IMG/VR virus record: IMGVR_UViG_3300032323_001214 | Location: 1 to 64,000 of that record | Reading direction: 5' to 3' (one strand) | Length of the DNA stretch: 64,000 bases | In this document: piece after piece, positions 1 to 64,000 of the stretch | Position numbering within the stretch: the first letter of the stretch is position 1 | Layout of the letters: each line of letters begins with the position of its first letter | Translations under genes and position numbers: made by a program | Notes under the pieces: generated by a model | What the model was told of the DNA's origin: nothing | Database searches by the model: none | The model's input: only the letters and a program-made list of their open reading frames with translations

Positions 1-9
1 ACCCCCATA

Positions 10-84
10 TGGTCCACAGCCCCAGAATCGAACTGGGCTCTCTCGGCTTAAGAGGCCGGACTTCGCCAGCAAAGTTTGCTGTGG
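10..84 (-). tRNA. tRNA-Lys(CTT), atypical (A8, short D/anticodon junction)
   Basis: Minus strand CCACAGC/GCTGTGG acceptor, CGGC-CTCTTAA-GCCG anticodon arm, CCCAG-TTCGATT-CTGGG T arm, encoded ACCA end. Confidence 0.85.
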
Positions 85-145
85 ATGGATCGTAACTATT
101 GTCTTTTACGTGCCATCCAGGACCATACGGGGGTCTAGGATGACA

Positions 146-169
146 CTATCGTTTACCTGAACGTTTCAT
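146..169 (-). CDS. putative mini leader peptide MKRSGKR
   Basis: Strong SD AAAGGAGA 5 nt before ATG; own sigma70 promoter just upstream; TAG abuts a hairpin. Confidence 0.55.
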   Translation of the reverse strand: MKRSGKR

Positions 170-192
170 GTCGTTCTCCTTTAAAAAAATGT

Positions 193-221
193 ATTGTATC
201 AGACAAGTTAATTATTGTCAA
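193..221 (-). promoter_or_regulatory. sigma70-type promoter inside the tRNA array
   Basis: TTGACA (221-216), 17 nt spacer, TACAAT (198-193). Confidence 0.8.
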
Positions 222-224
222 ATT

Positions 225-299
225 TGGCGCCTCCTGATGGAATCGAACCACCATCCCGACGTTCGTAGCATCGTATCCTATCCATTGAACGAAGGAGGC
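225..299 (-). tRNA. tRNA-Arg(ACG)
   Basis: GCCTCCT/AGGAGGC acceptor, CGATG-CTACGAA-CGTCG anticodon arm, TTCGATT T loop, CCA. Confidence 0.93.
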
Positions 300-308
300 A
301 TAAATTGT

Positions 309-383
309 TGGTACTCAGTACGGGAATCGAACCCGTCTTTACAACTTGAAAGGCTGTCGTCCTAACCGATAGACGAACTGAGT
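309..383 (-). tRNA. tRNA-Glu(TTC)
   Basis: ACTCAGT/ACTGAGT acceptor, ACAGC-CTTTCAA-GTTGT anticodon arm, TTCGATT, CCA. Confidence 0.93.
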
Positions 384-387
384 ATAA

Positions 388-445
388 CAGGATGCGTTTT
401 GTTTTCACCATAAGAAAAGTTTTTAACTTTGCTGTTAGCATCCTA
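388..445 (-). ncRNA. small structured RNA, skipping-rope-like (closing stem plus ACAGCAA)
   Basis: AGGATGC...GCATCCT stem; ACAGCAA immediately 3' of the 5' arm; internal TTTTC-TTATGGT-GAAAA hairpin; family assignment from memory, not searched. Confidence 0.45.
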
Positions 446-449
446 AATC

Positions 450-524
450 TGGTGGAGACCGAGGGAGTTGAACCCTTCTAGTCATGATCCTTGCAAGGGA
501 TCACCGTAGCCCGCTACTGCCCCC
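450..524 (-). tRNA. tRNA-Ala(TGC), non-canonical D arm
   Basis: GGGGGC/GTCTCC acceptor with G3:U70, discriminator A and CCA; TGATCC-CTTGCAA-GGATCA anticodon arm; D arm reduced to GTAG-CGGG-CTAC. Confidence 0.75.
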
Positions 525-531
525 GTATTGT

Positions 532-607
532 TGGTCTCCGTACTAGGATTCGAACCTAGACCACTCGGCCCCAAACCGAGTACGCTGCCTGATAACGCTT
601 TACAGAG
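532..607 (-). tRNA. tRNA-Pro(TGG)
   Basis: CTCTGTA/TACGGAG acceptor, CTCGG-TTTGGGG-CCGAG anticodon arm, TTCGAAT, CCA. Confidence 0.92.
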
Positions 608-615
608 ATTAAGAT

Positions 616-692
616 TGGCGTCCACCGTCGGTATCACACCGCACTCCAAGTTAGCTGGTTAAGCTAACCTACAGATCTCCTGTTGAGTGGAC
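616..692 (-). ncRNA. tRNA-like RNA with CCA end, degenerate T arm, apparent AAC anticodon
   Basis: GTCCACT/GGTGGAC+GCCA acceptor, ACAG-GAGAT-CTGT arm, GTTAGC-TTAACCA-GCTAAC arm, CGGT-GTGAT-ACCG in place of the TTC loop. Confidence 0.6.
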
Positions 693-749
693 TGACTTAT
701 ACTTTGATCGTTGCCACCACAGCATTGACTACTCATATAAGCACTAACT

Positions 750-827
750 TGGCAGAGGTAACTGGATTCGAACCAGTGATCACGATTTCAAAGACCGTTG
801 CTTTAGGCCAAACTAAGCTATACCCCA
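750..827 (-). tRNA. tRNA-Gln(TTG)
   Basis: ACGGT-CTTTGAA-ATCGT anticodon arm, ACTGG-TTCGAAT-CCAGT T arm, weak 1:72 pair, CCA. Confidence 0.93.
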
Positions 828-836
828 ACAAATACT

Positions 837-911
837 TGGCGATGCGTGGGAGAATCGAACTCCCGTCTTCGGATAGACAATCCGAGATAATGACCATTAT
901 ATGAACGCACC
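837..911 (-). tRNA. tRNA-Asp(GTC)
   Basis: GGTGCGT/ACGCATC acceptor, TCGGA-TTGTCTA-TCCGA anticodon arm, TTCGATT, GCCA. Confidence 0.92.
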
Positions 912-917
912 TAATAC

Positions 918-995
918 TGGCTCCGTGATCTGGGATCGAACCAGACTCATTTCTGATTAACAGTCAGACGCCTACACCTTGCTTGCTCTCACGGA
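918..995 (-). tRNA. tRNA-Asn(GTT)
   Basis: TCCGTGA/TCACGGA acceptor, TCTGA-CTGTTAA-TCAGA anticodon arm, TTCGATC, GCCA. Confidence 0.92.
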
Positions 996-1056
996 ATAAA
1001 AAATATGTCACTACAGTATATCCGTCAGAGGGATATATACTGTTCATCTGTAGTAA

Positions 1057-1123
1057 GCATTCTAAAACATACTTCGGGGATTTCACTTAACGCCTCCCTA
1101 ACTCAAAGTATGTTTTAGAATGC
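1057..1123. repeat. 18-bp perfect inverted repeat (long RNA stem)
   Basis: GCATTCTAAAACATACTT (1057-1074) and AAGTATGTTTTAGAATGC (1106-1123). Confidence 0.9.
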
Positions 1124-1266
1124 CGTGTATTGCTACACGACATGATAGGGTTGATACCCTACCCAGTAGTCTTACTAATGTGTTATCGCCACACGTTCAT
1201 GTATACTGTCCGCCCATTCGATACATTTTACGCTGTATTCCGGCTCTCGTTGCCTATTCACGTTTC
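1124..1266 (-). ncRNA. multi-stem structured ncRNA of unknown family
   Basis: ACATGA/TCATGT closes a junction of three hairpins; flanking CGTGTA-GCAA-TACACG GNRA hairpin; no credible ORF. Confidence 0.5.
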
Positions 1267-1411
1267 TATCAATCCTCAAGTAAATATTTGTCTTTTACTC
1301 TTAGTTGATAGATTCTAGCACGGTCGATTTTATTTTGTATCAACTGTGCTACTTGCTCCTTAGTCAAAACATGATTGCTAAACCAATCTTGCTTTGTTTC
1401 AGAAGTCGTGT

Positions 1412-1440
1412 ATTCTATCTGTTTATCCATTTATTGTCAA
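1412..1440 (-). promoter_or_regulatory. sigma70-type promoter at the head of the RNA array
   Basis: TTGACA, 17 nt spacer, TAGAAT. Confidence 0.75.
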
Positions 1441-1467
1441 ATTTCCTTTTGTTGTTTTTTAACAACA

Positions 1468-1508
1468 CAAACAAAAACCCCTGAGACTTTTTAGTTTCCC
1501 AGGGGTTT
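1468..1508 (-). terminator. intrinsic terminator (attenuator) upstream of the tRNA array
   Basis: AAACCCCTG...CAGGGGTTT stem followed by TTGTTTG. Confidence 0.8.
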
Positions 1509-1531
1509 CATAAACTTGTTAGAGTGTTACT

Positions 1532-1705
1532 TTAAGCGTAACCTGCTCCTTCTATGAAACTCCCCGGAATTCTCGCATCATAATTAAACTCTGATCCGCG
1601 AATACTCGGTGTAGACATATTACCCACAAAGGCTAATACTGGTGTCAAAGAGGCTATCTGCCACTGACCCGTATGTTTTAGCGTTTGACAAGTAATGTTT
1701 TTCAT
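1532..1705 (-). CDS. putative 57-aa attenuator leader peptide
   Basis: Open frame MKNITCQTLKHTGQWQIASLTPVLAFVGNMSTPSIRGSEFNYDARIPGSFIEGAGYA; CTAAATA motif just upstream; codons 47-52 complementary to the terminator 5' arm. Confidence 0.65.
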   Translation of the reverse strand: MKNITCQTLKHTGQWQIASLTPVLAFVGNMSTPSIRGSEFNYDARIPGSFIEGAGYA

Positions 1706-1782
1706 AGTATGTTTATTTAGTCCTGGTTAAAAAATTTGTCTTTTAAAGGCGTTTTTATGTGCCTTTTCTCAATTCATACTGA

Positions 1783-1811
1783 AGTATAACAGATAACTGA
1801 ATTAGTGTCAA
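1783..1811 (-). promoter_or_regulatory. sigma70-type promoter
   Basis: TTGACA, 17 nt spacer, TATACT with upstream TG. Confidence 0.8.
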
Positions 1812-1882
1812 CACTTTTTTTCAACTATCTGCCCAAACTTCAAAAATTCTTTTTGCTCTGATTTCTCAGAACATGAGTGCAT

Positions 1883-1911
1883 AGTATAACACCACATGCA
1901 TTTAATGTCAA
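1883..1911 (-). promoter_or_regulatory. sigma70-type promoter, 100 bp upstream of the previous one
   Basis: TTGACA, 17 nt spacer, TATACT with upstream TG. Confidence 0.8.
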
Positions 1912-2549
1912 ACTTGTGGTTTCCCTAAAAAGTTTTCACGTGTATAGCAGATATCTGAATACTTTTGTATACTAGATTCTAATAAATCGGATAACTTTTT
2001 TTCATCAGTAATCTTGCCTCTGATAACTCCTAGAATTTTAAAATTATCTGGATCAAAGCTTGCGCCATGCGAACAAGACTGATTGTTAAAGCAGAAGGTA
2101 TTAGTTGTCTCCGGTAGTGTAATGTAACGCTTTTTGTCTCCGTAGTCAATAAAAAAGGACTTCTTATCTTGTGCTATCACAAAGCGGAATCTAAAGTCTA
2201 GCCTCGTATCATACATTAGTTTGTCTTGATGAGGCGGAACATATTGAATATTTGACCACAAACTAATTGACTCTACTTCTAATGGGAGGTAGGAATTCAG
2301 TATCTCAACATCATCCTTTAAAAAGTCTGACATATCAATAAATGTACCCACATGCATCAACATTTCGGGTGTAAAAGTAGGTCCTTTATAACATGTTAGT
2401 CCTTTCCAAAACACCGGAAGATTTGGGTCGGTTGGTTTTGATATATTGCTAGCATGTTCTTTGTACAGTTCAACGATACTGTCACGGTTCTTTAATGGTA
2501 AATTTGGAATGTTTAAAGGTGAGTACAAAACATTATCAAAGTTTATCAT
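1908..2549 (-). CDS. putative Fe(II)-dependent cupin/DSBH oxygenase
   Basis: PPHQD (HxD) and distal FCFNNQSCSHGA His. Confidence 0.55.
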   Translation of the reverse strand: MINFDNVLYSPLNIPNLPLKNRDSIVELYKEHASNISKPTDPNLPVFWKGLTCYKGPTFTPEMLMHVGTFIDMSDFLKDDVEILNSYLPLEVESISLWSNIQYVPPHQDKLMYDTRLDFRFRFVIAQDKKSFFIDYGDKKRYITLPETTNTFCFNNQSCSHGASFDPDNFKILGVIRGKITDEKKLSDLLESSIQKYSDICYTRENFLGKPQV

Positions 2550-2793
2550 GGCTATATCTTTCTTTTACAGACTCTTTGAACGAATTTACAAATGCATGAA
2601 TGATGGGTGCAAATCTTTTGTTTTGTTCAAGACTTACTTCTTCGCATAAATTCATACAATCATCTAATAATAGTTGAGCAAACGCTTCTATTTCTGTTTC
2701 TCTATTTACTAGTTCTGTGCTCAGGTCATTGACTACAGACCAGCTGGTGCTTGACATTGCTTGATCGGCTAATTTTTTTAAAGTATCGTTCAT
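2536..2793 (-). CDS. hypothetical protein
   Basis: 85-aa ORF tightly packed in the operon. Confidence 0.6.
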   Translation of the reverse strand: MNDTLKKLADQAMSSTSWSVVNDLSTELVNRETEIEAFAQLLLDDCMNLCEEVSLEQNKRFAPIIHAFVNSFKESVKERYSHDKL

Positions 2794-3393
2794 TTATCTA
2801 TCTATAATTATGTTTTGTGTTTTAAGGTGCTCTACTGCTTCATCCCATGTTAAATCATGTATACTTGTTCTTGCACTTATACACCATCTGGATTCATTGC
2901 CAACTGATAGAGAGTGCGGATAATCTGTTCTTACTAAAGTAGGTTCATTTGGCATTATTGAACATCTATCTATTTCTACCAAGTCTTTTATAGGCCAACT
3001 TAAAATTTTATTATTTCCAGGGACTAATTTAATATTTTTCTCACCCGGCGGAAGATCATACCATATCATCTCGCTTCCTGCACCCCCGAAGACCAAGTTA
3101 AAACCAAAATGTGTGCTTTGCGTAGGTGCCCCGACTTCACTGACCAAATCTACATGTGCTTCAGTGTCTACTAAATTAGCCTCTCTATAAAATACAACTG
3201 ATCTATTTATGGGTAATGCAACATCATTCATATATTTTACCCAATCAGTCTCAAAAATTTTATCTGCTTTAAATGACCATACCCCAACGTATCCGGAAAA
3301 TTGTCGGGGGTCAGGAAATTGCCAATCTTTTGATATTGCATTTTCTATATTTAAATTTAGTCTATACCAGCATTTTCTCATATTATTCCCCAT
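2794..3393 (-). CDS. putative Fe(II)/2OG-type DSBH oxygenase
   Basis: EAHVD...TLVRTDYPHS...RWCISAR pattern. Confidence 0.65.
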   Translation of the reverse strand: MGNNMRKCWYRLNLNIENAISKDWQFPDPRQFSGYVGVWSFKADKIFETDWVKYMNDVALPINRSVVFYREANLVDTEAHVDLVSEVGAPTQSTHFGFNLVFGGAGSEMIWYDLPPGEKNIKLVPGNNKILSWPIKDLVEIDRCSIMPNEPTLVRTDYPHSLSVGNESRWCISARTSIHDLTWDEAVEHLKTQNIIIDR

Positions 3394-4333
3394 ATGAAAA
3401 TGATTTTTTAGAAAAATGATCTATGTTTTTAATTAATCTATTAACAACTGTATACTTTGTATGTTCGTGTAATTTTAAATTAATTTGATTAATTTCTTCA
3501 GTTCTATATTTTTCGTGGCCTGTAAATTTATCACGTTTGGTCATTTTATAAAAATGGAACACTTTGTACTTTAATATAGGGCTATTAAAATTCCAAAAGC
3601 CAAGTTCATTGTATTCTTTATTTGGATCAATGTTTTTAGTAAAATCATTAACATAGTTAATATATAGGTTTCCTGTTTCCCTAAAGAAATTAGAGCAACC
3701 ATCCATATTATTCATTGCTAAAAACTTATTCCATGAATTTTGAAACTCATAGTCTGCATGATAGACTATCCCGTTATATCTATAAATTTGTGGATCACCG
3801 TGGCCAATTATTGGATAGTAATTTTTATCATACATCATTTCCATCAATCGTGTAATCTGTGACATAGTAACATAACTTAAATTATGTTTCACACAATAAT
3901 CAAAACACTCTTGTGAACGATACCATTTAATAGTTTCTAAATTAATAATCTCTATGTTTAAATTATGCGTGTTAACAAAGTCATCAACAAATACAGTATC
4001 ACATTTGTTCTGATCTACATCATATACTGCATGTATGCAATGAAAATCTTCACCTGATTTGTAACCCAATTCTAAAAACGCATTTAGAATAATTTCACTG
4101 TCAATACCACCTGAATAAAATATACAAGGTGTTCTATTAACTAGTTTTGCCTTATTGACTAGTTGATTAACTGTTTCTAATAACCCTTCATGTATTCCTA
4201 CTGTAGGTACTTTGTAGTCGTAATGTACACAAAATTTATCATCTACACTTTTACGTGTAAAAATGTTCTTGTCATCATTATAGAAACATTGATAAAATTT
4301 ATGCATCACATAACCTATAAATTTCTTGTTCAT
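3383..4333 (-). CDS. PP-loop ATP pyrophosphatase (asparagine synthetase-like superfamily)
   Basis: IFYSGGIDSE motif; paralog of 8238..9158. Confidence 0.7.
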   Translation of the reverse strand: MNKKFIGYVMHKFYQCFYNDDKNIFTRKSVDDKFCVHYDYKVPTVGIHEGLLETVNQLVNKAKLVNRTPCIFYSGGIDSEIILNAFLELGYKSGEDFHCIHAVYDVDQNKCDTVFVDDFVNTHNLNIEIINLETIKWYRSQECFDYCVKHNLSYVTMSQITRLMEMMYDKNYYPIIGHGDPQIYRYNGIVYHADYEFQNSWNKFLAMNNMDGCSNFFRETGNLYINYVNDFTKNIDPNKEYNELGFWNFNSPILKYKVFHFYKMTKRDKFTGHEKYRTEEINQINLKLHEHTKYTVVNRLIKNIDHFSKKSFSYGE

Positions 4334-5432
4334 CTCTACGTAGTTGTTCTTGGTCAGTATTGATTAGAATAACTTCCCCTGGGATAGATGCTAGTGTTTT
4401 CGTGTTGACAGGCAACGTTTCAAAGAATGAATAGTGTTGGAACAACATACTGAATGATGGTAATTTGCTAAACTCCTGCCATGGAAACTCAGAAAATTTT
4501 CTTTCCCTATGGTTGAATAAATTAATTCGTTCCATATTTGCTTTTTTATTATATATCGGTGTCAAATCATCAAACTTTGATTCATTTCTTAAAAAAGCAT
4601 CGACTGTTAATTGTATTTGAGGTTGTGTTAATATTTTAAATGATGATGCGTAATCCAAATGACCATGCGTTCTGAAGTTAGCTTCAATTAATTTGAGTGC
4701 TCCATCCCCTATCATAATTTCAGTATGACATGCTCCGGTGACGTAATTTACTTTGTCTAACATATTACAAGTATATTCATATAAACGTTTAATTAATTCT
4801 TCATTTCCAACATAGTCTAGTAATATAGTTTTTTCTCTCCAAAATCCATTAGCTTTAGCATAAGTCCAGACAGAAACTAACTTATGTTTACCATTCATTG
4901 ACACTGTATCAACTACATACTCATTGCCTTTTATATATGGCATTATGAACATATCCGTTGTATCTACATCATCCATTGATTCTACTACGCTAATTCTGTC
5001 ATAACCACCGTGACTGATTTTAGGTTTAACTACACACTTTTTATATCGATTTAAAAACTCATCAAAGTTTGTATCAGATGCAGGTTCTCCTATAGCACAT
5101 AGTACGTCATATCTATTTGTTATTATTTTGTTATTGACACCGAGACCTAATAGTTCGTTCAAATGATTACTCAATACTTGTCCATTATCTGATCCGGGAA
5201 AACAGCATATGATATCATCTTTATACTTTGCTAAATCAGCAAGGATTTGATTGTCTGAATCGTAAATCAGACATGTCTCATATATGGTATTGTTTAGGGA
5301 TTTATAGAGTTTTTGAAATACGTGTTTGGATGAGTATATATTAATTACACGATACCCGCGATTAACAAACTCGTATGCCAGACTGTTTCCAGCAAGTACT
5401 ACGTCAATTATCAATGCATATTGTGTTTTCAT
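4299..5432 (-). CDS. ATP-grasp ligase
   Basis: VVKP..SHGG, EYVVDTVS, HTE...LIEANFR motifs. Confidence 0.85.
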   Translation of the reverse strand: MKTQYALIIDVVLAGNSLAYEFVNRGYRVINIYSSKHVFQKLYKSLNNTIYETCLIYDSDNQILADLAKYKDDIICCFPGSDNGQVLSNHLNELLGLGVNNKIITNRYDVLCAIGEPASDTNFDEFLNRYKKCVVKPKISHGGYDRISVVESMDDVDTTDMFIMPYIKGNEYVVDTVSMNGKHKLVSVWTYAKANGFWREKTILLDYVGNEELIKRLYEYTCNMLDKVNYVTGACHTEIMIGDGALKLIEANFRTHGHLDYASSFKILTQPQIQLTVDAFLRNESKFDDLTPIYNKKANMERINLFNHRERKFSEFPWQEFSKLPSFSMLFQHYSFFETLPVNTKTLASIPGEVILINTDQEQLRRDEQEIYRLCDA

Positions 5433-5438
5433 AGCAAC

Positions 5439-5446
5439 TATTTATA
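5439..5446 (-). promoter_or_regulatory. T4-type late promoter
   Basis: TATAAATA 6 nt before the ATP-grasp ATG. Confidence 0.65.
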
Positions 5447-5468
5447 GAAATAATTGCATGAAAAAAAA

Positions 5469-5879
5469 TTATGAGAATAGCTGATTTGCAGTAACGTAGT
5501 CTGTTTCATTTATAATGTCAATAGTTTCTTGTTCGACTACAGTTAAGATAATACCAGTAGCGTCTAAAAATTTAGCTCTGGCCTTTAAAAAAGTGGTATG
5601 TGCTGGTGAGGTATTCCAAGCGTCAAACCTATCTTTGTCAGCATAATATGTTAAGGTAATTTTATCTAAACTATTTGCATCTTCTACCCAAACATAATTA
5701 GTTACACAGTTTAAACTCTCTATTTCAGGTCTTGCCTCAATAACAGCTATTGCATATTCCGTTTCTGCATCAGTTGTCTCTGGTAATGACAAATAATCCA
5801 TTGGTTTTCTATAGGTTACCTCACCGTTTGCTGTCCATTTACACGCTACTAAATACATAAATAACTCCTTATTATACAA
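5469..5879 (-). CDS. hypothetical protein, possible ABM-type monooxygenase fold
   Basis: FDAWNTSPAH resembles the WxxSxxH motif of ABM/IsdG proteins; TTG start. Confidence 0.4.
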   Translation of the reverse strand: MYNKELFMYLVACKWTANGEVTYRKPMDYLSLPETTDAETEYAIAVIEARPEIESLNCVTNYVWVEDANSLDKITLTYYADKDRFDAWNTSPAHTTFLKARAKFLDATGIILTVVEQETIDIINETDYVTANQLFS

Positions 5880-5892
5880 GAGTATTTATCTT

Positions 5893-6681
5893 TTATTCAG
5901 CATCTTTAAATACTCTTATGAACCATCCTGAAGGATCAATTTCCCACCATTTGATCCCAAAATCATAATTACCAGGACGACCATGATGATTATTATGCCA
6001 ACATTCACCTAGTACGAGTGGCCATAACCATATGACATTTTTACTGTTATCTCGGGTCACAAAGTTAGTATATCCGTAATTTGAATGATTTAGGCAATTT
6101 GTTAGATTGTACGTAATCAGCGTGACCAATGCAGGAAGTATGCTAAAAAATAACAAGAATTCAATACTTATTAATCCAAATATAATGTTTGATGTTAGCC
6201 AAATTTTAGTATAATGAGTACTAAACCACATTATGTCTTTATTACGCATCGTGTCAACAGCATATCTAAAACTAATAGCATCCGATTTAATCCTAAACAT
6301 CCACAAAAATATGCTATGCCAAAATCCGTGAATAGGGCTGTGAGGATCTGTTATTGTATCTGGCTTTCTATGATGGTATCCCCTATGTAGTGCTACCCAC
6401 CAAATAGGACTTCCCTGCCCACTAAGTGTTGAAGCATATAACATTAAAATCTCTTTCCACCTAGCTGCCTTAAAAGATTTATGACTAAAATATCGATGTA
6501 GCCCTGCAGTTACTCCGATGATGTTAATAAAGAAGTAACCCAAACATACCAACAATAACTTATACCAAGTAAATTCAATTATCAACGATCCAGCTGCTAT
6601 AGATCCTAATATTATAATAGGCAACGTAATTATAAGAAGACTAGGATTTTCTTTAAGATTTTTAAGAATAGGGTTGAACAT
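5893..6681 (-). CDS. membrane fatty acid desaturase-like protein (delta-9 family)
   Basis: His boxes HRYFSH, HRGYHH, HNNHH; DPHSP; transmembrane segments. Confidence 0.9.
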   Translation of the reverse strand: MFNPILKNLKENPSLLIITLPIIILGSIAAGSLIIEFTWYKLLLVCLGYFFINIIGVTAGLHRYFSHKSFKAARWKEILMLYASTLSGQGSPIWWVALHRGYHHRKPDTITDPHSPIHGFWHSIFLWMFRIKSDAISFRYAVDTMRNKDIMWFSTHYTKIWLTSNIIFGLISIEFLLFFSILPALVTLITYNLTNCLNHSNYGYTNFVTRDNSKNVIWLWPLVLGECWHNNHHGRPGNYDFGIKWWEIDPSGWFIRVFKDAE

Positions 6682-6685
6682 TACA

Positions 6686-7372
6686 CTATTTATGCTTTAA
6701 CGGCGGGTCATTCTTAATTCTATGTGCATAATGTAAATCGAGTGACATTAGCATTACGGGACGTATAAAACGTTTTGGAATAATATTCTTAAATGCCTTA
6801 AATTTATAATTATCAATGTCTTCCTGACTATTGAATATCTTTTCAATTATGAAATCATACTTAACTGCAGGTATGGTTTTAGAAAATATATTTAATGCAT
6901 AGTCTTTTGCTTGTGATGATTCTGTAATTCTTAAAGCTTTTTTAGTGGCTTTTATAACTATAAAACCCTTAGTATATTGCTGACCTTCAAATTGTTCTAG
7001 CATCAACTTTTCAATAGAAAAGAAATCATCATGTGGGGATTTCCAGGAACTACTAGTTTTATACCATAATCCTACTACCCAATAGGGTAATACATCTTCT
7101 GCCTTTTTTCTATGCCAAGCAATTTCAATTTTGTATCCTACCATTATTTCATCTATTTCTCCATCAGTAAATCTAGCTGATACTACAAAATCTTTGGGAG
7201 AAACTTCTAAGAATAGTTGTCGTAACCAATCAGCAAACTTCTTAATATCTTCATAGTAATATATAGGGTTAGGAGCAATAGATTCATGTTCTACATATTG
7301 TATCAATATTTGATTAAAATGCTCAACGTCAGCTAAATCATTGGGGTCAAGCAATTTGTAGGTGGTAGTCAT
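6686..7372 (-). CDS. hypothetical protein, possible GNAT-like fold
   Basis: Distant similarity to 9937..10509 (YWVVGLWY/FWVISALY; KYDF/RYDC). Confidence 0.45.
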   Translation of the reverse strand: MTTTYKLLDPNDLADVEHFNQILIQYVEHESIAPNPIYYYEDIKKFADWLRQLFLEVSPKDFVVSARFTDGEIDEIMVGYKIEIAWHRKKAEDVLPYWVVGLWYKTSSSWKSPHDDFFSIEKLMLEQFEGQQYTKGFIVIKATKKALRITESSQAKDYALNIFSKTIPAVKYDFIIEKIFNSQEDIDNYKFKAFKNIIPKRFIRPVMLMSLDLHYAHRIKNDPPLKHK

Positions 7373-7397
7373 ATTATTTTACAGTGTATAGTGGCAG

Positions 7398-7405
7398 TAT
7401 AAATA
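7398..7405 (+). promoter_or_regulatory. T4-type late promoter
   Basis: TATAAATA 4 nt before the Rieske ATG. Confidence 0.65.
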
Positions 7406-7409
7406 TTTA

Positions 7410-8246
7410 ATGTTTACATCTACCCCTAAAATATTTGCTCATGTATCATCTGTAAATAAAGGTAACTTTGTATTACCTGAAGTTATACTCAACAAAGCTG
7501 ACAACGGAGTAAACTTATTTCATAGATTTTGCCCACATAGAATGTATCCACTACATAATACCGGAGAACATGTAGAAAATATCGTATGTAAATTTCACAA
7601 CTTTGAATGGGATAAAGATGGTAATCCTTTAAATAATCCTAAAAAGTTAAAATGCGGAACCGCTGAAGTGGGACGATCCGGATTAGTATTTAAAGATTTT
7701 ATTGAACCTGATCATCAATGGGTAGATGATTTAGCAAAAGAAACAGAATTGGTGTATAGTCATTCTTTTCAAGGAGAAAGTAAAGGAAGCTGGCTATGGT
7801 TAATGGATGCTGAAGCAGATTTGTTACATTTATACAAAGGTGGTATACATCCTTTTTTATCTCAGCAAATAGAGCTAAATGATATTGTACTTGACCAGGG
7901 CGATGGATGGATACTTCAACATCACCCAAATGGCTGGTGGTTATATATATTCCCCTTTACTTTTGTAGAATACAGCAGACCAGGATGTGTTATGGTTAAT
8001 ACAGTTATACCTGATAATATAGATACTGAGTATGGATTTAAATGGATTACACAATTTTACTATAGCAAAGATATACATCCCAATACTCGTATGATATTTG
8101 AAACACTAGAAACTGTCTTTAAAGAAGATGTTGCTACAGCAGAATTACAAAAGGGAAATTACTTTCCGTTAACGAAGGCGATGAACCGATATGAGGATCA
8201 TTGCGTATATTTTGGCAATTGGGTTAAAAATAATAAATTAAAATAA
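7410..8246 (+). CDS. Rieske non-heme iron oxygenase (ring-hydroxylating alpha-subunit-like)
   Basis: CPH...CKFH Rieske ligands; DLLH....IH and EDVATAE mononuclear Fe ligands. Confidence 0.88.
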   Translation: MFTSTPKIFAHVSSVNKGNFVLPEVILNKADNGVNLFHRFCPHRMYPLHNTGEHVENIVCKFHNFEWDKDGNPLNNPKKLKCGTAEVGRSGLVFKDFIEPDHQWVDDLAKETELVYSHSFQGESKGSWLWLMDAEADLLHLYKGGIHPFLSQQIELNDIVLDQGDGWILQHHPNGWWLYIFPFTFVEYSRPGCVMVNTVIPDNIDTEYGFKWITQFYYSKDIHPNTRMIFETLETVFKEDVATAELQKGNYFPLTKAMNRYEDHCVYFGNWVKNNKLK

Positions 8247-9158
8247 CTCAGTTAACTCATTGTAGGTGAACCAGTATTCGTTTCCTTCTCCTACTACTGC
8301 GGTCATATAATCTTGCATTTTATTAATATATTCTGGATATACTCCGGTAAAGTTATCCCCTTCATAACCTGTTAATTTATGTTTATATTTAATATCAGGC
8401 CATATCTCTGAATGTATGGGAGTTCTACTAGTCCAACAACTTAATTTGCCCGGTAATTTATCATTTAGTAAATCTTGTATTAATGGTAATTCATTAAATG
8501 CTTTAATCAGATTGGGGTTAAATTCATACCAATCACATACATTTGGTCTACCAATAGATTGTAGATACATAGATGAATTATGATTGGCTTCATTTAAAGG
8601 GAATATCCAATTAGATTTTTGGCTATAATCTCTTTGTAATACACGTGACCAATATGGTTCAGCATCTCCCATTACCGGTATGTTGTCTATATAATCAAAG
8701 AATTTTATATGAGGTAAACGTCCGGCTCTGATGCAACCGCTCTTTTGAAATACATCATATGCTTCAGCCTCAAAGAATTTTTCTAAATTAAAATCTATAA
8801 TTTTATAGGGAATATTTAAACATGTGGCAATTTCTACTGCTGATGTTACATCTCGGTGGTTTATGTTATTTTCATATTTGAAAATATATGTATTATGTGT
8901 TATCTTTAAATCTTTAAAAGTACGTACTACTACTTCGCTATCAATACCACCAGATAATAATACATCAAATGTACCCACATGGTAATCTCTCATCAACCTA
9001 GCGTTATTATACAATTCTTCTTTATAGGATTTTACAGGCTTGGTTATAGTTGAAGTGTTTATGTTTAATGTATAAACATCATCTTTGCTTTTACGTAATC
9101 CAAAAGGTACATCATTAAAGCTCCATGTTAACCAACCATTAAAGGTAGACATGCTCAT
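8238..9158 (-). CDS. PP-loop ATP pyrophosphatase (asparagine synthetase-like superfamily)
   Basis: VLLSGGIDSE motif; shared K-x-T-G-x-E C-terminal motif with 3383..4333. Confidence 0.7.
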   Translation of the reverse strand: MSMSTFNGWLTWSFNDVPFGLRKSKDDVYTLNINTSTITKPVKSYKEELYNNARLMRDYHVGTFDVLLSGGIDSEVVVRTFKDLKITHNTYIFKYENNINHRDVTSAVEIATCLNIPYKIIDFNLEKFFEAEAYDVFQKSGCIRAGRLPHIKFFDYIDNIPVMGDAEPYWSRVLQRDYSQKSNWIFPLNEANHNSSMYLQSIGRPNVCDWYEFNPNLIKAFNELPLIQDLLNDKLPGKLSCWTSRTPIHSEIWPDIKYKHKLTGYEGDNFTGVYPEYINKMQDYMTAVVGEGNEYWFTYNELTELF

Positions 9159-9934
9159 GTTGTCTTAATTAATTTAATAATGAGTCCGGATATATCTAAT
9201 TCCCACCATTGTTTTCTAAAGGTATAATCTCTAGGAAATCTATGATGATTGTTATGCCATGCTTCACCCCAACTAGGTATAGACCATAACCAATTATTTG
9301 ATGATTGGTCATTAAGATTATATGAACGATATCCACCTAACCAATTTGGTTTATGTCCTACATAGTTAACGACATTACTCATAAGTCCTGTAATTAATGC
9401 AGGGGTCCAATGAAGGAATATCATTAACCAAAAACCACCAATGGCAAACAATATTATACTATATAAAGCAATTATTGCAAAGTAATAACGATGTAGGAAC
9501 TGTTGGAATGTATCAGTCACTAATTTCCTCATTCTCCATTTAGTATCATTGTTTACTTCATTAACATAATCAAGTGAGAATATCTTTATACCTTTATATA
9601 AAGGGCTATGCGGGTCATCGGGTTTATCACTTTTTAAATGATGATTAATGTGAATTGCTACCCAAGCAAGTGGGCTTCCTGTGCCAGCAAAACATCCTAA
9701 TATTGAAAATAATTTAGTAAATAATGGGTTTGTTTTATAGCTACGATGTGTTAATTGTCTATGATATGTGACTACTATTCCTAAACATCCATACAAAAAA
9801 TAACCCAATAGAATTAATAATATTGCGTTTAATGATACTCCATATACAATAGTGGCAAGTATCGTTCCTATCAATGATAGTATCATAAAAGCTTGGGCGC
9901 CGCGGGTACTTGATGCTAGGTATTTCATTAACAT
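9155..9934 (-). CDS. membrane fatty acid desaturase-like protein
   Basis: HRQLTH, HINHH, HNNHH; DPHSP. Confidence 0.9.
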   Translation of the reverse strand: MLMKYLASSTRGAQAFMILSLIGTILATIVYGVSLNAILLILLGYFLYGCLGIVVTYHRQLTHRSYKTNPLFTKLFSILGCFAGTGSPLAWVAIHINHHLKSDKPDDPHSPLYKGIKIFSLDYVNEVNNDTKWRMRKLVTDTFQQFLHRYYFAIIALYSIILFAIGGFWLMIFLHWTPALITGLMSNVVNYVGHKPNWLGGYRSYNLNDQSSNNWLWSIPSWGEAWHNNHHRFPRDYTFRKQWWELDISGLIIKLIKTT

Positions 9935-9936
9935 AT

Positions 9937-10509
9937 TTATCTAAAATTAGGTCGCAACACTCTTTTTTTTATGATTACGTTATCTGGTTTTATTTCTTTG
10001 CCTAATAATTTCCAATATAAATCAACTGTTGGCTTGGTATTTGCAGGAACAATGTCTAATTGAATACAATCATATCTACCCGTCGTAATATATTTGTTTT
10101 TTCTATATTGACTCTCATAAACGGATGCAATTCTTTCACTAACAGAATAGTAATATTCGTAGTATTTCTTTGATTCCGCTATGTGGAAGGCTTCTTTAAT
10201 TAACAATCCTATTTCTTCTTGGTTAAAAGAAAAATATTTTGTAAACTTTGTGGTATATAATGCACTAATCACCCAGAATCTACCTCGGGTTTTGTTTTCC
10301 ATTAACACGATCCCTAACCAGCTAACTATTTTGCCATCTTCTATACAGCCTAATGCATAGTAATTATCATTCTCAATAAAATATTTTGTACAGATTTCTA
10401 TTAATGCTTCTTCTGACAGTGGTTTGGATCCGCCTACTCTGGGCCGTAGTTTGGCTATACCCAAACAATCAGCCAAATGAACATCACCTAATAATCTTTC
10501 TACTTTCAT
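9937..10509 (-). CDS. hypothetical protein, possible GNAT-like fold
   Basis: GNAT-like beta-hairpin (ALGCIEDGKIVSWLG), followed by WVISALYT and an AFHIAE helix. Confidence 0.5.
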   Translation of the reverse strand: MKVERLLGDVHLADCLGIAKLRPRVGGSKPLSEEALIEICTKYFIENDNYYALGCIEDGKIVSWLGIVLMENKTRGRFWVISALYTTKFTKYFSFNQEEIGLLIKEAFHIAESKKYYEYYYSVSERIASVYESQYRKNKYITTGRYDCIQLDIVPANTKPTVDLYWKLLGKEIKPDNVIIKKRVLRPNFR

Positions 10510-11267
10510 TTATTGCTTTTTAATAGTGAAATTATTAGTGACAGTGGGTCAAACTCAAATGATTTAACCTTAGTAGATATTCTGTCAGCGTGAGCATGGT
10601 GATTATTATGCCATGCATCCCCTAAAATAAATGGCCACAAATATATATTGTTTGTACTGTGGTCTCTAGTCTCATAGTTTCTGTGCCCGTACATATGAGC
10701 AAAGTAATTAAATGCTATTTGTGAGATACTTACTAAAAATACAGGTAATGCCCACATATAAAAAATTAAATTTACATTTATTAGTCCCAGCAATACTATA
10801 TATGTTGCTATTAATAGCATGTAATACTTATCTATATTAATATGTGCAGGTGTCAATAATTCTTTCACAATAAAATAGTTAATAGGTTTGGTGTCATCAT
10901 ATATTGGTCTAAAACCTATAAATTTAAAAGTGGTATAGTGAGGACTATGAGGGTCTTTTTCAGTATCGCTTGTCGCATGGTGTAATCTATGAATATAAAC
11001 CCAACCAATTGGACTTCCCCTACCTGCTAATACAGCAAATATAGTAAAGAACCATTTAACTACAGAATGTAATTTAAAGCTCTTATGACTATAATATCTA
11101 TGTAACATCATACTTACTCCAAAAATACTATAACAATAAAAGGTAACAATAGCAGTAATAGTGTATATCCAAGATATATCCACAAAAAACATACCAAATA
11201 ATATAGTCACTAAGGATAATATTTGTAGCATGAAAAGTGATTTAGGAGTAGCAGATAAATGTTTCAT
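10506..11267 (-). CDS. membrane fatty acid desaturase-like protein
   Basis: HRYYSH, HRLHH, HNNHH; DPHSP. Confidence 0.9.
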   Translation of the reverse strand: MKHLSATPKSLFMLQILSLVTILFGMFFVDISWIYTITAIVTFYCYSIFGVSMMLHRYYSHKSFKLHSVVKWFFTIFAVLAGRGSPIGWVYIHRLHHATSDTEKDPHSPHYTTFKFIGFRPIYDDTKPINYFIVKELLTPAHINIDKYYMLLIATYIVLLGLINVNLIFYMWALPVFLVSISQIAFNYFAHMYGHRNYETRDHSTNNIYLWPFILGDAWHNNHHAHADRISTKVKSFEFDPLSLIISLLKSNK

Positions 11268-11743
11268 AATGTAATTAACCCTTTGTGTATTAAGTGTGTT
11301 TTTATTGTGTCAAAAGTTATAAAATGATTAACATGTATGTTAAGCAAATATCTAGTATGAACAGTGGAGTTGTTCCTTACATTATGGGGTAATGCAGTGT
11401 TTATTAAACAAGGAACATCAGTAGAATAAGGTATGTCATATTCTATATTATCTATTATCATTTTTCCTATATACTCTGGTCGTTGTTCAGTCAATAATTG
11501 ATTTATTGCACAATTTCTTGTGTTATCTATATGGAACTTATACTCCCATTCAGGTGGGGTTTTATATACACCTACCTGCAGGTCTAAATCATAATAATCA
11601 CATATCATAAGGTTTAACTCTTTTGGAACAGTTGCACGAAACAACTGATTGAATGTTGTCTTATAATTTAAAGAATTATAAATTTCTTTTAATTCACTTA
11701 GACACACTGGTGATTCATTTAATAATATCCAACCTTTATTCAT
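11264..11743 (-). CDS. putative DSBH oxygenase
   Basis: FHID...INTALPHNV...RYLL. Confidence 0.65.
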   Translation of the reverse strand: MNKGWILLNESPVCLSELKEIYNSLNYKTTFNQLFRATVPKELNLMICDYYDLDLQVGVYKTPPEWEYKFHIDNTRNCAINQLLTEQRPEYIGKMIIDNIEYDIPYSTDVPCLINTALPHNVRNNSTVHTRYLLNIHVNHFITFDTIKTHLIHKGLITL

Positions 11744-11748
11744 ATAAT

Positions 11749-12336
11749 TTACTTGCCTAATAATAGATCACTGGTATCTATAACGTCTTCTAATTTTCTA
11801 AAGAGAGTTTTATCTAGCGGCCATCTTACAGTAAACATAACTCTATACTCGTCTGAATCATTGCGCACACTATGTAGTATTGAGTTATTCATTACATATG
11901 GACGAATGACTTCTATTTCTTCTCCTATAAGTTTTAGTTTAGCCTGATCTTTAACTAGCCAAGCAGATAGATAACCATCAGGGGAAGTAGCGTATATATT
12001 ATCTTTTGGGGTATCATAATAACAGTGATATGTATTCTGTGTACCAATGATTGGAATATTAATACCAAACGGCGAGGTTGGATCAACACCGTCTATATGT
12101 GCCTCAAGTGATGTATGCGGTGGGGTAATATAATATCGAAATATTCTAATAGGAGCTTTGACTTTTGGCATAAGCCATGTCATAAATTTGGGACAATGCT
12201 CTGTCATATACGTAGCAGAGTACGAAAAAGCATGAGTACCGACCACTGCTTTATAATCTCGGTCTATTGCATTCAATAATTCAACTTGGATTTCTTCCAA
12301 ATTTGGAATAGTAAATGGTATAGCTAATTCATTCAT
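11749..12336 (-). CDS. putative DSBH oxygenase
   Basis: AHIDG...GINIP...NNSILHSV...RVMFTVR. Confidence 0.7.
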   Translation of the reverse strand: MNELAIPFTIPNLEEIQVELLNAIDRDYKAVVGTHAFSYSATYMTEHCPKFMTWLMPKVKAPIRIFRYYITPPHTSLEAHIDGVDPTSPFGINIPIIGTQNTYHCYYDTPKDNIYATSPDGYLSAWLVKDQAKLKLIGEEIEVIRPYVMNNSILHSVRNDSDEYRVMFTVRWPLDKTLFRKLEDVIDTSDLLLGK

Positions 12337-12345
12337 AGTTATATT

Positions 12346-12357
12346 TATTTATAAATA
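12346..12357. promoter_or_regulatory. bidirectional T4-type late promoter
   Basis: Palindrome TATTTATAAATA gives TATAAATA on both strands within a 27-bp divergent gap. Confidence 0.7.
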
Positions 12358-12363
12358 ATATCT

Positions 12364-12975
12364 ATGTATAATAAAACATACAATTCACTGAGCAAAAAAG
12401 AAAAAGATCATTTCTTTGAATATCTACAATCTATAAAAGCCACAAATACCCAAGCCTATACCAATATGTGGAATGATAATTGGATGAATGAGGTTCATAC
12501 GCTTCCCTATGTACTTGAAAAAACAGACAGATTTAACGAAATTAACGGTGAATTTCACATCATATACAATGATTCAGATATTGTCGCATGTGGTGGTGTA
12601 TATAGAAGTCACTTCAGCGAGTCAGTGGGTATAGGTGGTGTACGTACTTGGACTAACGACAAATATAGACACCAATCGTTGTTGCGTGATTTTTTGTTAC
12701 CACTGCACAAATCTTGGTGTATAGAACATAATATAAAAATGATTGTGTTGTCTTTTAATGAGTATAATAAGAATCTAATCCAGGTGTTTAAACGTAGAAG
12801 ATTTGGTGAACAAAAAGATCGGATCAACAGTAGACAACCTCATCATTTATTTTATAACGGAATGGGTGAACCAAAGTTTCCGGTTATAATTCAGCATACA
12901 AAACAATGGATAATTTATGAAAAATTAGATCCATCGTTTGACTTTGACTGGACTACCATCAAATGCAAACTCTAA
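12364..12975 (+). CDS. GNAT-like acyltransferase
   Basis: IVACGGVY...RTWTNDKYRHQSL resembles GNAT motif A. Confidence 0.6.
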   Translation: MYNKTYNSLSKKEKDHFFEYLQSIKATNTQAYTNMWNDNWMNEVHTLPYVLEKTDRFNEINGEFHIIYNDSDIVACGGVYRSHFSESVGIGGVRTWTNDKYRHQSLLRDFLLPLHKSWCIEHNIKMIVLSFNEYNKNLIQVFKRRRFGEQKDRINSRQPHHLFYNGMGEPKFPVIIQHTKQWIIYEKLDPSFDFDWTTIKCKL

Positions 12976-13361
12976 AATATCATCATTTGTTAAATATATC
13001 TGTAAATCATTTTATAAAAAATATTGAGGTGATACCCAAATTACCTAAAAATACTGACATATTTGTATCTAAATGTGATACAAAATTATTTTTACATGAA
13101 GGTGTATATAGCAAACTCTCTGAATTAGATCGGTTATCTAGTCTAATGTTTTTTATGACACCCGAATCCGATAAAAAAAATATTCATGTTGATTATAAGA
13201 CAAACAACTTTACTTTGCTTAATGTTTTAAAGCCACACGGCATAGAAAATAAAAATACTGAAAAGGAAAAAATAGTGCTATCTATGGGATTCAAGAATCA
13301 TGCATACAGTACTATGAGAGAAATGCATTATAAAGGAGAGTTGCTAAATGGTGTTATATAA
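12963..13361 (+). CDS. DSBH oxygenase-like protein, probably internally deleted
   Basis: IHVD followed within about 15 aa by LNVLKPHGI; central strands present in paralogs are missing. Confidence 0.5.
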   Translation: MQTLKYHHLLNISVNHFIKNIEVIPKLPKNTDIFVSKCDTKLFLHEGVYSKLSELDRLSSLMFFMTPESDKKNIHVDYKTNNFTLLNVLKPHGIENKNTEKEKIVLSMGFKNHAYSTMREMHYKGELLNGVI

Positions 13362-13908
13362 AAAATTAAACGTTGACAACTTTGAACAAATGCGAGTAGA
13401 GTTAGAATTAGCAACAACTGACAGAGTTATACAAAATACAAGATACTGGGGAGAACCTTATAAATGGTTTAAAGAAAACGCACCAACGTTCTATAACTTT
13501 GTAGAAAGTAAAAGAAAAATTTCTACTAGATTTTGTAGATTTTATCTAACTCCCCCAAATAGTAGTCTGCAGCCACACATTGATGGCACCAGTTCTTATA
13601 GATCACCGATTGGATTAAATATCCCTATATCGGGTTATGAGGGTAGTACAATGGATTGGTATATTTGCCCGAATGATAATTTTGATGATGGACATCATGG
13701 ATTTGAAAATATCCCTGCTAGTAAAGTTATAGACTTTACTAAATTAGAAAAAATAGATTCAACTGTTATTGATTGTCCTACATTTGTTAGAACTGATGTT
13801 GTTCACGGGATCGATAATTACAAATATACTAATAGACTAGTACTAAGTATAAGATTTCCGTATACTAAAATATTTGGTCAAAAATTTGAAGATGTTTGGA
13901 AATTTTAA
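13348..13908 (+). CDS. putative DSBH oxygenase
   Basis: PHIDG...GLNIP...RTDVVHGI...RLVLSIR; close paralog of 11749..12336. Confidence 0.7.
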   Translation: MVLYKKLNVDNFEQMRVELELATTDRVIQNTRYWGEPYKWFKENAPTFYNFVESKRKISTRFCRFYLTPPNSSLQPHIDGTSSYRSPIGLNIPISGYEGSTMDWYICPNDNFDDGHHGFENIPASKVIDFTKLEKIDSTVIDCPTFVRTDVVHGIDNYKYTNRLVLSIRFPYTKIFGQKFEDVWKF

Positions 13909-13939
13909 TCATCATGGTTTGATTCATGATGATTAATAA

Positions 13940-14479
13940 TTAAAGTGATATTTTGCCAACAGCATTAATGACTGATGCAATACGACCAATAGCCATCAAC
14001 TCTTGTGTGGTCATGCCTTCTTTCTTGAGTGTATCATAGTGTGCTTTCACACAGAAATGACACTTACCGATAATACTTGCAGCTAGTGAGTACATTTCAA
14101 ATTTCTTTTTAGATACACCACCGTGCGTAGCATAAGCATTCATCCGCAATCCTGCAGGTAGACCCTTCATACCTTCATCACCTGCCATTTCAACAAATGG
14201 ATACCAGATGTTGTTTTGTGCCATCAATGATGCCGCTGTCTTGGCCGCTTCACGTTCTTTTTCTGCGGTAAACAAAGGACTGTTGTGTTCGATCTCAAAT
14301 GCTAAACCTCCGTTACCGGCTGCAAGTGCTGATGCATATGCAATAGCATGTGTATCTACTGGATCTAACCCTGAACGATTGATAACTGCATCGATGTTTA
14401 GTTTAATGTCTTTGGAGTGATCTGGGATACTATCTTTTACAGATTGTACCCAATCACCATTAATGGTGATTGGTTGCAT
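13940..14479 (-). CDS. ahpD: alkyl hydroperoxide reductase AhpD
   Basis: KDIKLN N-terminus, LRMN, FEMYSLAAS...CHFC motif; downstream of ahpC. Confidence 0.93.
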   Translation of the reverse strand: MQPITINGDWVQSVKDSIPDHSKDIKLNIDAVINRSGLDPVDTHAIAYASALAAGNGGLAFEIEHNSPLFTAEKEREAAKTAASLMAQNNIWYPFVEMAGDEGMKGLPAGLRMNAYATHGGVSKKKFEMYSLAASIIGKCHFCVKAHYDTLKKEGMTTQELMAIGRIASVINAVGKISL

Positions 14480-15018
14480 TATAGTGTTTCTCCACCAATA
14501 GCACGATTACATGGGCATAGTTCGCCAGTCTGTAATGCGTCAAGAATACGCAATGTTTCATCTGGGCTACGACCAACGTTCAAGTTATTAACTGTAACGT
14601 GCTGGATTTCATTGTTTGGATCAACGATGAATGTTGCACGAAGTGCGGCACCTGCTGGTGCATAGAATACACCTAATTGTTCAATCAAGCTCAACTCACC
14701 TCGCTGTGTGTCAGCAAACTGGTGATGTGTGATCTTCTTCAAGTCGGCGTGTGCATTTTGCCATGCTACTTTGCAGAACTCGTTGTCTGTGCTTCCTGTT
14801 AGCAATACTGCATCGCGGTCAGCAAAGTCTTGTGTCAACTTGTCGTATGCTACGATTTCTGTAGGGCAAACGAATGTAAAGTCTTTTGGATAGTAGACAA
14901 TTACCTTCCACTTGCCTTCAAAACTATTTTCTGTAATAGTGTAGAAAGCATCTTCTGGTTGTCCTGGCTTAACGCCTGTAACTGCGAATTTTTCTAATTT
15001 ATCTCCGACTGTTTTCAT
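14479..15018 (-). CDS. ahpC: peroxiredoxin AhpC
   Basis: YPKDFTFVCPTE and LCPCN motifs. Confidence 0.96.
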   Translation of the reverse strand: MKTVGDKLEKFAVTGVKPGQPEDAFYTITENSFEGKWKVIVYYPKDFTFVCPTEIVAYDKLTQDFADRDAVLLTGSTDNEFCKVAWQNAHADLKKITHHQFADTQRGELSLIEQLGVFYAPAGAALRATFIVDPNNEIQHVTVNNLNVGRSPDETLRILDALQTGELCPCNRAIGGETL

Positions 15019-15048
15019 AATTTCTCCTTGTGTGTAATAGTCTCTGTA

Positions 15049-15078
15049 AGTATAACATACTCTATGTTATTTATTCAA
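15049..15078 (-). promoter_or_regulatory. ahpC promoter with overlapping 8-3-8 inverted repeat
   Basis: TTGAAT-18-TATACT with extended TG; ATAACATA-CTC-TATGTTAT at 15052-15070. Confidence 0.55.
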
Positions 15079-15091
15079 TGAAACGGTAAGA

Positions 15092-15394
15092 TTAATCTTC
15101 TGTAGGTATAAGACCGTTGCTATGTTTATCTGTGATTTTTTCAGTATCTTGAAATAAACGCTTCTCTTGCGCCGTCAGTTTGTCTTTGTGAGTTTTACGT
15201 GGGTTACCACACATCATACAACCGGGTTGACCGCAATCCATAGCGTGATGTTTAGCTAGACGATGCGGTTCTTTAATTGCTTTATCTTTATTTGTTAACC
15301 CGTGTGCTTTAGCAATTTTAATTTGCTTTTTGACTGCGGTTTCGTCACGATGACGGCGTTGTGAATTTAAAAATTTTGCAAGTTCATTGGCCAT
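15092..15394 (-). CDS. hypothetical basic protein with Cys cluster
   Basis: HHAMDCGQPGCMMCGNPR, putative metal site. Confidence 0.7.
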   Translation of the reverse strand: MANELAKFLNSQRRHRDETAVKKQIKIAKAHGLTNKDKAIKEPHRLAKHHAMDCGQPGCMMCGNPRKTHKDKLTAQEKRLFQDTEKITDKHSNGLIPTED

Positions 15395-15773
15395 GATGTT
15401 TTTCTTTATAATCGTTTACTGCGGCTTTGATGGCGTCTTCTGCGAGGATGCTACAGTGGATTTTGACTGGGGGGAGGCTGAGTTCGTCTGCGATTGTGCT
15501 GTTTTTAAGTGCTGATGCTTCATCCAATGTTTTACCCTTGACCCACTCTGTGACAAGACTTGAAGAAGCAATTGCCGACCCGCACCCATATGTTTTAAAT
15601 TTGGCATCTGTTATTAATCCTGTTTCTTTATCTACTTTAATACTTAATTTAAGGACGTCTCCACATGCCGGGGCTCCTACCATTCCTATACCTACATCAC
15701 TATCGTCTTTTGCAAAACTACCCACGTTGCGTGGATTTTCATAGTGGTCAATTACTGCCGCTGAATAAGACAT
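15384..15773 (-). CDS. iscU: Fe-S cluster scaffold IscU
   Basis: DHYENPRNVG, APACGD, GCGSAIASSS, LPPVKIHC all intact. Confidence 0.97.
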   Translation of the reverse strand: MSYSAAVIDHYENPRNVGSFAKDDSDVGIGMVGAPACGDVLKLSIKVDKETGLITDAKFKTYGCGSAIASSSLVTEWVKGKTLDEASALKNSTIADELSLPPVKIHCSILAEDAIKAAVNDYKEKHHGQ

Positions 15774-15795
15774 GTGTTACTCTCCTTTACACTAT

Positions 15796-16332
15796 TTAGT
15801 AATTATTATTACTGTCTACAACAATCCAACCTAGTTTTAATAAATCATTGCGAATTTCATCAGTGACTACACTTTCAGGAACGTATCCGTTTGGAAATGC
15901 TATGTTCAGTTTAGGATCATATCCAGTGTCGTTTCTTATCCCAGAACAATACCAATCCATATAGTCCCCTTCCTCTAGCATATTAGCAACGATGCCACCT
16001 GCAGAACGCCAACTTGCACTCCAAGTTTTACCTTGTAATATTGGCCATGCTTCGTTTTTTGTAAAGTCATTGTTACAAATTGCCGCATACATATTTTGTG
16101 CGTATACATCACTTGCTTTTGCTTTATCACATATCCACTGAGTGGAACGTAGGTCATACTCCATATTATCTACTTTCCACTCATCAGTGGCTTCTAGTTC
16201 AGTACGTTGTTCTCTCATTGATTTAAACAAATCAATCATCTGTTCAGCTTCTTCTGTGGTTTTCTCACCTTCTTCAACTTTTTTAAGCATGTTGTTAAGT
16301 TGAAAAGTTCCGCGTTCAGGACTACTATTCAT
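15796..16332 (-). CDS. hypothetical phage protein
   Basis: 178-aa ORF within the operon; WR.AGG...YMDWYCSG motif. Confidence 0.7.
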   Translation of the reverse strand: MNSSPERGTFQLNNMLKKVEEGEKTTEEAEQMIDLFKSMREQRTELEATDEWKVDNMEYDLRSTQWICDKAKASDVYAQNMYAAICNNDFTKNEAWPILQGKTWSASWRSAGGIVANMLEEGDYMDWYCSGIRNDTGYDPKLNIAFPNGYVPESVVTDEIRNDLLKLGWIVVDSNNNY

Positions 16333-16798
16333 CTTCTACCTCTATCCAAGTGTGGTCACCTAACCATTTAACTCTTGCGATGTATTCATATTCTTCTGGC
16401 TTACCTGTACACCAATCATTTGGGCCATTGATACTCAATCTAGTAAACTGTTTTCTATGGTCGTATAACAACCAATATATTTGTCCATTGAATAATTGAA
16501 AGTCATACTTAGCGGCATGAACCATATCAGTCAAATCAAGTCTATGCTTAATCTGCTCTGCTTGCTTTTGTAAAACAGTTACTAGTTCCATGATTCTATC
16601 ATATTCCTGTTTTGCATGTAGTCGGGCAACATTAAGCATAATATCTTTATGCTTTTCTACGGGTACTAAATCAAATTTAGGCCCACTACTTTCTGTAGCG
16701 TATGGTGTTACATTGCGGTTGAAGAAATGAACTAACGATTCCGAACTAGTAGAATCATAGCTACTTCTACCATTAGCCGAGTTAAGCTTATCTTTCAT
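16325..16798 (-). CDS. hypothetical protein (DUF2452-like)
   Basis: Coiled coil followed by GQIYWL...SINGPNDW...DHTW pattern. Confidence 0.55.
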   Translation of the reverse strand: MKDKLNSANGRSSYDSTSSESLVHFFNRNVTPYATESSGPKFDLVPVEKHKDIMLNVARLHAKQEYDRIMELVTVLQKQAEQIKHRLDLTDMVHAAKYDFQLFNGQIYWLLYDHRKQFTRLSINGPNDWCTGKPEEYEYIARVKWLGDHTWIEVEDE

Positions 16799-17381
16799 TG
16801 TAATTAGCTTTTTGTTTCTTCTGCTTAGAATAAAATATGTGATTACCTATTTTCTTTACTTGCTGATAGGGCCACATGGGGTCTACATGTATGCTATGAA
16901 AAAACAACGCCGTTTTTGGAACAACATCTTTATAGCCATCATTAACCATAACTTCGTATGCTACTTGCTGTGCTTGTTTATACCTAACATTATTTTTATT
17001 AGGTTCAGTTTTACCTTCACATACCCAACTGAATTGACAAAGTTTTGAACGTTGCAGTACCCCATCATTATTTGTTTTTTCAAAATGAGTAGTTTGATAA
17101 ATTACGGCACAGGGTGTTTTTGCAAATCCATGTTGTACTCTATTAAGCACGACTCTGGCTACGGCTGCTTGTCCCACTACAGATTCTCCGCCTGCCTCAT
17201 AAAAAATATTTTTAGCTAGACATTTAAGTTGTTTAGGATCTACATTTTTGATTTCTTCATGTATTGCCGCAATTGCGGAAGGTTGGTTAATCTTATCAGT
17301 TGTTTCAACCAAAAATATTCCAAAGAATAGAATTGATGTGATGGTAAAGTATTTACCAAATTTTAAAAAATTTTCTTTCAT
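16788..17381 (-). CDS. SleB/Hydrolase_2-type cell wall hydrolase
   Basis: CLAKNIFYEAGGE...AVARVVLNRV...CQFSW...IGNHIFY; N-terminal signal/anchor. Confidence 0.92.
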   Translation of the reverse strand: MKENFLKFGKYFTITSILFFGIFLVETTDKINQPSAIAAIHEEIKNVDPKQLKCLAKNIFYEAGGESVVGQAAVARVVLNRVQHGFAKTPCAVIYQTTHFEKTNNDGVLQRSKLCQFSWVCEGKTEPNKNNVRYKQAQQVAYEVMVNDGYKDVVPKTALFFHSIHVDPMWPYQQVKKIGNHIFYSKQKKQKANYNER

Positions 17382-17418
17382 TACTTTCCTTTCACTTGAG
17401 TGAACAAGTTATTAGAGA

Positions 17419-19419
17419 TTACAAATCGTCCCAGCAATCACAATTGCATCGAATTACATCATCTATTGCTTCGTTAATTGAGTACACCGATGACAATACG
17501 TTATTAGAAAAATAAGGTGGGTTTAATTCTGGTGGAATAATAGTTCCAAAATCTCCTCCACCAAAGCTTCCCGGGAAGTCAGATTCGCCTGTATCAATTG
17601 GCGTTCCTGGTCCCGGGTTATCGGGAATGATAGGAGGGAATACAGGGAAATTAGGATCAACTGGATCAACGTCCGGCGGAGGTAATATAGGGCCACCATC
17701 GTCATCAATAACTGGTTGTATTCCGGGGTTAGTGACGATATACAAGTTAGTACCCGGATCATAATAACCGACTGGACTCGGGGCAAGTATAGCGCCGTCT
17801 GCACAGCGTACTTGCTCAAGTTTTGCAGGTATAGTACCGGGTAACAAACCGTTAGCAATCAATTGTTTATTTTCTTTTGACGTTATTGTGTCGGGTATGT
17901 TATTATCTAACGGAATGCCTATCGCTGTCAACTTGTTTTGGTTACGTGACTCACGCATCATGCCCACAAGACTTTGACCGCCACTAGTACATAAGTTTAC
18001 AATTGCTTCTAATGTTTGGGCAGTCATATGCGGCTTAGTATTAAGTGCAAATTGGGGGACTGCATCTGTGAATACTATTTGTGTAGTAGGGAATCTATTT
18101 AGATTATCATCTTTTGGTACGGGTAGGGGTGCTAATCCTATACTTCTAGCCCGTTGTTCTCTGGTCAATTGTTCACCAGTTCTGTCCCATAACTTGTTAA
18201 GTAAGAACGATTCCCTAGGTCTATTATTTCTTATTGCTAATATTTCTTCGTTAGCTTGATCGATATATGACTGCACCGGACTATTCATCCAAGGCCAGCC
18301 CGGTTCTCCACCTGTTCCTGATGGTCCAAAGAACGGATCTACATAAATGTCACCAACTGTGTTTTTACCAGCAGTCGATATTGCACCAGATGGAGATACT
18401 GGAAGAGTTTCTATGGGTGGGTGCTGAATTGATATCGTTTCCCGCGGCATGTTGGCTCTTACCCAATTAGCATCTTGTGGTGGATAGAAAGGACGAGTTT
18501 GATTAGGGTATATATTACCTGCAGACCAATTAGTTTGTACAGTATGCGCCCATAAATATGAGTTGCCGTTGTTTATTTCTGCACTTACTCTACCAAAAGA
18601 GCCGCCACCCATAGAAGCAGCCAGTTCATCATTTCTACCGGTATTTGCTGTTACTGACGCTCCTACATTATTAGGTGATATAGTTACAACAGGATTAGGA
18701 GCTGTGCCCCTACCATATCCACCACCATCTTCACCCAAACTTAACAATAGTGAATAATACCAATCATATTCTTCTGGTTCACCGGGGTCTACCCATATAA
18801 TAGGTGAATTAGTGGGCGCATATAAATATTCCTGCGGATTGTAGTCAGGTTCCTCAGGGTCGGGCTGGTAATCGGGGTTTGCAGTATTGGGACCTGGTGT
18901 TGGTGGAACATATGGTTTAGAAATAACATACCAATAAGGTTGAGCAATATCTATTCTTGCTTTTTCCCATGTTACTGCTAGAAACAACTGATTATATATA
19001 TTATGTAATTTTTGTGTTTGTATGTTACGGATTGCGTTATATGTTTCTCTCAATGGGTATGGCAATCCAGACATACATCCAAAAAAGTCTGATGTAGTAT
19101 ATTGCCCTCTAGGACCGCTACCCAATGCTATCAAGTTTAGTGCCTGATCCGCTTCTGATAATATAGCAGGTATATCAGAACCGTTAATATTAAGACCTTT
19201 AGTGGTCTCTATTGTCATAGCTGCCTGTGCTAATTTTTCAACCGGTACATTTGTGATGTTTCGTATTTGACTAATTGATGCACCAAATGCTCCGGCAGCT
19301 ACTGCAATATCAGGTGGCAGAATACCATCTAGATATGATCCAAAACCACCCTGAACAAGCTGAATATTAATTTCAGGTTGTGTTTCATTTGATGTGTTAC
19401 TTGTTAGTTCGCCTGCCAT
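17419..19419 (-). CDS. probable virion (baseplate/tail) protein
   Basis: 666 aa, Pro-rich linkers, C-terminal CNCDC; co-transcribed with PAAR. Confidence 0.55.
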   Translation of the reverse strand: MAGELTSNTSNETQPEINIQLVQGGFGSYLDGILPPDIAVAAGAFGASISQIRNITNVPVEKLAQAAMTIETTKGLNINGSDIPAILSEADQALNLIALGSGPRGQYTTSDFFGCMSGLPYPLRETYNAIRNIQTQKLHNIYNQLFLAVTWEKARIDIAQPYWYVISKPYVPPTPGPNTANPDYQPDPEEPDYNPQEYLYAPTNSPIIWVDPGEPEEYDWYYSLLLSLGEDGGGYGRGTAPNPVVTISPNNVGASVTANTGRNDELAASMGGGSFGRVSAEINNGNSYLWAHTVQTNWSAGNIYPNQTRPFYPPQDANWVRANMPRETISIQHPPIETLPVSPSGAISTAGKNTVGDIYVDPFFGPSGTGGEPGWPWMNSPVQSYIDQANEEILAIRNNRPRESFLLNKLWDRTGEQLTREQRARSIGLAPLPVPKDDNLNRFPTTQIVFTDAVPQFALNTKPHMTAQTLEAIVNLCTSGGQSLVGMMRESRNQNKLTAIGIPLDNNIPDTITSKENKQLIANGLLPGTIPAKLEQVRCADGAILAPSPVGYYDPGTNLYIVTNPGIQPVIDDDGGPILPPPDVDPVDPNFPVFPPIIPDNPGPGTPIDTGESDFPGSFGGGDFGTIIPPELNPPYFSNNVLSSVYSINEAIDDVIRCNCDCWDDL

Positions 19420-19431
19420 ATTTTTATTCTA

Positions 19432-21549
19432 TTAAGATTGTTCCCAAGGTCTTATCAAATCTGTGGGTGCTGCCACACCTTGTGATTGGAAAAGATCCTC
19501 TCTGCGGTCTGCACGTTGTATTTGTTCTACCGCTTGTTTTTGTATTCTAGGATCTTCGTATGGATTTGTGATCCCTTGTGCGGCCCAAGTTTCGGATATC
19601 GGTTTACCAGTTACAGGATTTATCTCACCTGCTTGCCAAGCAATAAATGCATCAGTTTCTTTTTTGGGTATCAATGATGGATCTCTACCGATGTAAGGTG
19701 TAGGTGTAGGATCTCCTGCTACAACACTTTGACTCCCTGCGGGACCGGCAACAAAGTTTACGTTGGTTGATTGCTGTGTTGCGGCAGGGGCGGTAGCAAG
19801 TGCAACACCAAAGTTTGGTGAGGGTTGTCCTGAAGGATATACCGGTAATACTCTATCTTGCACTGTAGGTGAAGTTAGTTGAGAGTTGACTGATGCGTTT
19901 GCTACTCCTTGACCATATATAAAATAATATACTTTGCTTGATGGATAAAGTCTTGTTGAGAAGTTATTATTTATGGTTGATGTGGTTAAATCTTTTACTT
20001 GTTTATTCAACACCTCAATCGTGTTGGCAAATAATGTCACCGCATCATTATCTGTACTGACTGCTAGTTGATTGTTCAATTCAGCTACTACTGTTAAAGC
20101 ATAACCTTGGAAGTTAGGATATAAGTTGTTATTAAAAGTAGAAGTAGTTGTCCTAGCAGTAGCAGTAATTATAGTAGACACCGTGTTGTCCGTGTTTCTA
20201 GTTGTTACTAAAGTATAGTATGGCACTGATAAGTCATTGCCACCATAGTATACATTTTGTGTATTGGTGACTGAAGTTATGCCTTGAGCGGCTTGACCTG
20301 TATTATATAAAGGAACAGTTAATGTCTGATACACTGCTGAACTAGTTGATGTAGCCCTAGTAGGGAACAATTTTTTAGGATTTAATAAATCAGCTAATGA
20401 TTCTAATCCTTCTGTTTTGCAATTCAGTGGTATCAATACTTCTGTTAAATCTTTTCCTAAAATAATAGTAAAGGCTTTATATATTTTTATTTGTTGCGCT
20501 TTTGTTATGTTATCAGTATTACCAAGTATAGATGCTAATTCAGATTGAGTCATGCCGGCAGCTAATAGTGCTAAACTAACAGCCGGTGTTAATGCATTGT
20601 TTTCTTGTAAAGTTTCTAATAAATTAGAAGGTAATCCAAACGTGTTAATCTTCTTTAGATTAATGGCTCTTCCTGTTTTAATTAAGTCTTGTCCAAAATT
20701 GAATGTGGCTAATGAGACCCCTGTTATGTCTGCACTAATTAAGTCATTCATGTTGCTATATGTGCCTTCTAAGAATGACTTAGAATTGTCAACTGAAGTT
20801 ATAGCACTATTAGTATAGTTTACAAACGAGTCTGCTTGTTGGAAGGATCCTAAGAAATCTTTATACTTAGGTTGACCTTCATTATAGTTAAACTCATCCC
20901 AGGCTTGTAACGCAATTAGTCTATTAAATCCCCATTGTGTTACTGCTTTGTTGCCACCATTGCTATACTTAGTACCGCCCCATGCAGTACCTATGCCATA
21001 AGGACCGGTTGTATCATTATTCCATGTAAACGCATATGTTCCACTATTACCTAATCCAGGTACTAGTGTTCCATATTTAATATTTCCACCAGTGACATTT
21101 CCCGGGTCGGCAACTGTCACAACTACAAATGATCCCGGCTTACTTGTACTAATCAACCATGTATCATTGTATCCCTCAACTGATGTACTTAATTGTACAT
21201 ATGTACCTGCAGGAAATTGGTTTATTACACTAGTGTCGTGATATACTGTAAAGTATGAGGGTGTTGATTCAATGTTTATAAAACCTATACTATTTGTTAA
21301 TCCACCTACAAAAATTATATTATTATATACGTCTCCGTTAACTTGCCCACGTAGACAAGCATCATTGATTGACCAAGTAATTAAACGTAGTACGGTGTTT
21401 TGTACGATTGATCCAAAAGAAAAATTAGAATAAGATTTGCTACTACCGGCAAAGTCTGTTACGATTGGATTGATGCCTAGTCCATTGTTTTGCAACAATG
21501 AACTCATGACGTTTACGCCCAGTGGGCTTTGCTTTCCTGTATCGCTCAT
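19432..21549 (-). CDS. probable virion (baseplate/tail) protein
   Basis: 705 aa, S/T/N/G-rich; downstream of PAAR. Confidence 0.55.
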   Translation of the reverse strand: MSDTGKQSPLGVNVMSSLLQNNGLGINPIVTDFAGSSKSYSNFSFGSIVQNTVLRLITWSINDACLRGQVNGDVYNNIIFVGGLTNSIGFINIESTPSYFTVYHDTSVINQFPAGTYVQLSTSVEGYNDTWLISTSKPGSFVVVTVADPGNVTGGNIKYGTLVPGLGNSGTYAFTWNNDTTGPYGIGTAWGGTKYSNGGNKAVTQWGFNRLIALQAWDEFNYNEGQPKYKDFLGSFQQADSFVNYTNSAITSVDNSKSFLEGTYSNMNDLISADITGVSLATFNFGQDLIKTGRAINLKKINTFGLPSNLLETLQENNALTPAVSLALLAAGMTQSELASILGNTDNITKAQQIKIYKAFTIILGKDLTEVLIPLNCKTEGLESLADLLNPKKLFPTRATSTSSAVYQTLTVPLYNTGQAAQGITSVTNTQNVYYGGNDLSVPYYTLVTTRNTDNTVSTIITATARTTTSTFNNNLYPNFQGYALTVVAELNNQLAVSTDNDAVTLFANTIEVLNKQVKDLTTSTINNNFSTRLYPSSKVYYFIYGQGVANASVNSQLTSPTVQDRVLPVYPSGQPSPNFGVALATAPAATQQSTNVNFVAGPAGSQSVVAGDPTPTPYIGRDPSLIPKKETDAFIAWQAGEINPVTGKPISETWAAQGITNPYEDPRIQKQAVEQIQRADRREDLFQSQGVAAPTDLIRPWEQS

Positions 21550-22232
21550 GGTTGTAGTTGCTCATTAATAATTTGTATAACATTAGATACCATATCCAAT
21601 GATAAAGTTTCTGTAAACCCGTCCGGGCATTGTTCTTTGGTTGCGTAACCTTCTTTAGTAAGAGTTTTTATTAAATTCTCTACTAATTTTGCTTCTTTAC
21701 CAGTAGCATAACATTTTGTTATTATTAATTCATACTTCCCGTTAGTCAATAAATGCCTGTACAATCTAGATTTTAAATTATTAGTTATACCAAATTTAAT
21801 AAAATTTTCAAATTTTAATACATATACCCAGCCCGGTAGTGTTTCTTTGTATCCATACTTAGCACACTTTGGACAGCCACTAATTCGCATTACACTGTCC
21901 GGGGTAGAACTCCAACGATGACCGTAATCACATTCAAATTGAGTTTTTGTATCCTGATTTATATAATCTCCAATCATATAAATATTACGAAAATTTATTC
22001 TATTATTTACAATTTCTTTTGTTAATTTAGAGTAAAGATGATGCCCTCCGTTTAGCTGAGAGTTACATGTGGGGCAACCTCTGAGTATGACATTATTAAC
22101 TCTAGCTGTCCAAGAATGTCCATTAATACATTTCATTAAACTCTTTTTATGCGTGCCATGGTACTCGCCGATAATATGAATATCTTTATCGTTTAATTTC
22201 TTATCAATGATATCTCTACTAATTCTAATCAT
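21546..22232 (-). CDS. putative homing endonuclease (Zn-ribbon repeats plus GIY-YIG-like domain)
   Basis: Two C..GH.W...GCP.C repeats; C-terminal VYVLK...KFGITN..R. Confidence 0.75.
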   Translation of the reverse strand: MIRISRDIIDKKLNDKDIHIIGEYHGTHKKSLMKCINGHSWTARVNNVILRGCPTCNSQLNGGHHLYSKLTKEIVNNRINFRNIYMIGDYINQDTKTQFECDYGHRWSSTPDSVMRISGCPKCAKYGYKETLPGWVYVLKFENFIKFGITNNLKSRLYRHLLTNGKYELIITKCYATGKEAKLVENLIKTLTKEGYATKEQCPDGFTETLSLDMVSNVIQIINEQLQP

Positions 22233-22513
22233 GGGACAAACACATCAGGACTACCTTGAACAATAGAATGTCCACATGTATTACCCGACCCTACTCTAAG
22301 TACCGGTACTCCCTCGCAGAATACAGTAGGACTACCACTGGTAGTTGAGGCAGCTTTGTGAGGAGGATGCGATTTTCTACCCCATGGCCCATGGGGTGTT
22401 AATTTACTAACATGCAGTCCTACTGGAATGCCGTTAGCGAAAACGGTTGAGGCGCCACGTATTATCTTGCCGCCTTCTTGATTCTCGTCACCTTTCCTAC
22501 TAAGCTTTGCCAT
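22229..22513 (-). CDS. PAAR-repeat spike tip protein (T4 gp5.4-like)
   Basis: GASTVFANGIP, GSPTVF, CGHSIVQGSPDVF. Confidence 0.9.
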   Translation of the reverse strand: MAKLSRKGDENQEGGKIIRGASTVFANGIPVGLHVSKLTPHGPWGRKSHPPHKAASTTSGSPTVFCEGVPVLRVGSGNTCGHSIVQGSPDVFVP

Positions 22514-22514
22514 T

Positions 22515-22820
22515 TTATCCCAATACGATTTTTTTATCTGGTACTTTAATACCAGTTGTTGCTTCTAAATACTTCATTCTAACACTATCGTCAGTTTCAG
22601 CATAAATTGCAATACTAGTAGTATTTAGCTTAAATTCACCCTTAGGATTTGCAGTAAAGATACTAGGAATCATTTGCATTCCCTGCTGTGTAGGTGCAAT
22701 AGAGACAGGTTCTTCAATAACAATGAAGTTTCCGCCTGCTTGTACGACTTTGGCTATTAATTCCTCGCCCGAGTTAAGCTTAAATGTGAATACTTTGTTT
22801 GGTTCTAGTGCTATTTGCAT
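22515..22820 (-). CDS. conserved T4-like phage protein (Sm-like fold)
   Basis: TFKLNSGEELIAK N-terminus; Y...TTGI C-terminus. Confidence 0.6.
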   Translation of the reverse strand: MQIALEPNKVFTFKLNSGEELIAKVVQAGGNFIVIEEPVSIAPTQQGMQMIPSIFTANPKGEFKLNTTSIAIYAETDDSVRMKYLEATTGIKVPDKKIVLG

Positions 22821-23050
22821 TAATTACTTTCTGTTAATTTTTGTTTAAGTTCAGTGAATCCACCGATTAGTACACCATCTAAAATGATTTGCGGTACTGT
22901 TCTTGCTGTTGGGATTGCTTCGAGCAATTCTTCTCTGGTATAACCATCTCCGATCTTGCGTTCTTCGAATTTAATACCTTTTTGTGTTAATAGTGCCTTT
23001 GCTTGGTCGCAATAGGGACAATGATACTTACTCCATACGATTGCTGTCAT
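22820..23050 (-). CDS. glutaredoxin
   Basis: CPYC, TVPQI, IGGF motifs; follows nrdB. Confidence 0.95.
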   Translation of the reverse strand: MTAIVWSKYHCPYCDQAKALLTQKGIKFEERKIGDGYTREELLEAIPTARTVPQIILDGVLIGGFTELKQKLTESN

Positions 23051-23061
23051 TTTATTTCCTT

Positions 23062-24174
23062 TTAAATATTTGGTAATTCTTCGTAATCCAATGATTCGGA
23101 CATAATTCCTATTACATAGTTAGTACTCTCTGTTTCTTGAAGGGCAGACTGCTTCTTACTAGTGTCAGAGTGCTTGTTAAACCACGGGATAGGTGTAGCT
23201 TTTGGTGATGGATTGTTATATCTAATCCCAATCTGTTTCAACGCATCGTGCGCTGTGTAGTCCACAAAGTCTTTCAATACTGTTGCGTTCAAGCCAATTA
23301 CAGGACCCATCTTAAACAGATAGTCTGCCCACTTTTTTTCTTCACGAATAACATCCAGATAAAGTTGATATACTTCTGCTTCGCATTCAATTTTAGCCTG
23401 TGCAAAGCGAGTATCTTCTTTGATTACTTGATTAATCAAATAAGCTGTCCAACCTTTATGTAACAATTCGTCTTGTAAAATCAAGCTGATGATATTGCCG
23501 TTGCCAATAAATATTTTGTTTTCAACCATTGCTAGACTTGTAGCAAATGATACCATAAAGCGGAATGCTTCTAATGCGTAACTGGCATTGAGTGCCATCC
23601 AAATTGCCCTTACGTGATCTCTTTCACTAACATGCCCTACTTCATCATTGCTTATTTCTTTGATACAATTTAGTTTATGCAAGTCATCGTAATACTTGCC
23701 TACACTAGACGCCATGCTGATAATTTCTTGCGTGTCGTGGATTGTGTTGAATACTTCCTTAGGTACGTTGTAGATGTTACGAATGATGTGGCTGTAGCTA
23801 CGACTATGAATATTAGTTTCAAAGAAACTCCAGTTATAAATCAATGCTTCTAGTTCAGGCAATGATACAACAGGAGAAAACACTTGGCTAGGTCCACGAC
23901 CTTGCAAGCTGTCTAATGCTGTTTGACGTAATAGGTTGCTAGTAAAGATATGTCTAACAGCATCGCTAGCTTCTTTGAAATCGTTGGCATCTTTAGTTAG
24001 ACTAACTTCTTCTGGTACCCAGAAGAAACCACGTGCGGTAGTTTCAAAGTCTGCAATCTTTTTATATTTTACCTCTTCAAATCTTTGAATGGTTACGGGA
24101 CCTTCCGGGTCCAAAAACATTTTTCTATTCAAATAATCTGTCTTTGTGTTTAAGTTATATTGTTGTTTTGACAT
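23062..24174 (-). CDS. nrdB: class Ia ribonucleotide reductase beta subunit
   Basis: FFWVPEE, QTALDSLQ, ETNIHSRSY, DELLH, C-terminal QETE..NY. Confidence 0.97.
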   Translation of the reverse strand: MSKQQYNLNTKTDYLNRKMFLDPEGPVTIQRFEEVKYKKIADFETTARGFFWVPEEVSLTKDANDFKEASDAVRHIFTSNLLRQTALDSLQGRGPSQVFSPVVSLPELEALIYNWSFFETNIHSRSYSHIIRNIYNVPKEVFNTIHDTQEIISMASSVGKYYDDLHKLNCIKEISNDEVGHVSERDHVRAIWMALNASYALEAFRFMVSFATSLAMVENKIFIGNGNIISLILQDELLHKGWTAYLINQVIKEDTRFAQAKIECEAEVYQLYLDVIREEKKWADYLFKMGPVIGLNATVLKDFVDYTAHDALKQIGIRYNNPSPKATPIPWFNKHSDTSKKQSALQETESTNYVIGIMSESLDYEELPNI

Positions 24175-24183
24175 TGTTTTTCC

Positions 24184-26502
24184 TTAAAGCTTACATGCTT
24201 GGCAATCTTCTTCATCTATATCGTTAAGTCCACTTGGTAACTCTAATACAGTTTCATCTTGACTCTTGCTACCTGCTTTGTTAATTAAGCTATAGTAGAA
24301 CGTCTTTAGGCCCCAGTAGTGTGCTTGCATTAAGTTTTTAGCAATCAATGTAGTTGGGACTTTACGATCCGCAAAATGTGCAGGATTATAAAATGTGTTA
24401 GTTGAGATACTTTGGTCAACATAAGCTGCAATAACTGCCGCAGTCTTTAAGTAACCGTCACAATCTTTTTGTTCCCACATCATTTGATATTTGTTCTTCA
24501 ACTTGTGATATTCGGGAACAACTTGTACAAATGAGCCTGCTTTACTTTCTTTAACTGAAATTAAACTCATTGGCATTTCAATACCATTTGTACTATTAAT
24601 AACTACACTACTTGATTCTACAGGAGCAACTGCCATTTGTGTAGCGTTACGGACACCATAACTGCGCATCATGGCACGTAGTCCTTCCCAGTTTAGTTCT
24701 GGTTCAAAGTTAGCCAATTCATTAACACCCTTAGCACGTAATTCCCAAGGAAATACTCCTTGTCCATAGCGTGTCTTATCACTGTGTTCACAACGACCAC
24801 GTTCTTGTGCTAGTTCAACGCTGGCTTCAGTTAGATAATACGATTGATACTCCATCCAAGTTTTAACTTCTTGCAATGCATCTTTCTCACCGTACTTTAA
24901 ACTACGCTTGGCATGCCAGTAAGCTAGGTTGGTGATGCCAATACCTAGAGGACGAATTTCATCATTGCTTAACTTGCTTTGAATACTCAAAAAGTCCTGG
25001 TAATCAAGTATATTGTTAAGACTGCGGTGCAGAATACGGCAAGCCCTACGCATGTCTTCTGGGTTCCGGAACGCTCCCCAGTTGATAGATCCCAGTGTAC
25101 ATAACGCTATGCGTCCATCCTCGTCGTCTAATCTCTTAAATGAACGGGTGGGTAGTAGGATCTCGCAACACAAATTACTCTGGTAAATGGTGTGATACTC
25201 AGGATCAAATGGACCTTGATTCATCACATTGTCAATGAACACTAGATAGATGCGACCAGTGTCTGTACGTTCTTTTAAGATTCCGCTCTTGAATACTTCT
25301 TCGGCGCTCATGGACTTCTTACGCAAGCCCTTTTGTTTTTCATATTTTACATATAGTTCTTCAAACTTTTCAGTATTTGAATAGAACGATTCATATAAGT
25401 CAGGTACTTCGTTGGGATCAAAGAACGTTATGTTTTCTTTGTTTTTGAATCGTCTCCAGAAGAAAGCACTAAGCACAACCCCATAATCCATATGACGGAC
25501 TCGGGTTTCTTCTGTTCCTTGATTGTTCTTGAGCACAATAAGATCATCAAACTGATGATGCCAAATAGGATAAAAAACTGTAGCACTTGCATTACGAATA
25601 CCTCCTTGACTGCAACTTCTTAGGTCACCGAACCACTTCTTCAAGAACGGTATCATACCAGTGTGCATAATTTCGCCACCACGAATAGGACTACCTAGTG
25701 GGCGCAATCTGCCAATCTCTAACCCAATGCCAGCACGTTTGCTAGCATACTTTGCCATCATTTCACCGCTAGCAAATATTGAGTCCAAATCATCATCACT
25801 ACGAATGAGAACGCATGAACTAAACTGCTTGGTTGGAGTACCGAGACCAGCAAGCACAGGGGTGGCAAGAGTAAAGAGACCGTCTGACGCCGCATTATAG
25901 TATTCTTTAATATAACGCATACGTGCCGCATTTGGTTCTTCTTTGTGAAAGACAGTTGCCGCGGCAACCATGTAGCGAATTTGAGGAGTTTCATAAATTT
26001 CTTTTGTTGAACGATTCTTTACTAGATACTTTTCAATCAGTTGTTCAATGGCGGCATAACTATATTGCTCGTCTTTAGAATGATCCAGCATGTCATTCAT
26101 CTTGTTCCAGTCTTCTTCAGTGTACCATTCTAATAGTTCGCTAGTGTATAATCCTACTTCTACGTTCTTTTTTACAATATCATAAAGGTGTGGAACTTCA
26201 TATGAGCCGTATACATCTTTACGCAACATTGATACACGTTGCTTACCTGCTACATATTGATAGTTAGTGTGACCTACGTCACTGTTATTTTCCACATCTA
26301 TAAGGTCTACTATGGCTCGCAATGTAATTTCATCAATTTGTTTAGTTGTAATACCATCGTAAAAATGCAATTGCGATTTAATCTCAATCATCGATGGACT
26401 AACATCCGCTATTCCCGTACAAATTTTTGCCACTTGTGTTTGCCATTTTTCTAAATCTAATGGCTCTTTCTTACCGCTTCTTTTGGTAACATTAATAATC
26501 AT
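24184..26502 (-). CDS. nrdA: class Ia ribonucleotide reductase alpha subunit
   Basis: ATP cone (VTKRSG), FSSC, SNLCCE, KTFYY, C-terminal CQAC; no intein seen. Confidence 0.97.
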   Translation of the reverse strand: MIINVTKRSGKKEPLDLEKWQTQVAKICTGIADVSPSMIEIKSQLHFYDGITTKQIDEITLRAIVDLIDVENNSDVGHTNYQYVAGKQRVSMLRKDVYGSYEVPHLYDIVKKNVEVGLYTSELLEWYTEEDWNKMNDMLDHSKDEQYSYAAIEQLIEKYLVKNRSTKEIYETPQIRYMVAAATVFHKEEPNAARMRYIKEYYNAASDGLFTLATPVLAGLGTPTKQFSSCVLIRSDDDLDSIFASGEMMAKYASKRAGIGLEIGRLRPLGSPIRGGEIMHTGMIPFLKKWFGDLRSCSQGGIRNASATVFYPIWHHQFDDLIVLKNNQGTEETRVRHMDYGVVLSAFFWRRFKNKENITFFDPNEVPDLYESFYSNTEKFEELYVKYEKQKGLRKKSMSAEEVFKSGILKERTDTGRIYLVFIDNVMNQGPFDPEYHTIYQSNLCCEILLPTRSFKRLDDEDGRIALCTLGSINWGAFRNPEDMRRACRILHRSLNNILDYQDFLSIQSKLSNDEIRPLGIGITNLAYWHAKRSLKYGEKDALQEVKTWMEYQSYYLTEASVELAQERGRCEHSDKTRYGQGVFPWELRAKGVNELANFEPELNWEGLRAMMRSYGVRNATQMAVAPVESSSVVINSTNGIEMPMSLISVKESKAGSFVQVVPEYHKLKNKYQMMWEQKDCDGYLKTAAVIAAYVDQSISTNTFYNPAHFADRKVPTTLIAKNLMQAHYWGLKTFYYSLINKAGSKSQDETVLELPSGLNDIDEEDCQACKL

Positions 26503-26512
26503 TCTTCACCTG

Positions 26513-26992
26513 TTATAGTTTTGTTTTTATGTCTGTAATATCTATCTTCTGGACTACTTTAAAATCTTGTAGATTATTACTTAGTACCGAATTGGGCCAG
26601 TAATTCAACACATATTTTGCGTTGTCAACCATGACTATAGCTACTTCTTCGCTATTATCGTCTATTGCTATACAAAAGTCAATATCATCTATGCCCGATA
26701 GTAATAGTGTATATATCATACCCAAACCGCGGGTGATGTGACAATATTGATTGTCTACTAACATTTCCCATGGATTAGGCCAAGATTGCTTATCGTGTGG
26801 ATGTAGATAATGGGATACTAAAGGTGCTCGTTGCCACCATTTGTCTATCTCTACACATTTGGTAGCAACGTCCGCGTTCTCTATTGATTTTCTTAAATCA
26901 TGCCAGCTTAATAATCTAGCATTGTAGTTGAGTTGAAATACATTAATCACAATGTACTTATCATCTGTCGTATTCTCCGTATAGTTTACCAT
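26513..26992 (-). CDS. hypothetical protein, possible transglutaminase-like fold
   Basis: WPNPWEML...C motif resembles the BTLCP W.TP.E....DC motif; true start may lie further downstream. Confidence 0.45.
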   Translation of the reverse strand: MVNYTENTTDDKYIVINVFQLNYNARLLSWHDLRKSIENADVATKCVEIDKWWQRAPLVSHYLHPHDKQSWPNPWEMLVDNQYCHITRGLGMIYTLLLSGIDDIDFCIAIDDNSEEVAIVMVDNAKYVLNYWPNSVLSNNLQDFKVVQKIDITDIKTKL

Positions 26993-27063
26993 TTGCGTAG
27001 CCCGTAAAGGACAGGTGCAAAGGATCGTGGAGATCAGCTTCTAGCAGTTCTCCAGTTAAAATT

Positions 27064-27552
27064 TTACTCTGCCGTTAATGACCAAGCAGCAGACGGGCGC
27101 ACCGGCCAATCAGCAACAATGGTAGGTGGATTGATGGCAATGGCACGTAAAGCCAATCGGTATGCATCAAAGTCGCTACCGTTAGTCAAGTGCGGAGTCA
27201 AGTTTGGGTTGCGAACACTGGCAAGATCAGACCAATCGGTATCAAGCAACTCGGTTTTGGCGCGTGTTGCGTTGTCGGCTCTTTGCGCAACATTTCGCTC
27301 GGCAATTTCTTGTTCCGTCATATCCACAACATTCCAACTCTGAACCCATAAACCATCTTGCTGTATTGGTTGACCGGGAACAACCTTCTGATTGAGTCCG
27401 AGTTGAGGTGGTGTAGTTGCACCAACCATTACATACCCATCAGGTAGAGCATTAGGTGTCAAAGGTGACGGGAAGCTGGTGTTGGGGAACAGCGGTACGA
27501 GGCTTGGAATGGGCCACTGTACAACTTTATTATTTTCAATTTTTGCAAACAT
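27064..27552 (-). CDS. tail fibre assembly/chaperone-like protein
   Basis: Start at MFAKIENN with SD; LLDTDW...YRLALR...WPVRP C-terminal chaperone pattern. Confidence 0.75.
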   Translation of the reverse strand: MFAKIENNKVVQWPIPSLVPLFPNTSFPSPLTPNALPDGYVMVGATTPPQLGLNQKVVPGQPIQQDGLWVQSWNVVDMTEQEIAERNVAQRADNATRAKTELLDTDWSDLASVRNPNLTPHLTNGSDFDAYRLALRAIAINPPTIVADWPVRPSAAWSLTAE

Positions 27553-27566
27553 ATTATTTTTTCCTT

Positions 27567-28532
27567 TTACGGTGATGTGGCTGCTCGGCCATCGTTTCCT
27601 ACTACACAGAACGTAGACCCCGTCCACGCTATTGCTCGGGCATTACTGGACCCAAACGTAGTTGCGTTAAGCCCTGGTTGATAGGTCCATGTGACCCCAT
27701 CAGGTGATGTAGCCACTCGTCCACTATCGCCAACAGCGCAAAAAACTGTCCCTGTCCACGTTATAGCGCGGACACTAAAAAAGCTCCAAGCGGTAGAACT
27801 TAATCCGGACTGCGCCGTCCATGTAATACCGTCAGGAGAAGTAGCAATAGTAGCGGTGTCGCCGCCTGCACAAAACTGCGTACCATTCCATGCAATGGCT
27901 CGAACGACTGCTGCGTTGGGTGTTGCTCGGTATGTCCATGTAACTCCGTCAGGAGAAGTTGCAATTCTTCCATTTCCACCACCAACACAAAACAATGTTC
28001 CCGTCCAAACAATAGCGTTGACGTTGCCTATCCCGGGAGAGATAGCTCCTAGCCCAGACCTGTATGTCCATGTAACTCCGTCAGGAGAAGTTGCACAACG
28101 GTTGCCGTTTCCAACAACACAAAACTGCGTACCAGTCCATACAATAGCGTTGGCGGGCGCACCTACTCCCCATGTTCCGTTTCTAAGGCTTGTTTGGTAT
28201 GTCCATGTGATACCGTCAGGAGAAGTTGCAACTTGACCCAAACCACCTGCAACGCAAAACTGAGCACCTGTCCATGCAATACAAAGAACTTGATCTGTAT
28301 AACCGCTACTTAACAGTCCTGCTTGATATGTCCACGTAACACCATCTGGTGAAGTGGCGCAAGGGGCTTGGAGACTAATAAGAGCACCATTTCCAGCAGC
28401 GCAAAATTGAGAACCCGTCCAAGCAATGGCTTGAGCAATACTAGTACTAAAAGTAGTTGCGCTTAAACCTGCTTGGTAAGTCCATGTCTCTCCGGCCGGA
28501 ACTGTAGAACTAGTTGTATTACTACTAAACAT
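27567..28532 (-). CDS. Asp-box/BNR repeat beta-propeller protein
   Basis: About 7 repeats of AIAWTG.QFC..G..G..ATSPDG.TWT. Confidence 0.85.
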   Translation of the reverse strand: MFSSNTTSSTVPAGETWTYQAGLSATTFSTSIAQAIAWTGSQFCAAGNGALISLQAPCATSPDGVTWTYQAGLLSSGYTDQVLCIAWTGAQFCVAGGLGQVATSPDGITWTYQTSLRNGTWGVGAPANAIVWTGTQFCVVGNGNRCATSPDGVTWTYRSGLGAISPGIGNVNAIVWTGTLFCVGGGNGRIATSPDGVTWTYRATPNAAVVRAIAWNGTQFCAGGDTATIATSPDGITWTAQSGLSSTAWSFFSVRAITWTGTVFCAVGDSGRVATSPDGVTWTYQPGLNATTFGSSNARAIAWTGSTFCVVGNDGRAATSP

Positions 28533-28534
28533 AT

Positions 28535-29959
28535 TTACACCGTGTAGTTTTGGCCAGCATTACTGCCATACCAGTTAGTTCCGTCAGCGGTAAACACGAA
28601 TTTATCTTGTCTACTTGCTGTTGATGTTATTGTAGGTGCAGTACCACTGGGCCACTTAACAGCGGAAGGCCATGTCACAGTGCGGCCGCCGGTGCCGTCT
28701 TGCCTGAGCAGCAATGTAAAACTCTCACCAGCTGTAGCAGTCGGGAAGGTGAACGTGCAATTATTTGTCAGAGTCAATATTTGAATTGTGCCTGTTGCTG
28801 TGTCGATAGTGTAAGAAGTGCCTGTGTTGGCAGTAACCACGCCTTCTTTGTAATTGCCAGCAAGGTCGAATTTTGCTACAGGAGAATTTGTTCCAACCCC
28901 CACATTACCAGTCACAGCCAATGATGCAAGTGTACCAACACTAGTAATGTTAGGCTGTGCCGCAGTTGTTAAATTACCTGCAACAGTAGTAAATACGCCT
29001 GCAGCGGCACCAATGTTACCAACGTTAGCATTGCCAGTTACACTTAGCCCGTCGACGGCTGATAGATTACCTGATGCTATATTACCTGTTACTGCTAAAC
29101 TACTTAATGTACCAATACTTGTAATGTTAGGTTGTGCTGCTGTAGTTACTGTACCTGCAGTTGTTGCTGCACCACTTAATGTTGCTGTAATAATGTTTGC
29201 ACTAAAGCTTCCATTATTATCACGTATAACAACCGTGTTTGCTGTTGCTGCTGTCGCTGTGTTATAACCATCAAGTAAATCAGCGTTTAAATTTGCTACT
29301 TTTGTTGTTGAAATAACTACTATTGGAGCCGTGCCGTTAGCGACATTTGATTCAAATGTTGAAGCAATTACTTTGCCAACAGTATCAAAATTACCAGCAC
29401 TTGCATTACCTGTTATTGCTAATGAAGTAAGTGTACCAACACTAGTAATATTTGGCTGTGCATTAGTAATTAGTGACCCATTTAAAGTTGTTGCTACAAT
29501 ACCAGTAGCACCCAAATTACCTACATTAGCATTTCCAGTAGTATTCAATGTACCGGTGATATTTGCTCCGGAAGATGTTACTACCAATACATTAGCTACA
29601 CCTGCTACACTTGTTGTTACATTACCACTTACGCCAATAATATCAACATTACTTGTTCCGTTTGCAATACTAGAAACTGCAATATCTCCAGCAATCAATG
29701 TTCCAGTGACTGTTAGGTTTGAAACTGTCATTAAATCTGTTGTTTTATTAAACGTTAACGATGAATCTCCACCCAAAGCTCCGGCGTCATTGTATAATAT
29801 TTGAGTATTACCACCTGAAGATATACTAACAAATGATGATGTACTACCGGCTGCATCTTTCACTGCGACTTGGTTATTGGCTGTGAGAAATAAAGTACCC
29901 TTACCAGCTGCCGGTGTTGGTACGTTACCTGATGTTTCTTGTTTTAAAATTAATGACAT
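28535..29959 (-). CDS. tail fibre-like protein
   Basis: QPNITSVGTL repeats, NADLLDG motif, C-terminal QDGTGGRTVTWP..VKWP domain. Confidence 0.8.
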   Translation of the reverse strand: MSLILKQETSGNVPTPAAGKGTLFLTANNQVAVKDAAGSTSSFVSISSGGNTQILYNDAGALGGDSSLTFNKTTDLMTVSNLTVTGTLIAGDIAVSSIANGTSNVDIIGVSGNVTTSVAGVANVLVVTSSGANITGTLNTTGNANVGNLGATGIVATTLNGSLITNAQPNITSVGTLTSLAITGNASAGNFDTVGKVIASTFESNVANGTAPIVVISTTKVANLNADLLDGYNTATAATANTVVIRDNNGSFSANIITATLSGAATTAGTVTTAAQPNITSIGTLSSLAVTGNIASGNLSAVDGLSVTGNANVGNIGAAAGVFTTVAGNLTTAAQPNITSVGTLASLAVTGNVGVGTNSPVAKFDLAGNYKEGVVTANTGTSYTIDTATGTIQILTLTNNCTFTFPTATAGESFTLLLRQDGTGGRTVTWPSAVKWPSGTAPTITSTASRQDKFVFTADGTNWYGSNAGQNYTV

Positions 29960-30062
29960 TTATTACCCCTAATACATGTATTTATCTTTTTTGGATCCAC
30001 ACACGTGATTAAAATTATATGTATATTTATCTTTTAAGTTTTGGGGAAAACGTCAAGTAATT

Positions 30063-30422
30063 TTAACTTGTTCTATCCCAACTTAATGTATCTTCATTCC
30101 ACACATATATTTCACCATCAGTTGGCATACTGACTGGTGCGTCCCAGTGACATGTACCTTCATTTAATATCCACGAATTGTATGGTTTAGGGGGTATGAA
30201 TGCTTGTCTTGCTCTGTCGAAAGTATAACCTATTCCGGCAAAGTTTTTTCTAAAACTAGCATTATAACTTGTTTGTACCCAAAAACCACCTAACAGTGAT
30301 TCGCAAAATCGAATACCTTTACTTTCACTTTCTTGTCCATTTTCGTCAAGTAATTCAGTGTTATTAACTACTATAACTTGTTGAACTATATTGTTACTGT
30401 CTATTTGTGCAAAATGTGCCAT
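30063..30422 (-). CDS. tail-associated protein (MAHFA family)
   Basis: MAHFAQID...QTSYN..FRKNFAGIG...W.WNE pattern typical of T4-like fibre clusters. Confidence 0.75.
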   Translation of the reverse strand: MAHFAQIDSNNIVQQVIVVNNTELLDENGQESESKGIRFCESLLGGFWVQTSYNASFRKNFAGIGYTFDRARQAFIPPKPYNSWILNEGTCHWDAPVSMPTDGEIYVWNEDTLSWDRTS

Positions 30423-30485
30423 AGTTTTCTTTCATGTTCTATTACAATATTATGCTTTTTGCAAGCTTGTTTTTGCCATGAATAT

Positions 30486-30722
30486 TTATATATTTTTTAC
30501 TATAGCCAACAGTTCTTCACTGTTCTGTGCCGCGTCTATTGTAGTTTGAATTGTCGTGTACTTGTCACGTATTGACTGACGTTGTGCTTCTACTGCTTGA
30601 GTATCAGTGCCTGGAATTTGTTTCATAATCACTTCATCAAGTGGTTTGAATTCTTCACTACGTTTTTGTCTACGAATATCGTGACTAATTGTTTTTGCTT
30701 TGTTTAAGTTGATTGTTATCAT
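30486..30722 (-). CDS. small tail fibre-associated protein
   Basis: 78 aa; RQ.IRD chaperone-like helix. Confidence 0.65.
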   Translation of the reverse strand: MITINLNKAKTISHDIRRQKRSEEFKPLDEVIMKQIPGTDTQAVEAQRQSIRDKYTTIQTTIDAAQNSEELLAIVKNI

Positions 30723-30731
30723 GTTATTTCC

Positions 30732-31223
30732 TTATTGACCAAATGGTTCGGCTATTTGCATATAGGTATCTAAACCCCCAGTGTTATATGTCCTTACTAA
30801 GGTGGAAAACACAAACAGTTCGAGATAATCAGTAGTTCCATTACAATACGCATAGGCTTGTCCACCGATAGCTAATACTCCCCCGTTTGTATCAGAACCA
30901 ACGGCGCGTATCAATGAGCCGTTTTTTGCTACAGCAAGTGCTGCCGGACCAGTAGCAGTAGTTCTAATACGTCCGCCGAAATTAAAAAACCCAGGCATCG
31001 TTGGCCTAAATCTTTTATTAGTATTATCCCACCAACCTGCAGTGTCTCCATCGGCAGTATCTATTGGAACTTTTTGCCACCCAGCAGTAGTAGTGTTAGC
31101 TGTCCCTACTAAAATAACAGTGCTACAAAATATCCCGCGTACTGGATTACTACTCACTGTCAATGAATCAGATGCTAATGCAGGACTAGTTATCCCAGTT
31201 GATCCATTTAAAGTAATTGGCAT
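30732..31223 (-). CDS. small fibre tip protein (C1q/TNF-like beta-sandwich)
   Basis: Start MPITLNGSTG with SD; RFRPT.PG.F...NGTTDYLELF. Confidence 0.7.
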   Translation of the reverse strand: MPITLNGSTGITSPALASDSLTVSSNPVRGIFCSTVILVGTANTTTAGWQKVPIDTADGDTAGWWDNTNKRFRPTMPGFFNFGGRIRTTATGPAALAVAKNGSLIRAVGSDTNGGVLAIGGQAYAYCNGTTDYLELFVFSTLVRTYNTGGLDTYMQIAEPFGQ

Positions 31224-31227
31224 ATGT

Positions 31228-31434
31228 TTATTCCTTAAAGGGTGCGTCTGTGAAATCTGCTTGCCATGCATCTCGAAAGGTTCTGTCAGTGGGTATATCA
31301 CTAACATCTATCACTAGGTAAGGTTTACCACTAGGTACCGCACGTAATGCTTCTATTTGTTCTATACCGGGTGCTGGTACCACAACGGCTACGCCGTCTG
31401 TGTCATTGGGGTAAATTATTCTATATGTTGTCAT
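31228..31434 (-). CDS. 68-aa fibre chaperone-like protein, copy 2
   Basis: MTTYRIIYPN...DRTFRDAW. Confidence 0.8.
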   Translation of the reverse strand: MTTYRIIYPNDTDGVAVVVPAPGIEQIEALRAVPSGKPYLVIDVSDIPTDRTFRDAWQADFTDAPFKE

Positions 31435-31444
31435 TTTATTTTCT

Positions 31445-31888
31445 TCAAATAAATACTGCTGCATTCATGCTTTCATAATCCGCGTAGCCATTATTACCAG
31501 CAGTAGAATAGGTAGAATTTAACTCTACGTGGGTGGTAGTTTTATTACTTGCACGTTCCCAAAAACTAAGTGCGGCTGTATCATCTGCTAATCTACCACT
31601 AGTTCCTAAGGTCATATATAAATTAGATGATAGTGCATTTGTAAAATTTAGCTGGTATCGTCCGGCGCCAAAATCAGTTATAGTAGACACATTAAATGCT
31701 GCACGAATGGCAACTGTACCGGTTCCGTTGAAGTTTACCCATGCTCTACAAAAGGTACCGATTTGAATACCGCTCGTATTCTGAATAGTTGGTGGATTAC
31801 CGGTATCGGATCTAATTACTGATGTATTAAAAATATTACCTGAATCAGGAAGAGTTATTCCAGTTGACCCATTTAAAGTAATTGGCAT
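31445..31888 (-). CDS. small fibre tip protein
   Basis: CRAWVNFNG...FNVS.ITD.G.G.Y..NF..A domain. Confidence 0.8.
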   Translation of the reverse strand: MPITLNGSTGITLPDSGNIFNTSVIRSDTGNPPTIQNTSGIQIGTFCRAWVNFNGTGTVAIRAAFNVSTITDFGAGRYQLNFTNALSSNLYMTLGTSGRLADDTAALSFWERASNKTTTHVELNSTYSTAGNNGYADYESMNAAVFI

Positions 31889-31892
31889 ATAG

Positions 31893-32099
31893 TTATTCCT
31901 TTATTGGTGCGTCTGTGAAATCTGCTTGCCACGCATTACGAAATGTTCTGTCTGCTGGTATATCACTAACATCTATCACTAGGTAAGGTTTACCAGTAGG
32001 TACTGCACGTAATGCTTCTGTTTGTTCTATACCGGGTGCTGGTACTATAACGGCAATACCGTCATCATCATTTGGATAAATTATTCTATAGTCGGTCAT
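31893..32099 (-). CDS. 68-aa fibre chaperone-like protein, copy 1
   Basis: MTDYRIIYPN...DRTFRNAW. Confidence 0.8.
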   Translation of the reverse strand: MTDYRIIYPNDDDGIAVIVPAPGIEQTEALRAVPTGKPYLVIDVSDIPADRTFRNAWQADFTDAPIKE

Positions 32100-32108
32100 T
32101 TTTGTTTC

Positions 32109-32561
32109 TCATCTAAATACAGTTGCACCAATATACGGCACCTCAAATACTCCACCACCAGAATCAACTACCGAAAACGAAACTTGACTGGCAGTTCTGC
32201 TAGTAACAACTATTACCTCAAATGATCCAGCACCACGATATTGAACTATTGCAGGTGCTGCATAGTTTGCGTCAGGCATTGCATTTGTAAAATTTACGGC
32301 TATACTACCAACTCCGACGTCGGTGACACTGCTTACATTAAATGCAGCTAAGATTGTACTACTACCGTTACAAGCGACCCATGCTCTGCACAGTGTACCA
32401 ATTTGCGTACCTGCACTGTCTTGAAATAAAGGAGCTGTGTTGGCTGCAGTACCACGTAATGCGCTAGGTTGTATTGATGTAAGAGCATTGTTAGAGTCAC
32501 GCACTGCTAACACACCAGCTGGTGTGTTTGTTTGTATTGTGTTTACTTGTAGTGTGCTCAT
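32109..32561 (-). CDS. small fibre tip protein
   Basis: CRAWV...FNVSSVTD.G.G...NFTNAMPDANY; paralog of 31445..31888. Confidence 0.8.
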   Translation of the reverse strand: MSTLQVNTIQTNTPAGVLAVRDSNNALTSIQPSALRGTAANTAPLFQDSAGTQIGTLCRAWVACNGSSTILAAFNVSSVTDVGVGSIAVNFTNAMPDANYAAPAIVQYRGAGSFEVIVVTSRTASQVSFSVVDSGGGVFEVPYIGATVFR

Positions 32562-32562
32562 A

Positions 32563-33180
32563 TTATGCCCATGTTCCTACACTTGTGTTGCTACCGGCTT
32601 CACCAATTGGATATATTGAAAAATATGAGTTAGGTTGAATTGTATATATAGGACCAGTGGCACTAATAGTAATTTGCGGGATAAAAGTGCCTGTTCCTGA
32701 TACAGTAACTATCCCATTTATTTGTATAGTTTGATAATTTGTCGCAGAAGCAGATGGTCCTATCAAAGTAGTATTAGAAGTAGTAGCAATAAACCCTGTA
32801 TATGCAGGGGACGCTACTGTTGAAAACCCACTAGTATCAAAATATCTAATAACACTATATCCAATACTCGACACAGTTGATGTACCTCCAAACCCAATAC
32901 CATATGTATGTGAAGTTGTTGTCGTTGTTTTTATCATTGCATAGTATGCTTGGAATGCATACACTATATTACTTGACAACGTTACACCTACTCCTAGAAT
33001 TGATTGTGCTGAAGTTGAGCTGGCCATCGCTAATGTACTATTCAATCTATAATACTGCATACTAGGAACTAAGCCACGCTGTGTACCCAATGGTGTAAAA
33101 TATAATTCTCCACCGTCGTACTCAAGCGTACCTATCTCCGGTGTAATCAATGTGCTGGGCTGTAATACTAATTTCGACAT
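32563..33180 (-). CDS. tail fibre-associated beta-rich protein
   Basis: GTLEYDG motif; S/T-rich. Confidence 0.7.
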   Translation of the reverse strand: MSKLVLQPSTLITPEIGTLEYDGGELYFTPLGTQRGLVPSMQYYRLNSTLAMASSTSAQSILGVGVTLSSNIVYAFQAYYAMIKTTTTTSHTYGIGFGGTSTVSSIGYSVIRYFDTSGFSTVASPAYTGFIATTSNTTLIGPSASATNYQTIQINGIVTVSGTGTFIPQITISATGPIYTIQPNSYFSIYPIGEAGSNTSVGTWA

Positions 33181-33189
33181 TTCATTCCT

Positions 33190-33396
33190 TTATACAATAA
33201 CCCAGCGTGAGCCAGTAGCTACAGTAACAGATATACCATTTGCAATTGTTATCGGGCCTGTACTGATTCCATTAGTACCGCTACTAATAGTAGCATTAGC
33301 AGATATAGTGTTTGCATTGACATAAATTGGCGGGTTGGTACCGGGAAATGAACTTCCTGTTCCTCCGCCTGACGCTTTAATTATTGTTAATGGCAT
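33190..33396 (-). CDS. small tail fibre-associated protein
   Basis: GPITIA.G.SVTV..GSRWVIV C-terminus. Confidence 0.7.
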   Translation of the reverse strand: MPLTIIKASGGGTGSSFPGTNPPIYVNANTISANATISSGTNGISTGPITIANGISVTVATGSRWVIV

Positions 33397-33427
33397 ATAT
33401 TATCCTCTGTTATATTTAGTATTTAGC

Positions 33428-34831
33428 TTAGAAAGTTATGCTACCAGAGCTGTTGAATTGGTAAATTCTAAATCCACCTGCAACTGTTACAGTTGGACTA
33501 CCTGTAGTAGATACTGCCTCACCGAATGAGTCAGAATAACGAATTATAACGACACCTGATCCGCCACTTCCTCCTGTACCGGAGACTCCGCCTCCGCCAC
33601 CGCCTCCGCCACCTGTATTAGTTCCGCCGGCGGTGCCCACTCCTGTTGTACCACCGGCGCCACCTCCGCCGGTGCCCCCCAGTCCACGAGAAGCACCATT
33701 TTGTGACTGGCCGCCACCGCCACCGCCGGCGTAAGTAACAGATGCACCTGTGATTGCACTTGCAGTGCCGACGCCGCCTGCACCAGAAACAGAACCGGTG
33801 GCTGATTGCCCAACACCTCCTGCACCGCCGCCGCCACCTGCACCATAGACTCCACTGTTGAGATTATTTCCACCGTTATTACCTTGACTAGGGGTAGTAG
33901 ATGGTGTATTTCCGGCTGCACCAGAAATACTACTAACAATGTCTCCGTAACCGCCACCGCCACTTCCACCGACGGAGGGGTTTATTGTAGTAGGTCTACT
34001 GCCGCCAGCGCCACCACCTGTAGAAGTTATAGTTGAAAAAATACTGTTAGCACCATTAGTTGCTGCTGTTCCACCTGCTCCTACTGTTACAGTGTAAGCT
34101 ATCCCGGAAGTTACAGATAATCCTGTTCCAGAACGAAGGCCACCAGCGCCACCGCCGCCACCAGCGCCTCCAGCGCCACCGCCGCCGCCACCGGCAACTA
34201 CTAGATATTCTACTGATGATGGTGGCATAACTAAAACAACTGATAACGAAAATGTTCTAGGTGCATCTTGTAATTCACTATCATATGCTTCTATAGTGAA
34301 GCTGTATGTAGTATTGGAAACTACATTTACTGTACCACTTAATAATCCACTAGTACTGAGTGTTAATCCGGTTGGTAATGTACTACCACTTTGTAATTGA
34401 TATCCAGCAGCACCGGTCGCATTCAGTTGTAATGATATTGCTACTCCCGTTTGATATGGACCCAAGCTACTTGATGTAACCCATGTAATATTGATTGGAC
34501 TAAAAGTTATCCCAATTGGTTTTATGCAATATGTGCCATCTGTATTAACAACAGTTACATCATATGATCCTGCTATTGTTGCAGGTACTTGTACATTTAA
34601 CACAGTTGAATTTACTAGTGAAATACTTGTTGCTAGTGTAGTTCCAATATATACCTGTACGCCAGTATTAAAATTAGTACCAGTAATTTTTATAAATCCA
34701 CCGCTGGTACTTACAGCAGTATCATCTAATACTGTGTAACTTGAATTTGTAACTTGTATATTAGATATAGTGGGACTAAAAATACCACTATTTGGTTGAA
34801 AATTGTTAAAGTCAATCTGTGTTACAGCCAT
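33428..34831 (-). CDS. IPT/Ig-domain plus glycine-rich tail protein
   Basis: IPT-like ITGTNF, Ig-like LPTGLTL, VEYLVVAGGGGGG glycine-rich domain ending GSGVVIIRY. Confidence 0.85.
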   Translation of the reverse strand: MAVTQIDFNNFQPNSGIFSPTISNIQVTNSSYTVLDDTAVSTSGGFIKITGTNFNTGVQVYIGTTLATSISLVNSTVLNVQVPATIAGSYDVTVVNTDGTYCIKPIGITFSPINITWVTSSSLGPYQTGVAISLQLNATGAAGYQLQSGSTLPTGLTLSTSGLLSGTVNVVSNTTYSFTIEAYDSELQDAPRTFSLSVVLVMPPSSVEYLVVAGGGGGGAGGAGGGGGAGGLRSGTGLSVTSGIAYTVTVGAGGTAATNGANSIFSTITSTGGGAGGSRPTTINPSVGGSGGGGYGDIVSSISGAAGNTPSTTPSQGNNGGNNLNSGVYGAGGGGGAGGVGQSATGSVSGAGGVGTASAITGASVTYAGGGGGGQSQNGASRGLGGTGGGGAGGTTGVGTAGGTNTGGGGGGGGGVSGTGGSGGSGVVIIRYSDSFGEAVSTTGSPTVTVAGGFRIYQFNSSGSITF

Positions 34832-34834
34832 ATG

Positions 34835-37800
34835 TTAATTAGTTAAGAATGGTATTGTTGGTGGCGTAAAGTTGGCTGTGTAACGGGCAACGCCTTGAGT
34901 GATACGTAAATCGTTGATGTTACCAGTCATTGGAAATGCTGAAGTAACTACACCACTACCTATTTCTAGTGCGTAGTTGCCGGGAGTATAGCTAGTAGCG
35001 TTGACTGCGGAGCCTCGATTAACACCATCAATGTAGATAGTCACTGTTCCACTATTTCTAACCACTGCAATATGCGACCAAGTATTGTTGGCAAGTGTTG
35101 AGCCTGTTGTCAGTACCACAGATGTCAAATTACTATACCACCTTAGCTGATTATTACCATCATTTTTATAAAGTCTCCAGCCGCCTGCAATACCATAAGC
35201 TCTACTTATAATACTTTGCCAAGTACTATTTACGTTGGTAAAATTAATCCACATTTCAATGGTAAAATTACTAGGAAAATCAAATGCTGGACTGCTAGGA
35301 GAAAGTAAGTAGTCTCCAGTACCGTCAAAAAACATACTGGTGTTGCCATATTTGGCAGTGTTAGTTACCAAACGACTATCGCCCACAGTTTCCAAATTGT
35401 TCTGTGCGCTAGCATCGTAAATGCCTGCACCTGTACCATTTAATAATAATACTGAGTTTTGAACTGCGGTTAGTGGTTGATTACTTGGTACGAAGTTTGA
35501 GGTGTATAGTGCCGTCCCCTTCACCATACGTAAATTAGAAATGTAGCCATTAAAATAATCTACAAGAAGAGGCCATGCCCCTATAAACAAAAGACTAGAA
35601 TTGTCAGCAATATTAGGAAATGTGAACGTAGCACCTGCTTGCTGTCCATTTAAAAATATATATCCAGTAGTACCAGATTTTACAACTGCAACATGAACCC
35701 ATTGATTTAACGGCGAATTTTGGTTTCTAGTAAACGAAACTTCACCAGAACCGTTGTTGTATAAAAAAGTCCATCCATTTGTTGTGTTCCAATTTACAGA
35801 CCAATAAACAGTAGAACTTGATCGTTGGCTAACTATTTGATTAAATGCACCCGGAAAAGAGATTGCATAAGCCCAAAATTCTATAGTATAATTGGAATCA
35901 ATAGTCCATGCTGCATTATCTGCTAGTGTTAGATAATCCCCAGTGCCATCAAAATACATACTGCCACCAAATACGCTTGGCGAGTAACTTTGCAGTATTG
36001 AATATGTTACAGTAAAGGGATTGAAGAATGATGGCTGACTATTACCAGCAGCCGTGATTGTTAACTGGTTAGTGCTGTTATCTATAAATGTTGGGCTTTG
36101 GCAAGTCAACACTGTAGTACCAGAAATTGCAGTTAGCGGTGTGGTTGGTACTATGTATGTTGTACCAGAATAAACAACTGTATTAGTGACTCTAAAATTT
36201 GAGATATATCCAGTGTATGGAGTTGTACCATCACTTCTAGCGCCAATAATTGGGTTACCAGTATATAGTGATGTTGATACACCAGCTGTTATACTATCTC
36301 TTACCCCGTTCACATATAATGATAAATTATTTGATCCATCACGAACCCATGCTATATGATACCAAGTGTTTGCTGAGTATGTAGACGCAGATGCGTAACT
36401 TGTTGCTGCGATGCTAAAACTAAATTTATTGGCTGCATCGTTCCACAACATACTCCATCTACCTGCCGCAGGACTAGGATTACCAAGATATTGTCCGTAT
36501 ATACTTTGTGCAGCCGCAGTACCGGTAACATAGACCCAACACTCAACTGTAAACGTTCCAGTAGCAGCAACTGGCGCAGATGAAAGCGTTAAGAAATCCC
36601 CGGTACCATCAAAGTAAGCACTATAGTATGGCGTAGGTAATGTTGTGCCTGCAAACGGTCCAAACTTTTGTACACTAGTATTACCGACTACTGTAATTGC
36701 TAATCTATTAGCACTGTCATCAACAATAGTACTATCACGGCATGTTAATAAGCTTGTATTAGCAATTGGCAATAATGGTGTAGTACTAGGTGTGAAGGCT
36801 GATGTATAAACAGCGGCGCGTGTGTATCTGAAATTAGAAATGTATCCTGTAAAATACTGAAGTGCCCCGGCTGATCTGATAAATCCTATATTAAGAGTTG
36901 TTCCAGACGCCGGCGTATTGGTGATTGATCCTGAGGCTACTTCGACCCCGTTAACATAAATTTTAATAGTTGAATTGTTAGACACCACTGCAATATGATA
37001 CCATGTGTTGAGCGCAATAACACCGTTGGCAGATGATACCGCATAGTTAGTCGGACTAGTCGATTCAGAATAAAAATAAATTTCGCCCGATGGACCTCTA
37101 GATATCATTACTCGATTGGCATTACTTCCTGTGTTGCCGTTATACACATACCCAGCACCTTCCACGCCACCGGCAGCAGTTTGGTATACCCAGAATTCTA
37201 CAGTCCAAATTCCTGTGAGAGCAGGAGCAGTAACTGTCAAATTATCCCCGTTACCATCAAAATAATTACTCCAATTCTCAGCATAAGGACTAAATGTTCC
37301 TTGTGTAGTGTTGCCGTTGCGAGTGACTAAGAAATTGTTGGTACTTGAATCCAAAAACATATTATTGTTATTGGGTTGGTTTGTTTGGCAGGTTAATAAA
37401 CTGGTATTGGTCACTGATGTGAGTGGTTGTGTAGGTGGTGTAAAGTTTGCAGTGTAAAGTGCCGTTCCCTTGACAAATCTAGCATTACTGATATAACCAT
37501 TGAAGTAAGTATCAACTGTTGTATTGTATAATCCAACTAATATAGAGCCAGCAGAATCAGCAAACGCACCACTTAATGAAAAAGTCGTTGCATCTTGTAT
37601 ACCGTTGATAAAATACCTAAATGTTGTTCCGCTTCGGGTCCAAACTACGTGATTCCAAGTATTATACACTATTCTAGATGTTGATAGTGTACCATTTGTC
37701 TCACCACTTATATTATAGGCAATACTAAGTTGTCCTGTATTTTCTATTCTAAAAATGAACGATGTTGTGGCGGAACTTGGCCATTGACCTATAACTGTTA

Positions 37801-40030
37801 CAGTCTTTGAAGAAAATTGATAAACCCAGGCCTCAACTGTGAAGTCACCTGTAATTTGAAACGCAGAATTGTCGGCTATACTTAGATAATCCCCGGTACC
37901 ATCAAAGTATGTGCTGCCAGTTCCAGTAATTGTTTGACTTGTAAAGGTTTGCGTAAACGGAGTTACAGCAACAGGTTGTGCTTGTCCAACTGAAGTAATA
38001 GCAAAGTTATTTGTTGAGTTATCAATTAATGTAGAATTTTGACAAGTCAACAAACTTGTTCCACTAATAGCAGTAAGTGGTTGTGTAGGCGGTGTAAAGT
38101 TACTAGTATAAACTGCGGTGCCATTTACTATACGGAAGTTAGAAATATATCCAGGAAAATATCCTGCACCCGACGGTGTTCCTGCATCAGCACCTATATA
38201 TATTGGAGCAACAGGTGACATTAACGCCCCCGTTGCTGTTCCCGTAGATCCACCTGCAACACCGTTGATATAATAAGACACCGTAGTACCACTTCTTACT
38301 AGTGCAATATGTGTCCAAGTATTTACAGTCAATGACGGACTCGATAAATTCACAGCCCAAGAACTGCCGGATGTTGATACAAGAAATTGTAATGTTGCCC
38401 CATTAAACTCCATTAATATAGGGGCGTAGTTAGCTTCTGATGCTCGTTGACCAAACAAACCCTTAACTCCAGAAAGTGCAGTCGGGTATATCCACATCTC
38501 AATGGTAAAGTTTGCACTTATATTGAAGGCGGCGTTATTGGGAATAGTTAAAAAGTCGCCGGTACCATCAAAATAACCACTGTAAAGATTAGGTACGCCT
38601 ATACTACTTGGAATAACAAACGGATCAAAACCGTCAATTCTAACATCACCGTTGCGTGTGATAGCAAAATTGTTAGTACTGTTGTCTATAAATCTGTTTG
38701 ATTGACAGGTTAACAAGCTGGTTCCGGTGATGTTTGTGAGTGGAATTGTACTTGGTGTGAAGTTAGAAGTATAAACTGCGGTTCCCTTTACAAATCTAAA
38801 ATTACTCATGTACCCGTCAACGGCCTGCACTCCATTAGCAGCACCGGCCATCAATGACAGATTACCACTGGTTCCAATTGCACCAGTTGCTACACTAGCT
38901 GTAGTTCCTGCAACCCCATTCCGATAAAAAGTCATAGTATTTCCGGACCTGACCAATGCTATATGTTGCCATTGATTTAGTAAAACAGTAAATCCAGTAC
39001 TGGCCCCACTTACCTGCCAACTATTTGCTGCTGAGTTTGCTATGAAATACAAATAATTTCCAGAACTGTCCATAACTATACAAGCACCTCCAACATCTGT
39101 TGAAAGTGTAGCAGTAGCTCTTTGTGCCCAAAATGTCTTAAAGTTTCCTGAACTGGGTAAACTCAATGGATAAACCCATGCTTCCCAAGTACAATTACCG
39201 GATTCGGGCCGAATATTTGTAGTGTCGGCTACAGTTAGATAATCTCCAGTACCATCAAAGAAATTACTGTAATAACCCGGTGTGTAGGGACCAAAGTTGT
39301 TGGGTCGTGCATCACCAAATACACTTATATTAAAATTATTGGTACTAGCATCATCATTAAAAATACTTGTACTTGTTGTGCCGGGTAGTAATAAAGTTAC
39401 ATAATCCCAAAATTGATCTCCTGCAACTATTGTTATTGCAAATGCTTTAGGACTATCTTGTAATTGCGGATCGATTGCTTCAATTGTAAAATTATAAGTA
39501 GTGTCTGAAGTTAACCCAGTTACAGTGCCACTTAGTAATCCACTACTACTTAATGTTAGTCCAGACGGTAATGTACTACCTGCTTGTAATGCATATGTTA
39601 ATGGAGTATCTCCTGTAGCACTTAATTGTATACTTATAGGGATTGATGTTACACCTTGTGGTAATGGACTTGCTGTTACCCAAGTTGGTGTACCACTGTA
39701 TGTTAATCCATTTACTATGATCGCAGTGCTTCCATTTGTGTTTACTACATATACTACATATGTGCCTGCACTCATAGCCGGTACTTGTACTCTAAGTGTA
39801 GTAGAGTTTACAAATGCAACACTTGTTGCGTTTGTGCTACTGATAATTACATTACAACCAGTAGCAAAATTTGTACCAGTAATAACAATATAACCACCGC
39901 TAGTACTGACTGCACTATCATCCAACGGAGTCCAACTGCTATTAGTAACTGTAATACTAGTAATAGATACTGGAGCTAAAACGGCAAGTGTAGCCGGTTG
40001 TATGTTGGTTGATGATATTTGTGTTGTCAT
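34835..40030 (-). CDS. large LamG/concanavalin A-like repeat tail protein
   Basis: Seven YFDG.GD.L...T.E.W...W.H.A...GYISNFR repeats after an IPT/Ig N-terminus. Confidence 0.9.
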   Translation of the reverse strand: MTTQISSTNIQPATLAVLAPVSITSITVTNSSWTPLDDSAVSTSGGYIVITGTNFATGCNVIISSTNATSVAFVNSTTLRVQVPAMSAGTYVVYVVNTNGSTAIIVNGLTYSGTPTWVTASPLPQGVTSIPISIQLSATGDTPLTYALQAGSTLPSGLTLSSSGLLSGTVTGLTSDTTYNFTIEAIDPQLQDSPKAFAITIVAGDQFWDYVTLLLPGTTSTSIFNDDASTNNFNISVFGDARPNNFGPYTPGYYSNFFDGTGDYLTVADTTNIRPESGNCTWEAWVYPLSLPSSGNFKTFWAQRATATLSTDVGGACIVMDSSGNYLYFIANSAANSWQVSGASTGFTVLLNQWQHIALVRSGNTMTFYRNGVAGTTASVATGAIGTSGNLSLMAGAANGVQAVDGYMSNFRFVKGTAVYTSNFTPSTIPLTNITGTSLLTCQSNRFIDNSTNNFAITRNGDVRIDGFDPFVIPSSIGVPNLYSGYFDGTGDFLTIPNNAAFNISANFTIEMWIYPTALSGVKGLFGQRASEANYAPILMEFNGATLQFLVSTSGSSWAVNLSSPSLTVNTWTHIALVRSGTTVSYYINGVAGGSTGTATGALMSPVAPIYIGADAGTPSGAGYFPGYISNFRIVNGTAVYTSNFTPPTQPLTAISGTSLLTCQNSTLIDNSTNNFAITSVGQAQPVAVTPFTQTFTSQTITGTGSTYFDGTGDYLSIADNSAFQITGDFTVEAWVYQFSSKTVTVIGQWPSSATTSFIFRIENTGQLSIAYNISGETNGTLSTSRIVYNTWNHVVWTRSGTTFRYFINGIQDATTFSLSGAFADSAGSILVGLYNTTVDTYFNGYISNARFVKGTALYTANFTPPTQPLTSVTNTSLLTCQTNQPNNNNMFLDSSTNNFLVTRNGNTTQGTFSPYAENWSNYFDGNGDNLTVTAPALTGIWTVEFWVYQTAAGGVEGAGYVYNGNTGSNANRVMISRGPSGEIYFYSESTSPTNYAVSSANGVIALNTWYHIAVVSNNSTIKIYVNGVEVASGSITNTPASGTTLNIGFIRSAGALQYFTGYISNFRYTRAAVYTSAFTPSTTPLLPIANTSLLTCRDSTIVDDSANRLAITVVGNTSVQKFGPFAGTTLPTPYYSAYFDGTGDFLTLSSAPVAATGTFTVECWVYVTGTAAAQSIYGQYLGNPSPAAGRWSMLWNDAANKFSFSIAATSYASASTYSANTWYHIAWVRDGSNNLSLYVNGVRDSITAGVSTSLYTGNPIIGARSDGTTPYTGYISNFRVTNTVVYSGTTYIVPTTPLTAISGTTVLTCQSPTFIDNSTNQLTITAAGNSQPSFFNPFTVTYSILQSYSPSVFGGSMYFDGTGDYLTLADNAAWTIDSNYTIEFWAYAISFPGAFNQIVSQRSSSTVYWSVNWNTTNGWTFLYNNGSGEVSFTRNQNSPLNQWVHVAVVKSGTTGYIFLNGQQAGATFTFPNIADNSSLLFIGAWPLLVDYFNGYISNLRMVKGTALYTSNFVPSNQPLTAVQNSVLLLNGTGAGIYDASAQNNLETVGDSRLVTNTAKYGNTSMFFDGTGDYLLSPSSPAFDFPSNFTIEMWINFTNVNSTWQSIISRAYGIAGGWRLYKNDGNNQLRWYSNLTSVVLTTGSTLANNTWSHIAVVRNSGTVTIYIDGVNRGSAVNATSYTPGNYALEIGSGVVTSAFPMTGNINDLRITQGVARYTANFTPPTIPFLTN

Positions 40031-40044
40031 GCTATTATTTATTT

Positions 40045-40137
40045 TTAATATATAATTGAGTCAGAATCAGTGAATTGATAAATTCTAAATCCACTTGATT
40101 CTGGCACTATTGTTGCTGCTGGTGTGTGTTCCTTCAT
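40045..40137 (-). pseudogene. remnant of a glycine-rich tail gene 3' end
   Basis: 30-aa frame containing GFRIYQF; 23/24-nt match between 40071-40094 and 33454-33477. Confidence 0.55.
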
Positions 40138-40172
40138 TATTTTTATTCTATAAAAATGTGTCATCTTATTAA

Positions 40173-43100
40173 TTATTCGTACATGATGTTTACTGTGCCG
40201 GCGTCAAAAGTGCTAATCGATGCTACCAATGATACTCTATCTAATACGCCACTTAATGCAATATAACCAGTCCAAGCTTGTGCAATAGTATCACTTGGTC
40301 TTGCAGCTATTCCAGTAGCCATCCAAAGATTAGTCGTTGGGTTTACTAAGGTTATAACACATTGTCCGTACACTATAGCAGCACCGGCACCGGCACCAGT
40401 AGTAAAGTTTGCTAAGGTTGTAGTAGCTGAAGCAACTGAACTAGTACCAGCATTAACAGTGGTCGACTGTAGCCATGTATAACCAGTCGTAGCTAAACTA
40501 CCAGACCCTACAAGAATACCTGAAGAACCGGCGCCTACAAAACTTAATCCAACCACATTTATAGTAATTCTCTTGACCCAACTTGGTATACCTGTAAAGT
40601 CTACGCTGGTTCCGCTAGCAGTCTGCGCTGTGCCCAACACCAGGGGATATAGTGTGCCGGTTCCAGCAGTTATGTTACCTGAGGCACTAATGTTACCTGA
40701 AGCAGTTATGTTACTTGTCGCACTGATATTACCTGTTGACAATGTAGATGTTGTCTTATTGAAGGTAAGATTTGCATTACCACCAATGATGTTAGCGTCA
40801 TTGAACTGAATCTGGGTGTTACTGCCTGCTGCCGCAGTTAGACCTGTTGCTACTACTGTACCCAATTCACGTATTTGAATTGCTTGTGCGTTTGCAGGTG
40901 CAGTAGTAAATGTTAAGTTTGCACCAGACACAGTATAATCTGAGTCAGGTGTTTGCAATATACCGTTTTCTGTGACTAATACACCTGTACTTGTTACGCC
41001 ATTTGTTACAGCAAATGTAGTCTGTACTCCATTTCCTGTATATGTTCTTGTAGTAAAAGTAGGCTGTGCATTACTTAGTGCTGATACGGTTGTTACTTCA
41101 ATTAGTGCACCATTTGCGGGAGCTCCGTCAAATATAATACTTGTACCACTTAGTGAATAATCAGTTTTTAATTGACTTACACCGTCAATATTTACAAATG
41201 TGTAGTTTTCACTCTGTGGTGCTGCACTTAATGTAAAGGTTGTTTGTACTCCGTTACCAGTAAATGAATCTAAAATAACTGATGCAGGACCACCACCTCC
41301 ACCGCCTGTTATATTAACAGTAACAGCATTTCCTATAGTTGTTGCAGTAACACCTGACCCTACAAAGTCTAAGCTAGAAACAGTATTTGTTAATAAATTA
41401 CCTTCATCATAAATTGCAATATTAGCAGAGCCGCCACCACCAGATTGTGCTACCCAACTTAAATTACCTGCACCGTCTGTTCTTAACACATAATTTGCGA
41501 TACCGCCTGTAATTATTACATTACTTGCAGGGCCTAAATTACTTGTACCGCCCACACTTAAGTTACCGGTGACGTTTGCCGTACCCGTAATATTTGCGCC
41601 GGTTCCTGTAATTACAACTATGTTTGCATTGCCGGCTGATGAAATAGCTACATTACCATTTGCTGATGGAATTCTTACATTACTATTACCGTTTGCTAAT
41701 ACACCAACTAAATTACCAGCAGTAATATTACCAGTAACTGCTAATGAACTCAATATTCCTAAGCTAGTAATATTTCCCTGTGCAGCCGTTGTTAATGTAC
41801 CTGCTATAAAGTTTGCTGTTAGTAGATTTCCTGCATTTATATTACCGGCAGTTATGTTGCCGTTCGCAGATACTGCACTAGATATTACAACAATGCCTGT
41901 TCCATTAGGAGATAAGTTGATATTACCATTCGCACCAGTAATTATTGATAACTCAGTGGTATCAACAATATTTCCAGTTAAATTTAGATTTCCACCGGTA
42001 ATGTTACCGGTAGCAGTAAGTGAACCACCGGTTATAATATTACCAAATGTACCATTGCCTGTTGCAATTATTAAACCAGCTGTTCCTAAATTACCAACGT
42101 TAGCATTACCGCTTACTGACACACTAGTTAATGTACCAACACTTGTTATATTTGGTTGACTTGCTGTAGTTAAAGTACCACCTAAAGTTGTAGCTACTAT
42201 CCCAGTTGCACCTAAATTACCAACGTTAGCATTACCTGTAACACTTAGTGTTCCGCCTGTTATTAAGTTACCACCAGTGACATTACCTGTTGCTATTATC
42301 AATCCAGCAGTACCTAAATTACCAACGTTAGCATTACCAGTTGCGCTAATTCTGCCAGCTGTAGTAATATTACCACCAGATACATTACCGGTAACTGTAA
42401 TTGCACTTGTTGTTTTGTCAAATGTAAACCCGTTGTTTCCGGCAATTGTTCCAGCATCGCTGAACAATACTTGTGTGTTGCTACCTACAGTAATATTACC
42501 AGAAATATTTCCTACAACATTACCATTGAAATAATTAGCAGAAACATTACCAGTAAATGTTGCATTGCCGGTGGCTACTAGATTTCCTAGCTTTACAGTA
42601 GGGTAAGATGCATTTGCCCAATCAATTACTGTTGTGGGGTGTGTTGCAACATTATCGAAGAAAGTCCAAACACTGTCTACTTCATTTCTTGCTATACCGG
42701 TATACTTGAGTGTACCCACAGTGTAACTTGCTACTATGCCTAAATCGTATGTGTCACCTGGATTGTTTGCACCTATATAAATTAAAGGATCACCTACAAC
42801 TAAGTCAGTTACATTACTATAATTTAAATTACCTGTTACATTGACATTACCAGTAACGTCTAAATTGGCATTTATTTTTGTATAACCATTTATATTAGCA
42901 CCGTTAGCACCTACAAATAATGAAGCTACGTTCGCGGTGCCACCAGTAATGATGTTACCGCCGGTGATATTACCTATAGTAATAAGAGCTCCTGATATTC
43001 GAGCATTTGCAATGTTGGCGTTTGCCGCAACAGTAAGTTCACCACTTGAAGTTAAATTACCTGCACTTATCTGTCCGGGTGTAGTAATAAAACCAGTTAA

Positions 43101-46100
43101 GCCTAAGTTTGCAATATTACTGTTTCCTGTTACACTAAGTCCTTGTAAAGCAGATATTCTTGCATTTGCAAAAACACCATTACTTCTTATACTTAATACT
43201 GCATCAGTTCCACTAGCAGATATATCTATTGCACCATTACTAGTTATTGCAATATTACTGCTTCCATTTGCAAAACTAGCACCAGTTATTTCGCCCGTTG
43301 ATCTTATATTTCCATTAACAATAACACCATATTCTGCAACTTGTAGAACATTTGGAGTACCGTTAACTGTGATGTTAACATTGCTATTTGCAGTAACTAA
43401 TACATTACTACTTCCATTGATAATTGCAGTACCTGCTGGAATAGTTAAGTTTGTTAATAAGTATCCATCACCACTGAAGAAATTAGCATTTACTAAGTTT
43501 CCTAAATTAGCATTAAGTGCTGTGATATTTCCGTTTGAAGAAATAGCACCATTACTGTTTATGTTTCCATTTATATTAGCAGTACTAGAAACAACTAAAC
43601 TACCACTGAAGTTTGCATTAGCACCGGTAACGTTACCTGTAAATAATCCAACTCCTGCACCAATATTACCTACGTTAGCGTTGCCGGAAACACTTAGTGT
43701 TCCAACTAAGTTAGCTCCAGTGTTTCTTACTACCCATACATTAGCAGTTCCTGCAACACTTGTTCTTACGTTACCACTACCGTCAACAAATATATTACTT
43801 GTACCATTGATAAGTGCAGTGCCTGCCGGAATAGTTAAGTTTGATAATAAATATCCGTCACCACTAAAGAAGTTAGCACTTACAAGATTACCACCGTTTA
43901 TGTTACCTGCATTAATATTTGAACTGACGTTTAAGTTGGCATTAACGTTTGTTCTGTTGTTTAGTGTAGTGTTACCAGTAACTGATAAATTACCTGATGT
44001 TGAAAGAGTAAATGCTGAAGTAACTGCATTAGCAGATACAGTGTCATCAGCACTTATATTATTGTTTGCGTTAATACTACCATTAACTTGAATACTAGCA
44101 GCGTTAATATGAGCAACATTGGAAGTACCTGAAACAAACAATCTCTCTTGTGCAGATAAATTTCCCTGAATTACTGCGGTTCCAAAATCTCCCCCAACTT
44201 TTCTAATTAATAAAGTTTCGCCGGTAATAGCACCATTTGCAGTAATAGCACCATTTGCAGTAACATCAGCATTAACATTTAATGCGTTTTGAACTGATAA
44301 AGTTGTTGAATTTATTGTTGTAATATTAGCAACGGCAAAGTTAGCGTTTGTTCCCAATAATTGTTTATTGAGCACAACACTGTTGCCAGTCACTGTTACA
44401 ACGTTTGCATTTCCTTCTGCCGTGATAGTTACGTTTGCATTTGCTGCTACTTGTACATTACTATTTCCATTTGTAATTGCTGAACCGGCTACTATAGTAA
44501 GGTTACTGATTAGATATCCGTCACCTTGTAAAAAGTTTGCAGTAACTAGATTTCCACCATTAAGGTTTCCTGCAGTTATATTTCCTGAAGCAGCTATATT
44601 TCCTGAGGCATTTATTCCTACTACATTAGCATTGGTAATACTTGCAAATGATGCGCTAACATTTCCTAATACTGTATTACCTGTTACACGTAAAACATTG
44701 CTAATGTTAGCATTACCCGTGACACTAATCCAATTATCATGTAATTCTAGAACATTACCTGAACCAATATCAAATGCTATCCAAGTACCAGTACCATTCA
44801 ATGTCATGGAAACATTACCTGTCTTGATAACATTAGCTAATATATTTGCATTACTAACAATATTAGTGTTAAAATATGTGTTAGATTCCGTTACAATTAC
44901 TCTATTAGCACTGCCGTTAATAGAAAATGTCACATTTGCATTTGGTTCTACGAATACATTACTGTTGCCATTTACAATACTAGTTCCACCGGCAACCGTA
45001 ATGTTCGTCAAAAATCTGCCATCACCTTGAAAGAAATTAGCAAGTGCTAAGTTTCCTAAATTAGCATTAAATACAGTGAGGTTACCATTAGCGTTAATTG
45101 CACCATTAGCGTCAATTGCACCATTGGCTACAATGTTTGCAGCAGTAATATTACCGAGTGCATTTATTATTCCCGATGTTTGTAACGTGCCTATTGATGC
45201 ACGACCTGTGACACTTAAGTTTGATGATAGAGAAATATTATTCGCACTAACGTTTCCACTTACAGCTAAACTACTTAAAGATCCATAACCATTTGTGTAA
45301 AAATCTGATTTATTCGTTGCATTAGGATTACCTACAGTAAGTCTTGTATTAACAATTGCATTTGTACCTACATACAAGTTTGTTTGAATGTTTGCATTGC
45401 CAATAACGCTTAGATCACCCGATGTATTAATATTAACACCGCTCAAATTTCCAGATGCTGCGAAAGAACCGATAATATTCGCATTACCCATACTAACATT
45501 ACCGGTAACATTTAAATTACCACTTGCTGCAATGTCAACAACAGATAAGTTGCCTAAAGAAGACATATTTCCTAAAGTAGTAATGTCTCCTGTAGCACCT
45601 ATTGTTCCTGTAACATCTAAGCCATTTTTTGTTATTAATGCTACGTTGCTAACGCCATTGGAAGAAATTCCTATACTGCTATTATTAGCAATTGTAATAT
45701 TACTATTACCATTTGCCAATATGCTAGTTGAAGTATTTGCACTTCCACCTATAACAAATGCGCCGCCCGATGGGTTTGTAATTATAACTGCTGTAGAATT
45801 AGCACTTAAAGTGGCACTACCTAAATTAATAGTAGTACCTGACAAATACAAATCGTTAAATCTATTTGTGTTATTACCTAAATCGTATGCTACATTGGAA
45901 GTAGGAATGATGTTACCAGTTAAACTTAACTGACCATTAACTGCAAGATTAGGAGTAGTAACTACTCCTGTTATTTCATTAAAAGTAAAAGCAGAGTTCC
46001 CGCCAAATACGCCGGTATCATTATATTGAATCTGCGTGTTTGAACCGCCAGGTACGCCATTACCCCCGCCTCCGCCGCCGCCTTCTACTTCTATAAGTAC

Positions 46101-46448
46101 TCCATCAACTTCCAATGCACCATCAATTGTGATAGGTATATTAAAAAGTCCTTGAAAGTTATTTGATACTGTATACGACTCTCCTGTAGGAATAAAGTAC
46201 GGCATGGGTGCCGCTAAATTACTACTACCACCTGATACCGAAGTGAAAGTTAAGTTTCCTAATCCATCAGTAGTTACTACTTGTCCATTAGAACCACCTG
46301 ATAATTTTAAATTACTAACAGGACCTAAATCTGTTATACCATTAGCGGTGATATTAGTGGTAGTAATATCACCGTTAGCTAGTATAATATTCGCAGGTTG
46401 TTCTCCTACCGAAAAACCATGGATCGAATTAAAGGGTTTAATTGCCAT
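40173..46448 (-). CDS. giant tail fibre protein (2091 aa)
   Basis: Asn/Gly/Ile/Thr-rich repeats, GSNTQIQ.N motifs, FTGNG.QTTF domains. Confidence 0.85.
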   Translation of the reverse strand: MAIKPFNSIHGFSVGEQPANIILANGDITTTNITANGITDLGPVSNLKLSGGSNGQVVTTDGLGNLTFTSVSGGSSNLAAPMPYFIPTGESYTVSNNFQGLFNIPITIDGALEVDGVLIEVEGGGGGGGNGVPGGSNTQIQYNDTGVFGGNSAFTFNEITGVVTTPNLAVNGQLSLTGNIIPTSNVAYDLGNNTNRFNDLYLSGTTINLGSATLSANSTAVIITNPSGGAFVIGGSANTSTSILANGNSNITIANNSSIGISSNGVSNVALITKNGLDVTGTIGATGDITTLGNMSSLGNLSVVDIAASGNLNVTGNVSMGNANIIGSFAASGNLSGVNINTSGDLSVIGNANIQTNLYVGTNAIVNTRLTVGNPNATNKSDFYTNGYGSLSSLAVSGNVSANNISLSSNLSVTGRASIGTLQTSGIINALGNITAANIVANGAIDANGAINANGNLTVFNANLGNLALANFFQGDGRFLTNITVAGGTSIVNGNSNVFVEPNANVTFSINGSANRVIVTESNTYFNTNIVSNANILANVIKTGNVSMTLNGTGTWIAFDIGSGNVLELHDNWISVTGNANISNVLRVTGNTVLGNVSASFASITNANVVGINASGNIAASGNITAGNLNGGNLVTANFLQGDGYLISNLTIVAGSAITNGNSNVQVAANANVTITAEGNANVVTVTGNSVVLNKQLLGTNANFAVANITTINSTTLSVQNALNVNADVTANGAITANGAITGETLLIRKVGGDFGTAVIQGNLSAQERLFVSGTSNVAHINAASIQVNGSINANNNISADDTVSANAVTSAFTLSTSGNLSVTGNTTLNNRTNVNANLNVSSNINAGNINGGNLVSANFFSGDGYLLSNLTIPAGTALINGTSNIFVDGSGNVRTSVAGTANVWVVRNTGANLVGTLSVSGNANVGNIGAGVGLFTGNVTGANANFSGSLVVSSTANINGNINSNGAISSNGNITALNANLGNLVNANFFSGDGYLLTNLTIPAGTAIINGSSNVLVTANSNVNITVNGTPNVLQVAEYGVIVNGNIRSTGEITGASFANGSSNIAITSNGAIDISASGTDAVLSIRSNGVFANARISALQGLSVTGNSNIANLGLTGFITTPGQISAGNLTSSGELTVAANANIANARISGALITIGNITGGNIITGGTANVASLFVGANGANINGYTKINANLDVTGNVNVTGNLNYSNVTDLVVGDPLIYIGANNPGDTYDLGIVASYTVGTLKYTGIARNEVDSVWTFFDNVATHPTTVIDWANASYPTVKLGNLVATGNATFTGNVSANYFNGNVVGNISGNITVGSNTQVLFSDAGTIAGNNGFTFDKTTSAITVTGNVSGGNITTAGRISATGNANVGNLGTAGLIIATGNVTGGNLITGGTLSVTGNANVGNLGATGIVATTLGGTLTTASQPNITSVGTLTSVSVSGNANVGNLGTAGLIIATGNGTFGNIITGGSLTATGNITGGNLNLTGNIVDTTELSIITGANGNINLSPNGTGIVVISSAVSANGNITAGNINAGNLLTANFIAGTLTTAAQGNITSLGILSSLAVTGNITAGNLVGVLANGNSNVRIPSANGNVAISSAGNANIVVITGTGANITGTANVTGNLSVGGTSNLGPASNVIITGGIANYVLRTDGAGNLSWVAQSGGGGSANIAIYDEGNLLTNTVSSLDFVGSGVTATTIGNAVTVNITGGGGGGPASVILDSFTGNGVQTTFTLSAAPQSENYTFVNIDGVSQLKTDYSLSGTSIIFDGAPANGALIEVTTVSALSNAQPTFTTRTYTGNGVQTTFAVTNGVTSTGVLVTENGILQTPDSDYTVSGANLTFTTAPANAQAIQIRELGTVVATGLTAAAGSNTQIQFNDANIIGGNANLTFNKTTSTLSTGNISATSNITASGNISASGNITAGTGTLYPLVLGTAQTASGTSVDFTGIPSWVKRITINVVGLSFVGAGSSGILVGSGSLATTGYTWLQSTTVNAGTSSVASATTTLANFTTGAGAGAAIVYGQCVITLVNPTTNLWMATGIAARPSDTIAQAWTGYIALSGVLDRVSLVASISTFDAGTVNIMYE

Positions 46449-46451
46449 TTA

Positions 46452-49400
46452 TTACATCACTCTATATTGTGTTGTCCAAACTGTACTATTGCTACTAGCA
46501 GGTGTAACTTGTAATGCTACATTACCACCAGAAACATTTACTGATAATGAACCTGTTCCTGAACCCAAATAAGCAGTAGCATATGTTGCATAATCTACTG
46601 ATGTACCATCAGTAACCGCACTAACAGTTGCTACGCTATATTTAGCTCCAGTAGAATCTACACCTTTAACTAAAAATTCGATTGCCGCAATTCCAGTTGT
46701 ACTAAACTGAGCTATGGTTTGATTAGCAGTAATTCCAGTAGTAGTGAGTGTTCCCCAACCAACTTTAGTATTACCAATATTTGCACTGGTATTAGCAGTT
46801 ACTGTATTGGCTGTTACAGCGTTACTTGTGTTTAAATTTCCACCAGTAATATTACCTGTCGCAACAATTAAACCAGCTGTTCCTAAATTTCCTACGTTAG
46901 CATTACCAGTAACACTTAACACCCCAGATGCAATTAAATTACCAGTTGATACATTACCATTTGAAACTGTCAATACGTTAGTGGTAGTATCAAAGGTGAA
47001 GTTTGCACTTGCACCAAAATCGTTATTGCTATTAAACTGAATTTCTGTATTAGAACCAGCTGCTTGTTGGAAGTCAACTGGGGCTCCGTTTGCATAATAA
47101 TAGTTATCTGTTAATATACCGCCAACTGCCGCATTGCCTGTTATATTAGCAGTGTTTCCATATATACCATTAGCAGCTACTACGTTACTACCGTTTACAT
47201 TGCCTGTTGCAGATACAACACCACCAGTTACTAGATTGCCACCGGTAATATTACCAGTTGCTGTTATCAATCCACCGGTACCCAAATTACCTACGTTGGC
47301 GTTTCCAGTAACTGACAGTACGCCACCTGTGCTTATATTTGCGGCATTGATATTACCAGTGAAGTTTGCAGTATTACCTGCAATTGCTAAGTTAACTGCT
47401 ATATTTGGTACTATTACGTTACCACTGAAGTTTGCAGTATTACCCGCAAGTTCTAAATTAACAGTTGCGTTATTAACAACAATGTTGCCACTAAAGTTAG
47501 CACTGTTACTTGAAATTGAAGTATTTACAGTCAGTACATTGGTAATAGTTGTACCAGAAACGTTTGCGTTAGCTGCAAATACAGTTGCGTTTGCAGTAAT
47601 ATTACTTGCAACAACATTACCACCTGCTGCTACGTTACCATTAGCATTTATATTTGTACCGCTTACGTTTGCATTACTTGCAATAGCATTATTAGAGAAG
47701 ATATAACCAGCAACGGTTAAGTTTCCACCAATGTTTGCAAGATTTGCAATACTTAGACCATTAGCATCAACGTTACCTGTTACATTTAAACTTGTACCTG
47801 TTGCAGCACCAATATTTGGAGTAGTTAGTTGAGCACTTGTTTTAACAACAATGTTGCCATCAACAATATCAGTTGTTATACCATCTACGTTGGCACTTAT
47901 TACAGTACCGGTGATGTTAATACCGTTACCAGGAGTATAAGATCCTGCACCATTAAACTGAGTAAATGTTAAATTGTTGGTGCCAATTATAACATCACCC
48001 AATGGTGCTGTCATTACATAAGATTCACCTGCTCCAGTTAGACCTTGTGACACAAATACATAAGAACCGGCGCTCAATCCATTTGGAGTATCTGGACTAT
48101 ATTTGTTAAAATCTGTTGCTCTTGTTAATACCCAAGCAGTAGATCCACTACCTGCATCAGTTACAGTATACACACCATTCTCATATCCGTTCACTTGGTT
48201 ATATACTAAAACACGATTGGTATTGCTTAAGGTAATGTTATCAATTACAAGTGCGGCATTTGCACCTGCATTTGTTAACGTTGCTCCTACACCTGGATTA
48301 GCACGTGATGGCTCTGCAAGACCTGTACCATTTGAAAGAGTAGTGACTTGTGGTCCAAAATAGCCGTCTTTGACAGTAATACTAGTTGAACTAGGTATGC
48401 TAAAAACCCAATATGCTCTACCACCAATTAAACCATTGAATGAGTTAGTGAATACAATACCATCATCGACACTCAATCCGTGAGCAGAGCCAAAATCGAT
48501 ATTAACACCCCCCGTGATAGCGTCAACTGTTGGGGTTGTACCACCCTGAACATATGTTGCATTGAGTGCAGTTGGTGTTTCAACACGAACCGGAGTGTGA
48601 ATGTCAAGACCTTCACCAGCCATAACATCAACATATTCTTTTGTTGCCGCATCAGTTGGGTTAGTGGGATCAGCAAGTTGAATGATTTTCTTACCAGATA
48701 CGCTAATTGCACCTGTGCCTGTTGGTACAAGAACAATATTTTCATTAGTACCAGCTGCACTAATTGTAATATTACCAGTTGGTGCCGTAATTGTCTCTGT
48801 CCTTACGCTACCTATTATTGCTTGACCAGTTATATTAGCATTAGCACCATTTAAGAATCCGTTTGCAGTAATGTTACCGTTAGATAACATATTACCTGCA
48901 GTAGACTTGATTTCTCCAACAACTAAGAATTCAGTGCTTGTGAATGTTGCAACGTTAGCTATACCATTTACTGTAACTTCTACGTTGGCATTATTATAAA
49001 CTTTTACATTACTATTACCGTTAGCAAGAGCACCTATAAAGTTTGCCCCAGAAACATTACCTATTACGTTAACATCATTTGCAACATTAACATAATTTGC
49101 TGTTGCTAGATTACCCAAGTTTGCATTGAGTGAAGTTAGATTTCCGCTAAAGTTAGCAATATTACCATTTAATTCATTTGCTACATTAACATAATTTGCT
49201 GTTGCTAGATTACCTAAATTTGCATTAAGCGAAATTAAATTTCCACTAAAGTTAGCAACATTACCTGATAAGTTAGCGTTGACTGTTAGATTAGGTAATA
49301 TAACATTGCCACTAAAGCTAGCAGTATTACCCGCAATTGCTAGATTAACTGAAAGATTGGAAGTGGTTACATTGCTTGCGACATTCACAAAATTAGCAAT

Positions 49401-49727
49401 AGCCAAGTTACCTAAATTAGCATTATTAAACTGCCCGTTACCTAAAACAGTAAAGAGTTGTATTGCGTCATTAAAGGTAAGATTTGCGCTTGCGGCAAAG
49501 TTGTCACCCATGTTGAACTGAATTTCTGTATTAGATCCAGCGGCTTCTTGTAAGTCCCATGGCGTGCCATTTGCATAATATAGATTGTCCGTTAATAAAC
49601 CCAGAGCCGCAACATTACCTGTAAAATTAGCTTTATTACCAGCAAAGTCGCCGTTAGCGTATATAACATTAGACGGTGTTTCACCTATTGAGAATCCGCC
49701 AACTGAATTGAATGGTTTAATTGCCAT
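46452..49727 (-). CDS. tail fibre protein (1091 aa)
   Basis: DAATKEYVD, RVLV..Q...ENGVY...RATD fibre motifs; shares the MAIKPFNS N-terminus. Confidence 0.85.
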   Translation of the reverse strand: MAIKPFNSVGGFSIGETPSNVIYANGDFAGNKANFTGNVAALGLLTDNLYYANGTPWDLQEAAGSNTEIQFNMGDNFAASANLTFNDAIQLFTVLGNGQFNNANLGNLAIANFVNVASNVTTSNLSVNLAIAGNTASFSGNVILPNLTVNANLSGNVANFSGNLISLNANLGNLATANYVNVANELNGNIANFSGNLTSLNANLGNLATANYVNVANDVNVIGNVSGANFIGALANGNSNVKVYNNANVEVTVNGIANVATFTSTEFLVVGEIKSTAGNMLSNGNITANGFLNGANANITGQAIIGSVRTETITAPTGNITISAAGTNENIVLVPTGTGAISVSGKKIIQLADPTNPTDAATKEYVDVMAGEGLDIHTPVRVETPTALNATYVQGGTTPTVDAITGGVNIDFGSAHGLSVDDGIVFTNSFNGLIGGRAYWVFSIPSSTSITVKDGYFGPQVTTLSNGTGLAEPSRANPGVGATLTNAGANAALVIDNITLSNTNRVLVYNQVNGYENGVYTVTDAGSGSTAWVLTRATDFNKYSPDTPNGLSAGSYVFVSQGLTGAGESYVMTAPLGDVIIGTNNLTFTQFNGAGSYTPGNGINITGTVISANVDGITTDIVDGNIVVKTSAQLTTPNIGAATGTSLNVTGNVDANGLSIANLANIGGNLTVAGYIFSNNAIASNANVSGTNINANGNVAAGGNVVASNITANATVFAANANVSGTTITNVLTVNTSISSNSANFSGNIVVNNATVNLELAGNTANFSGNVIVPNIAVNLAIAGNTANFTGNINAANISTGGVLSVTGNANVGNLGTGGLITATGNITGGNLVTGGVVSATGNVNGSNVVAANGIYGNTANITGNAAVGGILTDNYYYANGAPVDFQQAAGSNTEIQFNSNNDFGASANFTFDTTTNVLTVSNGNVSTGNLIASGVLSVTGNANVGNLGTAGLIVATGNITGGNLNTSNAVTANTVTANTSANIGNTKVGWGTLTTTGITANQTIAQFSTTGIAAIEFLVKGVDSTGAKYSVATVSAVTDGTSVDYATYATAYLGSGTGSLSVNVSGGNVALQVTPASSNSTVWTTQYRVM

Positions 49728-49772
49728 AACCTTTTCCTTTATTAATCATATTTATCTGAAAACTATAATGAA

Positions 49773-52745
49773 TCATGGTGCATACTCCGTAATCATCATT
49801 TTGTAAGTTGTTAAATTTACCGAATCAGGTGTCACTAACAATCGAAGTGTCGCCGGATTAATAATGTCGCCTGCTACATATACAACTGAAAATGTACCAG
49901 TGCCCCCGTTTATTTGTAAACTACCAAATTCATTCCATACTACGTTCGATCCATATACCACTGTTGATATTTTAGATGACTGTCTAGTAGATCCTGCTAC
50001 ATCAGTAGCAATAATGTGAAAATCTACACCTGATACATTTGCTACAGGCACTGACCATAGTATTTGATCCGTTGCAGTTGATGACGTGGTCGCAAAATAT
50101 ACATATTGAGTCGAGAATTTATAAACTCCTGCGCCCATTTGAGTAGTATTAGCAATCAAATTACCTGCAATTTGTAATGTATTAGTTGCTTCATTGAATG
50201 TGAAAAATGGACTGCCACCAAATACACCAGCGTCATTATATTGTACTTGAGTATTGCTGCCACCAGGCAAGCCATTGCCACCACCACTGCCTGTAGTCCA
50301 TGAAAGACCTCCGGCACCGTCAGTTGATAATAATTGCCCATTAACACCGCCATATATATGAATGTTTCCAATAGTACCCAAATTAACATTGGATGAAGTA
50401 TTAGTGTCGAATCTACCACTTACGTTAACTGTTTTTGTATTTCCTACAAATACATTACCTAATGTCGTGTTTCCTGTAACAGTTAAACCAGTGGTTGTTG
50501 TCTGACCGGATGTAGAAATATTTCCCGCAGAAAAATTACCGGATACACTAAATGCACCACCTATCGACAAATTGCCTGCATTTAAATTACCGGTAACATT
50601 TAATGAAATAAGATTACCAACACTTGTAATATTAGGTTGTGCATTGTTTCTTACTGTGCTTGCAGTGTCTACTGCTAAGTTTGCTACCGGAGTAGTTGAT
50701 AAAACTGTGAAGGGTGCCGTACCTGTATTAGCAGAAGATACAAATGTAACTGCGTTTGCTCTACCTAAAATGTTAGTGTTTCCACCAACAACAAGCATCT
50801 GAGTGTTGTTATTCCACGTAAAATTAGGACTACCTGCAAAACTACCATTGTTATTGTACTGGATGTAAGTGTTAAATCCACCAGGGACTCCATTGCCACC
50901 ACCATTACCGGTTTGTGCTGACCAACTTAAATTACCTGCACCATCAGTAGTCAATACATAATTAGGAGAGCCACCTGTAATAGTTATATTACCTACTGCA
51001 CCCAAATCAACCGGACCCTGTACTGTTAAGTCAATTAAGTTACCAACAGCCCAAATATTTGGTTGATCGTTAGTTGTTAATGTACCTGCTATCAATGTTG
51101 TTATAACATTTCCTGCAGTAAGGTTACCTGTAATATCTATGTCACTTTGTGTTCCGATACCACTCATACTGCCATTAAATGTAATATTACCATTTCCACC
51201 TGATACAGTAGTATCTACATTTAAGAATCCTAAATTACCAACAGTATGAATATTAGATTGTGTTTGAGTAGTTAATGTACCAGTTAAGAAATTTGCACTT
51301 ATTAGATTAGCGCCAGTTATATTACGTGCTGTTATATTACCTGATACTACTAGGTTGTTAAGTGTACCAACACTTGTAATGTTTGGTTGTGCGTTTACTG
51401 TTACGTTACCTGCATAATTAGCAACATTAGATATTATGGTGCTGTTCGCAGAGCCAGCAGTTAATGCGTATGTTGCATTTGCAACAGCACCGACTACATT
51501 GGCACCTGTAATGTAAGTAATCGGAGCTCCGTTACCACTTAGATAACTTGACGTTATCCAATTTGCTCCTGATATGTTACCTGATACGGTTAAACCATTT
51601 AATGTACCAACGCTTGTTATGTTAGGCTGTGATGCCGTAGTCAATACACCTGATAATTGAGTTGCACTAACTCTTGTTACAGCAATAACATTAGCTGCAT
51701 TAATATTACCCGACACCGTTAAATTACTTAATGTACCTACATTAGTAATATTTGGTTGATTTGCTGTTGTTAGTATGCCGGTTAAAAAGTTTGCACTTAC
51801 TGAATTACCGGCAGATATATTTGCTATTGATAGATTACCACTGGCTATTATGTTACCGGGTACAGTTAAATCATTTCCACCTAATACAAAATTAGAACCT
51901 AATGGATTAGTAAAAATTATAGCAGTAGCATTAGCTTGAACAGAGGCATTTCCTAAATAAATTGTATTTCCACTTAGATACAAGTCTTTCCAACGATTAG
52001 CAGATGTACCTAAGTTATATTGATTATTGGCACCCGGTATAATATTGCCGGCAACATTTAATCCAGTTAATGTACCAACGCTAGTAATATTTGGTTGTGC
52101 ATTAGTTGTTAATGTTCCTGTTAAACGATTAGCTGAAACAATATTAGCATTAGAAACATTTCCTATCAAATTGCCAATAAAATAATTAGCTGATACATTA
52201 CCATTTACAGTTATACCATTTGTTTCAATAGCAGTAATAGATGCATCTACTGCTGAAATATTAACAGTTTCCAATGTGTTAGTTGAACTGTTAAAGGTTA
52301 AATTTGCACTGGCATTCAATAATCCATTTGAATTAAATTGTAATTGATTGTTTGAGCCAGCGGCTGTAGCTTGAAATACAAATGGTGCACCATTAGCATA
52401 TCGGTAATTATCAGTTAATATATTGGTAACTGCTATGTTACCAGTTATAGTAACTACATTGGTTGTATTATTGAACCGGAACGCATCACTTGCGCCGGCA
52501 TTGCCTTGATTGTTAAAAAGTACTGCTGTGTTTGTGCCTGGCACAACAATATTGCCGGAGATATTACCTGTTACATTACCTATAAAATACGGGGCGGTAA
52601 TATTACCGGTGCTAGTAATAATGCTAGCGGTTAAATTTCCTATATTTGCTTTATTGGCAGTGATATTTCCGTTGGCGTCTACAACTGTAAACGGTGGTAT
52701 ACCTATCGTAAAACCACCCAGTGAATTGAATGCGTCTGATGCCAT
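49773..52745 (-). CDS. tail fibre protein (990 aa)
   Basis: QPNITSVGTL repeats; FNS.GGF N-terminus; C-terminal domain similar to 46452..49727. Confidence 0.85.
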   Translation of the reverse strand: MASDAFNSLGGFTIGIPPFTVVDANGNITANKANIGNLTASIITSTGNITAPYFIGNVTGNISGNIVVPGTNTAVLFNNQGNAGASDAFRFNNTTNVVTITGNIAVTNILTDNYRYANGAPFVFQATAAGSNNQLQFNSNGLLNASANLTFNSSTNTLETVNISAVDASITAIETNGITVNGNVSANYFIGNLIGNVSNANIVSANRLTGTLTTNAQPNITSVGTLTGLNVAGNIIPGANNQYNLGTSANRWKDLYLSGNTIYLGNASVQANATAIIFTNPLGSNFVLGGNDLTVPGNIIASGNLSIANISAGNSVSANFLTGILTTANQPNITNVGTLSNLTVSGNINAANVIAVTRVSATQLSGVLTTASQPNITSVGTLNGLTVSGNISGANWITSSYLSGNGAPITYITGANVVGAVANATYALTAGSANSTIISNVANYAGNVTVNAQPNITSVGTLNNLVVSGNITARNITGANLISANFLTGTLTTQTQSNIHTVGNLGFLNVDTTVSGGNGNITFNGSMSGIGTQSDIDITGNLTAGNVITTLIAGTLTTNDQPNIWAVGNLIDLTVQGPVDLGAVGNITITGGSPNYVLTTDGAGNLSWSAQTGNGGGNGVPGGFNTYIQYNNNGSFAGSPNFTWNNNTQMLVVGGNTNILGRANAVTFVSSANTGTAPFTVLSTTPVANLAVDTASTVRNNAQPNITSVGNLISLNVTGNLNAGNLSIGGAFSVSGNFSAGNISTSGQTTTTGLTVTGNTTLGNVFVGNTKTVNVSGRFDTNTSSNVNLGTIGNIHIYGGVNGQLLSTDGAGGLSWTTGSGGGNGLPGGSNTQVQYNDAGVFGGSPFFTFNEATNTLQIAGNLIANTTQMGAGVYKFSTQYVYFATTSSTATDQILWSVPVANVSGVDFHIIATDVAGSTRQSSKISTVVYGSNVVWNEFGSLQINGGTGTFSVVYVAGDIINPATLRLLVTPDSVNLTTYKMMITEYAP

Positions 52746-52846
52746 TTATGTATCCTGAAATATATTTCTTATGATATATTTATCAGTTATCCAAAATTAA
52801 ATCTGAAGAAAAAAGCACCCTAAAAATCTTTTTTTCTAAATACAAT

Positions 52847-53212
52847 ATGCTCACACGACAACAACCAAGACCATTATGTAAGAATTGTAACATAACACTT
52901 GCAAAACCAAATGGTGTAAGCAAGCACGGATTCAAAAAATGGCACAAGTATTGTGTTGAATGTAGTAAGGCAGCATATAATCCAAAACATGGATACTTAT
53001 TACATAAGAAAAATAAATGTGAGAAATGTGGTTTTGTTCCAGAAGATAAATGTCAGCTTGATATTGTGTATAAAGACGGCAATAAAAAGAACAAGGTAAA
53101 ATCTAATTTAAAAACTTTATGTGCTAACTGTAATAGACTTCACCAAAAGAAAGAAAGAGAAAAACGCAAAAGTATTTTAGATATAACAGTAGATAGTGAT
53201 TTTACTCTTTAA
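52847..53212 (+). CDS. Zn-finger/HNH-like protein, catalytic His apparently absent
   Basis: Four CxxC pairs; QLDIVYKDGN..N...NL.TLCANC where HNH enzymes have HH.DG. Confidence 0.65.
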   Translation: MLTRQQPRPLCKNCNITLAKPNGVSKHGFKKWHKYCVECSKAAYNPKHGYLLHKKNKCEKCGFVPEDKCQLDIVYKDGNKKNKVKSNLKTLCANCNRLHQKKEREKRKSILDITVDSDFTL

Positions 53213-53912
53213 TACGTGTCTTAGCTAATCGGATGAATTTAAACAACGATAGCCACATATAACCAATATCAAACTCAAACCATTTTCTACTTAGTTTAGG
53301 ATTTGCAGGTTCTAAATGATGGTTATTGTGTAATTCTTCCCCTCCAATAATAATGCCAATTGGAATTATATTCGTGCTATAATCTTTGCTGTTTCCATTA
53401 CGATAACCCCATTTGTGTCCTGCGCCATTAATTACACCTGCTGCCCAGAAGGGTATCCAAATCATCTGTACTATCCATATCAAAATACCAATAGGACCAA
53501 ATAGTAAAACATCTATTAATAACATTAACACTACACCTGCATAGTTATAAGGTGTGTATACTTTTCTTTCTAACCAATCGTCGGGGGTGTCTCTACCAAA
53601 ATTAACTATCATTTTAGCATTCTTACCTGCAATGTAATAATAATACACCCCTCTGAATAGTATGTTCCATATGCCATATATTACAGGACTATGAGGGTCA
53701 CCTTCTTTGTCAGTTGTACTATGGTGCTTTCTATGTATAGCTACCCATTGTTTAGTAATCATTCCGGTAGTAAGCCACAACCATAATCTCATAAAATGAC
53801 TAAGTAGAGGGTTAAATTCAATTGCTTTATGTGCTTGACCTCTATGTAAGAATAGAGTAACACATACTATAGTGATGTGGGTAACTATTAAAGTGTATAA
53901 TATTGCGTTCAT
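53202..53912 (-). CDS. desA: DesA-like acyl-CoA delta-9 desaturase
   Basis: HRGQAH, HRKHH, GEELHNNHH, FEFDIG; start placed at MNAILY after the terminator and CATAAATA. Confidence 0.88.
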   Translation of the reverse strand: MNAILYTLIVTHITIVCVTLFLHRGQAHKAIEFNPLLSHFMRLWLWLTTGMITKQWVAIHRKHHSTTDKEGDPHSPVIYGIWNILFRGVYYYYIAGKNAKMIVNFGRDTPDDWLERKVYTPYNYAGVVLMLLIDVLLFGPIGILIWIVQMIWIPFWAAGVINGAGHKWGYRNGNSKDYSTNIIPIGIIIGGEELHNNHHLEPANPKLSRKWFEFDIGYMWLSLFKFIRLAKTRIKE

Positions 53913-53930
53913 TAGATATTTATGCCCAAT

Positions 53931-53955
53931 AAAAAAGAGCACCGAAGTGCTCTTT
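53931..53955 (-). terminator. intrinsic terminator after the major capsid gene
   Basis: AAAGAGCAC-TTCG-GTGCTCTTTTTT with UUCG tetraloop. Confidence 0.9.
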
Positions 53956-54011
53956 GATTCCTTCCCGTAACACAGACCGTAGTCTGTGCTCTCGAACAAG
54001 AAGATTTCGAT

Positions 54012-55208
54012 TTATTGGAACGTTAAATTCTGGACCGCAATTTCACCAACGTAGTCCGCTGCGTTACCGAAGCTGGATGCAGTGTTAGTCAATTCGATGT
54101 AACCATAACGTGTCATGAATGATACGACTGGTTCGAATGTTGACGGATCTAGAACAACACCAGAACTCATCAATGGGATGTATGGGCAATAGAATGCCGC
54201 TGCATCAGTTTCAGATGAACCCTTGTATCCAACTAGAACAGGAGTTGTGTCAGGAGCATAAGAGTCAACGAAAACTCTCATTGCACCGTTCAATGTACCA
54301 ACAAACTTAGTGTTTGTAGGAGCTTCGAATGTACCTTCTGTTGTACGTGCGAAAGCTGAAGTAGTTGCAGATTGCAATACTGTCAATGCTGCGCTAGAAA
54401 CAACAGCCCAGTTACCTGCGCCACGACGAGTACGTTGGGCGATCAAGTTAGCAACACGGTTGATTAGAACAGCTAGAGCAGCGTGTTCGTCACCAACGTA
54501 AGTAGCTGTACCTGATACAGTAGCTTGGTTGTATGTAAACTCTGTAGATGCTAGAGTACGTAGAGACAATAGAATTTCTTGGTCGATTTCAGCAGTAATT
54601 TCTTGTGCTAGAGCGGCCATGATTTCTGCTTCAACGTCAATACCATGCTGGCTTTGAGCGTCTTGAGCAGCTTCGAATGTCCAACGTGCTTGTAACTTAC
54701 GTGACTTAGCTTCAACAGCTTGACGCAAGATTTGTACGCTGATTTGCTTACCACCGTTACCTTCAAGAGCCGCTGTATTATTAGCAGTATAGCTTGAAGA
54801 TGTAGCAGTAGCTTGTGGTGTGCGTGAGTATGCCTGAGCAATCAAGAATGGACTCAACGCTTCTTGACCAGCAGTAACGCTAGTTGCAGCAGCAGATGTA
54901 TCTGTCAAAGATTGTGCATAACGTACACGTAATGTGTGAATTTGACCAACTGGTCCTGTCATTGGCTGAACGCCTACCAATTCGTTAGCAATAACGGTTG
55001 GCATAACACGACGGATAACAGGTAGAATAACACGGTTTAATGTAGCAATGTTACCTGCAGTTGTAGTACCGGCTGAAGATTCAGATAGTAACTGTTTTTT
55101 GGTGTTTTCTAAGATCACACCCATTGTTGAGCGGCGAGTACCCTTAAGGCCTTCTAGAAGGGCTTCTTTGGTCTCGTCCCAACGGCTTTCTAATAGAACT
55201 TTTGACAT
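54012..55208 (-). CDS. gp23: major capsid protein (T4 gp23-like)
   Basis: GVQPMTGPVG, A.SRKL.A.WT.E.AQD, FYCPY.PL, MTRYG. Confidence 0.97.
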   Translation of the reverse strand: MSKVLLESRWDETKEALLEGLKGTRRSTMGVILENTKKQLLSESSAGTTTAGNIATLNRVILPVIRRVMPTVIANELVGVQPMTGPVGQIHTLRVRYAQSLTDTSAAATSVTAGQEALSPFLIAQAYSRTPQATATSSSYTANNTAALEGNGGKQISVQILRQAVEAKSRKLQARWTFEAAQDAQSQHGIDVEAEIMAALAQEITAEIDQEILLSLRTLASTEFTYNQATVSGTATYVGDEHAALAVLINRVANLIAQRTRRGAGNWAVVSSAALTVLQSATTSAFARTTEGTFEAPTNTKFVGTLNGAMRVFVDSYAPDTTPVLVGYKGSSETDAAAFYCPYIPLMSSGVVLDPSTFEPVVSFMTRYGYIELTNTASSFGNAADYVGEIAVQNLTFQ

Positions 55209-55240
55209 TTTATATTTCTCCTAAATCTATGTCTTTATAA

Positions 55241-56350
55241 TTAAAGCCCTGCCAGACGCTTGATATCGATAACGTTGTCACGTTCTTCGTTCTCAACAAC
55301 ATCTTGTTTGGCAGATTTATCACCAGTAATTTCACTAATCATTGTTGACTCAGAAAGATTCTGCTTGGTAGCAATTTTTCTTTCAGCGCCACTGTTTAGT
55401 ACTGCTGGTAGATACTTATCGAAAGCGGCTTGTAGACGTGGTGTCTGGACGCTTTCTAGTAAGTTCTTCATTACGTTTGCTTTTTCTTCGTTCAATGAAC
55501 CAAGTAAATCAGCCATAGTCTTTTCACGTAGATTAGACTCTTTTATAATGCGAACTTCACGTTCTTTACTTTCAATCAACTTTTTAGATTGATTGATAGT
55601 CTCAATGGATTCAGCCAATTGAATATCTTTTTGTTGAAGTTGTGTCATTAGCTTTCTTGTTTCTGCTTTCTCATTTAAATGAGTAACAGAGAACTCTCCT
55701 GCAAATGCTTCAAATAAGCGACGGCCAAAGTTGTTTTCTTTTGCAACTTTAATGTCTTCTTTCAACTGACCTAATTCACCCTTTAATTGACTTGTTACAG
55801 CAGTAGACAATTTCTTAGCACTTTCAGCAACAAAACGTTGCTTCAATGCTTCTAATTGTTTACGGCCTTCTGCAACTAACTTAACCTTAGCTTCAACTAC
55901 TGCTTGTTTGTCTGTGGCGAATTCTTTAATTTCGCGGGCAAGAGCATGAACAATAAATTGTTCTAACTTTTGTTGACTTTCTTTAGCGATCATACGGTCA
56001 GAACGTAGTTCTTTAATTTCTTCGGCTAGTTTAGTAACCATAAAATCATTGAATTTTGTTGCTGATTCACGTAGTTTTTGTTGTGCGTTGATACGGTCTT
56101 CGTTCATTGCTTGTTTTTCAGCACGGAATTCTTCAATCTCGTCTGATAAACTGTCTGTAACCATCTTGTCAAGGGCTTCAACCATCACATGTCTATCATG
56201 TTCGTAACGTTGTGCAAATTCCTCGCGGAGTTCTGCACGAACTTGTTCGCGGGCTTCGTTCAATTTCATTTCCCAGGCTTCATTTAACTGTTGCCCGATA
56301 TCGTCATTGATAAGTCCACTCTCAAGTAATGGTTTGATAGCATCAAACAT
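55241..56350 (-). CDS. gp22: prohead core scaffold (T4 gp22-like)
   Basis: Long coiled coil between gp21 and gp23. Confidence 0.8.
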   Translation of the reverse strand: MFDAIKPLLESGLINDDIGQQLNEAWEMKLNEAREQVRAELREEFAQRYEHDRHVMVEALDKMVTDSLSDEIEEFRAEKQAMNEDRINAQQKLRESATKFNDFMVTKLAEEIKELRSDRMIAKESQQKLEQFIVHALAREIKEFATDKQAVVEAKVKLVAEGRKQLEALKQRFVAESAKKLSTAVTSQLKGELGQLKEDIKVAKENNFGRRLFEAFAGEFSVTHLNEKAETRKLMTQLQQKDIQLAESIETINQSKKLIESKEREVRIIKESNLREKTMADLLGSLNEEKANVMKNLLESVQTPRLQAAFDKYLPAVLNSGAERKIATKQNLSESTMISEITGDKSAKQDVVENEERDNVIDIKRLAGL

Positions 56351-56969
56351 GCTTATTCCCCTTTATTTGATTTTCTTGCATTATCCATCCATTCAATTGA
56401 TTTTTACACCAACGATATATTGTCGTGTGTGAACAATTATTATCTTTGGCGGCATCAAAAGGTGTATGATACTGCTTGCCTTCAGGTGATATTATAATCC
56501 ATTTATTATTAGGATTATTAGTACCTGATTTAATTAAAGACATTTGTTTTAGAGATTCACGTGTGTGTGTTTTTCCTAAAAATGTCCCTAATTTTCCTTT
56601 TCGGTAAACAATATTTTGTTTAGCCAAATGTGTTCTTAACTTTTGTGCGTGATTTGTAGATTTTTTAATTCCCAAATTAACTGCACCATTAAATTTTGGT
56701 GTGGCATTGTGTCTGTTGAGGCTTCTAGGGTCTGACACCGCATCAAAGAAAGTTAAAATTTCTTGCTCTAACAAACGCATTTCTTTGGGGGCGCCTGTAG
56801 CAATAATTTCTTTTTTCCAGTTTTTACTATTTTCAATAATTAAAGGTTCTACTGTTTTACTAGAGCATATATAACCGTCATTTGGGTGACAGTTTTTTCT
56901 TGTCCTAGATCCAACATACCATTGCAATGTTTCTAGGTTCGTCCATTTATAAACATACGCAATGGTCAT
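56343..56969 (-). CDS. GIY-YIG (Seg-like) homing endonuclease with NUMOD3-like motif
   Basis: YVYKWTN...WYVGSR; GKTHTRESLKQMS. Confidence 0.8.
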   Translation of the reverse strand: MTIAYVYKWTNLETLQWYVGSRTRKNCHPNDGYICSSKTVEPLIIENSKNWKKEIIATGAPKEMRLLEQEILTFFDAVSDPRSLNRHNATPKFNGAVNLGIKKSTNHAQKLRTHLAKQNIVYRKGKLGTFLGKTHTRESLKQMSLIKSGTNNPNNKWIIISPEGKQYHTPFDAAKDNNCSHTTIYRWCKNQLNGWIMQENQIKGNKHV

Positions 56970-57601
56970 TTTATCTTTAACTCCGAAATTAGTCGTTTAA
57001 CTTCCTCAGCTAAGTATTTTTGAACTTTATTATTACCCCTAGCTTCTTTAGCAATTTCCAAAACACGATGTCCGTGTTTCATGTTCATTAGTGATTCATA
57101 AATTGCTTTAGGATACGCATTTGGTGCGCTTGGTTGAGCAACAATATCCACAGTGACTATTTCAAAGTCACTGACACGGCCGTCCATATCGTTAACGTTA
57201 CCGCTACCTCTACTAGACACACCTAGTTTGACACCACTCTCCAACATAGTAGACACTAATTGTCCCATTGGAGTTGGTAAAATCTTTAATTTACCGAAGC
57301 CGTTTGCGCCATCCATCCACATTTGAGTAATCATATGTGATACACGATCCAAGTTAATCTTTAGATCATCCGGGTGGTCAACTTCGCCTAAGACTGAATA
57401 GCCTTCTAGAATTTGCTTGTTAAGAGTTTCAACTGCACTTTCTATCTCAGAAACAGGGTAAACACGCTCATTAGCGTTTTTTACCCCACCCTGAATGAAG
57501 ATCCCCTTCATATAAAGGGACTTCAAAGCGCCTTCACCTGACGACTCAACGACCATGTTAGCACGGTCGAATGTCAGATGCTCTTTGAGATACGAAGCCA
57601 T
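56966..57601 (-). CDS. gp21: prohead protease (T4 gp21-like)
   Basis: N.N.RVY, GEVDHP, GVSSRGSG, D.VAQPSAPNA. Confidence 0.96.
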   Translation of the reverse strand: MASYLKEHLTFDRANMVVESSGEGALKSLYMKGIFIQGGVKNANERVYPVSEIESAVETLNKQILEGYSVLGEVDHPDDLKINLDRVSHMITQMWMDGANGFGKLKILPTPMGQLVSTMLESGVKLGVSSRGSGNVNDMDGRVSDFEIVTVDIVAQPSAPNAYPKAIYESLMNMKHGHRVLEIAKEARGNNKVQKYLAEEVKRLISELKIK

Positions 57602-57614
57602 TCTCTCAGATTCC

Positions 57615-58427
57615 TTATCTTACGATTCTTTTAGTAGTCTTACGTGACTCAGCAACTGGGCTACGTACTTTACCTGCTTCGTCTTTAGTGACTGGCTTTG
57701 GTGCAGACTCTAAATCAGCGTTTTTCTGTGCAGGAGCATTCTTCCAATTGTTAGCATCTTTTACAGATGTTTCACCTTTAGTATATGCATTGCTAGGTCC
57801 TTTTGGTCCTGTTGGAACTGATTCACTAGCACCACTGAACTTAACTGGCTTGCTATCCATACCAGCTTGACCACTATTTACTAGTGTTGGGCTTTTTGTC
57901 TGAACACCGTTATCACCGTGTGTTACTGAAACTTTCTTTAAAGTGATCGCTTCCATCATTGCTGGTTCTTCGTCACCAAATTCTTCTTCATCGGCGTCCA
58001 TATCCATGCCATCATCACCCATGTCGTCATCGCCCATGCCATCATCACCCATGATGTCTTCAAATTCTGCCATCAATTGATCTAGTTTGTCTTCTAAATC
58101 AACTACACGGTCTTCTAAGTCTTCTTCACCCATGTCATCATCAGCTTCTAAGTCACGAGTTAAATCTTCACCGTCTTTTTCAGCTTCATCATCGAATTCG
58201 ATATCGGCTTCATCTTCTTCGTTCATGCCTTCTTCTTCAACGTTAATTTCGTCTAGTAAGTCACCAACTTGTCCGCCCATACCTTCTTCCATGCTTTCTT
58301 CGTCCATCATAGATTCATAAATCTCACGGGATTTTTCAACTACGATATCATGGAATAAAGCTTTAGCTTGTTCTTCATTTTCATTGATAATAAGTTCAAT
58401 GAGTTGTTCAAATTTTTTGTTGTCCAT
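57615..58427 (-). CDS. acidic prohead core protein
   Basis: Very Asp/Glu-rich; lies between portal and protease. Confidence 0.7.
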   Translation of the reverse strand: MDNKKFEQLIELIINENEEQAKALFHDIVVEKSREIYESMMDEESMEEGMGGQVGDLLDEINVEEEGMNEEDEADIEFDDEAEKDGEDLTRDLEADDDMGEEDLEDRVVDLEDKLDQLMAEFEDIMGDDGMGDDDMGDDGMDMDADEEEFGDEEPAMMEAITLKKVSVTHGDNGVQTKSPTLVNSGQAGMDSKPVKFSGASESVPTGPKGPSNAYTKGETSVKDANNWKNAPAQKNADLESAPKPVTKDEAGKVRSPVAESRKTTKRIVR

Positions 58428-58478
58428 TGTTGTCTCCTGAATGTTAATGGCTTCGTAGAATTATTTAGTGGGTATCAT

Positions 58479-58501
58479 AAAAAACAGCACATTAAGTGCT
58501 G
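58479..58501 (-). terminator. intrinsic terminator
   Basis: CAGCAC-TTAAT-GTGCTG followed by TTTTTT. Confidence 0.6.
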
Positions 58502-58531
58502 ATTTTTTACGTTTTTAGTAGAGATAGCGAT

Positions 58532-58765
58532 TTATATAGATGGAGTTTCGCCTTGTTGTGCATTTTGTGCTCCATATTGCTCATGTACTTTTTTCAAATA
58601 CTTAGCTTTTTCATAATTTCTAACATCATTCATCTTACGTAATTTACGTATTTGTTTCAATGTTAATTTAGTTTTTCGGCTTTCTTTCCACTTAGGTTTA
58701 CTATTATCAGACTCTACATCTTGATAACCTGGAATAGCTGGTTCAAACATTTCAAATAATTTCAT
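58532..58765 (-). CDS. small basic head-module protein
   Basis: RKTKLTLKQIRKLRK; directly after portal. Confidence 0.7.
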   Translation of the reverse strand: MKLFEMFEPAIPGYQDVESDNSKPKWKESRKTKLTLKQIRKLRKMNDVRNYEKAKYLKKVHEQYGAQNAQQGETPSI

Positions 58766-58773
58766 ATACTTAT

Positions 58774-60561
58774 TTATGCTGTTAGTCCACCTGCCGGTGC
58801 CGGTGTGCCTGGGCCAGTAACTGGTGCGTCTCCTACTGGTCCGGCTACATCTAATCCTTCTTCATCACCCTCAGGTGGATTTTCCATATCCATTGCAGCC
58901 TCAGAATCTGCTTCAATATCGCCAGGTGATATTCCAATACTACGTAAGTCTTTGCCTTGTGGATCAATGTCAACATCTTTATTGTTTTCTTCACGCCACA
59001 TTTTTTCGTTTTTAGTAATTTCTTCTTCAGTTAAGCCCAAGAATCGTTCCAATGCAAAACGTTTACTGATATATGGGTACTGTTCAACTGCTGTGAATGA
59101 ACTAATACGAGCGGTATCCAGTTCACTTTGACGATATGCTGCAAAGTTTTGCGGTGGATTAAACTCTAAAGTGAATAGTCCACTGTCAATATTAAAGCCT
59201 CTCCAACGCAAGAATAGTTTAAATTCTTCGTCTAGCTTTTGACTAATATACTTTTGTAGACGTTCACAATATTGATTGAAGCGAAACTCTTGAATCATAG
59301 CTGTTCCAACACGACCATCGCTCATAGGAGTAGGGTTGTCATCTGGACCAGTTGGAAGATAACTACTTGGCACACGTAAACCACGTGCTAATCTATTGTT
59401 AAAATAGCGCAAATCATCAATCTCACCCAAATTTTGTCCACCGGGTAATACTTCAACACTTGATCCTCTTCCATCAGCAGTAACTGGGAAGAAGTAATCT
59501 TCGTTCATTGACAATGGATTATACGTTGCATCAACTATACTAGCACCACCGTGCGGTGATGGTATTCTACGCTGGTGAATTTCATTTTTAATTCGTTCAA
59601 CAAATGCCATAGCCATATGACTTGGCATATTACCAACGTCAATTTTAAACATTCTACGCTCAGGAGCACGTTGTACACGATATATCAGTACTGCATCTTC
59701 TAGTAATTCTTTTTGCTTGTATACTTTAAAGATGTTTTCTAAGATTGACTGACCGAAGGGCCAGAAACGATCCAGACCCTCCGTCAAACTTAGATGGACT
59801 ACATGTTTAGCATCTATGGCTGACTCGCTCTGGCCCAAAGTGAATCGACTGCCGGTAGTATTATATGGCATTGCGGGTACAGTATAGCCACCGCCTGCGC
59901 CACCTCCACCTGTGCCGCCAAACCCAGTTGCAGGATTAGCAGCAAAGTCTGTGTTTGTTTTCTGTGCTACTGTCAAATTCTGTAAGTTAATGTTAATATC
60001 TTTAATAACATATTGTTCGGGTTTCTTACCTTCACTCTCATTAACAATGACTTTTACGATTTTAGCCATATCAACCCAGTATAACTTAAAGTTTTCTGGA
60101 TCACGCACAAATACTTGATCTCCATACTTAATAACGTTACGGAAAATCTTGAATGTTCTAGTATCAAATTCGTTTAATTTACACCACTGTTGCAACTGAG
60201 TTTTTAATAAATCTACTTCATGCGGTGTGGGTTCATCTTTGAAATCTAAATTAAACGGGGTTTTATTATGGTCATTCTTTTGTGTACTGAATTCGCTTAT
60301 AATATCCAAACATGCATTAACTTCAGCATCAACGTCCATCATTTCATATTGATTATAGCGTTCAATACGATTTGGGTGACCCGTATAGACTTCAGGTAAT
60401 CTACTTTGATAATTTCTATAACCCCAATCTGCGTTATTCCATCCTCCAGTAGGGGAACCATTTTGTCCAGGACTTCCGTTCCATGCACCGGTGTTACTGT
60501 TAACACCTGATATTGGACTTGAAATACCAGTCCTATTTACGAATCGTTTTTTATATGTCAT
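58774..60561 (-). CDS. gp20: portal vertex protein (T4 gp20-like)
   Basis: LEDAVLIYR..RAPERR.F.IDVGNMP, EDYFFP, LPGGQNLG. Confidence 0.97.
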   Translation of the reverse strand: MTYKKRFVNRTGISSPISGVNSNTGAWNGSPGQNGSPTGGWNNADWGYRNYQSRLPEVYTGHPNRIERYNQYEMMDVDAEVNACLDIISEFSTQKNDHNKTPFNLDFKDEPTPHEVDLLKTQLQQWCKLNEFDTRTFKIFRNVIKYGDQVFVRDPENFKLYWVDMAKIVKVIVNESEGKKPEQYVIKDININLQNLTVAQKTNTDFAANPATGFGGTGGGGAGGGYTVPAMPYNTTGSRFTLGQSESAIDAKHVVHLSLTEGLDRFWPFGQSILENIFKVYKQKELLEDAVLIYRVQRAPERRMFKIDVGNMPSHMAMAFVERIKNEIHQRRIPSPHGGASIVDATYNPLSMNEDYFFPVTADGRGSSVEVLPGGQNLGEIDDLRYFNNRLARGLRVPSSYLPTGPDDNPTPMSDGRVGTAMIQEFRFNQYCERLQKYISQKLDEEFKLFLRWRGFNIDSGLFTLEFNPPQNFAAYRQSELDTARISSFTAVEQYPYISKRFALERFLGLTEEEITKNEKMWREENNKDVDIDPQGKDLRSIGISPGDIEADSEAAMDMENPPEGDEEGLDVAGPVGDAPVTGPGTPAPAGGLTA

Positions 60562-60587
60562 AGTTTGGTTTTATCTAGTATTTAGCG

Positions 60588-63500
60588 TTATACCCTTGAA
60601 TACTTTAATAATTGCTCTTGTGTATCGTTTGAAGTATTCAATATATTAATCATTGTATCTAGTTTTTCAGCTAACATAGTGAATACTTCGAGTGTTAATC
60701 CATTATTTTCGGACAAACCATTACCGGCAACATTAGTGTTATTGAAGGATTGCATCATTTGTTCAGGTGTTGACAATAACATTTTCGCAATAACACTGTT
60801 TGGATCTAATGGAGCAACTAGTTCATTGCCATGCATTGCTACTGGATAACCTGTATTTGGACCACTGAATATGCCACCACTTGCAGCTTGTGGCAATTCT
60901 CCTATATTTTTTATGTTATCTGATACTTTACCCGTTGCAATTAATTCACCTGCTTTATTAATTTTGTTCGACATTATGTTGTACACATCTTGTAGCGAAC
61001 GCATTTGACCTTCTTTGGTATAAAAAATACTTTTATTTGCTTGCAGTGCTTTTTCATCAACACCTTCTGATGCCGGTGCATTTGGATTTTTTGCCATAGC
61101 ATTTAAGAATTTGGTTGCACCGCCGGCACCCAAAAAGTGAGCCATGTACATGTCTGCATCAGATGCTTCTCTACCTGTACCTTTTTCTAGCTGTCTTCTT
61201 TGTTGCTTTGTAAAATATGATGCAACTTCTTCAGACTTTTTAGGATCAAATCTATCTTCCAATGAGTAGTTTAGTCCCATCTGTTTTGTCATTTGTTTCC
61301 AAGTACCTTCAGTAAATTGGAACAAACCGGCAGCGGTTGAAGTTCCTGCTTTTGCGTTGGCTTGTCCACTGGACTCTACTTGTGCTATTTTTTTCAGATA
61401 ACTAGTATCTGACCTTCCACTTCCTCCGGTCATACCCAATCTTCTAGATTCAGCAGAAGATTGTGTTCCGGCTGCCTCAGCCGCTCTAGCTAAACTACTA
61501 GCTTTATCTCTTTGGTCTTCGGCTTGTATTGCACCCGCAGTATATCTACGTTTAACCGCCGCTTGTTGCGGAGTAATTTCACCTAATTCAAGTTGTTTTT
61601 TAATAAGACTTTCCTCTAGCTTATTACCTTCACTAGTTAAAATGTTTCTTTGTTTTTCTAATTCTAGTAATTTTTCGTCAGCTTTTTCTTTGGACATTGA
61701 AAATTTTGCGTTTTTAATGTTCAGATTTGCTTGATCCGCTAGCTGTTTTGCAGTCTGTTCTTCTTTTTGATTTTCTAATAACTGCTGTTTTAAAATTGCT
61801 TTTTTAGCAGTATCTTGTTCTTTATTATAAAGCTCTCTGGTTTTTTCAGTTTCTTGGGCTTTTGCTATATAATTATCTTCTGTTAACTTTTTCTCTTTTA
61901 GTAATTCTTCTTTATAAGCCTCAGGCTGTTGCATTGCCTTTTTAGTTTGCTCAATTTTTCTAGTTACTTCTTCAAGGGCAATTGCATTTTTATTTGCCTT
62001 TTCTGCAATTTCTTCAGGAGTTTCAAAAAGTTTAGCTAAATCAGTACCAAACAATTTATCAGAATAAATTGCCATACCTTTCATTACACCGCTCATTACT
62101 TTCATTAATTTTTCAAATGCACCGGTAACTGGACCATTCAATAGTCCAACAATTGCATCTGCACCCAATCGTGCTCTACGTTCTGCTTGTTCTTGTGCGT
62201 TACGTGCTGCCTTTGCTGGGTCGGTAGTACCTTCTTTGAGTGCTTTTGCTCTAACTGCACGTTCTTCTTCAATAATTTTTTTAATTTCTTCAGGATTTTT
62301 GCCACGAAATTTAGCTTCGTTTTCTAATGCTCCTAAACTGTAGGCAAACGACTTACCAACTTCTTTGTTTTGTATAACAGCTTCGCCCAAATTCTCACGT
62401 GTTCGTTTAGTTGCCTGTGCCATCATTAAACTTAATTCGTAAGGTTCTTTCTTACCTTTCTTAACTGCATCAATAAATTCTAATATCTCTGGTGCACCAC
62501 TAGCAAAGCCAGCACTCAATTCATTAAAATTACCTGTAGCAACCATACTTTGGAACCCGGCTAGTTCCTCACCTTTTAACATGGTTCCAGCCATATCCAT
62601 TAATGCAGCAGTACGTTCACGTTCAGCTTTAATATCATTAGCTTGGGCGTTAAGGCCTTGGCTGCGTAACTTTTCTTCTTTATCCTGTAATAATGCTAAT
62701 CTAGTTTGTACAGCTAAATCAGCACGTGCAACTTCTTGTGCTTTCTTTGCTTCATCAACTGATAAGCCAGTGATAGCAGATAAATCCATCAAATAGTTGG
62801 TATATTCAATTGTTGTTCGCTTTAATGTGCCGTCACGTTTATCTCTATCACTGATAGCAAGACCACTTTTAATTTGCAACTTAATGTAATCTGCTTGGTT
62901 CTTGTTAAGTTGCTCTTGTGTAACACCCATTGCTCGATAGTTAGCTAGCAATGTTTCATCCATTGTTGCAAGTTCAGCAAATGCTTTGACACCACCTGTT
63001 ACCGATGCGCTTAGTCCTATAATATCTGTACCAAGACCTTTAGTAATACCTGCAAACTTTTCCATTTCGCCGCTAGAATATCCAGCGGCATTTGCCATGT
63101 TTAATAACTCTTTAGTTGTTAGTGCACCGGTAGCACCAAAATCTGCTAAAATATCCGCTGAATTTAGCATTGCGGCATTTTGCTTGAGTACCATTTCGGC
63201 ACCCACACTGAACAACTTAATTAATCCACCAATAGCAGTACCCAATATACCAAAGTTTTTACCAATACTCATTGCAGCATCACCGGCTGAACTGACTGCA
63301 CTACCATATTTGGTCATGTCACCGCCGGCAGTTAGTAGTGCATTACCAAACTTTTTAAGGCTATCAACTGCCTGCGCACCAGCCATTTTATAATTTGCTT
63401 GAACTTTAGCGTATTCTTCATCAGCTTTGGCTCTAGAGTGAGTTGCAGCGGTAGCCTCTTGTTGAGACTTTAGAAAATCATCTACTAACTTTTTGCCATT

Positions 63501-63659
63501 TTTCGTAGTATTTGCGTTACCTTTAGTAGCGTTCATGTTCTCATTCATGGCCGCAGTCATTAAGACCATAGCCGGAACCATACCCGCTACGGTTTCACGC
63601 ATATCACGCATTGATTCGTTTAATTGTCTTAATGTTTCGGGATCTAAATTATCTGCCAT
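60588..63659 (-). CDS. tape measure/baseplate hub protein with lytic transglycosylase domain
   Basis: Long helical region; IAQVESSG...AAGLFQF...TW...YMAHFLG lysozyme-like motif. Confidence 0.85.
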   Translation of the reverse strand: MADNLDPETLRQLNESMRDMRETVAGMVPAMVLMTAAMNENMNATKGNANTTKNGKKLVDDFLKSQQEATAATHSRAKADEEYAKVQANYKMAGAQAVDSLKKFGNALLTAGGDMTKYGSAVSSAGDAAMSIGKNFGILGTAIGGLIKLFSVGAEMVLKQNAAMLNSADILADFGATGALTTKELLNMANAAGYSSGEMEKFAGITKGLGTDIIGLSASVTGGVKAFAELATMDETLLANYRAMGVTQEQLNKNQADYIKLQIKSGLAISDRDKRDGTLKRTTIEYTNYLMDLSAITGLSVDEAKKAQEVARADLAVQTRLALLQDKEEKLRSQGLNAQANDIKAERERTAALMDMAGTMLKGEELAGFQSMVATGNFNELSAGFASGAPEILEFIDAVKKGKKEPYELSLMMAQATKRTRENLGEAVIQNKEVGKSFAYSLGALENEAKFRGKNPEEIKKIIEEERAVRAKALKEGTTDPAKAARNAQEQAERRARLGADAIVGLLNGPVTGAFEKLMKVMSGVMKGMAIYSDKLFGTDLAKLFETPEEIAEKANKNAIALEEVTRKIEQTKKAMQQPEAYKEELLKEKKLTEDNYIAKAQETEKTRELYNKEQDTAKKAILKQQLLENQKEEQTAKQLADQANLNIKNAKFSMSKEKADEKLLELEKQRNILTSEGNKLEESLIKKQLELGEITPQQAAVKRRYTAGAIQAEDQRDKASSLARAAEAAGTQSSAESRRLGMTGGSGRSDTSYLKKIAQVESSGQANAKAGTSTAAGLFQFTEGTWKQMTKQMGLNYSLEDRFDPKKSEEVASYFTKQQRRQLEKGTGREASDADMYMAHFLGAGGATKFLNAMAKNPNAPASEGVDEKALQANKSIFYTKEGQMRSLQDVYNIMSNKINKAGELIATGKVSDNIKNIGELPQAASGGIFSGPNTGYPVAMHGNELVAPLDPNSVIAKMLLSTPEQMMQSFNNTNVAGNGLSENNGLTLEVFTMLAEKLDTMINILNTSNDTQEQLLKYSRV

Positions 63660-63734
63660 GGTTTGTACTCACTAAATAATACTCATGTATTTAGTATCGG
63701 GTAAACACCCATTTCAAAGACATAAGGAAAAATC

Positions 63735-64000
63735 ATGGCAATTCAAAACAATCCGTTAAAGCAATATTTTCGCAGACCAGCAATATATCTGAAATTACCA
63801 AGTGGTGGTAAAAACTATCCTGAGGGAGTTATTGTTATGCCCGAAACCGGAGAACTCCCAGTTTATCCTATGACTGCTATCGATGAAATTACCTCAAAGA
63901 CACCGGACGGACTTTTTAATGGTTCAGCAGTAGCCGAAATTATTAGTAGCTGTATTCCTAATATTAAGGATCCTTGGCAACTAACCAGCGTGGATTTGGA
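63735..64000 (+). CDS. baseplate hub assembly protein (T4 gp26-like), partial
   Basis: NPLKQYFRRP..YLKLPS.G...MTAIDE...L.NG; runs off the window end. Confidence 0.75.
   Translation, partial: MAIQNNPLKQYFRRPAIYLKLPSGGKNYPEGVIVMPETGELPVYPMTAIDEITSKTPDGLFNGSAVAEIISSCIPNIKDPWQLTSVDL

Follow-up and report, generated by a model that had tools for sequence, protein, structure and literature searches.

A lysine-codon mini-ORF and mutually exclusive RNA pairings in front of the tRNA-Lys genes of uncultured giant phages: a candidate ribosome-operated switch

Why would a phage place a ribosome-binding site and a seven-codon, lysine-containing reading frame directly in front of a tRNA gene, in an RNA that can fold in two mutually exclusive ways? 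We encountered this arrangement at the end of a 249.6-kb IMG/VR contig (IMGVR_UViG_3300032323_001214), the first 64,000 nucleotides of which constitute the window analyzed here; position 1 of the window is the contig end. The window has a GC content of 37.6% and encodes portal, major head, baseplate-wedge, and ribonucleotide-reductase proteins, as expected of a giant tailed phage, and a tRNA array occupies positions 995-10 of its minus strand. The same phage is present in a 348-kb ENA scaffold, hereafter L185, and the public runs that hold the sequence are freshwater, lake, plankton, and estuary samples.

A first-pass annotation, made from the sequence alone, had described a promoter, a strong Shine-Dalgarno (SD) site, the mini-ORF MKRSGKR, a hairpin starting at its stop codon (hairpin A), and an alternative pairing onto the 5' end of tRNA-Lys(CUU) (helix B), and had inferred a translation-coupled switch in tRNA maturation. 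Direct reading of the minus strand confirmed each of these elements at the positions given. However, the annotation missed a long-range helix (helix C), the self-pairing of the ORF (P0), and a second tRNA gene, tRNA-Lys(UUU), which starts at window position 6 and runs off the contig end. The features of the module, all on the minus strand, are as follows.

193..221 (-): sigma-70-type promoter, with TTGACA at 221-216, a 17-nt spacer carrying TG at 201-200, and TACAAT at 198-193; 11 of 12 matches in a promoter scan, with the TG just before the -10 box.
175..182 (-): SD sequence AAAGGAGA, 5 nt before the ATG.
146..169 (-): mini-ORF ATG AAA CGT TCA GGT AAA CGA TAG (MKRSGKR), with ATG at 169-167, Lys codons at 166-164 and 154-152, and TAG at 148-146.
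141..173 (-): P0, the ORF folded on itself; GACAU (172-168) pairs with GUGUC (146-142), and CGUU (163-160) with AACG (153-150); -7.5 kcal/mol.
110..146 (-): hairpin A, starting at the G of the stop codon; the outer stem pairs 146-138 with 118-110, the inner stem pairs 135-132 with 124-121, and the loop is 131-125; -19.6 kcal/mol.
91..110 (-): small hairpin S, CGUAA (110-106) with UUACG (95-91) and an A-rich loop; it is compatible with both folds and stacks under helix B.
82..119 (-): helix B; UGGAUGG (119-113, the 3' arm of hairpin A) pairs with CCAUCCA (88-82), the last 4 leader nucleotides plus the first 3 of tRNA-Lys(CUU); -13.1 kcal/mol together with S.
120..134 (-): 5' arm of helix C, which is the inner stem and loop of hairpin A.
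1..15 (-): 3' arm of helix C, comprising G71-A76 of tRNA-Lys(CUU) (15-10), the spacer UAU (9-7), and the first 6 nt of tRNA-Lys(UUU) (6-1); the duplex is -29.7 kcal/mol.
10..84 (-): tRNA-Lys(CUU) with encoded CCA, as called by ARAGORN; it is atypical, with C1-G72, A8, and a 4-bp anticodon stem.
1..6 (-): first 6 nt of tRNA-Lys(UUU); the rest lies beyond the contig end.

Because tRNA-Lys(CUU) starts at position 84, helix B covers positions -4 to +3 around its RNase P site. Helix C (15 nt, 14 Watson-Crick pairs plus 1 G-U) was found both by an inverted-repeat search and in the minimum free energy (MFE) fold of 224-1 (z = -5.9). What, then, is the gene whose first six bases it covers? In L185, the sequence continues with a tRNA carrying the anticodon UUU at 7544-7614, which scores 43.9 bits against the Rfam tRNA model, although ARAGORN misses it because of its unusual T-loop. 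The first-pass annotation had noted, as a caveat, that the leader uses AAA codons whereas tRNA-Lys(CUU) reads AAG. This caveat is resolved, as the leader precedes a tRNA-Lys(CUU)/tRNA-Lys(UUU) pair and the second tRNA reads AAA.

Could the module be a chance feature of an AT-rich spacer, where short ORFs and hairpins are common? The exact tRNA-Lys(CUU) sequence occurs in only 3 contigs, but an ORF pattern with 22 specified bases hit 101 viral contigs, and in total, the module recurs in about 180 IMG/VR contigs as 143 distinct versions. On the other hand, megablast and blastn searches of GenBank phages found only tRNA matches and none to the leader, and an exact-pattern scan of 185,579 bacterial and archaeal species genomes gave 0 hits. 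No Rfam family matched window 85-224 at E up to 1, or L185 7330-7465 at E up to 10. ARAGORN found no tmRNA in the window, and the only Rfam hit to a tmRNA model, in L185, was far below threshold at 12.6 bits; moreover, the ORF has an SD site and an ATG, unlike a tmRNA tag frame. In our literature searches, we found no paper containing the peptide string and none describing a leader ORF before a tRNA gene or permuted tRNAs in phages.

The ORF behaves as an ORF in these homologs. Every real module has an in-frame ATG to TAG of 6, 7, 8, or 9 sense codons (39, 89, 7, and 2 contexts, respectively), and an SD core (AGGAG, AAGGA, GAGG, or GGAG) lies 5-9 nt before the ATG in 130 of 137 contexts, although the sequence further upstream is unrelated between loci. 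The promoter is an optional part of the module, a strict match being present in 39 of 137 contexts, whereas the others have a tRNA or a gene directly upstream. Codon 2 is AAA in 127 and AAG in 9, and the second-to-last sense codon is AAA in 136 of 137; there are 2-3 Lys codons among 5-8 non-Met codons, compared with 4.2% Lys in the phage ORFs. The 8-9 codon versions add a third AAA (MKRKSAKL, MKRSKTAKR, and MKRGKSAKR). The rest of the peptide is not conserved. Codon 3 and the last codon are often Arg, but they change together, as the inner stem of P0, into Leu, Ser, Gln, Pro, and other codons, and we therefore rejected arginine sensing. We also rejected read-through of the TAG: the frame stays open to the window end, but one sequence (L002) has a 1-nt insertion and another (L003) an in-frame TGA just after the stop, and the genome uses TAA, TGA, and TAG as stops. 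These results suggest that what is selected is translation and lysine codons, not a peptide, although translation itself is inferred from the sequence.

The module is linked to lysine tRNAs. Of the 143 modules, 131 are followed by tRNA-Lys(CUU), and in 118 of those, tRNA-Lys(UUU) is the next tRNA called; in 113 of them, it lies 2-7 nt on, and in the others, a tRNA-Lys(UUU)-like gene that ARAGORN misses sits in between. Four modules are followed directly by tRNA-Lys(UUU). Among 3,429 tRNAs in the same arrays, only tRNA-Lys(CUU) has a recurrent SD-preceded mini-ORF, against a background of mini-ORFs before about 2-16% of the other tRNAs. The phage uses AAA 534 times and AAG 210 times.

Are the competing pairings conserved? 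To test this, we examined a MAFFT alignment of 113 distinct modules that was not fitted to any structure. Hairpin A is 96% paired, with 5 pairs changing on both sides; helix B is 85% paired; and helix C is 93% paired, with 8 pairs changing on both sides. For each, 0 of 500 shuffles reached the observed covariation score, and the slid controls reached at most two-thirds of it. Furthermore, alignment column 149, in the shared arm, covaries with both of its alternative partners, column 114 (hairpin A) and column 186 (helix B), the triplets being U-A-U in 60 sequences, C-G-C in 15, and A-U-A in 14. The homologs may be closely related phages, however, so counts of covarying cells overstate the number of independent events. 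Hairpin S is 85% paired, with U.AAA invariant. The outer helix of P0 is 94% paired, and the same two-tier hairpin is predicted in nearly all 75 ORF variants, with a covarying inner stem (CGUU/AACG, ACAG/CUGU, GAG/CUC, ACUG/CAGU, and AGCU/AGCU). tRNA-Lys(CUU) covaries in all four stems, so it is a real tRNA-shaped RNA even though the Rfam model does not score it.

Length changes on the two sides of helix C also match. The spacers UAU, AUAU, and UAUAU between the two tRNAs go with CGUAUGG, CGUAUUGG, and CAUGUAUGG in the hairpin-A loop (as DNA, TAT/CGTATGG, ATAT/CGTATTGG, and TATAT/CATGTATGG), and the acceptor starts GGGGGU, GGGAUC, and GGAAGU go with ACCCCC, GAUCCC, and ACUUCC. Variants without tRNA-Lys(CUU) keep the pairing between the hairpin-A loop and positions -9 to +6 of tRNA-Lys(UUU). 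The conservation of the alternative pairing in homologs supports the interpretation offered by the first-pass annotation.

Two exclusive folds of the transcript can thus be drawn. In the open fold, hairpin A forms, both tRNAs adopt cloverleaves, and their 5' leaders are single-stranded, so that RNase P could cut. In the masked fold, the ORF closes on itself as P0, the 3' arm of hairpin A pairs across the RNase P site of tRNA-Lys(CUU) (helix B), and the tip of hairpin A pairs with the CCA end of that tRNA, the spacer, and the first 6 nt of tRNA-Lys(UUU) (helix C), burying both cleavage sites and two acceptor pairs. Forcing helix C gave a lower energy than forcing hairpin A plus the acceptor stem in 111 of 115 modules, by 8.7 kcal/mol on average, and the unconstrained MFE equals one of the two folds in 115 of 115. 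The masked fold is the calculated ground state, whereas RNAalifold on the alignment returned the outer stem of hairpin A plus the cloverleaf. Nearest-neighbor energies omit tRNA tertiary structure, and the two folds are probably closer in energy than calculated.

How might a ribosome choose between them? We propose, with moderate confidence, that this is a cis-acting leader that controls the release of the phage's own lysine tRNAs, with the ribosome as the sensor. The three pairings would form a relay, P0, then A, then B plus C, as GUGUC pairs either with the start-codon region or with GGCAC, and the 3' arm and tip of hairpin A pair either with its 5' arm or with the tRNA ends. A ribosome held on the ORF because Lys-tRNA is scarce, either at AUG with AAA in the A site or at the AAA one codon before the stop, would keep P0 open and leave GUGUC free to seed hairpin A, and the tRNAs would be released. 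The spacing AAA-NNN-UAG-GUGUC places a ribosome waiting at the second AAA right against the hairpin base. On the other hand, a ribosome that runs to the UAG would unwind the 5' arm of hairpin A and then leave, favoring the masked fold. The result would be negative feedback on the supply of tRNA-Lys. The anatomy, its conservation, and the covariation of the competing helices come from the sequences, whereas translation, the blocking of RNase P, and the direction of the response are inferred, the last from standard ribosome footprint sizes rather than from data. The geometry is also tight, as a ribosome stalled at the second AAA would reach the first bases of hairpin A. There is, nevertheless, a precedent for the output, as a designed sequestor hairpin over a pre-tRNA 5' leader blocks E. 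coli RNase P in vitro and in vivo (PMC7897497).

RNA data are consistent with expression of the leader, but only weakly. In two freshwater metatranscriptome runs (X16 and X27), contigs at least 88% alike cover it: bins 89-176 have a summed depth of 569-1156 in X16 and 238-270 in X27, compared with 62-79 and 16-52 for the tRNA and 22 and 7 for the promoter bin, respectively. One 134-nt contig spans the RNase P site. These depths sum over related phages, tRNAs are poorly captured, and DNA carry-over cannot be excluded.

Could the same anatomy be explained without lysine sensing? One possibility, which we consider unlikely, is that helices B and C, about 22 bp in total and possibly nearly coaxial, form a processing stem like those flanking rRNAs, at which a double-strand-specific nuclease such as RNase III would cut the closely spaced tRNA pair apart; hairpin A would only time this, and the ORF would serve at most to open P0. 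Helix C does center on the 3-nt spacer, other long stems that include tRNA CCA ends occur in the same arrays, and the masked fold is the MFE. However, this model does not explain the SD site, the in-frame ATG to TAG, the length steps of 3, the two fixed Lys codons, or why only Lys tRNAs carry the leader. In addition, a cut inside helix C would fall within or next to mature tRNA ends, and tandem tRNAs with short spacers are probably separated by RNase P in the normal case. Equally doubtful is a general translation-driven remodeling, in which any ribosome passing the mini-ORF flips the fold and couples tRNA release to overall translational capacity or to transcription-translation coupling. Only two Lys codons are present in most versions, not a run as in classical leaders, the SD site is strong, and the peptide is otherwise free. 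AAA at codon 2 and Lys at the second-to-last residue may each favor efficient initiation and termination in E. coli, so they could be fixed for reasons other than sensing. Yet the exclusive association with the tRNA-Lys pair, among more than 40 tRNA species in the same arrays, has no reason under this model, the longer ORFs add further AAA codons, and the masked target is the very tRNA that reads AAA.

It is still less likely that the released leader of about 100 nt is itself the product, acting either in trans as a stable small RNA, for example, on pre-tRNA-Lys or host tRNA-Lys, or as a minigene that ties up particular tRNAs through peptidyl-tRNA drop-off, as the lambda bar minigenes do. Short RNA-library contigs of 68-121 nt do cover just the leader at a higher summed depth than the flanks, and the ORF is of minigene size with a strong SD site. 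However, the depth pattern can be explained by the summing of conserved segments of many related phages, the last sense codon, which defines the tRNA trapped by a minigene, varies across 15 codon types, and the complementarity is to the adjacent cis partners and tracks them locus by locus. A chance origin is refuted by the recurrence of the module with covariation in four helices and fixed codons.

The inferred sensing logic resembles that of leader-peptide transcription attenuators such as trpL, hisL, thrL, and the pheST leader pheM, which also combine a short SD-led ORF carrying codons for the amino acid concerned with overlapping pairings chosen by the ribosome position, and give feedback on the supply chain of that amino acid's charged tRNA. 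Here, however, no terminator-like site was found on the minus strand of window 1-1500, hairpin A being followed by GUAAAAGA and helix B by the tRNA body; the regulated product is the tRNA itself rather than a biosynthetic enzyme or a synthetase; the output is burial of tRNA ends; and there are only 2-3 sensor codons, one of them codon 2, a weaker enrichment than the runs in hisL or pheL. In translational attenuation of the ermC and cat type, a ribosome paused in a mini-ORF melts a hairpin and uncovers a downstream site without a terminator, as we infer for this leader, but the trigger is an antibiotic together with the nascent peptide and the uncovered site is an SD sequence, whereas here, the peptide is not conserved and the sites are the RNase P sites and acceptor ends of two tRNAs. 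The synthetic RNase P riboswitch (PMC7897497) shares the output principle, a hairpin that sequesters or exposes the single-stranded 5' leader, but it is man-made, controlled by theophylline, and acts on one tRNA, whereas the present element is natural and, we infer, ribosome-driven, and also masks a second tRNA and a CCA end through a long-range helix. In the processing stems of rRNA operons, flanking sequences also pair to enclose a structured RNA, but the stem here includes mature tRNA nucleotides, competes with a conserved local hairpin, and is coupled to an ORF. T-box riboswitches are cis RNAs that respond to the state of one tRNA species, as this leader is inferred to do, but they bind uncharged tRNA directly, carry a specifier loop and the T-box motif, and control synthetase or transporter genes; no T-box match was found, and an ORF stands in place of a specifier.

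A more far-reaching reading, possible but tentative, is that this would be the first natural example of a ribosome-operated switch acting on tRNA maturation. Giant freshwater phages would measure the availability of lysine tRNA by translating a two-lysine mini-ORF and would unmask their own tRNA-Lys(UUU) and tRNA-Lys(CUU) precursors only when that tRNA runs short, for instance, when a host anticodon nuclease of the PrrC, RloC, or PARIS type destroys host tRNA-Lys. The leader would then be an on-demand counter-defense device.

Regulation of individual bacterial or phage tRNAs after transcription is almost unexplored, and control of RNase P access by a switching leader has been built only synthetically. 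A natural switch present in about 180 contigs would show that leader-peptide logic has been applied to the tRNA itself, closing the shortest possible feedback loop, from codon to ribosome to the tRNA that reads the codon. It would provide a compact, portable part of about 100 nt for making tRNA output, including that of suppressor tRNAs, depend on translation status. It would also give a testable reason why large phages carry their own tRNA-Lys, which is the commonest target of anticodon-nuclease defenses. The module also shows that the tRNA arrays of uncultured giant phages hold dense, unannotated RNA structure.

In addition to the leader, the tRNA array and its surroundings contain the following features (window coordinates):
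10-84 and 450-524, the genes called as tRNA-Lys(CUU) and tRNA-Ala(UGC)
384-449 (minus strand), a copy of a repeated inter-tRNA element
608-749 (minus strand), a 142-nt gap between tRNA-Gln and tRNA-Pro
996-1268 (minus strand), the intergenic region upstream of the tRNA array
1269-1430 (minus strand), a 53-aa ORF upstream of the array
1412-1440 (minus strand), a second near-consensus promoter directly before that ORF

ARAGORN calls both tRNA-Lys(CUU) and tRNA-Ala(UGC), but neither is reported by the Rfam tRNA model, even at E up to 10 in the case of the Lys gene. The Lys tRNA has C1-G72, A8 instead of U8, and a mismatched first anticodon-stem pair in 86 of 91 homologs; nonetheless, all of its stems covary. 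Furthermore, we observed that two independent assemblies, the one ending at window position 1 and that of the relative L002 (position 13991), break within one base of each other, just after the first 6–7 nt of tRNA-Lys(UUU). Two forms of this tRNA circulate, one with a canonical T-loop and the other with UCAGUAC, which probably splits the assembly graph. The gap between tRNA-Gln and tRNA-Pro contains tRNA-like fragments ending in GGUGGACGCCA, but no tRNA is called there.

Could some of the spacers between the tRNA genes themselves hold tRNA-like units? The repeated inter-tRNA element has the form UUUAGGAUnn..CAGCAA....nnAUCCUGUU and is present in 203 distinct copies in the fetched loci, and its closing helix covaries. 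In addition to the window copy, it was seen at 9640-9759 in L185 (the ENA scaffold of the same phage), and at 5655-5775 and 6340-6535 in L003 and 2093-2212 in L008, two of the fetched loci. Most copies are about 60 nt and look empty, as the window copy does. On the other hand, copies of about 110–125 nt fold as a T arm, an acceptor stem closed by a short loop (GGCUUCAUGCC) and a D arm, plus an anticodon-like hairpin. This arrangement is a circularly permuted tRNA-like unit whose ends meet in the closing helix. A literature search found no paper on permuted tRNAs in phages.

The intergenic region upstream of the array holds an 18-bp perfect inverted repeat (1057-1074 with 1106-1123) and also shows a peak of RNA-library contig depth at 1189-1276, of 150–350 in the freshwater metatranscriptome run X16. 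It may be another small RNA. The promoter before the 53-aa ORF (TTGACA-17-TAGAAT) scores 11 of 12 matches.

In the relative L002, a 20-codon hydrophobic ORF (MVVLLVLIIFGALYFIMRKL) with its own SD site lies at 13745-13807, between tRNA-Phe and the Lys leader. In the locus L038 (minus strand, after a degenerate module), the same upstream gene end, SD site and ATGAAACGT open a gene that starts MKRVIEVRAAEGGEDSKLF. In many other loci (among them L010, L040, L076, L077, L114 and L125), that same context opens the Lys mini-ORF instead, which suggests recombination at the shared start.

Finally, a long hairpin was observed downstream of tRNA-Lys(UUU) in L003 (6110-6262) and in the loci L008, L016 and L092. 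Its 5' arm starts in the CCA end of tRNA-Lys(UUU) (CCAUAUAAAAACAC...), its 3' arm (GUGUUUCUAUAUGG) abuts the next tRNA, and it encloses about 90–100 nt of variable sequence. This is another case of tRNA ends buried in flanking helices.

Follow-up and report, generated by a model that had tools for sequence, protein, structure and literature searches.

[quoted passage not shown] We found this element in a window of 64,000 nucleotides (positions 1 to 64,000 of IMG/VR virus record IMGVR_UViG_3300032323_001214), and comparison with about 120 related loci from uncultured jumbo phages showed that amino-acid completeness, codon diversity and the overlapping RNA structures are selected features. As all of this evidence is computational and translation itself was not observed, control of termination by ribosome stalling, the tRNAs as the relevant output and the physiological trigger are inferred, and we hold the reading of the element as a ribosome-mediated transcription attenuator that senses the supply of any aminoacyl-tRNA with moderate confidence. 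The positions of all features are given in Table 1.

Table 1. Features of the leader region and the downstream unit (positions in the 64,000-nt window)
Position	Strand	Feature	Details
1883..1911	-	Promoter P1 (TTGACA-17-TATACT)	Upstream member of a tandem pair; 11/12 match
1783..1811	-	Promoter P2 (TTGACA-17-TATACT)	11/12 match; preceded by an A-rich stretch; predicted start site about 70 nt before the ATG
1706..1776	-	5' UTR	Small hairpin whose sequence differs between relatives, a U-run, the near-invariant motif AACCAGGACTAAATA (1728-1714; contains AGGA 15 nt before the ATG), and ACT before the ATG
1532..1705	-	Leader ORF	57 codons plus TAA
1577..1705	-	Proposed sensing track	Codons 1-43; the twentieth amino acid (Asp43) is its last codon
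1551..1567	-	Antiterminator 5' arm	Codons 47-52
1521..1549	-	Apical hairpin of the antiterminator	Stop codon (1534-1532) in its loop
1499..1514	-	Antiterminator 3' arm	Overlaps the terminator 5' arm
1469..1509	-	Intrinsic terminator	13-bp stem (1509-1497 with 1486-1474), 10-nt loop, U-tract 1477-1469
1412..1440	-	Promoter P3 (TTGACA-17-TAGAAT)	Downstream of the terminator
1269..1430	-	Conserved 53-aa ORF	First gene reached by read-through
996..1268	-	Conserved structured RNA-like region	About 270 nt, between the 53-aa ORF and the first tRNA
10..995	-	tRNA array	8 genes called before the contig ends at window position 1

The leader ORF contains all 20 amino acids by codon 43, where Asp is the last new one, and uses 40 distinct sense codons. 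In the proteins of this phage, all 20 amino acids occur in 0.2% of 43-aa windows and 2.6% of 57-aa windows, and among 49 ATG-ORFs of 44-60 aa in the 64,000-nt window this is the only one with all 20. At least 40 distinct codons occur in 0.08% of 57-codon windows of the phage's genes, which average 28.9 +/- 3.8. The two antiterminator arms form 16 pairs with one bulged A, as described in the original prediction, and this pairing is the minimum-energy fold of the 114-nt fragment at -34 kcal/mol. Adding the terminator 5' arm to the upstream 90 nt gained -20.1 kcal/mol, while in 1000 dinucleotide shuffles the mean gain was -4.2 and the best was -13.8, and the best of 659 natural 90-mers from the window was -14.7. 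The terminator itself scored -19.2 kcal/mol (z = -4.1).

To determine whether completeness is selected, we compared the family members. Of 102 distinct peptides (44-59 aa, down to about 44% identity), 96 contain all 20 amino acids and the other six each lack exactly one, whereas the neighbouring small-protein family of the same size has 15-18 distinct amino acids. Simulation with AliSim on the family tree, using posterior site rates and an all-20 root, retained all 20 in a mean of 18 of 40 members with a maximum of 31 in 300 runs, while the observed value is 39 of 40. Moreover, single-copy residues relocate rather than disappear: single-copy H sits at position 11-12 in 92 members but at 6, 7 or 19 in six, single-copy W sits at 15-16 in 89 but at 24, 25, 27, 33 or 39 in six, C sits at 5, 6, 21 or 36, and V is lost in one member (L053) and present at another site in another (L056). 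Extra W or C copies in the C-terminal part never replace the upstream copy. The twentieth amino acid lies 3-5 codons before the first codon of the antiterminator arm in all 39 members of the first set and 2-6 codons before it in a divergent short subfamily, and it is never in or after the arm. At the codon level, 35-43 distinct codons are used per ORF, and distinct codons and decoding groups exceed the expectation for the given amino-acid sequence in 68 of 68 ORFs, with mean z of 2.1-2.8. The ORF is intact in 58 of 58 loci found through the terminator alone, and median dN/dS is 0.38 with dS about 1.

The switch is conserved as well, and homologues retain both the pairing and the codon diversity. 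Before the terminator 3' arm exists, 9-13 of the 13 terminator 5'-arm bases pair with the 3' end of the ORF in 41 of 41 distinct sequences folded; the antiterminator scores -18 to -35 kcal/mol and the terminator -16 to -23, and the full-length minimum-energy fold splits about evenly between the two states. In the terminator, 99.2% of cells are paired and 2 pairs show compensatory change, with C-G to A-U in 3 sequences. The upper antiterminator helices carry 5 pairs with double changes, whereas the basal helix is conserved but shows no double compensatory change within the main subfamily. C-terminal variants carry a different sequence that still forms a hairpin at the apical position, and the short subfamily, which uses different arm sequences, replaces the middle helix with other complementary pairs and puts the stop codon inside it. 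When a ribosome footprint was masked, the antiterminator was kept for A-site codons 2-43 and lost from codon 45 onward, which places the switch point at A-site codon 43-45 in agreement with the original prediction of about codon 43. Minimum-energy folds flip at a few mid-ORF footprint positions, and a stricter automated test of whether the twentieth amino acid falls inside the sensing window held in only 50 of 63 members, the failures coming from isolated fold flips; the geometric criterion of codon distance to the arm is more robust. Pairing of the 5' UTR motif CCAGG with CCTGG of the terminator was rejected, as it is only 5 bp and variants are not compensated. Pairing of the invariant AGT ATT CGC codons with the antiterminator arm, suggested by RNAalifold, is weak and absent where the partner differs, but remains possible. 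A six-codon mini-ORF inside the terminator is not conserved, because variants lack the ATG.

In the surrounding context, a promoter whose -10 ends 75-80 nt before the ATG is present in 33 of the 35 loci checked, and 66-67 nt before it in the other two, and a second promoter about 100 nt further upstream is present in most related loci. Thus, the suggestion in the original prediction that a weak Shine–Dalgarno sequence might imply a short or leaderless late transcript is wrong: conserved tandem promoters give a leader of roughly 70 nt, and only about a third of this phage's genes have a Shine–Dalgarno sequence anyway. The original prediction also placed the ORF directly upstream of the tRNA/ncRNA array, but the 53-aa ORF and the structured RNA-like region lie between it and the tRNAs, and the first gene reached by read-through is not a tRNA. 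A same-strand tRNA array follows in 29 of 31 scanned loci, and the other two end about 0.4-0.5 kb after the ORF; the arrays begin 0.3-1.3 kb downstream, none lie upstream, and relatives carry up to 37 tRNAs for 19 amino acids. The 53-aa ORF gave tblastn hits at the same position in 37 loci, and it is predicted as two helices (AlphaFold model, pLDDT 78), too simple for a meaningful fold search. The structured RNA-like region shows conserved hairpins with a variable insert in the 6 relatives that carry both anchor motifs. The promoter P3, already noted in the original prediction, was confirmed, and it is present at 10 or more of 12 matches in 32 of 43 distinct downstream sequences and absent in 11.

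Searches for known counterparts were negative. Megablast of positions 1-2600 and tblastn of the leader peptide, of a short-subfamily peptide and of the neighbouring 213-aa protein against GenBank phages gave no homologue, and a scan of species-representative genomes gave only a chance 13-residue match; homologues of the leader peptide are all unnamed metagenomic proteins, and no relative is cultured. Pfam, PHROGs, Rfam and PDB gave nothing for the leader or the 53-aa ORF, and in a covariance-model search of positions 1-3000 at E <= 1 only tRNAs and weak chance matches were found. In the tRNA region of phage T5, 2 of 61 short ORFs have all 20 amino acids, which is about the chance rate; one looks like a HicB-type antitoxin domain and the other lies on the strand opposite the annotated genes, and we rejected both as analogues. 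In four full-text searches we found no published description of an all-amino-acid leader or of an attenuator before phage tRNA arrays.

Based on these data, we propose that transcription starts at P1 and P2, and that a ribosome loads on the leader and follows RNA polymerase. If it crosses codons 1-43 without delay, it would be sitting on codons 45-57 when the polymerase makes the terminator, so that the antiterminator 5' arm is covered or unwound, the terminator hairpin forms and the transcript ends at the U-tract. If the ribosome stalls at any earlier codon because that aminoacyl-tRNA is short, or never loads, the long antiterminator hairpin would form first and sequester the 5' arm of the terminator, and polymerase would read on into the 53-aa ORF, the structured RNA and the tRNA array. 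The element, which presents all 20 amino acids and about 33-36 of some 45 decoding groups, would therefore report the supply of every charged tRNA and raise expression of the phage's near-complete tRNA set, and of the small protein, when supply fails. Candidate triggers are host tRNA cleavage, host shut-off, codon mismatch, or feedback from the phage's own tRNAs. A leader of 44-59 codons needs sustained coupling of ribosome and polymerase, and we identified no pause element. Moreover, the peptide is more conserved than a pure codon track needs, with motifs such as KHTG-W, PSIR and GSFIEG and many invariant third positions, and the peptide or the RNA may have a further role.

Alternative explanations were considered less likely. 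The attenuator may be real while its regulated output is the conserved 53-aa protein, perhaps together with the structured RNA, so that a small effector is switched on when translation falters and the tRNAs are made mainly from P3. The 53-aa ORF follows the terminator at a fixed distance in 37 loci, and its start codon lies between the -35 and -10 of P3, so P3 transcripts cannot encode it and only read-through transcripts can; since P3 follows the terminator in most distinct loci, the tRNAs may be transcribed regardless, and read-through may matter mainly for this ORF. However, in the 11 distinct loci without P3 the whole downstream unit depends on read-through, the match between an all-20 leader and a tRNA set covering 19-20 amino acids is hard to explain if tRNAs are not an output, and the small protein has no recognisable function. 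We regard this possibility as unlikely, although the two outputs are not mutually exclusive.

Still more doubtful is an ordinary small phage protein gene with its own promoter and terminator, in which completeness and the pairing are by-products of a conserved peptide sequence. Its conserved motifs, the dN/dS and the absence of frame-breaking indels would fit this view, and small early genes with their own terminators are probably common in large phages, but the relocation of single-copy W, H, C and V with completeness kept, a simulation that does not reproduce the observed retention even when conditioned on conserved sites, the excess codon diversity, non-coding flanks that are more conserved than the ORF, a stop codon that is always inside the antiterminator hairpin even when the hairpin sequence differs, and the lack of any family match argue against it. 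A structured regulatory or stable RNA of about 300 nt, in which the reading frame is tolerated rather than used, seems least likely. Nucleotide conservation is high, including the 5' UTR motif, the terminator loop and many third codon positions, and the whole transcript folds with z = -5.0. Nevertheless, the ORF is intact in all loci found independently of it, third positions vary more than first and second, an RNA-only function cannot explain selection for all 20 amino acids, and no Rfam family matches.

A further reading, which is possible but which we hold only tentatively, is that of a natural pan-tRNA sensor, with which a jumbo phage measures in real time whether the infected cell can still decode all codons and switches on its own tRNAs, plus a small protein and a structured RNA, when any one tRNA fails, for instance after host anticodon-nuclease or other tRNA-depleting defences. 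That host anticodon-nuclease defence is the trigger, as suggested in the original prediction, remains speculation. Such a sensor would be the first attenuator that senses all amino acids at once and the first described regulatory logic for phage tRNA arrays, whose function has been debated for decades between codon compensation, host shut-off and escape from tRNA-cleaving defences (PMC10264068). If read-through responds to loss of any tRNA, the view that these arrays are an inducible back-up translation kit would be directly supported. The element is compact, about 300 nt, uses standard sigma-70 and intrinsic-terminator parts, and could serve as a biosensor of aminoacyl-tRNA supply.

Leader-peptide attenuators of amino-acid biosynthetic operons (trpL, hisL, leuL, pheL, thrL and ilvL of enterobacteria) likewise combine a short translated leader, an intrinsic terminator, and an antiterminator that shares a strand with the terminator and overlaps the end of the leader, and the position of the ribosome decides which hairpin forms, a stalled ribosome giving read-through. 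Known leaders of this type appear to read one to three amino acids through runs of their codons, and the thr and ilv leaders seem already to respond to two or three. Here there is no run of cognate codons; instead every amino acid is present, most once to four times, in a leader of 44-59 codons against 14-32, and the genes downstream are tRNAs and a small protein of a phage, not biosynthetic enzymes. Whether there is an anti-antiterminator or pause hairpin is unclear: a pairing of the start-codon region with part of the antiterminator arm is possible in 39 of 41 sequences, but without covariation, and is absent in the two short-subfamily rows. Without a clear hairpin of this kind, an untranslated leader is predicted to read through rather than super-attenuate. 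In leader ORFs that sense general translation stress (toiL of topAI-yjhQ, PMC12121999; the msrD leader, PMC10314930; the mef/mel leader, PMC4335068), a short upstream ORF also reports ribosome stalling and thereby releases downstream expression, and toiL responds to stalling at several positions. Those leaders respond to ribosome-targeting antibiotics, and appear to depend on stalling at specific codons (toiL), on antibiotic binding to the ribosome (msrD) or on attenuation (mef/mel), and some are known to involve Rho; none is reported to be selected for amino-acid completeness or to control tRNA genes. The hypothesis that phage tRNA arrays counter host tRNA depletion (PMC10264068) supplies a rationale for raising phage tRNA expression when host tRNAs are depleted, but that work concerns the sequences of phage tRNAs and describes no regulatory element upstream of the arrays. 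T-box riboswitches couple the charging state of tRNA to read-through of a terminator by way of an antiterminator, but they bind one specific uncharged tRNA directly and have no leader ORF, and no T-box match was found here. Finally, the pyrBI and pyrE attenuators read the distance between the ribosome and RNA polymerase on a longer leader, but with the opposite logic, as there a closely following ribosome blocks the terminator, whereas here it is predicted to permit it.

The element lies near the end of a 249.6-kb contig of an uncultured phage, and the contig terminates inside a tRNA array. The portal protein of this phage is about 50% identical to those of jumbo myoviruses such as Agrobacterium phage Atu_ph07, Sinorhizobium phage Phosso and Pseudomonas phage PA5oct, whereas no GenBank phage shares DNA with this region. 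The order of features along the minus strand, together with the other sites discussed below, is summarized in the following table.

Features of the leader region and of the related loci (positions refer to the window unless a locus is named)
Feature	Coordinates	Strand	Description
First promoter	1911-1883	-	sigma-70, 11-of-12 match
Second promoter	1811-1783	-	sigma-70, 11-of-12 match
5' UTR		-	about 70 nt
5' UTR motif	1714-1728	-	AACCAGGACTAAATA
Leader ORF	1705-1532	-	57 codons
Start-codon region and its complement	1701-1708 with 1550-1557	-	CUAUGAAA with UUUCAUAG
Antiterminator pairing	1567-1551 with 1514-1499		3' end of the leader ORF with a segment that overlaps the terminator 5' arm
Terminator	1509-1469	-	13-bp hairpin with a U-tract
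Small hairpin	1450-1468	-	GTTGTT-AAAAAA-CAAC type
Third promoter (P3)	1440-1412	-
53-aa ORF	1430-1269	-
Structured non-coding region	996-1268	-	about 270 nt
tRNA genes	995-10	-	eight genes
Gaps in the tRNA array	85-224 and 608-749	-	about 140 nt each; the first contains an 11-of-12 sigma-70 promoter match (221-193)
tRNA with anticodon UUA	L011:5343-5415		in the tRNA array of one relative (L011)
Non-coding region in the 353-kb relative (L064)	L064:10446-10843		counterpart of 996-1268
Radical-SAM gene cluster in the 353-kb relative	L064:523-8213	both	upstream of the leader

Every feature listed in the original prediction was found to be present. The leader ORF holds all 20 amino acids by codon 43 and uses 40 distinct codons, while in this phage's own proteins only 0.2% of 43-residue windows and 2.6% of 57-residue windows hold all 20, and only 0.08% of 57-codon windows reach 40 distinct codons. 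The pairing proposed between the 3' end of the ORF and the segment overlapping the terminator 5' arm is the minimum-energy fold of the local 114 nt. Adding the 5' arm of the terminator to the upstream 90 nt lowers the energy by 20.1 kcal/mol, compared with 13.8 for the best of 1000 dinucleotide shuffles and 14.7 for the best of 659 natural 90-mers. For a single ORF such a composition is unusual but not decisive, and the decisive evidence comes from relatives.

Relatives were collected in four ways. A protein search gave 22 unnamed metagenomic homologues, pattern scans gave 61 loci in viral and metagenome collections, and a profile search of 1.8 billion representative proteins gave 15 further clusters. 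Moreover, a search with the 28-nt terminator sequence alone, which ignores the ORF, gave 59 loci, and in this unbiased set 58 of 58 loci with enough upstream DNA carry an intact ORF ending within 60 nt of the terminator. Together these searches give 102 distinct peptides of 44-59 residues, with identity to the window down to about 44%, of which 96 contain all 20 amino acids and the remaining six each lack exactly one. The set includes a divergent short subfamily of 44-48 residues, in which 19 of 24 distinct members hold all 20 amino acids and the other five lack one each, against a background at that length of about 0.3-0.5%. In contrast, the neighbouring 53-aa protein family, of the same size and from the same loci, has 15-18 distinct amino acids and never 20.

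To distinguish whether completeness is selected or merely inherited, we examined the residues Cys, His, Trp, Val and Asp, which are usually present once. Where the usual site has changed, the residue turns up elsewhere. A single-copy His is at position 11-12 in 92 members but at 6, 7 or 19 in six others, a single-copy Trp is at 15-16 in 89 members but at 24, 25, 27, 33 or 39 in six others, and Cys is at 5, 6, 21 or 36. In one lineage Val is lost from one locus (L053, which has 19 amino acids) and is present at a different site in its close relative (L056). Evolution was then simulated on the family tree under LG+F+G4, using the real gap pattern, posterior mean site rates and an all-20 root, and this null is conservative because it keeps the observed slow sites slow. 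On average 18 of 40 members retained all 20 amino acids, with a maximum of 31 in 300 runs, while the observed value is 39 of 40.

In all 39 complete members of the first set, the twentieth distinct amino acid appears 3-5 codons before the first codon of the antiterminator arm, and in the short subfamily it appears 2-6 codons before, but it is never in or after the arm. When a second Trp or Cys occurs in the C-terminal part, the upstream copy is still there. Thus, the constraint applies to the part of the ORF that lies ahead of the structure, not to the peptide as a whole. At the codon level, family members use 35-43 distinct codons, with 35-36 in the 44-codon members L060 and L062. With synonymous codons drawn for each peptide from this phage's own usage as a null, the numbers of distinct codons and of decoding groups (a proxy for tRNA species) are above expectation in 68 of 68 distinct ORFs, with mean z of 2.1-2.8, and on average 33-34 of about 45 groups are covered. 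Rare codons are prominent, among them ACG, CGC, GCG, GGG and GTG. Some fourfold sites are saturated with synonymous change while other codons are invariant at all three positions, which fits selection at the codon or RNA level.

To examine the switch itself, each of 41 distinct sequences was folded up to the end of the terminator 5' arm, and in every one, 9-13 of the 13 bases of this arm pair with the 3' end of the ORF. The antiterminator scores -18 to -35 kcal/mol and the terminator alone -16 to -23. With the whole terminator present, the minimum-energy fold is the terminator in about half the sequences and the antiterminator in the rest, a balance that is expected of a switch decided by kinetics. 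The terminator is 99% paired, with C-G to A-U compensation, whereas the basal antiterminator helix is 94% paired but too conserved to show double changes, and the upper helices show five pairs with compensatory change. C-terminal variants of the peptide carry entirely different sequences there that still form a hairpin, and the short subfamily builds the antiterminator from a CCCGGGG/CCCCUGGG base plus a middle helix that differs between members while staying complementary. The stop codon always sits inside this structure, in the apical loop in the long form and in the middle helix in the short form. Every leader ORF seen ends in UAA, and ARAGORN calls a tRNA with anticodon UUA, which would read this stop codon, inside the tRNA array of L011.

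The start-codon region is complementary to part of the antiterminator 5' arm, and this pairing appears in the full-length minimum-energy fold and in the RNAalifold consensus for 39 of 41 sequences, though without covariation; it could sequester the start codon in the terminated RNA, or it could be coincidence. The 5' UTR motif is nearly invariant across both subfamilies, although the sequence just upstream varies, and part of it resembles the 5' arm and loop of the terminator (CCTGGGAAACTAAAAA). The small hairpin directly after the terminator U-tract and before P3 is kept in many relatives with slightly different sequences.

We next masked a 30-nt ribosome footprint along the window's leader. 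The antiterminator survives for A-site codons 2-43, weakens at 44 and is lost from 45 to 57. At a few mid-ORF positions the minimum-energy fold flips to a competing structure, and at the stop codon the two arms are formally free, although they would have to close around the ribosome. The boundary coincides with Asp43, the last new amino acid.

A consensus promoter lies with its -10 element 75-80 nt before the ATG in 33 of the 35 loci examined, and 66-67 nt in the other two, and most loci have a second promoter about 100 nt further up. The weak Shine-Dalgarno sequence raised as a caveat in the original prediction means little here, since most genes of this phage lack one; only about a third of the 43 long ORFs in the window have a recognisable motif, which lies 7-11 nt from the ATG where present, suggesting a host that often initiates translation without one. 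A same-strand tRNA array begins 0.3-1.3 kb after the ORF in 29 of the 31 loci scanned, the other two end about 0.4-0.5 kb after the ORF, and no tRNA lies in the 3 kb upstream. A 353-kb relative (L064) has 37 tRNAs for 19 amino acids there, its upstream neighbour is transcribed divergently, and the region upstream of its leader is a cluster of at least five radical-SAM genes. In the window, neither of the two gaps in the tRNA array holds a called tRNA, and the promoter match in the first suggests internal promoters within the array.

The first gene after the terminator, in nearly all relatives, is the conserved 53-aa ORF, whose core reads roughly DW-x3-H-x-L-S/T-x-E-Q ... L-I-x2-K-x2-R. Its start codon lies between the -35 and -10 hexamers of P3, so the promoter and the N-terminal codons constrain each other, and it is inferred from these positions that transcripts from P3 cannot encode the ORF and only read-through transcripts can. 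P3 is present in 32 of 43 distinct downstream sequences, and in the other 11 the 53-aa ORF follows the U-tract with no promoter between. The protein has no recognisable family and is predicted as two helices. It is followed, before the first tRNA, by a conserved multi-hairpin non-coding region without an Rfam match, in which one long hairpin carries a variable-length insert at its tip; in two relatives, L045 and L046, this region follows P3 directly.

The simplest account of all these data is a leader-peptide attenuator whose regulatory codons are all codons. In this account, a ribosome that keeps pace through the first ~43 codons unwinds the antiterminator and allows termination, while a ribosome delayed at any codon, or absent, lets the antiterminator form and the polymerase continue. 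The main reservation is that all the evidence is comparative: it consists of the anatomy of the element, its conservation across two subfamilies, selection for amino-acid and codon completeness ahead of the arm, covariation in the terminator and in the upper antiterminator, and synteny with tRNA arrays, and it is only inferred that termination really responds to stalling. It is likewise an inference that the tRNAs, rather than or as well as the 53-aa protein, are the biologically important output. Host tRNA-cleaving defences are a plausible trigger (PMC10264068), although nothing in our data addresses this, and feedback from the phage's own tRNAs would fit equally well.

We found no published description of such an element and no homologue in cultured phages. 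It is not a T-box. In its inferred response to stalls at many positions it resembles general stalling sensors such as toiL (PMC12121999), which are not reported to be selected for amino-acid completeness or to control tRNA genes. The element would work like the trp, his, leu, thr and ilv attenuators, and although no clear pause or anti-antiterminator hairpin was seen in our folding analyses, it otherwise fits their structural criteria except the defining run of cognate codons.

What the first reader, a model, noticed from the sequence alone, without database searches (positions are those of the whole stretch)
1908..13908. 12-kb late-expressed island resembling a biosynthetic or modification gene cluster
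Seen in sequence: 18 contiguous ORFs that are visibly more AT-rich than the capsid and RNR genes. They encode 3 divergent membrane desaturase-like enzymes, a Rieske oxygenase, an ATP-grasp ligase, 2 SGGIDS PP-loop ATPases, 3 GNAT-like proteins, 6 HxD...H cupin oxygenases and a possible ABM-fold protein. Exact T4 late promoters (TATAAATA) precede several transcription units (5439, 7398, 12346). Established: these families carry out desaturation, hydroxylation, amide ligation, adenylation and acyl transfer. Inference: the island is a phage pathway making an oxidised acyl-amide or lipid product, or decorating virion proteins or the host envelope late in infection. No ACP, acyl-AMP ligase or obvious precursor peptide is present in the window, so it does not match a textbook cluster.
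Basis: partly seen in the sequence, partly recalled or inferred. Interest (0 to 1): 0.75.

Follow-up and report, generated by a model that had tools for sequence, protein, structure and literature searches.

The report
Jumbo-phage oxygenase and amide-ligase gene island
An uncultured freshwater jumbo phage carries a conserved, selectively maintained 12-kb block of iron oxygenases, membrane fatty-acid-desaturase paralogs and ATP-dependent amide-forming ligases; the same gene combination occurs in predatory Bdellovibrio-like bacteria, it most likely remodels membrane lipids, and its product is unknown.

Summary
The island is real. There are 18 contiguous ORFs at 1908-13908, and this is the lowest-GC 12 kb of the 249.6-kb virus record. 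Verified families:
- three catalytically intact membrane di-iron desaturase paralogs
- a Rieske oxygenase
- two asparagine-synthetase/beta-lactam-synthetase-class PP-loop ligases without a glutaminase domain
- an L-amino-acid-ligase-type ATP-grasp
- two weakly supported GNATs
- four 2OG/Fe(II) cupins plus one truncated remnant

One HxD...H protein, a third GNAT and the ABM fold are unverified.

The refutation tests fail. Co-occurrence is conserved: Rieske and PP-loop genes are adjacent in 44 of 44 viral loci, and a desaturase lies within 10 kb in 24. A desaturase-GNAT-desaturase-PP-loop order is conserved. dN/dS is about 0.03-0.15. The combination of PP-loop, desaturase, multiple AspH-like cupins and radical SAM also occurs in Bdellovibrionota genomes, there with a fatty-acid hydroxylase.

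IscU and AhpC/AhpD genes flank the island. A T4-late-like nATAAATA motif, shared with structural genes, precedes six island genes.

Best reading (about 0.4): late oxidative and amide-forming remodelling of a membrane lipid. The substrate, the product and expression are not shown. No GenBank phage carries the Rieske or PP-loop protein.

The parts
1908..2549 (-). o1, 213 aa. Conserved family with invariant H107-x-D109...H161...K171. Cupin-like by motif only.
   Evidence: Family present in 10 of 44 viral loci. Invariant residues. No Pfam, PDB or profile link. dN/dS about 0.03.
2536..2793 (-). o2, 85 aa, unknown. Found only in near relatives.
   Evidence: No family hit. An 85-aa ortholog occurs in L059-L062. 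dN/dS 0.14-0.28.
2794..3393 (-). o3, 199 aa, 2OG/Fe(II) cupin paralog.
   Evidence: hhalign to the o15/o18 family gives 94.5% probability, E 7.5e-8. Ortholog found only in L062.
3383..4333 (-). o4, 316 aa, second PP-loop (SGGIDS) AsnB-class ligase paralog.
   Evidence: Pfam ATP_bind_3 below cut-off. hhalign to the o10 family gives 98.5% probability over 250 columns.
4299..5432 (-). o5, 377 aa, ATP-grasp of the L-amino-acid-ligase type.
   Evidence: Pfam ATP-grasp_3, 24.9 bits. NCBIfam PRK07206 3e-40 and DdaF 2e-11, both below cut-off. PDB L-amino acid ligase 3.7e-10. Narrow family of about 30 metagenomic proteins.
5469..5879 (-). o6, about 129 aa (probable start at 5858), unknown. The ABM fold was not tested.
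   Evidence: No hit in any library. Orthologs in L059-L062, dN/dS 0.16-0.34.
5893..6681 (-). o7, 262 aa, membrane di-iron desaturase paralog.
   Evidence: Pfam FA_desaturase 2.6e-13. His boxes invariant. Three hydrophobic segments.
6686..7372 (-). o8, 228 aa, ORFan family, divergent from the Rieske gene.
   Evidence: 30 metagenomic homologs, none with a Pfam domain in this family. No link to the GNAT profiles or to PDB. dN/dS 0.09.
7410..8246 (+). o9, 278 aa, compact Rieske non-haem iron oxygenase (alpha-subunit type).
   Evidence: Pfam Rieske, 33.5 bits. Invariant C41-x-H43, C60-x2-H63, D137, H140, H147, D240 and D263. Best PDB relative is carnitine monooxygenase CntA, 1e-6. 45 viral loci.
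8238..9158 (-). o10, 306 aa, PP-loop adenylating enzyme of the asparagine-synthetase/beta-lactam-synthetase class. It has no glutaminase domain and is convergent with the Rieske gene.
   Evidence: AF2 model pLDDT 94. VIA Z 15-16 to Asn synthetases, 13.5 to beta-lactam synthetase, 12.5 to carbapenam synthetase. Foldseek. ESM Atlas. 282 homologs, all unnamed.
9155..9934 (-). o11, 259 aa, membrane di-iron desaturase paralog. Its stop overlaps the o10 start.
   Evidence: Pfam FA_desaturase 1e-18. Alignment. TM segments.
9937..10509 (-). o12, 190 aa, GNAT-like protein lying between two desaturase genes.
   Evidence: Profile against PDB hits N-acetyltransferases at 9e-4 and 0.023. Atlas neighbours are virus-only clusters, some carrying Acetyltransf_1. 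The Desat-o12-Desat order is conserved in L003, L012, L030, L059 and L061.
10506..11267 (-). o13, 253 aa, membrane di-iron desaturase paralog. Its stop overlaps the o12 start.
   Evidence: Pfam FA_desaturase 1.3e-12. Alignment. Four hydrophobic segments.
11264..11743 (-). o14, 159 aa, 2OG/Fe(II) cupin paralog.
   Evidence: hhalign to the o15/o18 family gives 89.4% probability, E 2e-6.
11749..12336 (-). o15, 195 aa, 2OG/Fe(II) oxygenase with a double-stranded beta-helix fold.
   Evidence: Invariant H80, D82, H155, R165. AF2 model pLDDT 88. Foldseek hits: proline 3-hydroxylase, AspH, OlsC. The family links to Asp_Arg_Hydrox-positive relatives at 95.9%.
12364..12975 (+). o16, 203 aa, GNAT-like protein.
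   Evidence: ESM Atlas neighbours by features and by structure are GNAT acetyltransferases. PDB profile hits to acetyltransferases are weak, 0.063. Present in 11 of 44 viral loci.
12963..13361 (+). o17, 132 aa, shortened cupin remnant. The HxD and distal His are only about 15 residues apart.
   Evidence: Sequence. hhalign 60% over 28 columns. Only 58% coverage in relatives, dN/dS 0.33.
13348..13908 (+). o18, 186 aa, 2OG/Fe(II) cupin, paralog of o15.
   Evidence: BLASTP 31% identity to o15, 1.5e-21. Alignment A2.
13940..15018 (-). Flanking support genes: an AhpD-like CMD protein (13940-14479) and the AhpC peroxiredoxin (14479-15018).
   Evidence: Pfam CMD 1.8e-14 and AhpC-TSA 1.9e-21. The same position holds AhpC/CMD or rubrerythrin plus rubredoxin in L011, L012, L059, L061 and L062.
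15384..15773 (-). Flanking IscU/NifU_N Fe-S cluster scaffold.
   Evidence: Pfam NifU_N, 175.6 bits. Conserved next to the island in relatives.
5439..5446 (-). T4-late-like promoter motif TATAAATA, 6 nt upstream of the o5 start. Related nATAAATA motifs lie at 5883-5889(-), 6687-6693(-), 7398-7405(+), 12346-12353(-) and 12350-12357(+).
   Evidence: Exact matches. Genome-wide, 54 of 85 nATAAATA copies lie within 100 nt upstream of starts in the correct orientation, including large structural genes.
53202..53999 (-). Fourth desaturase, near-orthodox DesA type, next to the major head gene and outside the island.
   Evidence: BLASTP paralog. NCBIfam DesA_fam 387.5 bits against a cut-off of 400, compared with 71-101 bits for the island copies.

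Best explanation
The island is a conserved accessory operon set of an uncultured freshwater jumbo myovirus. It most likely acts on a membrane-embedded lipid of the infected cell.

Shown:
- Three integral-membrane di-iron enzymes of the stearoyl-CoA/DesA desaturase type with complete metal-binding His boxes.
- These are translationally coupled with a GNAT-like acyltransferase and with an asparagine-synthetase/beta-lactam-synthetase-class PP-loop enzyme that lacks a glutaminase domain.
- A convergent Rieske oxygenase, four 2OG/Fe(II) hydroxylase-fold proteins, a second PP-loop paralog and an L-amino-acid-ligase-type ATP-grasp.
- An Fe-S scaffold (IscU) and a peroxiredoxin pair (AhpC/AhpD) next door.

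Inferred mechanism:
- The desaturase paralogs, cupins and Rieske enzyme desaturate or hydroxylate acyl chains or head groups, using O2 and host reductant.
- The GNAT, PP-loop and ATP-grasp enzymes make amide bonds: acyl transfer to an amine, and ATP-dependent adenylation of a carboxylate followed by attack of an amine. The result would be an oxidised amide-linked (amino)lipid or a modified envelope lipid.
- IscU supplies the clusters and AhpC/AhpD removes the peroxides that uncoupled iron oxygenases produce.
- Transcription is probably late, from a T4-late-like nATAAATA promoter.
For: Families and catalytic residues.

Only the desaturases are membrane proteins. The start and stop codons of o13/o12 and o11/o10 overlap by 4 nt, and o12/o11 are 2 nt apart.

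Conserved neighbourhood:
- A PP-loop gene accompanies the Rieske gene in 44 of 44 non-redundant viral loci. It is the direct neighbour of 31 of 41 Rieske genes, and the long PP-loop family c2 is the direct neighbour of 9.
- Desaturases lie within 10 kb in 24 of 44 loci.
- The order Desat-GNAT-Desat-(rSAM)-PP-loop-Rieske is kept at 46-77% identity.

Independent cellular context:
- PP-loop homologs in Bdellovibrionota MAGs sit within 10 kb of desaturase homologs (16 of 45 loci).
- They also sit near up to 5-6 AspH-like cupins, radical SAM genes, GNATs and a Pfam FA_hydroxylase of 98.6 bits.
- Four of those genomes have no phage major capsid homolog.

Other support:
- The cupin model's best Swiss-Prot structural neighbour is OlsC, the ornithine-lipid acyl 2-hydroxylase.
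- Purifying selection, dN/dS 0.03-0.15.
- IscU and AhpC/AhpD flank the island, and relatives have rubrerythrin/rubredoxin in the same place.
- The promoter motif is shared with structural genes.
- Phage Delta9 lipid desaturases are an experimentally shown auxiliary function (PMC5776448).
Against: - No substrate-defining enzyme is present: no ACP, acyl-AMP ligase, acyltransferase of known lipid pathways or head-group synthase.
- No ferredoxin or reductase partner was found in the record.
- The island desaturases score far below the DesA equivalog cut-off (71-101 bits against 400), so their reaction may not be fatty-acid desaturation.
- The cupin fold matches free-proline hydroxylases and protein hydroxylases about as well as it matches OlsC.
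- 18 of 45 Rieske loci show no desaturase within 10 kb, and a near relative (L062) lacks the Rieske gene.
- Seven of the 18 ORF families are restricted to close relatives.
- No expression data exist.
- A Rieske/PP-loop complex prediction gave no answer.
Confidence: 0.4

Rival explanations
1. A biosynthetic cluster for a soluble small molecule, for example an amide, beta-lactam-like or carboxylate-amine conjugate, possibly iron-related. It would be built by the AsnB/beta-lactam-synthetase-class ligases, the L-amino-acid ligase and the GNATs, and tailored by oxygenases.
For: - The closest structures of the PP-loop protein include beta-lactam synthetase and carbapenam synthetase.
- The ATP-grasp is of the L-amino-acid-ligase/DdaF type.
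- Relatives add B12-type and SPASM radical SAM enzymes, TauD, SAM synthetase and TctC/DctP solute-binding proteins.
- PP-loop paralogs reach five in tandem in L056.
- In Bradyrhizobium the homolog sits beside a glutamine-synthetase-like ligase.
Against: - No scaffold-forming enzyme (NRPS, PKS, CarB-like crotonase, NIS synthetase) and no carrier protein.
- The membrane-embedded desaturase paralogs are among the best-conserved partners and are translationally coupled to the ligase.
- The cellular counterpart adds a fatty-acid hydroxylase.
Confidence: 0.2
2. No single pathway. The region is a hypervariable accessory hot spot in which independent auxiliary genes (membrane-fluidity desaturases, redox and peroxide defence, assorted hydroxylases) accumulate and duplicate.
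For: - Lowest GC of the genome.
- Mosaic identity to relatives: o8-o14 are 84-93% identical to L061, o1-o7 only 49-82%.
- Seven ORF families are found only in close relatives.
- Gene content differs between loci, and AhpC/CMD is swapped for rubrerythrin/rubredoxin.
- There is a truncated cupin remnant.
Against: - Strict adjacency of the Rieske and PP-loop genes in 44 of 44 loci.
- Conserved gene order and overlapping stop/start codons.
- The same combination of families recurs in Bdellovibrionota at 25-45% identity.
Confidence: 0.18
3. Post-translational modification of peptides or virion proteins (RiPP-like). This would involve hydroxylation by AspH-like cupins and ligation or cyclisation by the ATP-grasp and AsnB-like enzymes (as in graspetides and lasso peptides), with radical SAM tailoring in relatives.
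For: - The cupin family is related to Asp/Asn beta-hydroxylases.
- SPASM and B12 radical SAM genes occur in relatives, and the same genome has an 11-gene radical SAM array.
- The promoter motif is shared with structural genes.
Against: - No recognisable precursor peptide; the only small ORF (o2) is helical and is not conserved beyond near relatives.
- Lasso cyclases and graspetide ligases have partner proteins that are absent here.
- Three membrane desaturases have no place in such pathways.
Confidence: 0.12
4. Modification of tRNA or DNA bases by the PP-loop enzymes (QueC, TilS or MnmA-like), with oxidative tailoring.
For: - Weak QueC, TilS and MnmA hits to the PP-loop motif region.
- An 8-gene tRNA array lies directly beside the island.
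- GTP cyclohydrolase I lies near the Rieske/PP-loop pair in 8 loci and is present in this genome.
Against: - The hits cover only about 60 residues around SGGxDS and are far below the equivalog cut-offs (23 against 150 bits for QueC).
- The whole-protein fold matches Asn synthetase at Z 15-16, against 9 or less for MesJ/TilS and the tRNA thiolases.
- Membrane desaturases and GNATs are unexplained.
Confidence: 0.05

Closest known systems
Cyanophage-encoded Delta9 lipid desaturases (vFADs; Roitman et al. 2017, PMC5776448)
   Same: A phage-borne membrane di-iron desaturase of the same Pfam family with the same His-box architecture. Its proposed role is remodelling of host membrane lipids during infection.
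   Different: Those are single genes of T4-like cyanophages with shown Delta9 activity. Here there are three strongly diverged paralogs (about 30% identical to each other, 71-101 bits against the DesA model) plus a fourth near-orthodox copy elsewhere. The three are embedded in an operon with ligases and other oxygenases. Only three weak tblastn matches were found in GenBank phages.
Ornithine-lipid and lipid A tailoring enzymes: OlsB (GNAT-like N-acyltransferase), OlsC/LpxO (AspH-family 2OG hydroxylases), OlsE (fatty-acid-hydroxylase family). The roles of OlsB and OlsE are recalled from my own knowledge.
   Same: The same combination of enzyme superfamilies acting on an amide-linked membrane lipid. 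OlsC is the best Swiss-Prot structural neighbour of the o15 model. The Bdellovibrio counterpart carries a FA_hydroxylase gene.
   Different: No sequence-level membership: Asp_Arg_Hydrox scores are below cut-off in the window's proteins. No OlsA, OlsB or OlsF homolog was identified. PP-loop, Rieske and ATP-grasp enzymes are not part of those pathways.
Asparagine synthetase B, beta-lactam synthetase and carbapenam synthetase (class II amidotransferase synthetase domain)
   Same: SGGxDS PP-loop. The whole-protein fold matches at Z 12.5-15.8 over 250-270 residues. The implied chemistry is carboxylate adenylation followed by attack of a nitrogen nucleophile.
   Different: About 300 aa with no Ntn glutaminase domain. 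About 11-13% identity. No Pfam Asn_synthase hit. A virus-dominated family with several paralogous subfamilies.
Rieske monooxygenases of the CntA / GbcA / SxtT group
   Same: A Rieske CxH...CxxH cluster plus a conserved D-x2-H...H and acidic ligands. The best PDB match is CntA, 1e-6, over both domains.
   Different: Much shorter (278 aa against 330-450). Unusual H-x6-H spacing. No cognate reductase in the record. No homolog in 50,697 GenBank phages or, by pattern scan, in 185,579 species genomes.

Membership tests
Membrane di-iron fatty-acid desaturase (Pfam FA_desaturase, SCD/DesA type) | Pfam score above the gathering cut-off | tested here: met
   50.7, 68.5 and 48.5 bits against a cut-off of 29.7.
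Membrane di-iron fatty-acid desaturase (Pfam FA_desaturase, SCD/DesA type) | His boxes HxxxxH, HxxHH, NxxxH and HxxHH all present | tested here: met
   H52, H57, H89, H92, H93, H195, H224, H227 and H228 (numbered on the 53202 copy) are invariant in 12 sequences.
Membrane di-iron fatty-acid desaturase (Pfam FA_desaturase, SCD/DesA type) | Transmembrane helices flanking the His boxes | tested here: met
   3-4 hydrophobic 19-mers in each of the three proteins and none in the other 15 island proteins.
DesA-family fatty acid desaturase (NCBIfam NF049918 equivalog) | Score at or above the equivalog cut-off of 400 bits | tested here: not met
   The island copies score 70.9, 101 and 97.3 bits. The copy at 53202-53999 scores 387.5 bits.
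Rieske non-haem iron oxygenase, alpha subunit | [2Fe-2S] ligands CxH...CxxH | tested here: met
   C41, H43, C60 and H63 are invariant in 8 sequences. Pfam Rieske scores 33.5 bits against a cut-off of 20.3.
Rieske non-haem iron oxygenase, alpha subunit | Mononuclear iron site (two His and one carboxylate) in a C-terminal catalytic domain | tested here: inconclusive
   D137, H140, H147, D240 and D263 are invariant, and the alignment to CntA spans both domains. However, the His spacing is 6 rather than 4, and no catalytic-domain Pfam model hits.
Rieske non-haem iron oxygenase, alpha subunit | A cognate reductase or ferredoxin encoded nearby | tested here: not met
   No Fer2 match in the 249.6-kb record. 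Relatives carry a 42-aa rubredoxin-like ORF.
Asparagine synthetase / beta-lactam synthetase class PP-loop enzymes | SGGxDS pyrophosphate-binding loop | tested here: met
   S69, G70 and G71 invariant and D73, S74 nearly invariant in 46 sequences. SGGIDS in both window proteins.
Asparagine synthetase / beta-lactam synthetase class PP-loop enzymes | Fold of the synthetase domain | tested here: met
   VIA Z 15.2-15.8 to Asn synthetases, 13.1-13.7 to beta-lactam synthetase and 12.2-12.6 to carbapenam synthetase, well above LarE and NAD synthetase at about 10.
Asparagine synthetase / beta-lactam synthetase class PP-loop enzymes | N-terminal Ntn glutaminase (or glutaminase-like) domain of about 200 aa | tested here: not met
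   The protein is 306 aa, and only about 60 residues precede the PP-loop.
Asparagine synthetase / beta-lactam synthetase class PP-loop enzymes | Pfam Asn_synthase match | tested here: not met
   No PF00733 match in the genome. TIGR01536 scores 18.8 bits against a cut-off of 267.
QueC (7-cyano-7-deazaguanine synthase) | Full-length match at equivalog level | tested here: not met
   TIGR00364 scores 23.2 bits against a cut-off of 150.3, and the match covers residues 66-127 only.
ATP-grasp L-amino-acid ligase | ATP-grasp domain above cut-off and similarity to characterised ligases | tested here: met
   ATP-grasp_3 scores 24.9 bits against a cut-off of 23.2. A PDB L-amino acid ligase matches at 3.7e-10 over residues 166-368. 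The DdaF equivalog cut-off is not reached, 43.5 against 840.
GNAT acyltransferase | GNAT fold or profile match | tested here: inconclusive
   The o12 family hits PDB N-acetyltransferases at 9e-4. The o16 family hits at 0.063, and its Atlas structural neighbours are GNATs with TM 0.63-0.80. No Pfam hit. o8 is not linked. The acyl-CoA-binding motif was not examined.
2OG/Fe(II) oxygenase (AspH / LpxO / OlsC-like cupin) | HxD...H facial triad plus a basic residue for 2OG | tested here: met
   H80, H155 and R165 invariant and D82 nearly invariant in 16 sequences.
2OG/Fe(II) oxygenase (AspH / LpxO / OlsC-like cupin) | Double-stranded beta-helix fold | tested here: met
   The o15 model has pLDDT 88. 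There are 353 PDB matches at E<=0.001, all top ones 2OG oxygenases.
2OG/Fe(II) oxygenase (AspH / LpxO / OlsC-like cupin) | Pfam Asp_Arg_Hydrox above cut-off | tested here: not met
   o15 scores 17.8 bits against a cut-off of 22.6. It is met in related viral and Bdellovibrio proteins, 23.2 and 33.6 bits, which link to the o15 family at 95.9%.
Textbook biosynthetic gene cluster (NRPS, PKS, fatty-acid or RiPP type) | Carrier protein, scaffold synthase or precursor peptide | tested here: not met
   No PP-binding domain in the record. No such Pfam or NCBIfam hit among the 18 ORFs.
T4-type late transcription unit | TATAAATA-type element upstream of the genes, shared with structural genes | tested here: met
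   Exact octamers precede four island starts. 54 of 85 nATAAATA copies lie upstream of starts, including the 990-1731-aa structural genes.
T4-type late transcription unit | gp55/gp33-type late sigma apparatus, and late timing of the transcripts | not tested
   No search for gp55/gp33 was made. No RNA run was listed.

The most novel reading that the evidence does not exclude
Jumbo phages and predatory Bdellovibrionota share a previously undescribed pathway. AsnB-class ligases without a glutaminase domain, diverged membrane desaturase paralogs and multiple Fe oxygenases would build or re-tailor an oxidised, amide-linked envelope lipid. In the phage the same ligases are paired with a compact Rieske oxygenase known so far only from viral contigs. 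Two kinds of bacterial killer would thus be using the same chemistry on the Gram-negative cell envelope.
Probability: 0.2. Interest if true: 0.85.

Novelty: new variant of a known kind. Interest (0 to 1): 0.62.

Why it matters
Phage auxiliary genes for lipid metabolism are poorly understood, and only single Delta9 desaturases have been characterised. This is a multi-enzyme, selectively maintained cluster that recurs in at least 44 uncultured jumbo-phage contigs. Its Rieske and PP-loop proteins have no tblastn match in 50,697 GenBank phage records.

Its core pairs an uncharacterised, virus-dominated branch of asparagine-synthetase-like ligases with a compact Rieske oxygenase found only in viral contigs in the collections searched.

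A matching gene combination in Bdellovibrionota gives an independent handle on function and a culturable system in which to test it. If the product is a modified envelope lipid or a new metabolite, it would extend what phages are known to synthesise and would provide new oxygenase and ligase chemistry.

Tried and rejected
- **megablast against GenBank phages.** Neither the island nor its flank gave a match.
- **PHROGs.** Only one family of unknown function, for the desaturases.
- **ATP-grasp pattern scan of viral contigs.** No relatives.
- **Genome scan with the Rieske profile.** No cellular relative.
- **Rieske plus PP-loop complex prediction.** No answer; it is not used as evidence either way.
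- **RNA-seq look-up.** No run was listed, so expression is untested and read laying was not used.
- **Exact-protein look-up of the Bdellovibrio homolog.** Not on record.
- **Sigma-70 promoter and terminator scans.** Counts equal the shuffle expectation.
- **QueC or tRNA-modifying identity for the PP-loop proteins.** Considered and rejected on score, coverage and fold.
- **Linking o1 to cupins and o8 to GNATs.** Profile-profile, Pfam-on-members and PDB profile searches all failed.
- **Literature searches.** No description of this cluster was found.
- **Misbinned contigs.** The 'Neomarinimicrobiota' locus L102 was discounted as a misbinned phage contig (MCP 77% identical). The two short 'Nitrososphaerales' contigs are probably the same.

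Full report
**Setting.** The window is the first 64 kb of a linear IMG/VR virus record of 249,606 bases, with a CheckV completeness of 67%. One of its proteins was also seen on a 348,244-base contig.
- The major head protein (54012-55208) is 65% identical to those of jumbo myoviruses such as Pseudomonas phage PA5oct, Vibrio phage 2.275.O and Sinorhizobium phage Phosso.
- A portal protein and class Ia ribonucleotide reductase are present.
- DNA runs that hold the sequence are lake, freshwater and estuary metagenomes.

**Observation.** Eighteen ORFs fill 1908-13908 with almost no gaps.
- The stretch has 31.9% GC against a genome mean of 37.4% (sd 1.5% for 12-kb windows). It is the lowest-GC 12 kb of the whole record.
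- On the left lies an array of eight tRNA genes.
- On the right lie an AhpD-like CMD protein, the AhpC peroxiredoxin, a 100-aa ORF, IscU/NifU_N (175.6 bits), DUF2452 and a cell-wall hydrolase.

**Desaturases.** Three proteins (5893-6681, 9155-9934, 10506-11267) pass the Pfam FA_desaturase cut-off.
- They carry every metal-binding histidine of the stearoyl-CoA/DesA type, invariant across 12 divergent sequences.
- They are the only island proteins with transmembrane segments.
- They are about 30% identical to each other.
- They score only 71-101 bits on the NCBIfam DesA model, whereas a fourth copy beside the head gene (53202-53999) scores 387.5 bits.

**Rieske protein.** The 278-aa protein at 7410-8246 has invariant CxH...CxxH, plus D137, H140, H147 and downstream acidic residues. 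Its best solved relative is carnitine monooxygenase CntA.

**PP-loop proteins.** The two SGGIDS proteins (8238-9158 and 3383-4333) are full-length paralogs.
- A confident model (pLDDT 94) matches asparagine synthetases at Z 15-16, beta-lactam synthetase at 13.5 and carbapenam synthetase at 12.5. LarE, NAD synthetase and the tRNA enzymes reach about 10 or less.
- The glutaminase domain is absent.
- The weak QueC and TilS hits cover only the PP-loop motif.

**Other ligases and transferases.**
- The ATP-grasp (4299-5432) is of the L-amino-acid-ligase type.
- Two proteins (9937-10509, 12364-12975) are GNAT-like on weak but concordant evidence.

**Cupins.**
- The family of 11749-12336 and 13348-13908 has an invariant H..H..R with a nearly invariant Asp in the HxD position. 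A model of 11749-12336 (pLDDT 88) has the double-stranded beta-helix fold of 2OG oxygenases, and the family has a 95.9% profile link to Asp_Arg_Hydrox-positive relatives.
- 2794-3393 and 11264-11743 join this family at 94.5% and 89.4%.
- 12963-13361 is a shortened remnant.

**Not verified.** 1908-2549 has a conserved HxD...H...K but no detectable family link. 6686-7372 is an ORFan family. The fold of 5469-5879 could not be tested. 2536-2793 is unknown.

*Co-occurrence.*
- A pattern scan with the PP-loop protein and a profile scan with the Rieske protein brought in 53 IMG/VR loci.
- After removing duplicates, a PP-loop gene accompanies the Rieske gene in 44 of 44 loci. It is the direct neighbour of 31 of 41 Rieske genes, and a longer PP-loop family (c2, invariant SGGxDS) is the direct neighbour of 9.
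- Desaturases lie within 10 kb in 24 loci, TctC-type binding proteins in 22 and B12-type radical SAM enzymes in 14. The two GNAT families occur in 11 and 7 loci, and the cupin families in 9-11.
- The order desaturase-GNAT-desaturase-(radical SAM)-PP-loop-Rieske is kept at 46-77% identity. In the window these genes have overlapping or abutting stop and start codons.
- IscU and either AhpC/CMD or rubrerythrin/rubredoxin sit beside the island in the relatives as well.

*Integrity.* The catalytic residues are conserved, as listed above.

*Selection.* Against three relatives, dN/dS is 0.03-0.15 for most genes. Synonymous sites are partly saturated, so the ratios are rough.

*Not everything is core.* The ATP-grasp, o2, o3, o6, o8, o14 and o17 occur only in near relatives. 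Eighteen of 45 Rieske loci lack a detectable desaturase. One near relative lacks the Rieske gene.

**Cellular counterpart.** A genome scan with the PP-loop profile found 45 loci at 22-34% identity. Most are in Bdellovibrionota MAGs, and some are in Alphaproteobacteria.
- Sixteen loci also carry desaturase homologs within 10 kb.
- Eleven carry AspH-like cupins, with up to 5-6 copies.
- Several carry radical SAM and GNAT homologs. None has the Rieske protein.
- One Bdellovibrio locus adds a Pfam FA_hydroxylase (98.6 bits), an Asp_Arg_Hydrox protein (33.6 bits) and a PLP enzyme.
- Four such genomes have no homolog of the phage head protein, so these loci are cellular.
- A 'Neomarinimicrobiota' contig does have one (77% identity) and is a misbinned phage.
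- In Bradyrhizobium denitrificans the homolog stands beside a glutamine-synthetase-like ligase and a glycosyltransferase.

The recurrence of the same family combination in two unrelated genomic settings argues for a functional link, and for a lipid substrate.

**Promoters.**
- TATAAATA occurs at the stated positions. As an octamer it is rarer than chance, in the window (7 against 11.6) and in the genome (16 against about 46 by composition).
- TAAATA is 14-fold enriched upstream of starts.
- 54 of the 85 nATAAATA copies lie within 100 nt upstream of a start in the correct orientation. These include the 990-, 1091- and 1731-aa structural genes, and six island genes.
- There are two spacing classes: 15-27 nt with a Shine-Dalgarno sequence in between, and 4-9 nt, which would give nearly leaderless mRNAs. 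The island sites are mostly of the second class.
- Late timing is therefore an inference by analogy with T4. No RNA run was listed.

**Mechanism.** The best-supported reading is oxidative and amide-forming remodelling of a membrane lipid late in infection.
- Membrane-bound desaturase paralogs, 2OG hydroxylases and the Rieske enzyme would oxidise acyl chains or head groups.
- The GNATs, AsnB-class ligases and ATP-grasp would form amide bonds.
- IscU and AhpC/AhpD would support the iron enzymes.
- The nearest known logic is ornithine-lipid and lipid A tailoring, based on the OlsC structural match and on my own knowledge of OlsB and OlsE.
- None of the steps is shown. No acyl carrier, activating enzyme or ferredoxin is encoded in the record.
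- Rivals are a soluble natural product, peptide or virion-protein modification, a pathway-less hypervariable hot spot, and nucleic-acid modification. They are weighed in the report sections.

**Novelty.**
- The Rieske and PP-loop proteins have no tblastn match in 50,697 GenBank phage records. The desaturases have three weak matches.
- PHROGs knows only an unnamed desaturase family.
- The PP-loop family's 282 relatives are all unnamed, and its ESM Atlas clusters are 92-100% viral.
- Literature searches found only single phage desaturases (PMC5776448, PMC7678222).

I rate it a new variant of a known kind: a phage auxiliary or biosynthetic island.

Noticed in passing
G000:C1:108255-124184 (same genome, outside the window): Eleven tandem radical SAM genes (387-521 aa, all with CxxxCxxC), interrupted only by two SGNH/GDSL-like ORFs. 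By N-terminal motifs read by eye, no family search run: two glycosyltransferase-like ORFs upstream, and a carbamoyltransferase-like gene downstream. This is the second lowest-GC stretch of the record. In relatives, radical SAM genes sit inside the desaturase/PP-loop island.
   Followed up: partly
window 10-995: An array of eight tRNA genes (Lys, Arg, Glu, Ala, Pro, Gln, Asp, Asn) on the minus strand, directly left of the island.
   Followed up: no
window 53202-53999: A fourth, near-orthodox DesA-type desaturase lies immediately beside the major head gene and is preceded by the nATAAATA motif 4 nt upstream of an internal ATG at 53912, 87 nt inside the listed TTG-start ORF. It is the likely membrane-fluidity gene, distinct from the three diverged island copies.
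   Followed up: partly
genome-wide, e.g. window 5439-5446, 7398-7405, 40036-40042, 53917-53923: The promoter-like nATAAATA motif has two spacing classes from the start codon. The 4-9 nt class leaves no room for a Shine-Dalgarno sequence and implies nearly leaderless late mRNAs.
   Followed up: partly
L003-L058 (viral loci), e.g. L056:5451-11761: A third, longer PP-loop family (c2, about 390 aa, invariant SGGxDS) occurs in 28 of 44 loci. Up to five PP-loop genes stand in tandem around one Rieske gene. L018 has two Rieske and three PP-loop genes.
   Followed up: partly
L006, L023, L028, L042, L050, L056 (DctP) and L006-L030 (TctC): The phage-borne TctC-type binding proteins have signal peptides. 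The DctP-type ones have none, suggesting a cytoplasmic ligand-binding role. A DctP + c11 + PP-loop trio also occurs in an alphaproteobacterial MAG (L083).
   Followed up: no
window 13940-15018 compared with L011, L059, L061: At the same position next to IscU, some relatives carry rubrerythrin plus a 42-aa rubredoxin instead of AhpC plus AhpD-like CMD. This is an apparent functional swap of peroxide-handling modules.
   Followed up: no
L102, L063, L064: Contigs filed under a Neomarinimicrobiota MAG (335 kb; its genome holds a head protein 77% identical to the window's) and under a Nitrososphaerales MAG carry this island. They are probably misbinned jumbo-phage contigs.
   Followed up: partly
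window 21546-22232: An ORF with DUF4379 zinc-finger, CapR and T5orf172 domains, probably a homing-endonuclease-like mobile gene, lies between the structural and RNR genes.
   Followed up: no
G000:C1:243962-244522 and L010, L018, L020, L022, L026, L032, L036, L053: GTP cyclohydrolase I lies a few kb from the Rieske/PP-loop pair in eight viral loci. In this record it lies near the far end of the contig, which would be close to the island if the genome is circularly permuted.
   Followed up: no
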